This document shows, piece by piece, positions 1 to 64,000 of a DNA stretch of 64,000 bases. The notes beneath the pieces were generated by a model. It was not told where the DNA came from and searched no databases. It saw only the letters and a list, made by a program, of their open reading frames with translations. This DNA is from Bugula neritina. Taxonomy: Eukaryota > Animalia > Bryozoa. A program made the translations under genes and the position numbers. Each line of letters opens with the position of its first letter. The stretch's first letter is position 1. The stretch lies in assembly GCA_964035545.1 (NCBI GenBank), contig OZ037765.1:9682698-9746697 (forward strand), written 5' to 3'.

Positions 1-3000
1 CTAGCTCTTCTGCTGCTACAGGTGTATCAACTACCAGTTCCACTGTCAGTGGAAACGCTGCAGTTGTGGTTTCTACAGTTGCCGGGACTTCAGTGTCTGG
101 TAGCAATCTAGTTTCTAGTGCAAGTGTACCCCCAGCCGTCATGGCTGAGAGCACTAGTGCTTCTACCACCACCTCCACCATCACTTCCCGTACTACAAGC
201 ACCACATCTTCCTCTTCTCAGTTGACTCGGGCAGCGAGCACTGCTGCCTCTTCTCAATTCTCTACTGTGGTTGGCAGAGATTCTCCTCACATTACAACAT
301 CACAAGTGTCAGCTAGCTCTCCCCATCCCCAAACTGGTGGGCCAACAGTTGCCGATTCTCCTCATCTTAAGTCTAGTGCATCAGTAATTTCTGGGTCACC
401 TCACCCTCAAGTTGGTGGAGCCATGGTTCCTGGCTCACCTCATTTCAAACCTGGTGGACCAATGGTTCCAGGCTCACCTCACCCGCATTCAGCTGGGTCA
501 ATAGTTCCTGGCTCACCTCACCCTTATGCCAGCGTACCAATGGTTCCAGGCTCACCTCACCCACATTCAGCTGGGTCAATAGTTCCTGGCTCACCTCATC
601 CTTATGCCGGTGGGGCGATGGTTCCTGGTTCGCCTCATCCGTTAGCTGGCATACCCAGTTCTCCTCTTCGTCACTCTGGTGGACCAGTACCTGGCTCCCC
701 TCATCCCGGGGTGATAGTCTCAAATTCTCCACACACGGTTATTGGAGGACATCAAGCTATGCACGGAGGATCGCCGCATTCCAGTCTAATGTCTGGGTCT
801 CCCCACCAACAAATCTCTGCCCAATCTCCAGGTAATCTTTTATTTGATATAGGCAGGCTAAAATGTGATTATGTTTATAAAGTATAATTATTTTATTATA
901 AGCACTAAAATGTAAAATTTTCTAAACTGTGGGCATCTTTTTACGCTCGCTGACTTTTGGACAAGTAAATGATACATTTAAATACAGGTTTTACCTGAAA
1001 TGTGCAGTAATGAATGATATAGGTTTTCGCAGTTTGCTTATTCTGGTTATTGATGGAAGCTACTTTATTGCCTACAATTGGAGAATACAATATCTGAGTT
1101 TTATAAAGTCAATTTTTTTCTGCTACTCATTATAATTGTCTCAACTTAAATGGAAAAAATAGAATAAAAATGAGCGACTTTATTGCTGTATGCTTTTGAG
1201 TTTCTGGGCAATCCGTGGTACTGGCAAGTCTCCCGATGTTCACATATTCAAGTTTATTATGTTGACTTTTGAGTAACACCTTTGTATTTTTTCCTTTAGC
1301 TGGTGGATTGGAAGCTAGACCTTACCCATCACAGAGTGCTCTTGATCAGCCCCCAGTGTTTCAAAGGTCGCCATCTGTAGGTCGTATGTTAGGTGGTCCA
1401 CAGTATCCCGGAGGTACAAATTTACCACATTCATCTTTACCTGGCTCTGCAGCTATTCCTGCCTATCACCAACCTGCAGCAGCTTTTACAAATCAACACC
1501 ACCAATTGCACGCTCAACCTAGACCTTATTTTGGTATGTGTGTGCACACCTGTTGTGGCCAACAAGTGGTGCCTTAACAACTTTGGCTCTCTAATACTAC
1601 CTGTTTTCTGTGTGGCTTTAGTTAGTTATTTACTAAGGATAAAATGTAAATAATGTGGCCCCTGCCGCACCTAACTAGTTGTACAGACCGTAATATGTGG
1701 CACCATGCTGCACTAACCATATTGTGTTTGTATTATTTACTAACACCTTTCTTGTAGAGTTAGTGTTTTATGTTTTGCTTTACTCTCCTTGTACACTTAC
1801 TCATTCTAAGATGTAAGCAGCTATTAATTTGTGTAATCTTTCGAGTTGCCACGGTTCAATAATGATGTTATTAGCTATATATTATACTGCAAGAGGTTAC
1901 TTGAAAAATGTCAACAACTCCGCTGTTCCAGGAAGTAGAAATATTAGACATGTGCAAACATGCATATTGCTTTAGCGATCTTCCATGGATAAATGTCCGT
2001 TTACCATACATGCACTATAATAGGGTCATAAGTGTCCCATTCCTTCAATATAACTATTTTGAAGCATCATATATTACCACTTGTGCTCTTCATATCAGAC
2101 AATAATGGCTTCTTGTGACTCATATTCCATAAGCTTATTGTTTCCCGTTACATGAAAAATTTGTTGTGTCTGCCTTGTAGTATTTACTCTAACAAAAACC
2201 ACAGCTTCTTAAACATAGTTGTTGAAGAGTCAAAATTTAAACCTATTTTCAAAAAGTATTGCAGTTTCAGAGATAAGGATTTTTGTTAACACATGATTTT
2301 TTGATTAGACTTTAAGAATGCGTTTCTATTTTTAGATTTCAAAATTGTAAGTTAGTTATTTGACTGAAACAAGGCTAAAGGCAATGTCTTACATTTAACA
2401 TGTAATTAGAAATAGCTGGCACTACTAAAGCTGTTCGAATGATAAACTTCTGGTTTTTTATACTGGTTCAGTTTTTTATGTAATTTTCAGATAATAAATT
2501 GTTAATAGAACTGTGCTTCATAAAGTTTATTGCAACGTTTTATGCTGAACAGAATTGGTGTTGGATTTTCAGACTAACCTAGTTTAGCCTGTGTCGGGTT
2601 TTATTAAAGTATAGCTTAAATAAAACGTTTCTGTGTCTTTTGTTAGTAAATAAAAATATAGTTTTATTACTTTATAATCTGGAATATCGTCTGAAATGAG
2701 GAAAGTGGAGGTAGTCCTGAGAACTGTTTAGTATTGTTGATTATTGTCCAATTCATCTCTGGTGATGGTGTTGTGCAGGAAGTACTGGTAGCCATGGTGA
2801 TATGGGCTCACCTAGCTCTTTCAATAGAATGATGGACACGCGGGGTAGCAACCCTTTACAAGATTTGTTAGACGAGGAGAAAAGGCTGCAACAGTCGAAA
2901 CTAGATGGAGATGCTGGAAACCGAGCTACCACTTCTCTTCTTTCTGATCAAGACTTTGAAAAACTAAAAGCTGATGTAGTGAATGATCCTTGTGAGTATC

Positions 3001-6000
3001 ATACGAAGTTCTCATTCTGCTGCTCATTGGCAGATTTTCATGTGACATTTGAGAACGAGAAAAAACTTTATTTTAGGACGACCCACTAACTGCTATTTAA
3101 TTATTTAATGGTGTTGTCATATTTGAAACTTTATTAATGGCTTGAGTAAAAGCCCAGTGTATTGTTTGTCATGTTTTAACAACTCCATTCCGTCAAATAA
3201 GTTTCAGTGTACAGGGTTTTTGTTAGGAGTTGAACCTGGAGCTACTGTTTTGTAGACTAACACACCGCTCACTGTATCACAGCTACTCTCAGGTATTTTT
3301 CTTCATTACCTGTTCTATTGTTCGCAGGTGGTTCTGCAAATTTTCCCCAAACATCCCCTCGAGCTCGATTCGATACCCACCAGGTAATGTCTGAGGTGTG
3401 GCACTCACAGCCCAACATGAGCGGTGAGTTCCAGCCACCTCCTCCTCCACCTTACCCGGGTACAGGCAGGATGACACCAGGGATGCACATGAGAGCACCT
3501 TTCCTACCTGACCACAGGGCCTCTGTCATGTCACCTATGCCACCACAGAGTCCAGGTAAGCAGTAGTATTCAACGTTGAGCAATACCTAGAAGATTAGTA
3601 CACTGGTAGATCATGTGTAAATTTTGAGTAATGTTCGCGTTCATATCATTCTTTGTTAATAACATTTTTGCAGTATAAAATAATGTCCGTCATGTTTTTA
3701 GACAATGTTTCTAGTTGCTATGTTACATTCGTTTACTTTTTTCCTGATATTGTCCGGCTCTGTTGGCAACTTGCGTAGTAATTGCAGGACCAAGGATGCC
3801 AATGGGACATGGACCTGCAATGGCTGATATTAAAGAGGAAGATCTTAAATATAGAAACTGGCTGCACAACAGAGATATGGCTCTGCAAGAGCGACTTAGT
3901 CAAGCTGAAAATGATCTCACTAGCGCTAAAAAGAAAAAGAAAGCGTTAGGCAACAAGCAGAAAACGGTAAGCATAGAATTCATTGGCTGCTTTGATGATT
4001 ATGTTGGTATTATCAGCTTGTTGAATATTTCTAATGTAGTGTTTTTATTTACACATATTTTCTGCAGCTGAAGAAGAAAAATGAAGATTTGAGTGTGATA
4101 GATGCTCAACACCTGGAAAAAATAAACACATCTGATATTCCCATGTTTACCAAACATCTAGAAGCAATTAGAACTGAGCACAAAAACCATCAAAGATTGA
4201 TGCAGGAATATAATATGAAGAATCAGGTTGGTGACTTGAAAATTTTCTCCCCCCTAGTTCCATAAGCTAGATTGTAACTAGTTGTTTGCATTGTTTTTAA
4301 TGTATATTAAATGTTTTAATTTTCAACTCCATCTTGTAGGAGCGAATGATGCATTGGGGCGGTGGGCATATGCCCCGTCATCCTGGTTATCCTCCAATGA
4401 TGCACCAACGAATGAGAGGAATGTTTCCACAACCGAGGCACATGGATCCTCGGCAGATAGAATTTGGGAGAGTTCAGCAGCAACAGCGCATGCAGATGAT
4501 GCATGTGGGTGGTCCACCGCGCCCTGGTATGCATGGCATGCAACGACCACCATATCATGAGGTAAGTTTCATCCTTGCAAGTGCTTGGTGTAAGGATACG
4601 GAACAAAGTTCTATGGTGTTATTTGACATGCACTCGGCACTGTTGGTAACTTTTATGCCATGTTCACATGGCAATGAATGTGATTAATTAATAATGCTAA
4701 TCGTTCTCCGTGTTATGAAATGAATGCATTTGAAACATGTTGGAGGTTAAACAGTTGTGACATGTGGTACTTTTCAGGTGAATCTGGCTTTTTTTTCTTA
4801 TTGATGTATTTTATTTCAATACACGTTTTGTTGGTAATTTGTTAGGGATCTATGGACAATAAAGGCTTCATGGGCCCTCGATTTCCTGGTATGCCTCAGA
4901 TGATGCCTTTGAAAGCTGATGGTACAGAAATGTCCGAGGAAGAAAGCAAAAGGTTTATGATGCAGCATGCTGGATCCATGCAGAGGCCAGCTGGCATGAG
5001 GCCAGGTGGTATTCAAGAGTTTGGAGTCAGAATGCAGCAGCCGTCTCACATGCAACCTCGATTTCCTGGTAACTTATTTATTTGTGAGAGACATTCCGTT
5101 ACTAGCTGTGTGGTTGTGTTAATGAACTATTCAAGTGTAGTACATCCATGTTTATATTGGAGTGCTAGTGCAATGGGGTCTCAAATACAGCGTGAGCTAT
5201 GTAGTATATTGATAAATGCTCACAGGTGCACTTTGATGCATAAAATAATTTTTAAACTTTTGTGCAATGGTTGCTCATTTTAAAAATGTTAGGTTTGAAA
5301 TTCTTTCATTAAATTCTTGATTTTGATTTGTCATGGCCAAAAATAGCTTCTATTCCAGACTTGAACTTGTATAATTTTTTATACTTGTTTCTATGAATGT
5401 GTAGGCGACGTATCAAGAGTCAAGAGCAATGTACCTCCTGAAGGCCTTCAAAGGTCCAAGTCTGTGCCACAACCTAAATCTAAAGCTACACCCACCACCT
5501 CCGTTGGACCTGCTAAGCAGCTCAACAAAGGTAATAATCTAAAACATGTGTGTGCCATAATTGGTGACTCCGTCACTTTTGGGTATTTTTATTAAAGGGT
5601 TGCGGTAATATGCTCAACTCTCTCAGCATTTTTAAGTAATTCAAAAGCCAACTTTACTTCATGAAACTCAACAAAACTTACCAGCCAGGTGTATGTTCCT
5701 AGAAGCAGAGCCTGAAGAGATGCCCAAGAAAAAACGTCAAAGGCGTCGACGGGCCTCCTTGACTTTACTTGATGGTGAATAACTTGTTGTATCCTGCTTG
5801 TAGCCTTTATACGCACAGCTTGTGAACTAGTCCTTGAAATTAACCTTCATTAGTGCTAACTTCTTTAAAGTCATAACGTTTTCTAGTTTATATTTTGACC
5901 TCTAATACTGTCTTGCATTGTGTGCTTCGAGGTAACGAGTGTGCATAGTGTTTGTGGCAGCTGTCAGTTGTTGCAGATTATTTTGGTTCCTGAACTAACG

Positions 6001-9000
6001 TGTGGTTTGTTTCAGCTACTTCGTTTTTGCAATGATTTTTAGACATTACAGTGGTCATTTTCTTTTGCTTTTCCAGTTATGTTTGCTTGATTCATTTTGA
6101 CCTAGCTTTGGGAAAGTTTGCTACCAACTGAGAATTTGCATCATAATTTGTGATCTTGAATGTTCCCTGATAATAATTTGTAGTTACTATTGGACACATC
6201 ACAGCTTATAACTCATACCAAGTAAATGCTATTTTATACTGATAAATGATTACAATTTTTCAGAAGTAAAGCCTGATGAAGGACCTTCCCTTCATATGAC
6301 TGAGATTCCCGCATCATTTGCTGGCCAACATCTTGTATCCACACCTAAACCAATCGTCTCTGCCGTACCATTTTCTTCAGGTAACTTTCATCTTATGAAT
6401 GAATATTATGTTGCTTTTATAGGTTGTTGTGGTGAGATATTTAAGTTCCAAACTGTGAAATGTTATAACTTTAGCTGCTGCAAAAGACACAACGAGTCTT
6501 CAAGAGATTCCTAGTGATGCCATGACAAGCTTTGGAGGACAGTATCCTCTAAAAATAGTCAAGACAGAGCCATTATCTACATCTGAGACTACCCAGGGTA
6601 GTGCAACTACCACAGTCGTCTCTACTTTGAGTCTAATTTCTAGCAACGGTCAAGTTTTACCAACCTTATCTGATGCTACCATAGCAACCACTTCACCTGT
6701 GAAGACACCTGCGTTTCAAAATAGCGTTGCTTCCTCAACCAATTCTTCAACAGTTTCATCAATTAGCAAAACCACATCGGCAACTGTTGAACCTGCTACC
6801 ACTGCCATTGCAACTTCTATGGTTCTTTCTTCAGCTGCTGCGTCAGCAGCATCTTCTACTACTTCCTCTGGTAATACATCAGCATCTTCAGCTGCTGCTA
6901 CTACAGTGTCCTTAGCTACTACTACAGTACCTTCAGCTGCTAATACAGTGTCTTTGGCTGCTACTACAGTAACTTCAGTCACTACTACAGTGTTGTCAGG
7001 AAACGCAACAGTTGCGTCCTCCGCTACTACTACTGCTGTTGCGGTCTCTGCAGCTACTACCACACCATCTCCTGCTACCATTACACTTTCTTTAGCTTCT
7101 ACTACAGGCAGTGTTGCTGCTACTAGTGTGGATGGTACAACTCTCGAGCAAAGGTACTTCCTGTTTCTATTTGACCCTATTGGTTTTGTAGTTGTAATTA
7201 TTCATGAGTTTTGAGATTTTCAGCAATAAGTGGTGACAATTCTTGCTAATGTTTATTTGAAATATTGTTGAATAAATTGTCATAAGATTTTATTTAATGG
7301 TTTGAAAAATGCCATAGTTTGACCTTCACCTTCCTGAACATGTAGCCATACACTGAGCTCCGGAGACGTATAATCAGCTGGGCAGAGTTTTAGAAGTGTT
7401 TTTAAGTGCAAATAGTCTTGAGTTTTTTATAAAAATATATTTTACTAATAAACAATAACTCAGAAGTATGGGATGTTTGTAGCGTATAAAATATTGTGTA
7501 TATTGTAGTTGCTATCTGTGCCTATTGTCATGCTTGTTTGAATTTCATTGTGCAGGATGATTGAAACTATAGACTCAGTGGCTAAAGGTGCTGGTGAGAT
7601 GATCTGGAGAGAAGACCGAAATGCCTCGCGCAGGGAGGCGGAGCGAAGAGGGGCGGAGAGGAGAGAGGCGGAGAAAAGAGAAGCAGAGCGTCAAGCGCAA
7701 ATTTCTGCTTCTGCGACTTCAATCTCGTATCACCCGAGTTTGAGTGCTGCTGGCGTGCACACCCATATGACCTCTTCTAATGACGGTATTTTTAGTTAAT
7801 TTTTTAAGATGTTTTAGTTGATATTATGTTTACCAAATATCTAATTAGCAAACTCCCTATGTTGGTGTTGTAAGAGATTTAGTTACTCAGAGTTGGAGTT
7901 AAGACTAATAATCAATTTTTTTTCTCGCTTTTCACCGCCATATCCTGATCAAGTGGCGGTCTAATGCTCAACTATGTCAAATTGTATTTATTCGGTTAAA
8001 GCAATTTATTTTGTTGGTTTTCTGTTGTAATAATTGGGATTTTACAAAATTGATAGTAACGTATTACATATATTAACTTTGTGACAGCAGATAATAAAAT
8101 TCGAAATGCAAGTGTGAACCACACTGGCATTCTGACGTCTGCTATGACAACTTGTGGAGAACAAGCTATTTCCGTCACTGCCGTATCTACGCCTAGTAAC
8201 CAATACACTGCCCTAAAACCTCCTGAACTTAACAATGGTGCAGGTAGGTAGCTTTGACTGTCGCATCTCTTTGCATCTAAGTACTAACTTAAATAGTTTT
8301 AAATTGCAATTTATTCAAACAGAGTGTTTGCTTACTTAATAAACTAATCATGGCAATTTTCTTGTTTAGTTGGCAGTCAAAACTTAGAAATTATCAGTTT
8401 ACTATCAACACAGTGTGTCCTCCACCCCACCACTTTAATTGCTTGCATGCTCACCATAAATGTTGTGAAAGTTACTAATTACATCAATTTTTTTCATACT
8501 TCTTTTCTCTTACTTCTTTCTGCTTTGGTGTGTATTTGCAATATATAACTTGCTGTAATATTGCTTGAGTTACTAGTATGATGTGAATTAGTTAACAGTA
8601 GCATACATAATATTAAACTCGCTCTTACTATACCTGCTTTTCTTTCACCTGAATTGACGCGTAACTATTTTCTTTGATGCTAGACTAGTAGTGTTTAAGT
8701 CTAATGCTAGTCCATGTGCTTCCAAGCAGGCACTGATGTGCTCAGCTCAACTTCAGACTCTAACGCTCTGCTGAAGAGGCTCCTTGAGAATCCCAAAGCT
8801 CCAATGCAGTTACAAGGGGCTGATAACGCTAAGACCAAACTCGCTCATATCACTCCAGTGCAGCAGCGGAACATGGAGGCAGCGGCAGCACCACCATCTA
8901 CTTATGCTTTGCCACAGGCATACTCATCCTCACCATTATGTAACAATGTGGCAGCCCCATATTGCAGGCAGCAAGTTGTGCCATTCAACAATGAATCAGC

Positions 9001-12000
9001 ATTCGACCCATTTCCTTGGAACCCTCAACTCGGGATATCTGCAGATGCATGGGCTGCTCTCACTAAAAAAGATAAACAACATATTTATGGTGCGAGACAT
9101 GTGCATTGCTAGTGCTTAGTGTATAGTGCGTACTAGTATCAGATGTGTCTTGCAGCACTCTGTCTTTGTGTCAGATGTGTTATGTCGCCTGTAACAGCAT
9201 GCTCTGTCCATTGCTGTTTTAAAGTCAGCCTATTTTACTAAAACACCCAGTTTTCTTATTGCTATGTATTGTGACTACTAAACACCTGAATCTATACTAG
9301 GTTGTCAGACTTTGTTTTTTAAAGTTATTAGTAAAGTTTAAAAGTTTCTTCATGTTATAACGATGTTGTGATGCTAACTCAACTCCAAGCATGTGTGTAC
9401 TATTAACTTCTAGCTCGACACTGGTACTATTGGCAATCTCTTGCCATGTCTCAGTACCGTACATACTACATTTGTTATAGACCTGGTAATGTTTCTAACC
9501 TGTTCAAACTGTTTTTATTGTTCAGTATTTACGGTTCCTCACTTCATTGTATGGCTAGTTGTGTGTTTAGTGTTTAGTTTTCATATATTTTACATGTCAA
9601 CAAAATATAGATTGTGGTAAATTACCTGTACTTATAAATTAAATCATAAGCTAAAAGTTGGATATATTTTTAGTCAATATTCTATGCCATACGTTCTCTA
9701 CTAGTATTGACTACTTATTTCATAATGATTTTGTAGAGGCGAGGATGACCCCAGAAGGTCAGATAATAACCGACAATGGCACTATAATCAGCGTGCCCAA
9801 TTCATCCCGGCCAGTGTATCCTATGAATCCCATGCAAATGGGCTTGGGGCCGTCTGCTATGAAACCCGGACCTCTTCATGCTATGCAGAACATGAGATCT
9901 GCGCTCTCGGCTGAGGGAGGCATGTCTCCTCATCCTGTCATCCCAATCAATGCTCCAGTCAAAAAGAAGAAATCTACACAAATTGATAAAAAGAAAAGAA
10001 ACAAAGTAAGCAGAACCATGCCGACATCTTCACTAACACTAAGTAGTTATATTCTGTGTAGTGTGTATGTTTCTAATTATACTTTGCTTAAAACTGTTGC
10101 AGCCAAACACCCCGACTAGTGGCTTACCTCCGTCAATGTCCCTGCCCGGTGTCGGACAGCCGGGTCTACCTTCTGCCGGTTGCACCCCATCTGCGGCTCT
10201 GAGTGAACCCACTGCTCTGTATGAAGAAGCTAAACATAAGTTGTCATCTCAGCCACATTTGAACTTACAGGACCCTGTGCTGTCTGCTATCCCCTATACT
10301 TCACCAATGATGCCCACCAAACCTTTACGAGTTCCCAGTCAACGAGTGGTTGCAAAGCCAAAACGTAGGACTTTTGAGTTACATGTACTAAATAACTTGT
10401 TGACTAATATAAATTATTTAGTATTTCGTATTCGGTTATAGTCTTTCTAATAAAAGTCAATTTGTTTTGAATTTTCACTTACTGTCTTTAATCTGCTTCA
10501 TAATCTTGTTTCAGCACCCAAACTTGTTGGCAGTTATGGCAGAGCTTGTATTGAAGGGCGGTATGACTTGTATTCATACATGCCTTACACAAATATACCA
10601 GTGCCTTCTCATAAACTAGTGCCGGAAACAGATGCTTCAAGAAAAGGTGTGTTTACTTCACTACTTTTTTCCAGTAATATATTGTTGAGCATGTCAACAG
10701 GTACTTTTAGCAAAACTCTGCATGCCAGCTTATCTAGCAGACGAAAGGTGAGTATGGAAAATGAGCGTGGTAACCCTACGCTCAATCTTTGCACGTTTCA
10801 ACAAAAATGGAAGTTTCATTTGCAGGTCATTTAATCTCAAATTACCAACCTTTTGGAATATTCATATAACCGATGCCTAACCATTTCTACCAAGTCTAAA
10901 TCTATAAATATATATCTAAAATATATATATAGGCCCAAGGAGGTTTTTTGCTTGTGTCCATTCTATTTTAGGCATTGGAGGATAATTTTTAATTGAATAG
11001 TTCCACCTAAAGAGTGGAAAATCCATTTTTTCAGACATCGACTCTTCACTTTGTCAGGAGGAATGCAAGTTTTGTATATTTAACAGAACTGTGACTGGTA
11101 TATTGTTCTGGTGCTGATACAGCACTGTCAACTTGCTCTGTGAATACTGCAGTTAGACACTCACTGTACAGTAAACTGGGGATTTTATGTAATGACTAAC
11201 ATTTACTATCTTCATTTATATTAATTGTTGTTGTTGTTTATACTCAGGTTCCACACCGAAGCCAAGCAAAGCGGCTGACACATCTCTATCAGCCGACGTG
11301 TATGACATCAGCCGCTTTCAAAAGGTTATGACTAAGACACAAATCCGGGAGCTCTGCTTACCATCTCCACCCACACTATGTCCTCCTAAAAGTTCCTCTT
11401 TGTCGTAAGTATAACTAATATAATACACTCTGTTAGCTATTGCTGCCATATTTATGTTCTATTAGTGTTTAGACTGACATCTGATTTGTAATTCTTATAT
11501 ATATACTTTATATATGCATATGCATCTTACTTTACCCATGAAATGTATGAATCACCTGTTACGCCTGTTACAGCCTAAATGCAGAATCCATTATCAACCC
11601 GTCATCCCCTGCTGGTTTAGCCATGAAACCAATGATCAACATGAAATCTCACCGGGACATGGAATACCCCTTCCTCAAACCTATCAAGGAGACTGGCACA
11701 GCGGAAATGTCCAGTTCATACCAGGAGAGTAGGATGTCCCCAGAGTTGTCTGTCCAGCCCCAAGTGCCTGTCAAAAGTATGCTCCTTTAATCTTTATTAA
11801 ATCTGATTCGTGTGTCCAAACCTTCTGCCATTTCATAATCTTATCGTTTAACATCCTTTTCACTGGGATATTATTCAGTGTAATACATTAGAGAAATATA
11901 CCTCTCATCCTTAGTGAATGTACAATATTGTAGTGGATGACTATGCTGAAGATATACTTGCTAAAGTGAAAGAAGAGCCAATAGGAACACAGACAGCATA

Positions 12001-15000
12001 TGAAAAAGAAAATTCTGTAAGATGATTTGTTCAAACCTTTCCAATATAATATATAATATCCAATGAAATGTTTTCTATTACCAGTCTGCTATGATGGCAA
12101 ATTATTGATTGCTATCTTCTTGAACACAACAGTGGTATTTAAGAGTTGTCTTGCATATGATTTCAATTTTTTGGGAGTTGTCTTGTGTATTATTTCAAAG
12201 TTTAAGCAACTGTTTAGGTGAATGATGGTTCTTAACTGTTGTTTAATATAGCTGAAAAAACCTAAATTACTTAGTAATTTAATACTCGTTTGGTGCAGTG
12301 AAGTTTTTTCTCAAAGATACAAGGTTTATCTGAGATAAGTAGGTTCGAACTGTTTCTGAATTAAATTGAATTGAACAAATAATGTATAGGAGTTCTACTT
12401 TAAAATGACGTTAATTATTATAGACTAAAATTATTACATTGGTCAACTTGCAGCTCGTTTCAACCAATCAGGATGAGCTGAAGTCAACAGCTGTGGGAAT
12501 ACAGTCGAGTCTACAGTCAGCAATAAGGGAGTCGCCTAGCAACCAGGTGTCCGTCACTCTCACTGTCAGCAGTCAGACAGCGCACCAAATCCCCGACGTA
12601 CTCTCTCAACTTGCCGACCTGCTTCGAATGACGGCACCAATTTCCTACAAGATAGAACACCTCTCTGGTTTGTTAAGTGCATTATGTTTCAAGTTATCAA
12701 TACTTGAATATTTTTCGGTGAAAAAATTTTACTGGCAGTCTTCATGCTATTTTCTTGCTTCTTATTGTGTCTCCATTTATTATGACGTGTCCAATGCTCA
12801 CTGCTGAGAGATTTGCTCACACCTGTGTAGATGAAAACAAGGATATGCTGAAGCAGACCCACAGTGTGGGTGTCTGTAGTCACTGCCAGACGCTGTTACC
12901 CAGTGAGTACTACGTGGCCAAGAAGGAGAGAAGCGATACTAGTGACGTCAGCTCAGTCGTGAAGGAAGAGTTCTTGGACTTCTGTAACAATGACTGTGCT
13001 AATTCCTACTACTCGGCGTCTCAGCCCCACACCACCGAGGCAGCAAAGGTGCGCTGACTTTCAACATTTCACATTAGAGAGTATAGTTCCCTTTTACCGT
13101 ATCAATCAGTATTAGATTTGAGTACATCCCATATCAACTTGTAATTGTTCACTGCATAGTCTATTCAACTAACGTGTTGCATTGCCAAAAGCACCTAACT
13201 GTAACATCCACCCTTTTTTACAAGAGTTGTAACTTCTGCTTTCCTATTTAGAGACCGTATAATTATTTACAACTGAGGGTGAGTCTTGTGTTATTGTCTT
13301 CTCCCGTCTACAACGAGCTTTTTCTATCTCTTGCGTCTCTTTGCATGAGTTTTATGCAATTCCAAGCGGCATTTCCAACTTTGAATTGGCCAACTACACT
13401 GTACATTATATACTTGCAATAGTATTTCTACAGTTGGTCTGATCTTGCATGTACCATGTTTGCCGTTTTCTTAATACTATCCGTGGACACCCTCTGCTAT
13501 CCCCTCTGTTTACTAACAAAGCCGTGTTAATGAGATATGCTTTACAATGATCTGTGCGAAGTCAACATTTTACATCTCAGAACTTTAATTTTGTTTATTT
13601 CAAGGTTGAAAGTGGTGCAGGGGGTGAGCAAAGACCTGTCGCTGACAATAGACTACCAGTCAAACCTGTCAGCAAGAAATCAAAGAGACGAGCCAACGAA
13701 CCTCCTGTCAAGGTGAGTACTAGATAGTATTAATTATTCAGTTTGTATATATAACTCTCTAAACGCCATAGAGGTTCTTTTGTAGCTTAGCCCTACCACA
13801 AAATATGACATCTGCAGTTTGAAGCATTATTCTATCTATCTTCTGAAATTTGTGAAATTGAAACTTTTGTTGTTTATATTGAATTTAAATTAGATTACTT
13901 GAATAAACTTCTTAAATGTCTCTAAATGTTTTCTCAATTATTTCATGTTTTGAAGTTGAGTAAAAATGTTTAAACTAGCGGTTTTTGTTTTTAAAGCTTA
14001 TTCTATAAACACTTGATATAATTATTTGTATATTTTATTACCTGTATTATTTTCGTTTGTGGCATATTTATCAACTTTCGATAAATATTAATACTTTATT
14101 CAACTTTTGATTTTTTACTATTTTGATGTTTTATCAAGTGTTGTTATTTGGTGCCAAGTCTCAAATAGTCTGATTGTATTTCCTTTCTGGTTCCATCTTT
14201 AGGAGTTCAGGTTAATTTCTAGTCAATTATCTAGATAAAAAATTGAATTTCTCGAAACACCTATTCATTCGCGCCAACACAGTGGCTTTGAGCTATGTTC
14301 AAACTTCCTTGTCATCAATTATTGTCTGTCAAACAGCACTGCGTTTTTTACTATCAATTTTTCTGCACAGATTTGGCAAATAAATTCTCCAAAAACATTA
14401 AGTGTATGTATTGAAACTTTGAACCATTTACTCTGTTCTATTTCCTCTTTTCAATAATACTTCAGCCTAACAAAAAGTGGAGAGGCATCAGGTGGAGACA
14501 TTGGGACATAAAAGTCACTTTTGACCTCCACAAGTATGAAGCACCATCAGACGAAGACATCAAGGAGGTATGGATGATGCCAACTGAAACATTTTATCTT
14601 ATTTTATTTTTTCTGTTTAATGCACTTGTGTTGCACATTTTACCTTTTTGGTGAAATTCATATTTCAGATATGGAAGAAAGTTGGTCAGATAGTGAAGCC
14701 TAAGTCGTTAGAGCCAGATGCCCGTGTTTGCACTTTGTGTCATCAAACAGGCGATGGAGTAACCAGCGTGGCGTCGCGATTACTCAACCATGATGTAGAC
14801 AAATGGGTTCACTTGAATTGTGCTCTCTGGAGTACAGAGGTGTGATTTGGGCTCATTTATGTTTTTTTTTCAATACTCGGTGTTGGTTAAATTTTTTATG
14901 TTTTTTAGCATACACACAATGGAATGTATGTTGTGCATGTAGGTATATGAAACTCTCAACGGAGCATTGATAAATATTGACCTCTGTATAAAACGCGGTG

Positions 15001-18000
15001 CGCAAATCTCATGTGTTGTCTGTGGAACTAAAGGAGCTACCCTCGGCTGCTTTAAACTGAGATGTCCAAATGTCTACCATGTCAGCTGTGCCTTCAAACA
15101 AGGCGCCATGTTTTTCCAAGACAAGGTAAGCTATAACATTTAGGTATATTTAATAATTTCTTGCTGGTAGAGTAGTCAAATTACTAGTATATTATGCTAC
15201 TATCATTGTACCAAGTTATCCTGATATTAAAGCAAGATTAAAGCTTAGATGTTGTAGTAACCCTCTTTATCAGGTAGTCCAAATATGTACTCCGTGTGCT
15301 AATATTTAATTAAGAAAACGAAATATCCTAATTCTATAGTGGATGTACTGTATTTCTTAGATCTATCCGGAATCGGCATGATTGTGAACACTGTACTTTA
15401 AGCTAACCCAATTCAGCTGTTAATTTAAAACTTATACTGCTAAAACCTCACTGTTATACTGTGTATCTGAAAATTTATGATGGCCAAGTTATAAATTAAA
15501 TAGTCAAGTTTAAAAATTTACAAGCAGTAAGTGCCTTTAAATTACTGTTTTTGCAAGTTGAATTTGCTTAGAAATTTCTGAAGTCAGGTTTTTAACTTAT
15601 TAAATACTCGCCAAATAAACACAAACTAAATCTTTTCTTATTGTAGTATATTTTCCCTTAATTCTTTAAAGATAAAATTGATGTATTTATAACCCCATAT
15701 ATATGCTATCTCCATTTATTGTAAACCAAATATAGGTAGTGTGGTTTGTTTTGAGATAAAAACATAACACTTCACAAATATAGTTCATTAGTATATTTAT
15801 TATGAAGTAGGGTTTTAGGCAAAGTATTATTTTTATGTCAATGACAAAATAATATGTAATATGAATTGTTGAATACTTAAAACATTTATTTTCATATTTG
15901 ATATCAACATGTTTTGTTATATGAGTGGGAAATGTTTCATCATTAAGTTTCAAGCAAAACAATTTTGCCTACTTTCAATGATGATATAATTGTAGACTAT
16001 TTTGTGCCCGGTGCATATGCCCAAAGAGTCACCTGAGCAGCTGAAGCAACTAACGGTCGCTAGAAAAGTCTATATAAACAGAGATGAGTCTTTGCAAATA
16101 GCCAAGTAAGAGTATATTATGATTTTTATAGTCATTGATTTCGTTCCTTCATCTAATTAATATGTACCACACTTGGCTTAAGTTTATCAAGTTTGGTTCA
16201 ATTAAGAGAGTTCTATATAGGACTTTCTGTTTCTTGAAATACAGCTGTTTGAGATCTCCAGGCAACGTGGCTTTTTCTTGTATTTATTATGAATTTGCTG
16301 TAAAATATAAACCCAGAGTTTAGCCAAGATTAAATTTTATTACTCACAATTTTTTATATTAGAGCTTGCTACAGTTTATAATTCATATTTTATATTAAAG
16401 TTTGCTTGTATTTGTACTTGAACCTTGTGAGACCACATGTCTACTTTGTGCCACAAAGTTCAAGTCTTTTGCAAGCAACTTTCTTTTATAATATTTCATA
16501 ACACAAATGTTTGTCTATAATATAGCCTAAACTAACTAAATTTGGTTTTAATGTTGTGAGAGTTTGAAGTTGTGAAGTTTTAATTGTTAACAAAAATATC
16601 TTGTAATAAATCAATTAAATGCTTCTTTTTGCATTACCATAACTTCTAAAAAGTTCATAGCAACCAATAATTTAGTTTGTATTGAAAGGAAAAAACTTCT
16701 TCACACTTTTCATATGCTTTAATCATTTATTTATTACACATTTACTATATTTATTTTACCTGTCTATAGGAAATATTATTGCAAATACTACACTCTCTCA
16801 CCAATTGTTTTCTTACCAATTTATTTGATATTCTCTTTATGGAGCTTGAACTGTTTGCTAAACAAATGTACATTCTGTACTATTATAAAAATGTTAAACT
16901 TACCCCTGATTCATTTTTATATCCATCGAATTGCATTGTTGTGCTCGACTTCTTGTTTGTGTTATTAGCTTTTGGCTTGATGTCATTAAAAGATTCTTCT
17001 ATTTCTTCATCATAACTCATGCAAAATAACTTTCTCCAAAAAATAAACCAGCATGAAAGTTGCATAACTTTATTCCGGAACAATCTAGTAATAGTTATTA
17101 TTTGCAGTCACTGTCAATCAGATTGAGGCTCACTAGATGTTATGACGCGCTGTCACTGATTGTTAACGTAATGTGAAGTTAAAATTACAATCAGAATTTG
17201 TCGTACACTATAAAACTGTATTTTCATTGTTGGGGCTGTTTGCAGTGCTGTGAGGAATGATGAAAAGCAATGCTCTGTTCGTATTGGCGCCGTTGTGTAC
17301 TATAGCATTGGTCAGCTGTTCACCCACCAGCTACTTACTGGAAGATTCCATACACGAGACTACATCTACCCGGTTGGCTATAGATGTGTTAGATTCTTCT
17401 GGAGTATCAGACAACCTAACACGAGGTTAATGTCTTTTCATATCATTGGTGGATATTGTTTAACCAAATATGTTGGAATTTATTTTACATAAAGTGTCTG
17501 CTCTGTTTCACAGATGCTATGCTTTTACTGTTGAAAACCAACTTTAGTATCCTGAAGATAATGGACTTGCTTGCCATAATAACTACTAACATGGTTAACT
17601 TGGAATGCTCATATTCAGTATTTTAATTTTTGCTCTTGTTTTACAGATGCTGCTATGAGTGTAGCATTGTGGAAGGGGATGAAGGCTCTCCTCTATTTGT
17701 TATAACCATGAAAGAGACCGGTTACCCTAATAAGGTATACCAAGCCTCTAATCCTAAAGATGCTTGGACTAAAATATTGGATGTAGTAGATAGCAAGCGG
17801 AGAATAGAAGATTGTGTCAAGATATTTCCAGAGTACCTTAGCGGAGAGTACATGTTTGGACTGAAAGAGCCTGCCATTATTAGAATTATTGAATCGGTTA
17901 GTTGGTTTATTGAACGTTTCTTGTTTTTAAGAAAACTTGATTGAAACTTTTACAATAATGAAAGTTGTTTTTCTGTTTTATTTCATTTGTCGATATGTGC

Positions 18001-19124
18001 ATTGGTTTGTATTGCTTATTCTAGCTTCCTGGTACTGAACTTTTGGCGGGTTATGCTTTCAAGTTTGGTAAGACACAGCTGATAGAGATGCCACCTGCCA
18101 TCAACCCTACTGGTTGTGCTAGATCTGAGCCCAAGTTGCGAACACACTTTAGAAAGTGAGTTGTCTGTTGCCGCAGTTCTGAATCACTTCATCTACTATA
18201 TTTTGTCTGACCTAAAACCAACGATTTTTTTGTCAATGGAATATCCTATTGTCATACTTACTATTCCAAGGTTTTTTTACTTGTTGAAGGCCCCACACAC
18301 TACAATCTAACAACCCAAGATCTCATGTAGTACCCAGTATGACTACTGTTGCTTTGCCTGCTGATGCCAACTCTCCTTATCATAAGCAGTTTGTGCATTC
18401 AAAGTCGCAGCAGTATAGAAAGCTGAAGAATGAATGGAGAAACTATGTGTTTTTGGGCCGGTCCCGTATCCAGGTATGTTGCTGCACTGCACTACAATCT
18501 CTTGGTCTTGGTTGTTACTTATTGATTATCGTTAGTCTTTATTCCATTTTTTGGTATAATTTATTCTTCTGTTGCTATTAATATATTTTACATGTGTTAC
18601 AGCAGTTAATTCACATGTCGGGTAAATTTTTTTTACCATTTTAGGGATTGGGTATGTTTGCTGCTAGAGACATTGAAAAGCACACCATGGTTATAGAATA
18701 TATCGGGGAAGTTATAAGAAATGAACTGGCCGAGTATCGAGAGAAGATATACAATGAGCATAATCGGGGTGTGTACATGTTCCGCATTACTGAGGATTAC
18801 GTAATAGATGCAACCATGTCTGGTGGACCAGCCAGGTATATCAACCATTCATGCAACCCCAACTGTGTGACTGAAACTATTCAAATGGATAAAGATGTGA
18901 AGATTGTCATCATCGCTTTAAGACGCATAGCCAAAGGCGAAGAGGTAAAACATTTTTAGTAAAGCATATATGTATTTGTATTCACGTTTGCAAATATTTC
19001 AATTTGTATCATTGGCATTGTTTTGTTGCAGCTAAACTACGACTACAAGTTTGCTCTCGAAGATGATTCTAGCAAAATTCCATGCAACTGTGGAGCCAAC
19101 AATTGTAGAAAATGGATGAATTAA
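1..19124 (+). CDS. KMT2C: Histone-lysine N-methyltransferase 2C/2D (MLL3/MLL4, trithorax-related), 3' portion; multi-exon, 5' end lies outside the window
   Basis: Spliced exons encode LxxLL motifs (LQDLL ~2857, LKRLL ~8770), an extended PHD finger (CTLCHQTGDG...WVHLNCALWSTEV, 14670-16105), FYRN/FYRC regions (17246-17896), the WIN motif GCARSE (18112-18129), the SET domain GLGMFAARDIEKHTMVIEYIG...GPARYINHSCNPNC (18645-18944) and post-SET CNCGANNCRKWMN* (stop 19122-19124). The SET sequence and RYINHS match recalled KMT2C/D rather than MLL1/2 or SET1. Likely co-ortholog of KMT2C and KMT2D. Confidence 0.95.
276..810 (+). repeat. Coding tandem repeat: ~13-aa (39-bp) units with a SPH core (xVPGSPHPxxxGx) in KMT2C/D
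   Basis: 14 SPH motifs in the 66..887 frame. A near-exact 78-bp-period duplication lies at 459-530 / 537-608. Confidence 0.9.
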
Positions 19125-19801
19125 AATTATCAAATCACCCTCATTGATCAGGATCTTTAAAGAGAAATACAACCTTTTGTCCCATAACCTGATATTGAAG
19201 AAAATTGACTCATGGTAACACCCAATCTCTCCACTTTCCTACTAATCTGCTCCCTTAAAATACAATGGAAGCTTCAAATAATTTAAGCTCCAATGTCCTC
19301 TTTATCATGTATTTGCTGAATTAGTTTTATTTTGTAATGGATGCCCTTATAATAATTTTTTATTCTAGTCATGTGTGTTCTGTAGTTTTCCTTAAGCTAG
19401 AGTTGGTAAACTATGAAGTTTATAAATTGCTTCATGTTGTAATTTAACAATCAAACTCACAACTATTTTTGCAGTCTTAGACTGATGATCTGTCTGTTAA
19501 TATAATCATGTATATTATGTATGATTAGGAAGAACTATGTAGATGTAAGCTCATTCAATTAATATTAAAATATTTAGTAACTAGTGCCAATATATTATTA
19601 TACATAACATTATATTTGTACATAAATATCAAATCTTACACCATACTTATTTACTAGCTGTACAATATCAAATATGTTCAAATACAATAAACAAGTGGAA
19701 TAATATAATAATGCGATGTTAATAGGTAATATTTAGGTTACAGCAAGAATACAGTCTTTATTTACACTACATGCAGCAATCCTCGGTCTGAAAATAGTAA
19801 A

Positions 19802-22800
19802 TTATTGAGGATCAGGTGGTGGTATGTTTCCTGAGGTATTCATGGGCTGCATGTTGCTTTGAGAAACCATTGGAGCCATATTACCTACTGGGGGAATACT
19901 AGACTGTGAGCCCATGGGTGGCATATTGGGTTGGCCTGCCATTAGAGGCATGTTAGGTTGACCACTCATCTGTGCCATTCCCGTTGGCATAGCTTGGTTA
20001 TAGTTCATTGGCTGGGAAGGTGTTTGCCCATCAACAGATGAAGGTGGCATGGAAGGAGGTGGTACAGGAGAGTTGGCCATTGCTGATCCTGGCATTGTGT
20101 TATGCGGCATCATAGGTTGACCAGAAGGCTGAGACATGGCAGGGCCTGCTGGTGGTCCTTGGGGCATCATTTGAGGTCTAGCTTGCTGTGGAGCAGGAGA
20201 AAGTGGCATAGAACCCAGGGGCATCTGAGAAGTTGCTGGAGGCATGCCACCCATAACCTGTCCCATAGGTGGAGCTCCTGGCTGAGGCATCATGGGGGGC
20301 CTACCAACTGGTGCCATACCGCTGGTAGACATCATAGGAGGCATGCCTGCTGATTGAGAAGTAGGATATGAGTTCATGCTAACTGGTCCAGATGAAACCT
20401 GGTTGCTGCCAGAGAAAGGTATAGTTGGTGAGTTGGTGCTGCCCATCTGTGCAGGAGCTATGCGCTGCTGTGGCATAGCTTGTGTAGGAGTAGGGCGTAT
20501 AGGGTGAGTAGGACCCTGATTGCCTACTGGTCTGCCCATCTGAGATTGGTCCATCATCATACCCTGGTGAGAGCTCTAAAATTTTAAAGTAATAATGCCA
20601 AACAAAGTTGCATTAAAAAATTTGTGCAAATTTCAAATTGAGGTTTTCTAAAAACTAATGAATACCTGAAGTCCCCCAGGTTGTCCTGGCAACATAGGAG
20701 GTGCACCACCCTGGCCCTGCATCATGGGAGGTCCGCCCATCTGGCCAGGCATTGGCGGTCTATTCATAGGTTGCATATCTGCTGCAGACATGGGAAGTGA
20801 GGTATTGACTGTAGTTAAGCCTATAATGCAAACCACAGCTATTGGAATCTCAAATAACGCCAGATAAAAGTTCCAAATGATGTAATTTAGAGAATAACCA
20901 ACAAACCTGTTGGCTGCTGTGTTGAGGGATGGGGGTGCATTGCTCCGGCTACTTGGGGGTGCATCAGGGTTGCTGTAGGGGGCATTGGTCCAGTTTGGTG
21001 AGGGTTAGGATCTGAAATGAATAGCAAAATTGGAATAACTCATCAGTCCAGCTGAGCTAAATGGCATACGCAAGAATTTAGGTTCAATAAAATAATTGGG
21101 GTAAGCAAAGAGTTGGCCAAAAACTCGGTCAATTCACAATAAATTGAGCCTTTCAGACTTGAATCAAGCAGGTATCCAAATAGTAGGTTATATATTACAG
21201 GCAGTAGAGAACATGAAATTTTCAGTTTCTTAGCTGTAACAAGTTATAAAATAAGTTACTCTCACCAGTTTCAGCCTGTGGAGGTGGTCCAACTTGTTGT
21301 CTAGCCAGCTGCGCAGCACGCATGTCGAACTGCTTGAGCATTTCCTGGTGGAACTGCTGTCGTTCTTGAAGTAGTTGCTGCCTTTGATACTCCAACTACA
21401 AAATGTTACAAACCATTCATCATCACAAACCCTTGACACGGCACTGCAATATAAAATAATATGTCGAGCAACAGCGACTCACTGTTTCCCTTTCTCTGTC
21501 CATTATTGACTCCAATTCTTCAAAGTGCTTTAGTTTAATTTCGAGTTTCTTCATCTGCGTTTCTACCAGGAGAGCCACTGAGCTCTTTATCCGTTTCTCT
21601 TCTATTGAGGCCAAGTGCTGCAGGCATTAACACATCACAGCTCAAACATTTTAAAAATTATATAATGAAACAAATATTTAGGAACAGTATTTCTAATAAG
21701 ACATCAGGAAAGTTTTATTGACATACCTTAGCTTTCACGGCAGCGGCTGAAAGAGCTTCAGCAGCTGCTGCCTGCAGAGCAACTTCATCAGTCACCTCAG
21801 CAGCAACAGAGGCGGGTGGAGTTGCATCCTCTTTGGAAACAGATTCCCCGGACTTTTGCGTGTCACTCATCTCTCGCTTCTCATTCTCATCAGTTTCCAT
21901 GGCGGTTGACTCACTGGCAGCAGCTTTAGCAGCAGCAGCAGCCGTTGATTCACTAGAGTCTTCACTTTCCCCTGCTAACACACAATTAACAACCTGAACG
22001 TGCTACAGGCAAAATTCAGCTTTGAAATAAAAATGCTGCAAACAAATTTCAATACAACGTAAAGGTGCCATTGAGCTACCCCCACCAGTTCAGCAATCTC
22101 TTTATATAAATTATGTAAAATTAAAAGCAGCTTTTAACACAAAAGCCTATTCTTAGTAGCAAATAATCGCAATAAAAGCCCAATAATTTCATTTGCCATC
22201 TAAATCAAATGTACACAAACAAGCCAGTAAGCAATTGCAGCCAGATAATTAAAACATTATACAGAAAACTTTCAATTTGAATATTTCGCAAGTGGATTGC
22301 CATGTTGATGAAGAAAAGATAAAACCACTCATTATCCATAATCATTTAAAGTAGAAAAATATTATGAAGAGTTAAAATGAATAATTATTTCAAAGAGAAA
22401 AGTATTCTGAAAAATTTTTTTTTTTGCAAAATAAACTTTAAATCAAGGTAAAGACAAGAAAAATTACTGATAAAATGTAAATAGTAAGTACAACTGTTTA
22501 TTTTAGGTCTATTCAATATCAAAATATGAGCACATTCCACAAGAACTGCTCAAGACAATTAAATTCAATAATTTATTGCGAGTCGTACACAATAAGTTCA
22601 GTAGACAAAGCCTGCATACAGCATTCATGACAGTAAGTTCCCTAGAAAGTTCTTTAATGGAACTCTCACATAAAACATGTCAAAAGCCAAGTTGTGCACA
22701 AAACTTGTAACAGTAAAATTGTCATAAATACAATGACCTACCACCAGTAGCACCAGCAATCAAAGTCTTTTCTAATCCAAACGTTGGGTCTTTTGTTTTC

Positions 22801-25800
22801 CCTTCTTTCACAGCTTTCTTAAACGACTTGATGTGTTCATCCAGCAGATGAGGTGGCACATCATCTTTCATTTTAATAAATTCCTCTAAAAAACAAAGAT
22901 GTTGCTTAAATTCTTGTTAAAACTAGAGAAATATTTAAAAGTAACTGCAAGCTTTATTGCATAATGCACCTCAGTATGAAGCAAGGAATGACGTACCCAT
23001 GGCAGCTTTAGAGGCAGCAAGGGCAACTTTAGGGTCAACCAGTGAGGCCAAATATGCGACGGTGGACATGACGGGATTTCCAGCTTGAGAAAATGGGGTA
23101 GGCTGGAATGCCAAAGGCCCCAGGTGATCTCCCATTCCACCTTTTTCGAGAAATCCGTCTTCAATAGGCAGTCGAAGGAAGTGTAGAATGCATTCGTCTT
23201 GAGTTTTAGTACCCACATGTTCCGACACCTGAAAGAGAGACTCTTATATAACTCATCTATATTTTATATACAATACATGATAACAATTACTGGAGAGCCT
23301 AGAAGGACATATTCTGTGAAACTGTGGTATTTGTGAGTTGATGAGCGGCTGTATGCCTAGAGAGTGGTTAAACTGTTCAATTTAGACTACATTGTATTAT
23401 GAGCCACACGTCATACTATTAAACTAGGCAGCACACACTACTCCACCTTATTCCAGTCATCCTTGTACATTTCAAGTCCCTCTAGAAGTAGCAGCACCTC
23501 CTGGTCAGTCCACTCCTTGTGTCTACTATCCCCTTTCTTGTATATTTCAGTCTGCAGGCCCAGTTTGCCGGATATTGGTGGGACATGGGAGGCCTGCTGA
23601 CTAGCACCATCTGTCTTCCTATCTACATCTGACTGGCTGGATGGAAGAGCAGATGATTTGGAGGCAATGTCTTCGGTCTCCAGCTCAGATGGTAAGCCAG
23701 CAGACGGCAATGGTGCGGGAATATTCCCAGCGCCATCCTTAGGCTTAGCTGCATCTGCTATAACACAGATACACAAAATTGAATCTCAAGCTACAAGCCA
23801 TCTTAACTTGTGAGGATATATTTGTGGAACTTTCAGCAGACCACCCTCAACGTGAGTGTGTAGTCTGAGAGCAGTTTGAACTCAGTACTATTCCTGGCAG
23901 GAACGAAGCTCCCACCAGAACTAGTTCAGTATTAGCATGGCTACTCATCATCAAGTTCCAACTATTAACCAGGCAATTGAAATCAACAGAAAAACAATAA
24001 TTGATAAAAAATGAATAATGTAGGCTACAGTATGAAATAATACAAGTCCTTCCACAGCTGTGATTAGCATCAGATCTTACTTGCAGCAAGTTGTACTGGT
24101 TGAGGAAGGACAGCGTTGATTGGTTTAGCCATAGACATCTGGTGGACACGAGGTGGATCTACTCTGCTGAGACCAGAAGGGGTGTCAGCGAGAACACTGA
24201 AGTGAGAGGTGGAAGGAGGACCCATGGGCAGCACTCTGTTCTCTGCACTCACCTGGTAGTTGATGAGACCCCACTGCTCTAGGAATGCATGCACCCTACA
24301 ACACCACAGAACCATCAGCCCCAGTCTATGAGAAGCTCTGAGCAGCTAGTGCTGAGTTCAGACTATGTGACACAGGCGATACATATTTCTCTCACACAAG
24401 TGGCAATATCATGATTAGACATGGGAATGATTTCTTCAACACCATAAAAATGCAACATTCACTAAAAAGCCCAGCTTCAACATGACGAGAATAGACACAA
24501 CCAAGGTTGGGGTCAATTACAATTACTAATTACCTCAACCCTAGATACAAAAGATCTATAGCAGGTGTTAGTAGATGCATGTACCTTGTAATGGAACACA
24601 CGTCGCCAGCTAAGTTCCTGCGACACGCAGTGCTAGTCAAGTATTCAATAGGATTCAGTCGATAAGTATCCAGCATGAAGTTTCTATAAGCAATGTATCT
24701 ACAAATATAAAGTAATACAACACGGTGTGTGAGTAGAGTGTTTAGGTGAGAGCAGGTTGTATGATAATATAATGTTTAACTAATTCTATCAACCAACAGT
24801 CATATATTTACTGGACACACTATGTATAGATTGCGCAGTGTTATGCTCACTAGAAACATAAAATCCTAACTTTGCTCCTACACTGAATATCTGACCAGTT
24901 TCATACTATCATATTTAACGGTGAACAAGTCGAGTGGCTGACTGTAATCAAGTGTCCTCTTTTAGAAAAGGCTTTAGTGATTAATACTTTTATAGGCAGC
25001 ACAAATCATAGTTGAACTAATGAATGAACACTAAAAGCATTATAGCAAATATAAAAGACAAGGTTTAGTACAATGATCCTATCAAACTGATATTTTTGCA
25101 GCAAGTGTCAATGGTTTCAAGTTGGCAACAGCTAGAATATCAGCTCAATACCTTTCAATAAATTAATTTCATCAACTTTGTAAGTGTATTTTGAATGAAT
25201 GGAATTTATCAAAAGGTTTTTCTTGGTATGTTATTAGCCAGGTACAACATGTTCAAATGTTTATGATACTTACACCTCCGGGGTTTTGGATTTATTCTTT
25301 TCATTAAAAAACTCGGGCAGACCTCTCTTCTCAATTCCGTTGATACAGTTGTAGTCAAACCAGGCAGTGTAGCTGGGTATGATGATATAGTGGGTCTGAT
25401 CCACAGCAGTCTCTTCGGCCGGCTTAGCTGGAGCTTCTTTAGTATCGGCAGCACCGGCAGCTCCATCATCTCCAGACTGTTTGGGCTCCGAAGCTGACTC
25501 AGCGGTCTACAACAACGCCAACAGTCACTCTGTGTCCTAAACTTGAGATGACGCAACATCAACCAACAATACCAGCTGAAACAACTCACCACCTTGTCTG
25601 CATCTGGTTGAGGTTCAGGATTAACTTTCTGTTTGCTGTGAGGAGCTGCGTCTGTGGACGTGTTTGCTGGTGGCACTACACTAGATGACTCGGCAGCCTC
25701 CCCCGTGTCCTGCATGTCCGTAGTCTCCTCGTTCTCTTCCTCTTCTTCAGGGTCTTCGTGAGTGGCTTCGTCCTTGACCTTCTTGCTGCCTGAACTCTTA

Positions 25801-28800
25801 GACTTCTTTGTGCTAGATGCTGACTTGGAACTAAAACACATTAATGAAAATATATCAACATTTTAACAGACTAGCTGATCACAACTTGGGTCTAGTCAAG
25901 TTGAAAATCACAAAAAGTGCCAACCTTTTAGGGGCTTTAAAGACAACTTCGGTGTCAAGATACTCCATAATAGCCGACATATTGCCTTTAAATCCTCCAG
26001 TCATGTAGAACTCTCCACCTTCCTTAGCAGCAGACTCTCTATTGGTGTTGCCTTTCGACTGAGCTATCTCCCAAAATTTATTTACAAACTTTTCATAGAA
26101 GCCTTGAGCTTTAGGATAAATAGGAGGAAGCAGTGCAGATGTGGTAAGGGTGGGGACACTTCCTTTTGAACTGCTACAAGCATATCAATATGTGGTTTAT
26201 ATCAACACAGGAAGATTCATACACTGGAAACATAAAAAATATATTAAAATTATTGCTTCCGAAAGCTATCTTAATACAGGCTTAGAGAATTAACATACTT
26301 TTTTTACTCAAGTTCAACATCTTGCAACACAGATAAACAAATGCATTACTAGGTGCTGTGTTCTAATGATATCAAAAACCTGGAAATTGTAGAAGTGAGA
26401 CAGGACTGTTCTAATCAGGATACAAGTTTTCAGCATCAATATTATAACTAATTCACCTTTTTTTAGATTTCTTTTTATCCACAGCTGGTGAAGAAGTAGG
26501 ACTGGGGGTTCGCTTCCTTTTATTGCCTTTTTTCTTTTCCCTCTTTTCCTCCATACTATTCAATATATCTTCAGGAGTCACTTTCGTCCTGTCTCCATTC
26601 CCTTTACCTTTCTTACCAGATGCCTATCATACAAGTCATAAGAATAGTTCAACAGAAAAAAACAACAACGTAGGATTTGTCAACAGTATTGATGTTCCAA
26701 CCAGAAATGCATTCCTATAATTCAACAAGAACTTTTATTCTTGGAATTTAAAAATATAAAAAAAAATCAGCAATGAACAAATTCAGCTGCATACCTCATC
26801 TATAAGATAATCTTCTTCATTCAACCATTCATTATAGATGTCCAAATGCTGCAACCATCTAGCATCAACCTACAAGCAACAGTAACCCTAGAAGTCCCCA
26901 TTAAACTATTGGAAGAAATGAAGAAACAAAACACAGCACTTATGGTTGAAATATCCCACAAAAGGTACGTGAAACTTACCTCCCACGCACCACCTGGATC
27001 ATATTTGTCATCAATTTCCAGGTCAATATATGGCTCTGTAACCCAGGTATCATAACTATCCGGTGTATACCACCAATGTAGCATAGTATTTCTCTCTCTT
27101 TTGAAAACAGGTCTTATATAATTATCTAAAAAAAACACCACATTCATACCTAATGAAACCAGCTAATTCAGAACTGCCACAGAACCAGAGTCCTGCAATT
27201 ACTGATAGAATCCTGATGGTCCGCAGTCATTAAGCAAAATTTCATTAAAAATAAAACTACTTCAGAAAAAAATTAAAATTTATTGGGCTTATTTAAGGAG
27301 TGAAAAACTGAGTGTAACATGTACACCAAACAACTTTTAATATTTCATTGGTTAGCTAATAGAGCTTACCAACTCCCCAGTGTCTCAAACTTGATGGCTT
27401 TCCGACTGAATTGAAAAATTGAAAAAGAGTTTAGAAATGGATCACTGGCAATATAGATAATTCAAATAACATTATTAGAATCAATTTGTAGCAGTTACTT
27501 TAGTCAACAATTTATATAAAATAACAGCATAGCAATGCAGGCAGATAAAGTATTCAGTGCAACCACCTTCAAACTGGCTTACTGGGGTTCGGGATTCACT
27601 CAACTCTCACTGATTCACCGAACTCTCACTGATACACCCGACACTTGGTTTGTACTGTGTGAACATTTCAGCTGCTCATAATTACTATAAAAAACCTCCA
27701 CATCTTGGCAAATTGCACTGAGATAGTAATATATACACATACAACACAAGATAGTAAAATAAAATACACACGGGCAGCATCATTGCTCGCTGTGTCTGGA
27801 ATTGGGTACACAATGTGTGTGGCGTCGTCTTCAGAACTAACCAATACACCTTGATGTCTTTTTACTATATCCTTGAGTTGGGCTGAGAGCTCTTCGTTCA
27901 CATCCTTTTGTATAAATATCTACAAAAGTCACATAGATGCATAGAAGACACAATCCTGACAAAAGCCACATAGATGCAGATGAATTTTTTACCTTACATC
28001 AGGGATGCAAGACGGTTGATCAATGCGAAGCAGATCAAAAGCTATAAATTTAGATGGGATGCCTTTCCAAAACTCAACACTTGCAAGAATTTAATCATTA
28101 GCCTGGCACACCATGCTAGAGAAATACCCTTAGCTGCTAGAGTAACACCCTGAGCTGCTAGAGAGTCAGTTTCTAGAGGATAGAGCACTATTTCACTTAG
28201 CAGACTAAAACCAGTTAACAAAATTATCTATCAGACACTATCAATAATCACTCTGATCTAATCAAGATTCATCCAAATTTAGTACTTCCTAGTGTAAATA
28301 CATGCACACGTCAACCAACACACTTGTTAGGTTAATAATGCAGCGCGTACCTGAGGAGTGGGCAAAAATTCTTGAGAACTTTGTTGAAGACTTTTTTCTA
28401 TTTGAAGAAACATTTCAACATTTCTGTCCACTCTTGATGGGTTAGGAAAATCAAATCGCCTCCTGAAAAAAAAGCAAAATATATTGAGCCTTGAAATTAT
28501 TCACAGCATTGGAGTTTGAGAACATTGCTGCAAAACAAAATATAACAGAAAACATACCAGCCTTGCTCAGTTTTAAACTTATAGACTGCTGCTAATACAT
28601 GGCAAAGAGAACCTCCGGACTTGAAATCCATGAATAAGGATATCTACAAGGAAACATGTAGTGCTTATGGCAGGCTTCGAACTATTAGGTGCCAGTACAC
28701 AGTGCAATAATTTGGTGCTACACGCACGCACGCTTATTAGCAACCAAAAGTAGTTTTAACAAGAGTGGAAAACTTAAATGAACTAGAACTTGTTCGACAT

Positions 28801-29733
28801 AGTTATGAATAAAAATGTAGACTTGTAGACACTCACAGGTAGTTTAGTTAGCGGGGCATTGTTCACTTTTCTTCCAAAATGTTCCTCTTGAAACTGGAGA
28901 AGGGAGACAACCAGACTAGCCAAGTTTTTGTTAGTAATTGGCTCTCCAGTTTGAATGTACTGAAAATGCATCATAAACAAATTGAACATTTGAAACTGAA
29001 ATTAAAGTTAGTATAAGAAAAAAAAATGTTAGTCTACATAAATGATTATGCAAATATCTTAACCACAACCAAACGCTGTAAGCAAGTTGCCATTTTATTT
29101 ATGATCCAACACTTCTACGTTTGCTAAATTCAATAATCAGTTCCAAAATTGAAGAATAACTTTATCAGACAGACAAAATAATTGCCAAATAGTCATAGTG
29201 ATTCCACCATTTTCAAAAATATAAACTTTATTGATAGTATAATGAATGATAAGATGTCCTAATTTAATTACTCATCATTGATAGTTAAAAATATTATTGT
29301 GAAAAACAATGAAAGAAAAACAGTCAAATACGACTTTTAGTTTTAATTGAAATATACCAGAATGACAATTACTAATTATTATAAATATTAATAATATTCC
29401 TTCTGATATTGATAATGATTATAATCACCATAAATTAATTCAAATTTGAAGTATTAAACTCGGAGACAGATATTGATAGCGAATATCATTGTCATTATGA
29501 TTATAATCGCTATCTCAAACTCAATGTCAAACCCCATCTGTCTCTGATGCTTCAAATTTAAATTAATTTAGTGGTACAAAAGATCGTTGAAGTTTTACTA
29601 ATAATTTTAATTTTATTACCTTTTTGCAGTTTCTTGTTAACCAACTCCTTACACTATCAAATTGGGAGACGGTTTCCGCTGATTCAAAGTACCTTTGATT
29701 AGGGCTGCCATCATCTTTTTTTATGAGCACCAT
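19802..29733 (-). CDS. SMARCC2: SWI/SNF (BAF) complex subunit SMARCC1/2 (BAF155/170, moira); multi-exon
   Basis: ATG at 29733 ([32 protein letters not shown]). N-terminal module ([23 protein letters not shown]), SWIRM ([12 protein letters not shown]; [16 protein letters not shown]), SANT ([23 protein letters not shown]; [21 protein letters not shown]), coiled coil ([31 protein letters not shown]) and a Pro/Gln/Met-rich tail to the stop at 19802-19804. Probably co-ortholog of SMARCC1 and SMARCC2. Confidence 0.96.
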
Positions 29734-30357
29734 TTTCAAGCTTAGAATATTTATATTTTATACTTATAGTAATATAATAATAAGTCAACACTAAAAGAGG
29801 CAACGGTACCAGTTTACCACAACATAGCTATTATTATGTAAGTGCAAGATGAGGATCACTGCAAGCTTAACCGCTTGCATTAACAGTCGTTGGGCTTCCC
29901 TTACCCCCTCAACTTCAAGCTGGCTCTTTTTCTTTTTGATTTTCTTTTCTTCTTTCGCGATGATGCTCCCCGCACAGAATTTAGCTCCAACGATCATATA
30001 CTAGTAGTACTTAGTGTTTGTGAATCCAAGTACAAAATCTATTGAAAATTTATTTGAGTAATAGTAGTTTTTGCACAAATTTTAATTTGTAATTTAGAAT
30101 TGAAAAAAACGAATATTATACTTTCATATAAGTATCAAATGTAGTATTTGGTTCATCACGATGCAGAACGCGCAAAATGCTACACGTTAGTTTCCGGTTT
30201 TTCCACTTTCAAAAGTGGTTGGTATAAACATAAAATTAAATGTTATAATATTTATATTATCTAGTACAATTACCTAATCATAGGACAAGCTGAAAGCTCG
30301 AAAAATTACCTGATTTATTTTTGCTGTAGACAGTGTTAAAAGTTTGTTATACAAGAA
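29734..30357. promoter_or_regulatory. Putative bidirectional promoter between SMARCC and COPZ1
   Basis: Head-to-head ATGs separated by 624 bp. ETS-like core (TTTCCGGT) at 30191-30198. Inferred from gene arrangement. Confidence 0.6.
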
Positions 30358-33300
30358 ATGGATTCATCGCTAGCGGTCAGTATAAGTACTTATAGTTATA
30401 CTTATACTACACTTGAAGTTGAACTTAAACTTAAAGTTAAACTTAATATTATATTTATACTTATAGTTATACTACTTAATCTTATACTTTAACTTATAGT
30501 TACAGAGTTAGACTATCGATAGTTCCTTTGAAATTGAATCGTTCGCTTTCAGTTCGTGTTTCAAATTTAAACTTAATCTAAATTGAAAGTGAGACCAAAG
30601 TCCACATTTATGAAAATATCGATATTCTTATTCTAAGTAACCTTTACCTATGGGCTATGAGTATGAGTATGATTTTTGATGTGTTAACTTGTCAGTGTAT
30701 AAATCTTAGAAATCATTAACTTTAAGTTTAAGTTATAGTTATAGTTGTTGGCAGCGGCTCATTTAACTTTAAGTTTGCATTTGCTTTGTTAATGTTATTG
30801 ACAAAAGTTTATGAGTGCTATGAATCCAACCTTGGTTATGTGAGCCTACTTGCAACAACTGTTAAAATTCATACAATAGTTTGTTCAAATGCTTCTCAGT
30901 TTGTCTTTCTTGTTCAAAATTGATGTTATAATGCATACTAAATATATTTAATTTGTTTTCCTATAGGAACTATCACATGCTTGTAGCCTGTTTTTTTATT
31001 TTTAATATATGTGTGAAAATAATTATAGTGTAAATATTTATTTAAGTATTTATTTTTTCAAGTCCTGCTAATACTGCTTTATGAAATAGGCTACCAAGTG
31101 TTCACGGTACAACTTCTGTAACATAAAAACCATTTTCAAAATTTGCAGTTTGTATTTAAAAATATGCAATACAGTGTTTCTTTACTTAACATAATACATT
31201 TAGTAGCAGCTCAAAACACAAAATACAACAACTTGCTAGGAGATCCCCAACTTGTTAGGTATTTGAAATATTTATAACAATTAGATAATTTTGTTTTTAT
31301 CCTATTTTTATAAACAACTTTGACTTTTAATTTGAAAAGTCACTTAAAATATTGTCAGTTCATATTTGAATAGGTTTGAATGAACTTCTTGCTTTTCTCA
31401 ACTTGAATCATACTTGAGTGTTTTTCCAAACAATAAATGGACTGAAAGTTTCTAGCTACTAATTCAACTTGCTTTAAATACAACTCTGTTTTGATGTATA
31501 ATACTGCCTCACTACACGTGCTGTAAGAATAAGTATCGTTAGTTACTCATAGTTTAGCTCAATTTTCATTTTGGCTTGTGTTATTTTATAGGATCCAACA
31601 CTTTACTCCATCAAGGCAATTTTAGTTATGGATAATGATGGAGCAAGACTAGTCTCTAAGGTAAACTATGTTTTATTAATTTGTTTTTATAAAGACTGAA
31701 GCTTACAAAAAACTTATGTAATACTAAGCATCGTGGGTGTCATAATTTCCTACTTCTTCAAAATCATACCCAACTATCCAAATTGTTTTTTTTTTCAAAT
31801 AAATAGTAATTTTAAATAGATTTTACATGAATAAATTTGGTCATTAATTTGGTATGCTTATCTCTTTGATGTAGTTATTTCAGTTAAAGTTCATAAGGTA
31901 TTTTGTTCGTGACGTATATTATTCTGACAACCTCTGTGAGCAGTAGTACAAACACATGCCTTTTCAATTTCTGAGGTTATATTATGTTTAATTATTTTCA
32001 GTACTTTGACAAGTCATTTCCAACAATTAAAGAACAGAAAACATTTGAAAGAAACCTGTTCAACAAAACACACCGAGCAAATGGTAAGTTGTAATACGCA
32101 TCATTAATGTGCTATTAATGATGTGCATTCTGTATTTTAATATTCATTTGTTTTTTATACAGCGACTTTTGTCTCTTGTCTGTAGGATAAGTAGATGTCA
32201 CTTGTTATTAATAGTTTTGTCAGATAAGAGTCTTAACTAGCTTGAAACCAATTGGTACCTTTTTTATTCTATCTAAAACTCAAAATCAGTCAGTTTTCTT
32301 ATTTGACTGCACACCAGATATTTTCAACTAACATTTTTTTATATATGATATATTTCAGCTTATCACGGTCAGCAGCACAAAATTTTCATTGTTTTATTGA
32401 TTATTTTACTTTATGGTCTTAAGTAATTCTTGAAACATTGTATGCAGATTAAACCCTAGTGTACATTATTGCGTAACATCTTTCTACAAACTGCTTATTT
32501 ATTTTTAGCTGAGATAGTGATGTTTGAGGGTCTAACTTGTGTCTATAGAAGTAGTGTTGATTTATTCTTTTATGTGGTTGGAAGCTCCAATGAAAACGAG
32601 GTAATTTTTTCATCAATTTAATTTATCTTCACATTGGTTTCTTGTCATTATTGTATTTCAACTCTGTCCATATTTATTTCAATATTTAATGATTCCTGGT
32701 TTCAGTTAATATAATCCAAATATGTGAGCAGGAACCACCAATTATTTTACAAACAGATAACCAATATATATATTTATGGTTCAGATTTGGAGTTGTCTGT
32801 AAATATCACTATCCATACAGACTGTTAGATCAGGACTGTTTATACTTGTTTATATTATGCATGCCTCTGTTGATGGGTATGTTTGGTTTGTAGCTGCTGC
32901 TCATGAGCGTACTAAACTGCTTATTTGACTCTGTCAGTCAAATGCTGCGGAAGAATGTTGAAAAGAAGATGTTGTTGGATAAACTAGACAGTGTATTTTT
33001 AGCCATAGATGAAATATGCGATGGCGGGTAAGGCATAAAGCATTCTACAAGTAAATAGGGACATATTGTATCAAACAAGATTTGATTAGAAAAGCTTCCA
33101 TTGGTCGAGGTTTCATTGCTCAAATTTGTTTACAGTAGAGTTTAGCCCTTAAAGTTTAGATTTGATATCTTTCAATATACCGCACTGCTGGGTAGGATGG
33201 TTCAGCTTGGAGCAAAGTATTGTAATACTATGTTTCTCTAGATCCTCAGCAATACCCACTAACTGTCTTTAGTTGTACATATACATTTTATTTCAGCATT

Positions 33301-33821
33301 TTACTGGAATCAGATCCCAACACAGTAGTATCTAGGGCAGCTGTAAAACAAGATGACATACCACTGGGCGAGCAAACTGTCTCACAGGTATGGTACAGCT
33401 GTCTAGCTAATCTCTATTTATTTACAAGTTCCATATTTTTGATATACTTATCAAGCCAAACAAAATAGTTTCTTAGTTAACAGTAGATTTGAAAAATAGT
33501 TCTTTAGTTTTTTGCAAGCCTGTTCACGGTGAGTTACCAGATATTTTTCAAGTCTATAGATATTTAATTATTTTGTTTCAAATATACCTTGTGCCTTTGC
33601 TATGTTTGTGGCTAATTATATGTATTATTTTTTACATTCACTGCAAGCATTTGACATGGTGCATTTTCTCTTGCAAGCACGTGTTGCATATCAACAAAGA
33701 GCTGTTATAGTGACACTTGTACTAGTTAAGAAAATGTTGCCCGCAGACTGAGCTGTAATTATTTTTCATGCAGGTTCTGAGTATAGCCAAGGAACAGATC
33801 GGATGGTCAATACTCAAGTGA
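30358..33821 (+). CDS. COPZ1: Coatomer subunit zeta; multi-exon
   Basis: Exons read manually: 30358-30375 (MDSSLA), 31592-31660 ([23 protein letters not shown]), ~32002-32083 ([27 protein letters not shown]), ~32509-32600 ([30 protein letters not shown]), ~32894-33028 ([25 protein letters not shown]...AIDEICDG), ~33297-33387 ([13 protein letters not shown]...EQTVSQ), 33774-33821 ([15 protein letters not shown]). Collinear with recalled human COPZ1. AATAAA at ~33895. Missed by the ORF track. Confidence 0.95.
30380..30790. repeat. Degenerate hexamer tracts in COPZ1 intron 1
   Basis: tatagt tatact ... tgaagt tgaact taaact taaagt taaact; tatgag tatgag; ttaagt ttaagt tatagt tatagt. Confidence 0.75.
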
Positions 33822-34375
33822 AACCTACCAACATTTTTTAATCTGACTGTGTATAAAAGCTATGGCTGTATTAGTAGTTTCAGTAGTTTTTTTCAATAAA
33901 CTATTAATATTGTATGTAAACACTGTTTACTGTGGTATATAATCTATGTGACCTAATACCTAATGTTAGTCAAGTATTTATTTGTTACTTTTTCTCTATC
34001 TTCGATGTATTACAAATTGAAATAATGTTCATAATAAAATATATATATATGACACAACCAGTCTGTTAGGTCCTTACATAACCAACTCAGTTGTTGATGA
34101 CCATTTTTGAAGAACTGGTACAGCTTTGTCATTTTGTTTCAAACTAGAGGGCGTATATTTCAAGTGGCACTCCATCACTATCTGGTACCCGCCTCTAATT
34201 GTGCTTTCAAGTGGTCATAAACTACTCAAATGGTACTTCATCAGATTTTCTGTGATTTAATGTTAGTCTGCTCACAGAATTTTGAGTGAGTTGGGGCTGG
34301 TTGTAGATTAACATAGCAAGTTTTTTCTCACTTCGAATGTCCATATAGCAAGGTTGAAACAGAAATCAGCCCAAT

Positions 34376-35719
34376 ATGCCGACTCATATTAACTATTCGG
34401 AGTTTATCAACAGTGACAGAAGTTTTCTTGTACCTGGTCTTCAACGAAAAGTTACTATCCGGACATTTGTTATTGCCACCTTGACTGCGGTATTCTGTAC
34501 CACAGCCATAGCGTGCAGTATAGCTCTTATGGTAGCGCATGGGGAAACTAGGACTACAACAACTCGAGTTGATATTGCAGAAGTTTGCACTACCCAAGCT
34601 TGTTTCTCCTCCACTGCTTTAATAGTTGCATTCAGGAATAATGACACCAACCCTTGTGATAACTTCTATCAGTATGCTTGTGGTAAGTATGATATAATAA
34701 TGGATAATAATGAATGCACTCAAGAGCAATACTGCCTAGTTGTTACTCACAGTTGACTCATTGCTAGTGCTATAAGTTTCACCTGAATAAATTGGTGACT
34801 CCAGCCTTTATTTGCCACATTATTTCTATTTGCTAAAACCTCTACTTGTTTTGAAATAAAACTCTTGCTTTGCATTCACCTTGATTACTACTACAAAAGT
34901 TGACTTTACCGTTTTCAAAGTTTCAGTACTTATAAGCTTCTACAGACTTAAACATTTCGTTATTCTATTGGCTCCATCAATTGTGGCAAAGCCTAATTAT
35001 GTAGTTCTGTATGATATGTGTAATACTTACCTAGCTGTAACACCAAGTGGTTTTGTAGGAGGCTGGAATAATATATTTCCGAAATCGTCTCTTCATTCTG
35101 ATGAAAGAGAGAGAACAATATTTCATAAATTAGAGGAGAATGCAGAAAAGAACATAGAAAAGGTTTTACTTCAACCGGCAGCTGGTAATGCCCCTTCATA
35201 TGAGAAGAAAATAAAGCAGTTTTATGCAACATGCATTGATGATTTCAGTGAGTATAAACTAATTTCTTGCATACATTTTTTCATGTAACTTGAAACCAAG
35301 TAGTATTGTAAATATATTTATTTTTGAAAGTGCCTTTACTATTCATATATGCGATTTTAGTATTTGAACATATTTCAGTTGTAATTAGTATATCTGTAAT
35401 AAATTTAATATATTACATGGCCATTGTGGCATACACTTAGAAAGCCTATATTCATGCTGACATTTCCTAGACACTACTGCTTTACTTGATGCATTCATGT
35501 AACTTTTTATTTTCAGCCATTTCCAGCCAAGGTGGCAAGCCTTTTATTGATCAAATAATAAGCGATTCTTTCGGATGGAATGCACTGCCTGGCTGGAATG
35601 AAGAAACATATGACCTGACAAAGGCAATGAAAAAGGTGCATTCCACTTTCTGGCAACCATCCCTCTTCAATATTCAGATATCAACAGACTGGGAAAACAG
35701 GTCAAAGAATGTCATTGAG
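34376..35719 (+). CDS. M13 (neprilysin/ECE-like) peptidase, alternative N-terminal module A (3 exons, 233 codons)
   Basis: Exons 34376-34682, 35059-35247 and 35517-35719, all GT-AG and in frame. They encode a cytosolic tail, a type II TM helix (FVIATLTAVFCTTAIACSIALMVA), CTTQAC...NPCDNFYQYACGGW and FYATC, ending ...KNVIE at a phase-0 donor (GAG|GTAAAC). Confidence 0.85.
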
Positions 35720-36763
35720 GTAAACATAGCAAGTAATAAGAGACTATTCAGGTTTTGCCATAACAATTAACTGAGTTGAACCCTGCCAAATGTGTTGTAC
35801 TAATGGTGTTACTATTTTTGATAATCTCTCCCCACTGTTCCAACCAAAGGTATTAACACATACAACAAGTCCAACGTTTTAAACTCTGGTCACCCTGTCA
35901 TGTACTATATATTTCCACTGCATGAGAATGCTACTTCTCAGATTGAAATTTCTTTAGGGTTATTTTGTTCCATACTTCTTGTACTTGACAATTTAATGCT
36001 TATTACAATTATCCTTACAGCATACATGCATATATTGGTTCTATTTTCAAATTACTGCAGTGGTATTTAAGCTATAATACTTATTTGGTATATGAGTATA
36101 TCACATAATAATTATAAAATAATGTAAGATAAAAAGTAGAATTTTCACCTCTCCTCTCAACTTTATTAAGCATACATTGTGATTTGCTTGATATATCGTG
36201 GGTAGCTTAAGAAAGTTTCAAAAGAATGACTTCATCTCCAATTTTATACCGTAGTTTATTTGTGATATTATGTTTACTTGGCTACAACTATCTAAATCAA
36301 AGCACTAGATGTAAAGCTCGTAATGATCCATTAGTACATCAATCAATCAACCCTTTACAATAACTAGAAGCAAGTTTGTAGAAATCGGACTCTTTTCTAC
36401 TTGTGCAGACGAATAGTTTTGATCCTGGCACATATAACTGAAGTGGTCTATCCATATTTTTATAGCAGTGTTGCAATAAATCACCACTCTTGGTGAATTG
36501 CTGATAGTGGCAAAATATTCACTTAGCATTAAAACATACAAGTGCCATTGGGGGGAGTTGTTACACGATGATAACTTCAACAGAAGCCACTTGTGATAAT
36601 GGAGGTGCAATCTATTTGCTGGCACAAGATAATTCCTACATTTTATTGCTGCTGGTTTAATGAGATTAGTCGAGTATAGTTATTAAAGGGAACAGTCTGT
36701 TTCGAGCTGGAGAGCTGTTGAGGAGCTTGTAATATAAAGTTAGTGCGACACCTCAACACAAAT

Positions 36764-39700
36764 ATGTCGGACGGCGTTTTCTCTACAGCAAAATCTAGTG
36801 AAAAGTACACTATAGGAAAGTTGCAGCTCATGAAAACTGAGCTTATTCTCTGTGTTATTGGTTTGATAAGCTTGATCATACTAATAACAGTTGCTATACT
36901 TTTGGGAGCCGGCATTGGAAGCCAAGATAAAGAAATAGAAGAGACATCAATCAACATTGTTGTACCAAAAGAGTGTCTTGAGCCACAGTGTCTTGAAGCT
37001 AGCAGCACATTAGTGTTGCTTCGTAACACAAGTGTTGACCCTTGCAATAATTTTTATCAATATGCCTGCTCAAGTAAAATATGGTCGACAGAAAGATTAA
37101 AGCCAGACGAAAGAGAGTTTTCTACGTTGCATCAGCTTGAAGAAGAGAATGAAGAAAGAGTGAGAAATGCTTTGGGTTCACCAATCAGAAGGTCTGTTGA
37201 ATGGTCTGCAGAGTTAAGGATGAAGAAGTTTTATCAGTCTTGTTTGAACACATACGGCAATTCAGCAGAGGGTCCAAAAGATTTTATGGAAAAAATACTC
37301 ACCCCTGCTGGTGGTTGGTACATGATCAACACTATGGACGAACAGCAGTATGATATCACTAATGCGCTCACAAAAGTGCACAGTAACTTTTGGCTCACGA
37401 GCTTATTTAGTGTAACAGTAGCTCGTGATGACCTTTATAATCAACGAAATATACTTGAGGTTAGTGTATATGAAGTCGACTGTCAACTATTCTATAGTTT
37501 TCAATATTTTTTTAAAGCTGTTTATAAAAATATCATTTCTTACAAATAGATCGGACTTGGTGGGCTAACTCTCAGATGGTGGGATTACATTGGTACAACC
37601 TCAAAACACCAAAAGGTAGGCCATGTAGCTTATAACTTTATAGTTCTCCATAAAATAAAGTTGCAGCAGAATAATTAAGTTCTAATTAAAATTATTGCTT
37701 CCAATAAACATAGAAATAATGGTTATTCTAAACTTGGGTTAAATAATTTCTTGGGCTAGGTATTTATTATGAAACATTTCTTGTATAAGTTTAAACAAAC
37801 ATATTTTTAAAATATAATAAACCATATACATATGCCTTCAAAAGCATGCAGTAAATATTTATATCATATTAACATTATCCATAAAGTGAACATGTATTTC
37901 CTATATCATAGCATATAATTGTCACTTATATTCCTTTTGCTATTACACTATTGCAAAAATTGAAGATATAAACAATTTTTTTTAAATATTTATAAACTCA
38001 TGCACTCACGCATAAATATTTTCTCCCAAATATTTATATTTATTCATTTATTACAAACCCAGTTTCTACCCTTGTAGACTAATTTGTGCAAGTGATCTTT
38101 AGTTGCTTTAAAAACTATTTTAATGAGTAGGTAGCTAGCAACTCCAATGAACTGTTTCTTTTTGTCAATTTGCAAGACATGTTATGGGTTTACGGTGTTT
38201 CATGCTTAGCTGTTTGAAGACACAAAGAAATTCATGCGAGATGTTAGTAAACTTTTGATAAGAGACTCTGGTGAAGTTAGCGATGAAGCTCAAATTTCCC
38301 GATTATCTAATGAGTTTGCAGAAGATGTGTTTAACTTTGAGCAACAACTTGCCAACGTAAGTAAAGGTTATTATTCAAATTTTTAGAATTAAGTCTAAAT
38401 ACATATCTTAGAAAAGTTTCTATAGTAAGTAGATGAAAATAAACGGTCTTTTCATCTATGTATTTACAGGATAAACTGCTTTCATATTGTTGAGAATAAA
38501 ATTATTGTAGGATAGAACACTGCAAAATAGTATACCAGTAAGATGCGTGCTAAAAATCACACATCACATATTTATATTTATTTTTCTACTTAATCTAGTT
38601 TTATAACCTTATACACTTACAGATTCTATTTTATAATTTTAGTTTCACTTTAATGAGAAAAAATATGCATCAATAATTTGCTGCAGGATTTTAAATTTGT
38701 ATTAAAAAACCTGCAACACCCTTGCATGGTGCAATTTTAGTCTTTCAGCATAAAAAAACTTATGACAACAATCAATTTTGTCAATAAATTAGGAGTTATG
38801 TTCTTTTTCTCTTCAGACAACTTGGTATACTTTGCCATCTGATGACCCTCATGCCCATGAAAACCGTGTGACTGTCAGCAAGATGAATGATTTAGCTGAT
38901 GAAGTTAGTAAGATTTAATTTGCTACATCATAACAATGTGTACATTTCATAATTCAGTGTTTTTTTGTTTCACCTTATTCTACCCGTGCACAGGTTATTT
39001 ACACGTGGTCTCTAGAATTAGACAAATAAAGAAATAGGAAACAGTTCTATATACACATGATGTAATAATGTTTAAACTATATATTACTATGCAATATTTA
39101 AAGCAAACTTTCCTAAAAAACTTGCTTCCCCTGCGTGAAGTTTCCTTAGCTATTTAGTAATATAGAATAATGAGTTCGTTTTTTAATTTTTTGTACCTAC
39201 CAGAATAATTTCTGATGGCTAGCCTTTGTGTAATGTATAGCAATATGCTGATAATATATAGCAATACGGTAGTGATAAATGGTGTTCGTAAATTTTTTAT
39301 ACATTGCAGTTTGATTGGGAAGAAATCATAACAGAAATGTTTGACACAGCAAGGGTCAATGGAAATACTAAGATTGTTCTGTTGGAAAAAGAGTTCTTGG
39401 GGAAACTGAATGAACTAATCAAGAATTTACCTGAAAAGAAAAAGTTTGTATTACACCACTTTCTGCAAACTACTTTAGAAGTCTAATTCAATATTATATT
39501 TGTTGCAATTAAAAATTGATCTGTGATCTGGAATTGGTAGTTTTAAATTGAAATATGAGCTCTGCAATAACATATGTTATTGTATAAAAAAGGCCATAGC
39601 CTTTTCTGACTTAGTTAAAAAAACACAAAATCAGCATTTTGCTTTTATTTTTCAAGCTTATCATGAAGTTTCTAAAAGAATAATTTTTAAGCTGAAAGGT

Positions 39701-42700
39701 CTAAAATTTAAATTTTTGCTCATAGACTATAAAAAACTCTATTTGTGTCCTGTACAATCTTCTCCTATATTGTCTTCTATATGACATATATGATGTTTTA
39801 ATTGAATAATATATTGCAAATGTTCGGCAATTGAACCTTCTACATACATGGTACACAAAATATTTGAACATATAGTACTTTACATGCAATATGATACTTT
39901 ACATTTACAGAACGCTAAACAATTACTTTACATGGCGACTGATGCTGGGCTTTGTGACAGATCTGGGTTGGGAGTACGTGCACGCTAACAGAGAATTCTG
40001 GGTAGCCAGGACTGGTCTTGCAGAGTTTACAGGCATTCCAAAGTACTGCTTCAATAAAGTTAAATACCACTTCAGTGAAGGGCTTGGTGCTCTATACATT
40101 AGGGATCACCTTTTAACCAATGACAAGGCTACAGTAAGTTTTCACTTAATTATAAATGCTCTGTCATGGCTACCACATTGGTCTTATTATACTACTAAAC
40201 CTTCAATATTATAACTTAGTTTCCTATATTTGGTATATATGAAATTTACTAGATATTACTATTTTACATACTTTGATGGTTTTATTTTTCAGATACTGTG
40301 TCCAACTTATTGAAAAAGCAAATTTTCAACCAAATTAAATCAACTATTCCAAAATTTATTAGTAATTATAAACAAAAGTATATTTTCATGCAGGTTGATA
40401 CTTTCTAGTAATGGGTTCTGATATTCTGATTATATTACTCTTAAAGATGTTTACATTATATGCTAAGAAGTGTCTGTAAGGCTATTGATTTAATTTAAAC
40501 TGAACAATGCTCATGTGTATTACATTGCAATAATGCCAAAATAAACCTGGGCATACGGTCTCAAATATAATGTAATGTAATTATGCATGTTGAATTCTAA
40601 AAACCAGCCATAATATTCGAATAAGACAGATTGTTTACAAATTTAATAAATCTCACAGATAGATAACCTGGTGGCATATCTCAAAAGAGGTCTGCAAGAT
40701 AGACTCAACAAACTTACATGGATGGAAGAAAAATCTAGAAGAATTGCAATAGAAAAAGTAAAACTGATAGTTGACAAAGTGGGCTACCCTTCATGGATGA
40801 CAGACAATGATGTTATTGACCAGCAGTATTCCGAGGTACAGAGTATAATTTACCATGTATTTTTGTATCACACACTGGGTGTTCACAAGACCTAGCTTAT
40901 AAGTAGGATGAAGTCAAGGCATTCAAGGCAGTTCATGGTGTAAACAAACCTCTTCCAAGTCCAAGTTGAAAAATAATTTCCCCCACTGAGATTCGAACCC
41001 GAGACCTCTGGCTTGTAAGCAAGTGTGCTAAGCATTACCCCACGGAACCACTGGGTAAACTCTTCACTACACAAGTCAAGCCAATAAATCATTTACATAT
41101 GCTCCAACTATTTTCAATTGAATTACAATTATGCTTGATCAAGTATATACATAAAATGCATAATATTGTAAAGATTTCTATGTAATTAAGAAAAATTTAG
41201 CGGCTTAAATAAAAAATGAACTTGTAGCTCAATGTCTAGCTATTTTGTGATTAATACTAATTTATGATTAATTTTGCAGTTTCAGCTCACATTTGCAACA
41301 TTTAGGAGCAGTAGTGAAGATATTGAGATAGCTAATTTCTTTAATCTTATTGCTAAATTTTGGTTTGAAGCGAGGGTTAAAATTCCCTCGAGAACATAAC
41401 TTCTTATGCTACATTTCTAATCTAAAACTCGGGCTTTTCTCAATTTCTCCATTATTGCACCTAACTTCATGATGCAAAAAGTTTATCTCGTAAGTTTCTG
41501 TTAGTGCTAAAAACTTAGTTATGTAATATAACAGTCTGATATGGTAAGATGTCAAAGTCTTGTAGCATGCCATATTTTTCAAGTACTTGTGTCAGTGTGA
41601 CATCTACCCAACTTTGGTATTTAGAGTACGTTTTGTGTTTTCAGTAAAGATCACTCAAGAAATTGCAACTACATTATTTTTTATGCCGAAGAAATTTGTT
41701 TAAATGATAATTTAAATTATAATTTAGAAATTCATGTAAAACCACCTATACCTGTAACATGTTTTATGCTAACATAGGTGAAAATTGAAGAAGATCAGTA
41801 TCTACAAAATCTAATAGAGATTGCTGCTTTTGAGAAAGAGAAGGCCAATCAGCTGTTGATGAAGGGAGAAGACACAAGCAGATGGAGACTGAATGTAAGT
41901 TAGGGCTGTATAATTCCAAGTACAAATATTTGCATAAATAAAACACTTATTTGTTTTAATTTAATTTTTGCTTACAGCTGTAAAATATTTTTAGGTTTGG
42001 GAAACTGGTGGTGGTTATGATCAATGGTGGAATGAAATCTTAATTACGGCTGGGTTGTTGCAGTGGCCTATCTATGCCAGGAATTTCCCTAAATATTATA
42101 ACTTTGGCGCTTTAGGTATCACAGTAGGACACGAACTCATACACGCTGTGGATGAAATTGGTATGTTCAATTATTACACCAATATTTACCGTGACTCGTG
42201 TGGTCGACACAGAAATTAGTGCGGCATTTGATAAATGTATTGCTGCCATATATACCACTGGTAAAAAATAATTTAAGCTTGGAGTTGTGATACTACATAA
42301 AATATTAGACTGTGAATTATTTATCTTTGGCTAGTTAGTAGCATTCAAATACACTTTATCTTTGTTCTGTTTGTTAGCAAGTTACTATTTTGATAAAATA
42401 TATAGCATTCAATTTTTAATCTAATATGCTCAGTTTAGGAAGGTGATATTATGCTATTCACTCGAGCTTTTAATGCATGGAGTGCAGCACTAAAGAGTGT
42501 GTGCCAAGTTGCTGCACAGCTGGGCTTTTTTTTAAAGTGAATCAATTTTCGACTTTATGCAATAGTAACGTAGCCATTTCAATAGCTTATCTTGATGTGT
42601 TAGAAAATTGTGTAAGAGTAAAGAAAAAGTTATAAGAATTGAAAGTGAAAAAAATTTCTAAATAACATTTTGATCAACCAACAACAACAGTTCATTTTTT

Positions 42701-44182
42701 TACATTTTTCATTCACAATAAGCTTGAAAATTTAATGATGGTAATAAAAACATTTTTATATCTTGTGCATATTATTTAGATGCAAAAAATCTGACATAAA
42801 TGAGTTCTTTAGGACTTTGCCATGAACTTTTTTATATGTTTAGGAATTTTTGTAGGAATTATGTGCTATTAAATCTATAGTTTAGCAACCGTGTCCCTAA
42901 TAATGTAGCACTTTTTGACTGCTTTACTGAAAAATTGACTCACAAATGTGGTTATGCCATTTATATAAACAGATGCTATGTATTTATGAAGAAATGTCAA
43001 ATAGAAATATAGTATTGTAGTAAATGATTACATTTTTAATACGCTTTATTTGATCTAACAGGTGGTTATTATCTACCAAATGGCACATATTTTGATTGGT
43101 GGACTACTAACACTACTACCAATTACAACAAACGAAGAGCTTGTTTAGAAAACCTTGACCTCAAAGCTGGACCTTACCAAGCTACTCCAGACTCTGAAAT
43201 TAGACTTGTAGGTTTGATCAAGCCTTGCTTATTAGATACTTATTTGTTTATGATGAGATGAAGCGACATTTGGTTGTGCTAGCTCTGGTACATTTGGATA
43301 TATTATTTTTTAGATAAGAATTGATGGTACCTATGCTGCAAGAGAATTGACAGCAGAGATGGCTGCTATAAGAATTGCATACAATGTTAGTTTGTTTGTC
43401 TAACTTGTATTTATTAAAGGGACACAACATTTTATATCTTTAGATTAAGTATTTTACCACCAGCCAACTTGCTATGTTATTTAAGAAACTGTGTAAACCA
43501 GAAAACACTGCAGGCAAATTTAAATTAGACTAAACCTGTTAACCATGGCAACTAGTTCATAAGTTGATAACCAGCATTCATTCACTCTTTAAAATAAAAA
43601 GTGCCACAGTTATATAATCTTTATTAATGGCTTTTAATCTTAATCTAGTGAATGAACAAATGAAAGGCCAGATTTTGAATTCCATGCAAATATTGGTAGG
43701 CTTATAAAGACTGGGTAGCTGACAACTCCGAAGAGAAAAGAGCACCAGGTGTTGGGCTCACTAATGAGCAGACTATGTTCCTAGCATACGCCCAAACCCA
43801 GTGCTTTGTAAGACGTGATGACTATTCTATAAGCAGAGCCGAGAGACAAATAATACCAGAAGACATTCGGTAGGTTTTAAAAAAAACAAAATAATATTAA
43901 TTATTCCCACTCTGCCTTAACCAAGCAGCATGCTTTTTAATTAAGATTTGTCATGAATTTATTTCTTTGTATAGTAATTAGGATTGTTAATCTAATACAA
44001 ACATAAACTTATCAAAGCAACTATATACCCATGCTAGGTATTAAAATTGGTATCATTATAGAAATTTCATTTGATGTTTTAGGTTGAATGCAGCTTTGGC
44101 TCATACACCAGAGTTTGTGAAGGCATTCTCCTGTGATGCAACTACCAACATGCATGCTACAGACAAATGTGAAGTGTTCTAA
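36764..44182 (+). CDS. M13 (neprilysin/ECE-like) metallopeptidase: N-terminal module B (single exon 36764-37459, 232 codons) plus shared downstream exons
   Basis: Module B: TM helix, CLEPQC...DPCNNFYQYAC, FYQSC, ending ...RNILE|GTTAGT. Downstream exons: 37550-37615, 38210-38356, 38817-38903, ~39310-39443, 39911-40133, ~40659-40835, ~41778-41894, ~41995-42160 (NFGALGITVGHELIHAVD, HExxH at 42130-42144), 43062-43207, 43314-43385, 43700-43869, 44083-44182 (EFVKAFSC...KCEVF*). Confidence 0.92.
40888..41057 (-). mobile_element. tRNA-derived SINE-like element in an M13 gene intron
   Basis: The minus strand reads ...CCGTGGGGTAATGCTTAGCACACTTGCTTACAAGCCAGAGGTCTCGGGTTCGAATCTCAGTGGGGG... with A-box-like and B-box (GGTTCGAATC) motifs followed by a non-tRNA body. 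Boundaries approximate. Confidence 0.6.
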
Positions 44183-44746
44183 TGGCTGATCAAAGATTCT
44201 AGTTCTACGATTGACATTTTTGTCATGTTTTTTATGCATAATACTCCAGTTTATAATATATTCATTGACAATCTGTATCAATTATCATAATCTATAGCAA
44301 TAACTTCTCGTTATTTGCAAGCAAAGTATGATCATATTTATATTATTATTATTCTTTTACTTATTACTAACTGTAAATTTTTAATAAATATGCAAATGGA
44401 ATTATATATGACTTTTATAATCAACTAATTAGAGCCAACAAATGTTAAAATAAAATAATTTAACTCCTTTTATTTGGGTACTGAACCAAATTTTTAAACA
44501 GCAGACAAAAAAACTGTGAAAATTCAGACTAGCATACAATCTAAATTAGGCTGCTGAGCAGTAATAATATTTGAAATACTATTAAATTTTATTTCTATAT
44601 GTTCAAAGATGTTAAAAAAGCAAGCTGATTTTTCTACCTGGTATATCTGAAAAATGCATATAAAATCAAGATAATAGTTTACAGCATTTACAAGGTGAAT
44701 TAAATAATATGAAAATAATGTTAGCCATAGCCAAATGTCTAAAAAT

Positions 44747-47700
44747 TCAATATGACCGGGCATCTGGGTTAATATAGAAGCAGATATAGCCATCTTTGAC
44801 AAGACGGCGAATAAGATCGGGTGACGTCTTCATATCATCATATGCATCCACCAACTTCTTTCTAAAGTCAACAACTTCTCTTACTTTTGGGATGTTACTA
44901 TTTGTTGAGTCTAGAAATACACCAAAATATGTTAGCAATATTATAGATTCACCATTCACCGATCTCTTTACAGCTTGGAGTATACGCATAATGTTACAAT
45001 TTTTCAGATTTTCAATAAAACATATTACGTATGCAATGATGAAAGAACAAGCAACATTCAAATATGAACTGTAATCAATGAGTGCCTAAAACTGTGGTGC
45101 TTTGCTTAATTTTCAACTGTAGGACAGCAAATACAAGAGAATGCTTGTCAATATGTAAAACCTTAGGCACATTCTGAAAAACAAGTTGGTTTTGAACCCA
45201 ACTCCCAAATACATTGTTGACATTGCAATACCTTTTACTAATTAGTGTGTATAACTGAAAATATGATAAAACCAAATAGCTTGATGGACCAGCTTGTTCA
45301 AATAATTATAAATTCAACTAAAAAGTTTTCAAGCTGACATAAACGTCTGCAAATTACCTTCTCTATCAGCCATACTGTCGAAAAACAACCAGCGGGCTTT
45401 TTTGGTTGTGTTTGAAGCCACGAAAGTAACATAATGAGACGTCTCGATACAGAGAACAGCGGCTAGTCTGAGCTCACACTTTGCATCCTGTATGCATTCC
45501 TCGTCAGAATTCTCACCTCTCTCTGCCCCCCTAGATCTCCTGTCCTGTTTGACCGTACGGTTAATATGACGAGGTTTATGGTGGTTTCGCTGCTCATGCT
45601 GGTGATACTAAGATGAAGAGAGTATAAGCTATGCTTCTTAACATCAAACTTTATGCAGTCATTCATAGCAACAGAATCTGATCAGAACTGCAGAAAATAG
45701 CTCTTTACAGCTATTATTTAAATGTTTAATAATAAAATACCATATCATATAAAATGCAATTAATTATACAATAGTTTATTGAGTGTATTTGAATTTAAAG
45801 TGGAGACACCTGAAATATTAAAATGATTAGAAAAATGACAAAAATAAAGAAGATTTCTTACCCCGAATGCGCAATCTTCACAGAACGATGCAAGAGATAT
45901 TTTGTTCTGCTCTTTATAGCATTCATAACACTCATGGGCTGCTGGCTTTGAGCAGACAACACATTTCTGCTTGGCTAAAAGACAACGGAGTTATTGTTCC
46001 AATGCTAGAAAATTTGAAATCTTACTAACTGCACTTACTTATTTGTTGTCTTACTACTATCAGTAGCTGAAAAATAAATTCTGAGTTTCACAAATTTACT
46101 TCAAGTGAAGACCACAGTGTGTTCAGATTACTATTCATAAACCATTTAACTATTGTTAATTTGTGTACATACTTCCACTTAGCAAATCTGTAATGTCTAG
46201 CTCTGGACTGGGGAACACCATGTCGTACATTTTGAAATCTTTTCCAAACCGTGGCAAATGAACTATCAAGTATGGCGGAATCTGTAAAGTTAAAATTAAG
46301 AATATTTGTATATATAACAACTTCTGAGTAACTTTGCCATGCAACCAATTATGCATTAGCAGCAAAGTACAGGCAGTTTGCGATCTTTCATTTTTGAAGT
46401 ATTGAAAGTTAATGCTAGTATATCCAGTATCCACTATCTGTGTTTGCAGCATCACATTATTACTGTATAAATAACTGTTCAAGTTGTAGGCTTGTATGCT
46501 GATTAAGTTTAAATCTAAACTACAGCAACAGTTAGACCCAGTTATTGAGTATTCATAATCGTTATTAATGATTTTCTGAGCCTTTACATTTGAAGAAACT
46601 TTCATATTGACATCAGTGATTCAGCAGGTATAACTATATGTTGATCCATTTAATACAGGAAAAACAGCTGGCTTCTTATTTGGTGTGTGTTTTGGCATAA
46701 AAAATGTTGGAACCGTTACAAAATGTTTGAAAAAAAACCTTGTATAGTACAGATACTATTCTCAACCCAAATTAATCTCTTTAATTAATTTTTAAAATTT
46801 TGAAATTAGATTTTGCACCTTTCCACTTATTAAGTTGTCAATACTTTACTGCATAGAATATGCAATAAAAACGCTAAAAAATTAAAAATAAAATTGGCAT
46901 TAAACTTATCAAACAGAATTGTAAAGCTTCAAAAAGTTACCAGTGACTACCTCCATTAAACAATGTTATTTGATGTACCTACAGACCAGTCTTTTTTGGA
47001 TAAAAGTATACATACATTCTTTTACCAAGAAAACAATACTATAACAGCTGATGACAATACATATAATATGTCAGGGTGCAATGTGCAATGTAATTAAGCA
47101 CCTTGGCAAATTTGAAAGCTTCCTGTAGACAGTTTCGCTCCAGCAACTCCTGAACTGTAGGAAATTTGAAGCTATAGTCTTTATCAGCCAGTAGATGAAA
47201 AAGGTGTGAATCTGAATCGTTACTACAAACATAAACACACTCATTTAAATGAACTTTTAAAAACAATTGTTGTACATACTTCTGTACATACTTACAAAAA
47301 CTGGTTTTCTGAAATAACTCAGAATATGCAAAGATAAAAACTGTCAGAAGTGAGAGAGTGGTAGGATAAATCTAACCTAAGAAAAATCGGAGGTTCTGCA
47401 TTGAGCACATCTACTAAAAGAAGGTTGAGAAACTCCTCAGGATCTTTTTCCTCTCCTCTCAGACCTTTGACTGATCCAATATCATCAAGTAGGCTTCTGA
47501 GCTGATGCATGGCCAGCTTAGACACTAGTCCATACCTGTATTGGAAGACAGCTGTGGATATCTGTGCATGTGAGAGTATTTGTTATGTTTAAATTCTAAT
47601 AACAATTTAGCTTTTTGAAATTTTGCTTTCTCAAATTATTTTTAAAAAAGTAACTTGAAAAAGAGTAATAGTATATGCCTAATTTGAACATACAAAACAA

Positions 47701-50700
47701 AAACATTTATTAGTTGATTAATTACATGGTATAAATTTTCACGTCTTTAACCACTTACTTTCTCAGCGGATTTACAATCTGAGTCCGCAAAATATCCTTT
47801 ACTTTTCTCTTTGTTTCAGGACTTACTAAATGTTCAACCGGTGTTTGTGATTGGGCATTATTGGCTTTTTCTTTTTCACTAGCGCTTACTAAGTTTCCAA
47901 CTTGAACCAAATCATCAAAGATTGTAAGATAAGCAAACATGGCAAATATGCTAGCATCCATGTAGCACGAATTTTGGTCACCCTGTACCCCTTTCCATGG
48001 GCCAAGATACTGTCCAATATGACTCGGAGGCTTTACATGTTCTTCAACAGAGTTTTCCAATTCTTCTAATTTCTCACCCTCTTCAGGTAAAATAAATCCA
48101 GGTGGTCTGAACATAAATGGAGGCACGATAGTTGTCATGTAGGTTCCATCCATTTGGAGCTCAACTTTACCACGAAAGATTAAATCTTCATCTTTAATGT
48201 CTATAACAAAACCCAGTCATGTACTAGTTTTTCAATGAAATAAGAATGAAAAGCATAAACACTGTAATTTGACTGTTAATTATGATGTCATAAATACAAT
48301 ATCAGAATTTCTAAATTGCCTAAATTTAGAAAATGGTAAAAGAAAGGGTTTAAACTTTAGTGCATTATATCATCACTAGTAATACAAACTCATGCTAAGT
48401 AAAAAATTAGAGTAGTAGATTCAATTCTCTACTCTGTCCCTAAGACCTTGTTTAATTTTTTTAAATATTTTACTGTATTATGTCACATTGCATTATTGTA
48501 TTTTTATTGTATTTATTGTTACATGGACAACATGAGAATCTGTCAAAAACACTAAAAAATCATAGAAATAAAAATAATAAAATACGAGCTAAATTACAAT
48601 TGAGTAGAATATAATTTCAGATTCATAACTTACATCTTGTTGACACATTTGAACTCGCAGATGGGTTTTTAGCCTCAGCCAAGCCACGTTCATAGCCCCT
48701 TATGTACTCTGGATTTTCAGATACTAGTTTACCATCAGCAGCTTTATGGCCCACCAGACCATCGTCATAGCCTGTCCAATAATTGTCTTTATCAATATGT
48801 TTTTGGCTTTCAATCTCTTGCAAATAATCATCACTTCCATGTTTGTATCCTTCTCGATAATAATGATTACTAGATTCAGGTCCCCCCCTTGATGTCTGGA
48901 GAACTTTCCTAGCTTGGTCATAACCATCCCAGTAGTTGTGAATATTTGATTCTGACCAATTACGAGTATAATCTTTATAGTTTCTCTCCCCTTCACCAAA
49001 CCCACGCAAGTATTCTTCTTCAGTAGATGCTGGATAGGGTTTGTAACCTGCATATCGCCGCCAACCATCCAAGTAACCAGTTGAGTACTTCTGTATCCTA
49101 ACCCGCTTTGCCTCTAAAGCACCAACCCCGTACCCTTTCAAATAATTGGGATTGTTAGAAGATTTTGTTGATCGATTTTTACCATCATTATAACCTAGGA
49201 TGTAGTGCTGTTCATTTTCTTGCGCATCGCTATGATAAAAATCCTTGTAGACGTCAGCACCTGTTGTCGTGTCAGTTAGCATGCTATTGGATTGTTGATG
49301 ATGTCCGACTTGGTTATGAAATCTGTTAGCATTTTCTCCTGGGTGAGTGAAATCTGATGCACTGTGTTGCTTGGAAGTTGCATCTAAATGACTTTTTGCG
49401 GTATTAGTGCGTCCAGAAAAGTTAAAATTTATTTGGTTGTTGATTGATGGACCAGCAATGCTTGAGTTATTTATTGATTTGTCTGCAAAGTCAAGAGATT
49501 GCTTTTGGCTGTGCAGCTTAAAATCTTTCGAAGCTCCAAATCGATCAGAGGGCTCGTAGGAGTATTTTGTCTTCGGGCGAGTATCTATTAAAGCAAATAA
49601 ACTATATATGAGCAGAAATAATTTTTGACAATCTAGCTATTTTGCTTGACTTTTATATGACGCAAATTAAATTTATTGGCGCTTGATAGAGTTTCATTTC
49701 AAGTGCCAATTAGAGCTTCTTTTAAGAAAATTACATATTATATTTATTGTCAATCATGTAGAATACCAAGTTTTGAAAATATGAATTGACTCCTTATTTT
49801 ATGTACTTTCTAACTTATGGTATGGCATAATATGAGATTAATTTCCACATTAAATCAAATAAAAATGCAAATGCAATAAATAGCTACAACCATATTGAGA
49901 GAAACAAATTGGAAATACAATTAAATACACTGCTTTACATACCAAGTGTTTTAACAAAATAAAAAATAATTTTAACTAATAATTGGCCAACTCATTAAAA
50001 AATTAGACTTCATGGTTTACCATGTTATGTCTTTTATATACAAAGATGGGCATCTCACATTTCATGATTAAATTTATGTATGAAGAAAGAAACAGACATT
50101 TTGTGTGACGGTTAGTTACCTTTAACTTATGATAACAATACAGATACACCACGAAAATTGCTACTCAACTACTGATGTGCAGTTTCTACATATGTTACCT
50201 TGCTCAGCTCTCTGATGAATTTGTGATGGTGCAACTGGTCTTCCTGAACCAAAGCTTCCTGTAACATGCAATAATAAAATAGAGACCCACACATTCACTA
50301 GAGCAGTAAAACTGGGAACAATTAACAAGCCAGCATAATATTACAATACAAATAAACTACAGTAAAAATAGTTGTACAATCAGTTTTGTTTAATATTGAA
50401 ATAGTATATACAAAACTTTATGCACAAGATGTTTTTAGAGTTTATATTCAAGGCCCTGTTTTAAAAGGTTACTGAATTACTGAGATAGTGCTGAGTCATC
50501 TTGCCTATTAAAATATAATAGCATGACTAAGCATGTGTGTAGATGATGATTAGGTAAGCAATGACTCATAGCATACTGTGAAATACATGTAGTGATTTCT
50601 TCAATGAGCCAACAAAGCAACTTTATTAAAGTAATACATCAAAGTGGCAGTAATCTAATTTGAATAGAACATACCAGAGAAGGAATTGTCAATGCTAGAC

Positions 50701-51163
50701 ATTGGTGAGGCAGCAGGAGTTCTGTTTCGAGCACTTTGCGAGGCTTTATATCCTGTGTGAAATAACAATTAAATGTTTGGTTTTCACATTTCTAATGACT
50801 TTAAACAATATAATACAACATTTACATTAACATCTAAGGAAGCAGCCAGGGGTCTAGGGGTTAGATCGTTTGGCTAAGTAAACATGAAGTTATGGGTTCG
50901 AACCACGGTAAAGACCACTGGTGATGTCAGGAAAAACATCCAGTCATAATTGTTCCTGTGCTTCATTTTAATTAGTCCTTAGCCCGATCTAACAAAAACC
51001 CTTCCCATCAGGGGTTTCTCACAGGGATAGCGACTATAAACTTCTACAAAATTTAATTACCTGTTTCAGAATGTCTGTCTGAGACACCTGCTTGCTGGCT
51101 GCGAGCTGGGTAGTACGATTGATCATTTGGTAAGTGCACATTACTTCGACCCAAAAAGGACAT
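44747..51163 (-). CDS. CYLD: CYLD-like ubiquitin carboxyl-terminal hydrolase (USP) with B-box and atypical N-terminus; multi-exon
   Basis: Cys box [20 protein letters not shown] (~47940-48000), [40 protein letters not shown]-box CVVC...HECYEC...FCEDC..YHQH (45560-45975), His/Asp box [16 protein letters not shown]...[11 protein letters not shown] (45358-45470) and C-terminal [12 protein letters not shown]. Upstream in-frame exons at ~51061-51165, ~50676-50753, ~50200-50259 and 48634-49584. The start at ATG 51163 is tentative. May be a divergent paralog rather than the strict ortholog. Confidence 0.88.
50838..51043 (+). mobile_element. tRNA-derived SINE, copy 1 of a two-copy family (intron of CYLD-like gene)
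   Basis: Head GCAGCCAGGGGTCTAGGGGTTAG...GGGTTCGAACC (A/B boxes), core GATGTCAGGAAAAACATCCAGTCA and tail CAGGGATAGCGACTATAAACTT align with the copy at 61388-61570. Confidence 0.8.
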
Positions 51164-52169
51164 GCCTGTGAGTTGTGAAAATGAATAAAATATTTAATAA
51201 TAAGGAGCATTCTCCAACGAGTCTACCTTGGTTGGCAGTAAACAACAGAAAAAAAATCACAATAGTTATTGGCAATAGTTCACTACAAAAGACCAATAGT
51301 AACTATAACCCTTACATTTACATCAATGATAACTCATATGGTTTATTCAGTTGGTATGCTATCTTATGTATAACCTAACATCTAATAAAACATCAGAAAG
51401 AAAACTAGAAGTGACAGAAAGAAATAAAAACACAGTGAAACAAAGCTACATTCAAAAAGATTTCCAGCTTGTTTTATTGGCCTAACTTTATATCTTTTAC
51501 ATTTTTTTACAGAAAACATCTTTCGATGTTATAGACTGTTAAAAGGCGCCATCACAATCAAATTGTCCAAGATGAAGACACATGTAAACATAATGTTTTA
51601 TATACTCAAACTGATTTGATATACAACTCTAACATTGCATTTGATTTGTAGACAAGGCCCTTCTACAGTAATAAAACTTGCATTCAGTACTTTTATTATA
51701 AATTACAAATGTAATCTAATTCTGCAATAATGACTGTAATTGTGCCTAATAGCAACTAATCCTATAGAAATATCATGTTAAGTTAATAATAGTCTATGCT
51801 TATCAGTATTCAGATAACATTTTGCGAATGCGTAAAAGCATTACCTATACAATCACATTATCATTATGAGCATACTATATATCATGCATTTATTAAGACT
51901 CAACCAGTAAGTAACAATTAAAGTATGTTACTATTAGTAGCAACTGTAACGGCAGCCAGTCAAGTCAGTTATCAACTTCAAGTTCAAGTGTAAAGTAATT
52001 TTTATGTAGTTTTAGTAAATCTAACCGTCTCACTCCCAGTCTCTATTTTAGATTAGGATTTACTTTTAGTCACTCGGCTAATTATTACTAGAATAAGAAT
52101 AACCAAGTTATTTCATAGCCATGAATGAACTCGTTTATTATTAAATCTAATGTTATCATTATGATTCAT

Positions 52170-52890
52170 TATACTCATTACTCATTTACTCCTTATTGCT
52201 ATTACTATTAGTATTAGTAATACTATTAGTATTAGTATTACTATTAACATTGAACAAATTAAAATACCAGGTCTTGTTTATATTAACATTGAAATATTTA
52301 TATTGATATTCATATAATAATAATAATAACAATAACATAATTATAATGATCTAACACAAACATTTAATGATTTATAATTATAATAATTACAAATAATAAT
52401 ATAATTATTATTATATGAAAATTAACATGAATAATTTTAATAAATAAAATAACTTTAAATAATTTACTCAAATTCTTTAGGTTTATAATTATTATAAATA
52501 TAATTTTACGATGAAATCAACATCAACATATACTACTAGTAGTACTAGTAGTACTAGTAGTACTACTACTACTAGTACTATGCCTATGGCGATTGTATTA
52601 GTATTACTCACTATTACTATTAGTATTAGTATTCCTATTAGATTTAGTATTAGACTAATACTTATAGTATTACTATTACTAATACTATTAGTATTAGTGT
52701 TACTACTAGTAGTAGTAGTAGTTATACACTAATACAGTTTTGCTTTTACCTTTACTTTTAGTTTTAGTCTAAGTCTACTTTAACTTTCAGTTTTAGTTTT
52801 ACTGATTATCAAAAATAAAGGTTATACTATTACTATAAAATTAGGTTTATTATTTACAATGACTATGACTATCACAATGACTATCAGTGA
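52170..52890. repeat. Low-complexity tri-/hexanucleotide tract (TAG/TAC/TAT/TAA; TTTTAG, ATGACT variants)
   Basis: Visible runs such as tactactagtagtactagtagt, attagtattagt, tttactttta and atgactatgact. Confidence 0.85.
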
Positions 52891-52949
52891 ATTACTAAAA
52901 CAAAACTTGGAATATTAGATTTACTTTTAGTATCTGTTCCAGTTTATTG

Positions 52950-53390
52950 TTATTTCATATTTATATATATATCTAACATATACAGTTATACACACACAAG
53001 TTGATGCCGTAATCCAATAGTTAGTAATACAATTGTCGCTCAGAGGCAAGAGCTTCCGCTAGCCAAAATCACACTTCTTGTCAAAAAATTACCGAAAGCT
53101 TTGTTAAGTACCACAGCCAAATTATGTATTTTAGCAAAGGTTCTCACAAAAATTACATTTCAAGTTACAACGAACCCACTTTCTTTTTTCTAAAAACAGT
53201 AGTCTGTCATCAATTTCTAAAATTGTATAATAAGATCGAAAGTGTGCGCCAAAAATATTCATGATTTAGAGGCCTCATGCGTGTCTTGTAGCAATTTGTG
53301 TACAGTTTATCTTACGCATATTAGATATTGGTGTTCCTGAAACTAGCAGTTCGAAAATGAATTGTTGCTAACCTGTTGCTATCATTGTTA
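52950..53390. promoter_or_regulatory. Putative bidirectional promoter / non-coding first exons between CYLD-like and EIF3M
   Basis: A higher-complexity segment with several CpGs lies between two low-complexity AT tracts. Candidate + donor ATT|GTTAGT at ~53387. The first coding exons of both genes are preceded by splice acceptors (54791 for EIF3M; 51166 for CYLD-like). Confidence 0.45.
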
Positions 53391-53504
53391 GTATACATAC
53401 TAATGATTTTCAATTGACTTTTCTTTTAATTTTGTTAAGATAAACATTGCATTTGCTATGAAAACCATCGCTATGCCTATGGCTATTCAATTGATTATGA
53501 TAGT

Positions 53505-53745
53505 TGAACTTGACACTCATACTCATAGTCATAGTAAAACTAAATGTCATAGTGATAGTCATACTGATAGTGATACTCATAATCATACTGATACTCAGTC
53601 TCATAGTTGATACTGATAGTCATAGTCATACTGATGGTCATGGTGATAGTGATACTCATAGTCATACTGATACTGATAGTGATGCTTATACTTATAGTCA
53701 TAGTATTAGTGATAGTCATAGTGAGTCTGATAGTCAGTGATACAC
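53505..53745. repeat. Degenerate hexamer tandem repeat (C/G)ATA(C/G)T
   Basis: Parses as catact catagt catagt ... gatagt catact gatagt gatact ..., about 38 units. Confidence 0.9.
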
Positions 53746-53943
53746 TAACACTTAGTTCTACGCCTACGGGAACACACTAAATTAAATAAAATGACCCGTA
53801 TAATTATATCAATATGAATAATATTAATTTTAATATATTAATCTGATATTCATATTGTATAATATTAATTGATATAATTATAATTATTTTATCACTTTAA
53901 TCTTTATGGATATCAAAATGAATGGTCTGGTAAATTTGGGATC

Positions 53944-54428
53944 TGTTAATATTATCGTAGGAATGATTATTTTTGCTTGCCTTAGCTATCTTTTTTGTGG
54001 ATGCCTTAACTATTTTCCTTGCGTAAATCTTTTAACTATTTCTCTTTGTGTAAATGCATTAGCTATTTTTATTTGTGATGTTAATCCCTTGCAAGACTCG
54101 GATTTTTGGTTGAGCCCCGAAATAGTTCAGGATGTCCGGTTTGGCGGACACCCGAATTCGGGTTGAAGATCAGGCCTTTGTGCCAGGGATGTTTTAGTAT
54201 AAAAGGCAGGCATTTTTCTGTTGTTACTCAGTCTTGAAGGACCACTGTAGACTACTTGAAACTATTTCATCAACTACTGTTTTCTCTACTTGTGAAGGGC
54301 TATGCCTGAGCCCCTTTTTTATAATAAACCATTCAACATCTACCTACCTCATCTTGCTCAGACTCTCACAAAGAGTTTTATGTTTTATCAGCACTGTTAT
54401 CAGTAGACAACCTCTTTTGTTTACAACA
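53944..54428 (+). mobile_element. Solo-LTR-like fragment in the presumed EIF3M 5' intron
   Basis: GC-richer insert with TG...CA candidate ends, short ~27-bp tandem repeats (ttaRctattt...gtaaat), TATAAAAG at ~54198 and AATAAA at ~54323, in U3-R-U5 order. No TSD found. Confidence 0.4.
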
Positions 54429-54872
54429 ATAGCAATTATTGAATTATTTCAATTATGACCATGAGTATGTTCATTTCTCAGATAGTAATACTATTACTAT
54501 GTCAATATAATTACTATTGATAGTTATATATTTATAATAATATAGTTGTACTATAGGTATAATGTTAATACTAATAGTGATCCTAACAATATACTATCAC
54601 TTATACTATGCAGTTATACTTTAACTTATAGTATATTATTATAATGTAGTAATAGAAATTATACTAATGTATTAATCAATAATAATTGTTAGTTATAATT
54701 AATATATCAGTAGTAATTGTTGTATTAATAATATTTATTGTCAATTGTGGTACTAAGCTAATAGATAATGAGAAATATGTTTATGTTACAGGAAAGTGTG
54801 GGTCACTGAGTGTGATTGACTTGTTCAGTGATTGTATCGATTTTCTGATTTTCATTAATAAACGTAATTGTG

Positions 54873-57800
54873 ATGAGTGCCAATCTAGCATTTATCGATC
54901 TAAACGAACATGATCAGGTTGGTATTTCTTTCTTCTCACATGTTTTATTTCTAATGTTTTATTTTTGTTGTATTTTTCAACTTTAAATATATATTATATA
55001 TTGATATAATTACATTTGGGAAATCAAAATTGTAACTTATTAAGAAAAAGCTTCACTAGTGATGAGTGATTGGAAAGTAAGCGTTATGATAGACATTTCA
55101 ATTTATTTTTGTTGACTGCAAGTGTGAGAAACTGAAAAGAAAGTTTTACATGAGGCTATCGGTAGCTCTCATGTTGATACAAATTTATACAATATCTATT
55201 TGATTAGTTGAACGGTTTTACTCTTGAAAGTTACCCAATCTCTGTAATTTTAAATAAGTGGCTTCTGAGCTATACCACTATAACCTATACTTGATCGGTC
55301 CCCAGAATAGTATCAAACAAAGGCATACTTTATACTTTTATGCTGTAGCTAAATGCCAATGTAGTTATAGTCGATTCTGTTCACATAGTCATAATGATTA
55401 TACTCATTTTTGCTTGAAAAGCATGGGTCATTGATGCAAACTGTCAAACATGATTATATCTGTAACATTATTATAGTAAGTACCCCAACTCAAGTAGATA
55501 GTAGTAGTAGTAGTAGTAAAATAGTAAATCTGACTGCACAACTCTATTGATGTTGATATATCAAGTCGACTGTTTAGGCACAAGAGCTGCGGATTTATTT
55601 GAATTCCAAAGGAGCCGCTATTTCTGATCAAGGTCCTGAGGATTTTGTCGCCAACCTCAAAGAGCTTGTAGAGAAGTGCTCAGTAACATGGCAACACAGT
55701 GATTCCAACGACACAGGTATTTTTCTCGTTTCTTAATTTTGTCAATAACATGAGATAGCCTTAAACAAACGTTTTCAAATGAAAATCTTAATATTGTGTG
55801 GTACATAGAATCCTACTAAGTTACTCCTAATAACTTAATATATTGTTTAATTTTATTATGTGCAATGCAAAAGTGCTTTGAAAACTTATAGTCGTATATG
55901 TAGATTTTAGTTACAATGCAAATTTCAAACCAACTTGATCTAGTAGTCTCTTTATTAATATTATTGTATGCTTACAGAGATAGAAGCTGTTATGAACAGT
56001 CTCATCTCACTGATAATCCTGGTACCAGACTGTGAAGAGTTGGTAAATCTGTTCTGTCAGACTGTTGGAGCCATCGATGAGAAAAGTCAATGGAGTGAAG
56101 TTCGTTTGCGTGTGTATGTGTTAAACATAATTACAGCCTTTTAAACTTTTCGGAGGCTCAAAGAATTTAGCTAAAGCCTTGTTGAATCTACCTTGGATAG
56201 AGGAGATCAACATAATTTGCTATGTCCATTAATTCAACTTAATTCTACTCCATTTTCTAATTTGAGTGCATACTAAAAACATGTAAATTTATAATAGTTT
56301 TAAAGCAATTTATATTATTATGTTTTAGTACCAGCCACTAGTTATATTTGTTTTTGAAATTAAATATAAACAAATGACTTAAGAAATAGTTGTAGGACTT
56401 TTGTTTCATGTCGCACAAAGTTTTTAGGTTATGAATTTTTGTAACTGAATATTCTGTTCCCTGGTATATAATTTATAGCCTGACTGTACAGGGCAGAGTT
56501 TATTGCTGGTTTTAGGTTGTTTAGTTTGTTCAATGGATTCAATGAGACATCTGGACAGAGGCTGCCAATATACAGTGCAATGGTGAAGTTTGCAGGTCAT
56601 GTAGACCTAATGAGTTGGATCCCAACTGATGTGAAACAGGTGGGAGCATGAGATGATATTGCAAAGATGTGAAAAAAAAACATTATATTATAAAAGCTGA
56701 AGACATCCGTTAGATTTTCTCTCGTGGTGCAACTTATAAATTTAAATTTATGGTACATGTTAATGGATGATGAATATAACATATTTTAGACACAGCCATT
56801 AGTTTGTGCATTCTACAATATATTTGAGTGATTAGATGACTCGGCTATTTTGTAGGTTAGAAAGTTTGCTGAAATGTGGAATCTCTCTGTATCTAAAGCT
56901 CAAGATCTTATGAGAGGGTTACATGATGCTTTTGTAGAATGTGGGCAGAGGTGTGTATCTCAGCTTATAAGTTCTCTGTACAACCTGTGTTGTCTGTTTC
57001 CTACGACTTTTTATCTGAGGGAGCTTTATTTATAACTAACAGTGCTCAATGATGGAGCCATCACTAAATTTAATAAAGAGTTTTGTAATTTACCTACAGT
57101 CATCTAGGAAAAACCAAACAAAGAATGTGCTACCTGGGGATTGCAATGAATAGTTGAAATATTTTGGGAGTTATCTACTTGACAGACATTTATAACTGGT
57201 TGATGCATTTGGATAACTAGGGCTTTGTACATCACAAGTTACTTTGCTGGTGAAGGAAATTTGAAAGCATCCTATTGGTATTACCTGCTGTAGAAAAGCT
57301 CTATACCTATTACTAAAATGTTGGGGTTTTTATTCAAGTGAATCTTGCAAGTTTTATAAGATTACATACATTACTGTATGGTGTGTTTGTAGGGAAAGTG
57401 CCAGCAAAGTTATGATAGAGCTACTTGGTTCATACACTGACAGCACAGCTTCTCAAGCTAAAGATGACGCCCAAAAATGTATCGTAGCTTCCATTGCCGA
57501 TCCTAAAACGTTCCTCTTTGATCACCTACTCAGTTTGAAGCCAGTAAAATTACTAGATGGACATTTGATCTATGAGGTAGGATATAGTCTGTTGGTCTGT
57601 TTTTATAATATATTGGTAAAGCAACTACTACCTGCAATATGTGGTTATCACTTTGTAAAAACAAAGAATAACTCAACTCTTCATTTGTCAAAATTCTAGA
57701 TGTTGTACTTTTTTCTCACTTTCACCTCTTGCTTACCATTTTTTCCGTTTTGCAGCTGTTTCACTTATACTAGAAGTAAAGTCACTTCGCATAGTTGTTT

Positions 57801-59367
57801 ATATTGTTGCTTTCATCTACCATGCTTAATTTAATATATATTCTTTGATGTAAGCATTAATCATAATTTTTTTTCAAAAAAGAACATCAATTTGCTAGTC
57901 CTATTGAAATGTAAAAATATTTCATGTAGCAATCAACTACATGGTGTGACTACAATTGCAATAAATACATTTTCGTTATCTATTTCAGCTGCTAATGATC
58001 TTCGTTTCTGGAAAACTATCAGATTATAGAGCCTTCTCAGCAAAAAATGGAGAATTCATAAAGACACTAGGTATGTTGAATCAACATAGCTCTTAACAAG
58101 TGTACATTGCTGCAGAGTTTCCTCTGTACATCGTTTAACTGCATGAATGAAGAAGGCTCCATTTTTGCATCCATTAAAACGTCCTTCCATATAATGTTAT
58201 AATAAAGATAAATCAAGTATTAAATTGTGTTTTGTTTGTCAAAGAGCTGCCAGACCTATCAGATTTCAGTTTGAATGTATAGGGAACATTCAGTTTATTT
58301 TATGTAAAACCAACAATATTCGGTGCTAAGAAATATCAACTGTGAAAATTTAAAAACTTTTACATCATCTTGTATGTATATATCAATACACATTGTCACT
58401 CTGCTGTTTAATATTCATTTAAAGAGTTTTATGTTCTAAAGGATTGAATGACTCACAGAACATACAGAAAATGAAACTGTTGACGTTTCTACATCTTGTG
58501 GAAGGGAAAAGCAGCGTTGACTTCAAGACTGTACAGCATGAAGCAGATATTGAGGCTGAAGAAGTTGAGCAGTTTGTGATTGATGGTGAGCTTGTAACTT
58601 GAGAACCAAACCTGACACTTATTGTTTTATAAAATAGTTCAAGCTAAGCAAATACTTCTGAAAAAGTGTGCATAGAAAACAAAAAACCGGTTTTGTAACT
58701 AGTTATGTTCATATAAATAAACTCATGATAAAAGCTTTGGATGACTGGGTGCAGAAAACATCGTAAGGGTTCAATTATAAAATTTGTCTTGTTGGCTAAC
58801 TTAAAACATTAGTAGGTTAGCTCACCCATAACACTGGGAAAGAAGATATTGTCAATATGTCAACAACTACTGCACTACATCAATAACAGCACACCCTTTG
58901 ATGCTTTATTTTAGGGCTCAAGCTACCTACTACTGTGCCATGCATTCAATTTACCTAACCTAAACCTAACAGCGTACCTTTAATTTTTTGTGTTGTGTAT
59001 TTTTAGAGGTAGTAACTTATTGCTGAATATTGTAATTAGGCTTAAACGTAGGGCTGTTGCTCTATCAAACATAATAGCTGTCCAGACTTTGTAGTGGTGT
59101 GAACAGTAGGTGCATTATGCTTCAGTTAATCATCATGGAATTCACAATGGTATTTTTAAATGTTATTCTCTGCTTATAGCTGTCAAGACTAACACCGTCA
59201 CTGCTAAGATTGATCAGATGAATAGGAAAGTGATCGTTACTTCCTCAACTCAACGTACGTTTGGCAAACAGAATTGGCTGGAACTGAGCTACCAGCTGGA
59301 GCAATGGAGAAGCAACTTAGAAAAAACCAATGATGGATTTCAGATGATAATGGAGCAAGCACAGTAA
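54873..59367 (+). CDS. EIF3M: Eukaryotic translation initiation factor 3 subunit M; multi-exon
   Basis: MSANLAFIDLNEHDQ (54873-54917) | AQELRIYLNSKGAAIS | EIEAVMNSLISLIIL | ... | ASKVMIELLGSYTDSTASQAKDDAQKCIVASIADPKTFLFDHLLSLKPVKLLDG | LLMIFVSGKL | NIQKMKLLTFL...VEQFVID | AVKTNTVTAKIDQMNRKVIVTSSTQRTFGKQNW...*. Collinear with recalled human EIF3M. Confidence 0.95.
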
Positions 59368-59400
59368 CTGATAAATAGCATTGTTTTTCTTTAAATTTCT

Positions 59401-59414
59401 TTTATTGCAATAAA
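59401..59414. terminator. Palindromic two-strand polyadenylation signal TTTATTGCAATAAA
   Basis: AATAAA on + (59409-59414) and on - (59406-59401), within the 94-bp gap between the EIF3M and WDR83OS stop codons. Confidence 0.7.
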
Positions 59415-59461
59415 TATTACTATTTGCATTATCTACACACGATTAAATTATTTTTCTCTCA

Positions 59462-61670
59462 TCACTGCCACGGAGGTGTTAGGGGTGTTGGGTTTTGCAT
59501 ATAGGACATGGCTACTGCTGATATTGATAACCTGTAAAATCAAAGTAAATAATTTGTAATAAAAACAATGGGTTAGCTATACAGCTTGAAAGAGCACAAT
59601 GCAATAACTTGTATGAACCACAATTGAAATTGCCAAGTATTAGTAACCCTCTATTCCTGTGGATTGTTCTTGGTTGAGATATATAATGTACTTACACGAA
59701 GCTACTAAATATTTGTTTGCCGTCATCTGAATTTTTACTGTGAGCAAATCCCATCAACGCACAATAGACTGCACACCAAGCACACCATTTAATCTAAAAT
59801 ATACATTTGTATTATATAGAAGCACTGAGGGCATGAGAAGTTTAAATTTATGAAAATAGTTTTGTCGGTGAGCTAGAAAAGTTATTGTTTAGTAAATAAT
59901 AGACAAAAATATTTGGCAGGAGTAATAAAGTACCTTAATCATAAGCCCACATAAACTAAATACCATTCCTAAAAGGTTCAAATAGTCTGATGTCAATTCT
60001 TCCTGTAGGTTACTTTGATCGGAGTTGAACCTGGAACATAAGTGGACAGTTCAATAACCTGTTGAATTCATTCACCTATCATATTTTTAAGCTGAGCCTA
60101 TTAGGGATAAAATACCTACCTAAGCTGTTGGATTTTAACAAACATAGGACTGGTAAAATACAACATGTGCATATTATTATCTGCCAAATAACACTAACAG
60201 AGTAAGTGTAAGTAAGCAATTGGACAAGAGCAATAGAAGCAACTGAGCCAGAACCAGAATTAAAGAATATAAATTCATATTTAGAATATGGGTCATTTTA
60301 CTTAATTTAGTACACACTAGAAATCTCCAGTTTTTAGCTATATTTTACAATTTAGCTGCTAATGAACATGGGTTTTTGCCCAAAACTAGTAAAATAACAA
60401 TAACTACACCTAAATAATCAAAGTTCTTTTGTATTTTGCATGATTTCCCATGCTTTTTCCTAATTAGCTACTTTCGATTGAAGACGGTTATGGTTTTTTT
60501 GTAATACAAATTGGCTAAATAAATAGGAAAAAACATGGCAAATCAAGCAAAATTAAGAAGAACTGTGATTATTTAGGTGTATTTATTGATATATTACTAG
60601 TTTTGGGCAAAAACCCATGCTCATTAGCAGCTAAATTGTGAAAAATAGCTAAAAACTGGAGATTTCCAGTGTGTAGTAATTAAGTAAAATGACCCATATA
60701 TGAATACATAATTTCTAGCAAATTGTTTTTATCATTTTGTTGCAGTTGACTAATTGCACCTGGATTGACTCTTGGAAAGATAGGCAAAATTGCACAGCAG
60801 CAGGGCGACTACATAATCAAGCCGTGATATATAAATTGTATAAATAGTCCTAAGCTATTGTATTCGTTAATTAGAAAAACCCTAGGATTTGTTGAAGTTA
60901 ATATGATAAAATACATTGGAAATGGACAAATTACATTCACATGAGCATTCATACAGCTGTATAAAAACTGCTTCCAGCTATTTCATATACTTTATTTCAT
61001 TTTATGTAAAACTCAGACTTAGTCATTTCAATTCTGAGCAATATTCTACTTCTTTTCTCATTCATTGTGATTATTGAGCACAATCACATTAGATCAAGCT
61101 ATAACAATAAGAGCAAACCTTAAGAATGAAACAACTTAGAAATTTTATCAACTACAATTCTATGTTGATGACCATTATTAATTATTCTAAGTCAAGTTAA
61201 AATTTTATATACAGTAAAACCCATACTTTTAGACTTAGTTCAAGGGTTAGCCTATCCATATTTCTTCAACTTTAATTAAATTCGTTCTCTGTCTAACTTC
61301 AAGGACTAATAATTTCCCAGTAATGACATTTACGTTAAAAAAATGAGATGTAAATAATTATTTACTATTAGTAATTTCTTTAAATTAGGGAGCAGCCATG
61401 GTCTAGGGGTTAGAGCGTTTGCCTAGTAAACACGAGGTCATGGGTACGAGCCTGGACAAAGACCATTGGCGATGTTAGGAAGAGCATCCAGTCACAATTG
61501 CTATCAAAAACCCTTTCTATCACGGGTTTCGCACAGGGATGGTGACTATAAACTTGCGTGAGCTTTTTTGAGTAATTTCTTTAAATTAAACAATTATAAT
61601 ACTAATAGTAATAGTAAATGTAATACCTTCTGACATTATCTGGTCTTCGGAGATCATTTGCTGAATTCAT
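59462..61670 (-). CDS. WDR83OS: Asterix / PAT complex subunit (WDR83OS); 4 coding exons
   Basis: Exons: 61670-61627 [15 protein letters not shown]; ~60031-59934 [32 protein letters not shown]; ~59793-59696 [33 protein letters not shown]; ~59531-59462 [22 protein letters not shown]. Matches recalled human Asterix ([24 protein letters not shown]...[21 protein letters not shown]). Probable 5'UTR exon ending at a donor near 62308. Missed by the ORF track. Confidence 0.93.
60286..60699. mobile_element. Foldback / MITE-like element (long imperfect inverted repeat) in a WDR83OS intron
   Basis: Left arm ATATGGGTCATTTTACTTAATT...CTCCAGTTTTTAGCTA...ATGGGTTTTTGCCCAAAACTAGTAA...TACACCTAAATAATCA is the reverse complement of the right arm TGATTATTTAGGTGTA...TTACTAGTTTTGGGCAAAAACCCAT...TAGCTAAAAACTGGAG...AATTAAGTAAAATGACCCATAT. 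Arms are ~180 bp, with no ORF. Confidence 0.88.
61388..61570 (+). mobile_element. tRNA-derived SINE, copy 2, with an 18-bp target-site duplication
   Basis: Flanked by exact direct repeats AGTAATTTCTTTAAATTA (61370-61387 and 61571-61588). tRNA-like head; homologous to 50838-51043. Confidence 0.88.
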
Positions 61671-61779
61671 TTCAATTTCAATTTGGTTTTGAGTCTTCTG
61701 AGAATATGGCTTGGCCTGACTGAAGAAATAAATATAATTAAATAACTAAAAAGTAATTTCAAGAGCAAGTCATAGATTA

Positions 61780-62260
61780 TAGTAATAGTTATTACTATTA
61801 GTATTACTATTAGCATTAATAATACTAATACTAATAGTAATACTAATACTATTACAATTAGTATTATTAATACTAATAGTAATGATAATATTATTACTAA
61901 TAGTAATACTAATACTGAATTACTTAGTCTTATACTTATAAGTTATAGTTAAAGTTATACAGTTATACTAATACTTATACTTATACATTAATTTATAGTT
62001 AGTGTTACAGAGAAACTATCATATCAATATGAATATGACTATGAGTATGAGCATATCAACATGAATGTGAAATTGGATATGACAATAAATGAATAATCAT
62101 AAAATTAAAAATAAGCTAACTTCGATATTTAAATTTATTTTTTATATCAAATAATCAATTACCCTTCCACTTTGGGCCTTTCAGTTTTTATATCAAATTC
62201 AATATCAATATGAATTAGAATATGAATACAAACTGAAACCTAACTAATAATAATATCAAT
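61780..62260. repeat. Low-complexity tri-/hexanucleotide tract in the presumed WDR83OS 5' intron
   Basis: Runs of aatact/aatagt, tatact/tatagt and atatga/atatca. Confidence 0.8.
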
Positions 62261-63242
62261 ATGAAGAGATGGCAGGGAAACATTCCTTTCAAAAACTAGT
62301 GTCTCACCTTGACTAGAGCTTTACTTAATGATGACTGCCAATTTGAACATTGACCACTTCAAGTTCAAACCCACCTTTTGAGCTAAAACTAAAAGCAAAG
62401 CAAAAATAGTGTACCCTAGAATTTCAGATAAAAAAGGAAGTCAGAAATTTGCTAACTTTTCTATTACCGTGAGCATCGAGACTAAGGGTTTCGAAAGCAA
62501 AGTCGAAAGGGCAACTCCCAAATGTACTTTATATAACGCAATTTATTACATGTATGTATTTCAATTTTTTGTATATACTTATATGCAAGTGTATACGTAT
62601 ATTACAAGCCAACAGTGCTGTTTAATACTGTGAATATGGTTAACTACTGTGATTTCAACTGCACATAAATCGATATCATTACCAATATTAGTTATTAAAT
62701 GTGTTTTTATAAATAGTCAAGCCAAATGTTGCAGTATCAATATATGCTACACATTAATGCTCGTGACATGAAAGTATTGATATACATATTAATTAATTAC
62801 TTGATGAAAATTTAAAAATAAGTTGAAGTTTTCAAATTTTATAATCTAAAAGTAAAATGCTCTAGCTTGAAAATGTTTGAGCATATATTGCATGCAAGCC
62901 AACAAAATTATAATAGCATCATAATAAAGCATTTATTTTCAGATACTAACCAAAAGATTCTTGTTCATATTTTTTAATATTCCTTAACAAACCAATATTC
63001 TGGATTCAAAAATTTCAAGCAGGTATTTAAGAATAATTCGTAAGATGAGTTTTTGATCTATAATAAATTTTGCTGTATATTGAGCCAAGTCATGCAGTTA
63101 TCAACCCATGTGAATGCATTACAAGCAAAAAATATAAACCACTGCAAAAGAGACAAAATAGGCAATGCATAGGCTATTACAGTTATGACAGTGAAGTGGA
63201 GGTTTTTAAGTTCTTTAATGGACTCACTAAGTAATATTATGA

Positions 63243-63610
63243 TGTAACTCTCGGGTTAGTTGAGGGGGGCTGGTATATTGTACGGGTTGCTTGGCTTGGT
63301 TTTAGAGGTAACTCCAGTTCCTTTCCCTCTGTAGAAAGGCCTCTGGGTTTTGGTAATTAGCTGGTAATACTCTGCAGTCTAGAATCTAGGGCTAAGCACT
63401 CACTAGCACACCCTAAAATATTCCTATTAGGTTTCTCTACTTATTCACAATCTCTCTGTATGTACACAAGTTCTGTATATTCAGAACTTTGTATTCACAC
63501 GAACTCAGTATCTGCAGTCTCAATTTTTAGCATCTCTCACTCTCTTATATATTTCTTGAATTATTCTTATTTATCATGTAAGCCACATCTACACTAAATA
63601 CTTATATTAC
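63243..63610 (-). mobile_element. Possible degenerate LTR-like fragment
   Basis: GC-richer segment beginning TGTAAC, with a minus-strand TATATAAGAG near 63545. No matching CA end or TSD confirmed. Confidence 0.25.
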
Positions 63611-64000
63611 TGAAGCTATATTTACTTATATAGAGTTGTGCTCTCTATGCAAGAGAAGATCACTAACCAAGTTGAAAAATGATGGAGCACATCTGCAAAG
63701 CTGGTATAATATTTGAGGGCAAGTGTCAGTTTTGGAAGACAGCTTTAAGATATATTCCCAAAATAAACTGGTTCGATTGTAATAAACTCAAATCTTAAAG
63801 TTATAGAAACTATAACTGAATAATTTTAATTGGCAATCAGCAGAGGATGATAATTTTAGTGAGAGACTTTAGTTTTTCCATGCCTCAATTGATTAAAGTT
63901 TAATTTTGCATAAATGCTTATATTGTATATAAAAAGACATCATATTTTTATTTGAACCATTTGATTATTTGATTATAATCTGTCTTTACAATAACTAATA

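What the first reader, a model, noticed from the sequence alone, without database searches (positions are those of the whole stretch)
34376..44182. Variable-plus-constant neprilysin-family locus: two paralogous ~232-aa N-terminal modules share one catalytic C-terminus
Seen in the sequence: module A (34376-35719, 699 coding nt) and module B (36764-37459, 696 nt) each encode an ATG, cytosolic tail, TM anchor and the M13 Cys-rich N-terminal ectodomain. They are clearly homologous but very diverged (A LHSDERERTIFHKLEE / B LKPDEREFSTLHQLEE; A KKIKQFYATC / B LRMKKFYQSC; A YDLTKAMKKVHSTFWQPSLF / B YDITNALTKVHSNFWLTSLF). Both stop at the same homologous position with a phase-0 donor (KNVIE| and RNILE|). 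Only one matching downstream exon set exists, starting at 37550 (IGLGGLTL), and I found no C-terminal exons between A and B. Module A has no stops or frameshifts and has intact splice sites despite the divergence. Inference: alternative promoters give two enzymes with different tail, TM and ~175 ectodomain residues on a shared zinc domain, an architecture like UGT1A or clustered protocadherins. Established comparison: mammalian ECE-1 alternative first exons change only the cytosolic tail, so swapping part of the folded ectodomain is unusual.
Basis: partly seen in the sequence, partly recalled or inferred. Interest (0 to 1): 0.88.

Follow-up and report, generated by a model that had tools for sequence, protein, structure and literature searches.

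The report
Neprilysin-like gene with two interchangeable heads
A moss-animal (bryozoan) gene of the neprilysin family makes two membrane proteins with very different front thirds on one shared back part; related genes of a ribbon worm and a bristle worm have the same layout, apparently evolved separately, and the proteins may bind peptides rather than cut them.

Summary
Confirmed. Module A (3 exons, 233 aa) and module B (one intronless exon, 232 aa; ~30% identical) each splice to the same 12 constant exons. RNA contigs carry both joints (35719->37550, 37459->37550); a DNA run lies colinear without them. Both modules are under purifying selection (dN/dS 0.27, 0.12). The A-B-constant layout holds in six bryozoan-type loci down to ~37-42% identity.

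(1) The same two-head layout, switching at the same phase-0 boundary, is in a nemertean (RefSeq isoforms X1/X2) and an annelid (unannotated as such). Trees favour separate duplications of an ancestral ~700-nt intronless first exon.
(2) The swapped part holds the S2'/S1' pocket residues; one is basic in every A and hydrophobic in every B.
(3) 'Two enzymes' is unproven. The zinc ligands are intact here, but Asn542 and His711 equivalents are lost, and the deepest two-head ortholog and all non-bryozoan subfamily members sampled lack HExxH.

Separate promoters are inferred, not shown. The design is known (GCNT2, UGT1A); I found no paper on it for M13 genes. The scan noted this design in other genes of this genome (s1-441597, s1-451012), not this family.

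The parts
34376..34682 (+). Module A exon 1: ATG, cytosolic tail with a Y-x-E-F (YxxPhi-like) motif, TM segment (~aa 31-54), start of ectodomain with Cys71, 76, 94, 102
   Evidence: RNA contigs and joint to 35059; tail motif in four lineages
35059..35247 (+). Module A exon 2: holds the S2'/S1' pocket segment (E120, R121, F124, E128; codons 35109-35135) and Cys161
35517..35719 (+). Module A exon 3, phase-0 donor spliced to 37550
   Evidence: joint in RNA contigs X1 (depth 17.9) and X2 (6.05; one contig runs from this exon through constant exon 4)
35720..36763 (+). A-B spacer: intron for A transcripts and presumed promoter/5' UTR of B; no clear 3' splice site before B's ATG
   Evidence: an RNA contig of X2 begins at 36509 while 35767-36357 is empty; weak
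36619..36648 (+). Short motif shared upstream of B in four lineages; candidate promoter or UTR element (weak, defined after the fact)
   Evidence: pairwise p only about 0.05
36764..37459 (+). Module B: single intronless first exon (tail, TM ~aa 28-46, ectodomain to the same phase-0 boundary); pocket segment E118, F119, L122, E126 (37115-37141)
   Evidence: joint to 37550 in X1 and X3
37550..37615 (+). Constant exon 1, shared acceptor for A and B
38210..41894 (+). Constant exons 2-7: 38210-38356, 38817-38903, 39310-39443, 39911-40133, 40659-40835, 41778-41894
   Evidence: joints up to the start of exon 5 seen in RNA contigs; the rest from homology
41995..42160 (+). Constant exon 8: zinc motif HELIH at 42130-42144; the VNAFY motif is replaced by TGGGY
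43062..43385 (+). Constant exons 9 (43062-43207) and 10 (43314-43385); third zinc ligand Glu at 43344-43346, Asp650 position is Glu
43700..44182 (+). Constant exons 11 (43700-43869) and 12 (44083-44182, stop); His711 position is Ile, Arg717 kept

Best explanation
One gene of a divergent spiralian/amphioxus M13 subfamily with two alternative 5' modules. The ancestral gene had one intronless ~700-nt first exon ending at a phase-0 donor. That exon was duplicated in tandem with its promoter early in bryozoans; the upstream copy (A) later gained two introns. Transcripts that start at A splice A3 to the first constant exon and pass over B, which has no acceptor of its own. Transcripts that start just before B use B as first exon. 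The two type II membrane proteins (768 and 767 aa) share the C-terminal two thirds. They differ in cytosolic tail, anchor and the part of the ectodomain that lines the S2'/S1' pocket, so they most likely differ in site of expression, cell location and the peptides they take in. Whether the bound peptide is cut slowly or only held is open. Shown: exons, both joints, selection, conservation, position of the pocket residues by alignment. Inferred: separate promoters, the splice rule, different ligands and sorting.
For: Both joints in RNA contigs, none in DNA. dN/dS against a ~94% relative: A 0.27 (Fisher p 6e-4), B 0.12 (4e-11), constant part 0.12. Same order and same A intron sites in L023, L020, L027 and Watersipora; A3+B in L022. 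A and B form separate supported clades that are sisters (100/99, 98/92, together 99/99). Single intronless head in Owenia locus a, Gigantopelta, Lingula and L029. 70 of 80 short database hits read through into Val at this boundary, as a GT donor would give. ECE-1 pocket residues R145, W146, F149, S150, W153 (PMC3558449) align inside the module; the W146 position is R/K/R/K in A and F/L/M/F/L in B. A tails keep Y/F-x-E-F.
Against: No start sites: only contigs. The A joint comes from one sample of a ~95% identical relative. In X1 the contig with the B joint runs unspliced back into A3, so it could be an A-started transcript. The pocket assignment rests on sequence alignment at ~27% identity. About 20 columns are class-specific, so one charged/hydrophobic switch could be chance. 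No expression, location or ligand data.
Confidence: 0.72

Rival explanations
1. Both isoforms are ordinary active zinc endopeptidases (neuropeptide-degrading, NEP/ECE-like), and the head swap changes substrate preference.
For: HELIH, the Glu646 and Arg717 equivalents and Asp590 are intact here, in L023 and in Watersipora. The M13 fold is kept: homolog models have pLDDT 85-88, and one matches neprilysin at TM 0.81.
Against: Asn542 is Gly, His711 is Ile, Asp650 is Glu; these residues matter for catalysis (PMC7822871, PMC2259306). L027 keeps both heads but has KQLVH for HExxH. None of the 19 non-bryozoan subfamily rows with residues there has an intact HExxH.
Confidence: 0.35
2. The heads matter only for expression and sorting (two promoters, two tails); the ectodomain differences are drift constrained by folding against the shared part.
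For: The duplicated unit necessarily includes tail, anchor and ectodomain because they sit in one ancestral exon. ECE-1 isoforms differ in location through their tails alone (PMC2567069). Pocket positions other than W146 vary within each class.
Against: Class-specific ectodomain residues are fixed over long branches, including one at an S2' position.
Confidence: 0.3
3. A has no promoter of its own; it is made from read-through or co-transcription with the upstream coatomer-zeta gene, or B from processed A-started transcripts.
For: An RNA contig runs from the spliced last coatomer-zeta exon to A's first donor (33771-34683); X2 covers 33911-34683 at A-like depth. Only 554 nt separate that stop from A's ATG, about 300 nt in L027.
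Against: Contigs merge overlapping transcripts. AATAAA signals lie at 33895 and 34033. The gap is about 3 kb in Watersipora. No loose (leader-like) ends were seen near either ATG.
Confidence: 0.12
4. One ancient duplication in the spiralian ancestor, kept in bryozoans, nemerteans and annelids, rather than three separate events.
For: Same boundary and tandem layout in three phyla; the two Tubulanus heads are not sisters in the tree.
Against: AU tests reject A + Tubulanus distal (p 0.003) and A + Tubulanus distal + Owenia distal (p 0.0001). The Owenia pair are sisters (98/96). The Tubulanus distal intron is at another site and phase. Neighbouring genes differ among phyla. Early gene conversion could hide an old origin.
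Confidence: 0.12
5. A is a truncated dead duplicate or an assembly artefact.
For: None left.
Against: Spliced to the constant exons, under purifying selection, conserved in order across lineages, and an independent assembly (L023) and DNA contigs agree.
Confidence: 0.01

Closest known systems
Vertebrate GCNT2 (IGnT) and UGT2A/UGT1A variable-first-exon clusters (PMC1885805)
   Same: Tandem paralogous large first exons of one reading frame, each spliced to common constant exons. In GCNT2 the variable exon also carries the N-terminal TM segment and conserved Cys of a type II membrane enzyme; in UGT1A it carries the substrate-recognition part.
   Different: Different protein family and phylum; only two heads; heads ~30% identical with no DNA similarity; one head is split by two introns; promoters not mapped; catalysis uncertain.
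Human ECE-1 a-d isoforms (PMC2567069)
   Same: M13 type II membrane protein with alternative N-termini from one gene; tails may set location.
   Different: [quoted passage not shown] Here the anchor and ~175 ectodomain residues with pocket residues are exchanged. The gene belongs to a separate subfamily (~27% identical to ECE-1).
Tubulanus polymorphus XP_074652409.1 / XP_074652410.1 (RefSeq isoforms X1, X2)
   Same: 536 identical C-terminal residues, heads of 232 and 219 aa at 28% identity, same boundary; proximal head intronless, distal head with an intron.
   Different: Automatic annotation only, not described as far as my searches found; different intron site, different neighbours, HExxH broken; probably a separate duplication.
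Neprilysin-like pseudopeptidases such as Drosophila Nepl15 (PMC7822871)
   Same: M13 fold with loss of the Asn542 and His711 equivalents; proposed peptide binding without cleavage.
   Different: This protein keeps all three zinc ligands and the catalytic Glu, is membrane-anchored and has alternative heads.

Membership tests
M13 (neprilysin) family | Peptidase_M13_N and Peptidase_M13 domains | tested here: met
   B 72.5 bits, cut-off 32; constant exon 8 over the PF01431 cut-off
M13 (neprilysin) family | Type II topology: short tail, one TM segment, Cys-rich ectodomain | tested here: met
   hydropathy and Cys pattern; TM helix in homolog models
M13 (neprilysin) family | Neprilysin fold | tested here: met
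   on database homologs only: Tubulanus X1 model matches neprilysin, E 6e-42, TM 0.81; Watersipora A form pLDDT 87.9
Active M13 peptidase | HExxH plus third zinc ligand (Glu646) | tested here: met
   HELIH and Glu664 in B+C numbering; absent in ortholog L027
Active M13 peptidase | VNAFY/NAYY motif with Asn542 | tested here: not met
   TGGGY
Active M13 peptidase | His711 transition-state residue and Asp650 | tested here: not met
   Ile at 711, Glu at 650; Arg717 kept
Active M13 peptidase | Measured peptide cleavage | not testable with these tools
   needs an assay
ECE-1/NEP ortholog | Groups with vertebrate and insect ECE | tested here: not met
   separate spiralian + amphioxus clade in head and constant-part trees; few ECE/NEP rows were included
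Variable-first-exon / constant-exon locus (GCNT2, UGT1A type) | Tandem paralogous 5' modules ending in one phase | tested here: met
Variable-first-exon / constant-exon locus (GCNT2, UGT1A type) | Each module spliced to the same constant exons | tested here: met
Variable-first-exon / constant-exon locus (GCNT2, UGT1A type) | Each module has its own promoter | tested here: inconclusive
   contigs cannot give starts; weak shared motif before B
Variable-first-exon / constant-exon locus (GCNT2, UGT1A type) | Each variable part is one single large exon | tested here: not met
   true of B; A has three exons

The most novel reading that the evidence does not exclude
An undescribed, largely non-catalytic M13 subfamily of spiralians has evolved a variable-head/constant-body gene three times from the same intronless first exon, because that exon carries the sorting tail and the peptide-selecting pocket wall; the isoforms act as peptide sinks, carriers or receptors with different ligands.
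Probability: 0.3. Interest if true: 0.78.

Novelty: new variant of a known kind. Interest (0 to 1): 0.6.

Why it matters
It extends the variable-first-exon design, mostly described in vertebrate glycosyltransferases and adhesion genes, to the neprilysin family. It also gives a case of apparently repeated evolution of one gene layout at one exon boundary in three phyla. The two isoforms are a natural domain-swap experiment on the M13 pocket: two ~30% identical heads must fold on one body. Practical point: annotations miss it (Watersipora lists only A; Owenia splits off the distal head), and the label 'endothelin-converting enzyme' hides a mostly degenerate active site.

Tried and rejected
Misassembly or dead duplicate: rejected.
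A third module, or hidden constant exons between A and B: none found.
The three other M13 loci of this genome show no duplicated head in the stretches fetched; they are diverged, so sensitivity is limited.
A shared upstream exon with mutually exclusive cassettes, or an A+B+C chimera: no such joint in contigs and no conserved acceptor before B; contigs cannot prove absence.
A shared intron between bryozoan A and the Tubulanus distal head: different site and phase.
Bacterial promoter scan: not applicable to an animal, ignored.
Two homolog searches were saturated and gave no full-length protein of this species.
Same-body/different-head pairs among fetched full-length proteins: only Tubulanus.
Littorina 'isoform X2': no locus on record.
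Paper searches found nothing on this layout in M13 genes or on bryozoan neprilysins; the library is incomplete. Run accessions could not be tied to species.
My first constant-exon borders were wrong and were fixed with the RNA joints; likewise two ortholog borders (fixed in 38). The dN/dS rows quoted are only those against L023, which were right.

Full report
1. Observation. The finding is in the sequence as described. Module A has three exons (34376-34682, 35059-35247, 35517-35719; 233 aa). Module B is a single exon (36764-37459; 232 aa). Both end at a phase-0 GT donor at the same homologous residue. They align over their whole length (69 of 245 columns; score 315 against a shuffle maximum of 10), have no DNA similarity, and both match the first 132 positions of Pfam Peptidase_M13_N. 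Twelve constant exons from 37550 to 44182 give 535 aa with canonical splice sites. No constant-type sequence lies between A and B, and no third head is present. The gene lies between a coatomer-zeta gene and a CYLD-like gene. The organism is a bryozoan by homology and synteny with Watersipora subatra; the Bugula neritina complex is my inference from genome size and run labels, not a tool result.

2. Transcript evidence. Contigs of three RNA-labelled runs and one DNA-like run were laid on 33600-39500. The joint 35719->37550 is in X1 and X2 (one sample, a ~95% identical relative); one X2 contig runs from A exon 3 through constant exon 4. The joint 37459->37550 is in X1 and in X3 (another study, 99+% identical). 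Both A-internal joints were seen. X4 shows no joints and lies colinear over the region, and an independent assembly (L023) has the same order. Limits: contigs give no start sites, strand or level; X1 also covers introns; the X1 contig with the B joint runs back unspliced into A3.

3. Selection and conservation. Against L023 (94% aa), dN/dS is 0.27 for A (Fisher p 6e-4), 0.12 for B and 0.12 for the constant part. The order A (three exons, same two intron sites) - B (intronless) - constant exon 1 recurs in L020, L027 and Watersipora, and as A3 - B in the short contig L022, all with open frames and GT-AG sites. L027 and Watersipora share the SMARCC - coatomer-zeta neighbourhood. Orthologous heads are 37-51% identical to the window's, A vs B about 30%. 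In trees, A and B are separate supported clades and sisters, so the duplication predates the split of all bryozoan-type lineages sampled. The species behind L020, L022 and L027 could not be named.

4. Origin. Relatives in an annelid, a gastropod and a brachiopod have one intronless head ending at the same boundary, within the DNA fetched. 70 of 80 short database hits read through into Val there. So B keeps the ancestral exon and A gained introns (inference). A self-contained first exon holding ATG, tail, anchor and a third of the protein, with a phase-0 end, can be duplicated with its promoter and work at once. That appears to have happened more than once. Tubulanus polymorphus (nemertean) has RefSeq isoforms with 536 identical C-terminal residues and heads 28% identical, switching at this boundary. 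Owenia fusiformis (annelid) has two intronless heads (44% identical) in tandem before one constant set; the distal one is annotated as a separate fragment and its splicing is not shown. AU tests reject grouping the distal heads across phyla (p 0.003; p 0.0001), the Owenia pair are sisters, and the Tubulanus intron is at another site. Separate duplications are favoured. Long branches, a 236-column alignment and possible early gene conversion leave a single old origin possible, and the two Tubulanus heads do not group together.

5. What the swap changes. In ECE-1 the S2' residues R145, W146, S150, W153 and the S1' residue F149 line the pocket (PMC3558449); the matching neprilysin residues R102, F106, R110 shape specificity (PMC4121237). 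This segment lies inside the variable head: A has E120, R121, F124, H125, E128 and B has E118, F119, L122, H123, E126. The W146 position is basic in all four A lineages and hydrophobic in all five B lineages. It is one of about 20 class-specific columns, so this is suggestive only. A tails keep Y/F-x-E-F in four lineages, resembling a YxxPhi sorting signal (my own knowledge); the B tail of this species lacks it. Models of the Watersipora A form and the Tubulanus proximal form fold with confidence, and the latter matches neprilysin.

6. Is it an enzyme? Here HExxH, the Glu646 and Arg717 equivalents are intact, but VNAFY is TGGGY, His711 is Ile and Asp650 is Glu. These residues matter for binding and catalysis (PMC2259306; PMC7822871). 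None of the non-bryozoan subfamily members sampled has an intact HExxH, and L027, which keeps both heads, has KQLVH. The two-head layout therefore survives without catalysis. I put ordinary peptidase activity at about 35%, and weak or no activity with peptide binding at the rest.

7. Mechanism. Most likely two promoters. A-started transcripts splice A3 to 37550 because B lacks an acceptor and is not defined as an internal exon; B-started transcripts use B's donor as first exon, as in UGT1A-type loci (inference). Weak support for a start before B: an X2 contig beginning at 36509 with the upstream spacer empty, and a short shared motif 115-145 nt before the ATG that occurs once in the genome but was defined after the fact. 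A's 5' end is tangled with the coatomer-zeta 3' UTR in the contigs.

8. Comparison and verdict. It works like GCNT2/UGT1A (PMC1885805) and unlike ECE-1, whose isoforms differ only in the tail (PMC2567069). It is an M13 family member by domains and fold, not an ECE-1/NEP ortholog, and not shown to be an active peptidase. The design is known, is already implicit in one RefSeq annotation, and was noted by this scan in other genes of the same genome (s1-441597, s1-451012; not rechecked). I found no description for M13 genes. New variant of a known kind; interest 0.6, carried by the RNA support, the depth of conservation, the recurrence in three phyla and the pocket link.

9. Method notes. Database searches used single exons by reference or proteins returned by the tools. 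The joined A+C and B+C models were not sent to any search or folding tool; that joined step was left out. Joined translations were used only inside local scripts for alignment, trees and comparison with already fetched sequences.

Noticed in passing
window 33771-34683: An RNA contig runs from the spliced last exon of the coatomer-zeta gene (stop about 33822) without a break into module A exon 1; AATAAA at 33895 and 34033 and ten upstream ATGs lie in between. Overlapping UTRs or read-through.
   Followed up: partly
window 36619-36648: Short motif shared upstream of module B in four lineages and found once in the genome; marginal statistics.
   Followed up: partly
L032:9974-13525 (Watersipora subatra): The listed RefSeq model holds only the A form, appears to start 9 codons late, and leaves out the intact B exon at 12821-13525.
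   Followed up: partly
L032:38776-45779: A second, tandem M13 gene in Watersipora with a B-type head only, so whole-gene duplication also occurred.
   Followed up: partly
L037:8671-10789 (Owenia fusiformis): Two tandem intronless heads before one constant set; the distal one is annotated as a separate 269-aa fragment.
   Followed up: partly
L027:8560-8770: The deepest two-head ortholog has KQLVH in place of HExxH, while Bugula-like and Watersipora copies have the full motif: either repeated loss in the subfamily or regain in one bryozoan branch.
   Followed up: partly
G000:C3:5.27-5.29 Mb, C3:31.01-31.02 Mb, C6:14.92-14.94 Mb: Three other M13 genes in this genome; no duplicated head seen in the stretches fetched.
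   Followed up: partly
window 1-19000 (+), 19800-29000 (-), 30360-33822 (+), 44700-49700 (-), 57200-59400 (+): Neighbours by translation: KMT2C/D-like SET-domain gene, SMARCC-like gene, coatomer zeta, CYLD-like deubiquitinase, eIF3M-like gene. SMARCC - coatomer zeta - M13 - CYLD order is kept in L027.
   Followed up: no
window 52480-53780 and 61670-61940: Low-complexity short-period repeats giving spurious open frames.
   Followed up: no
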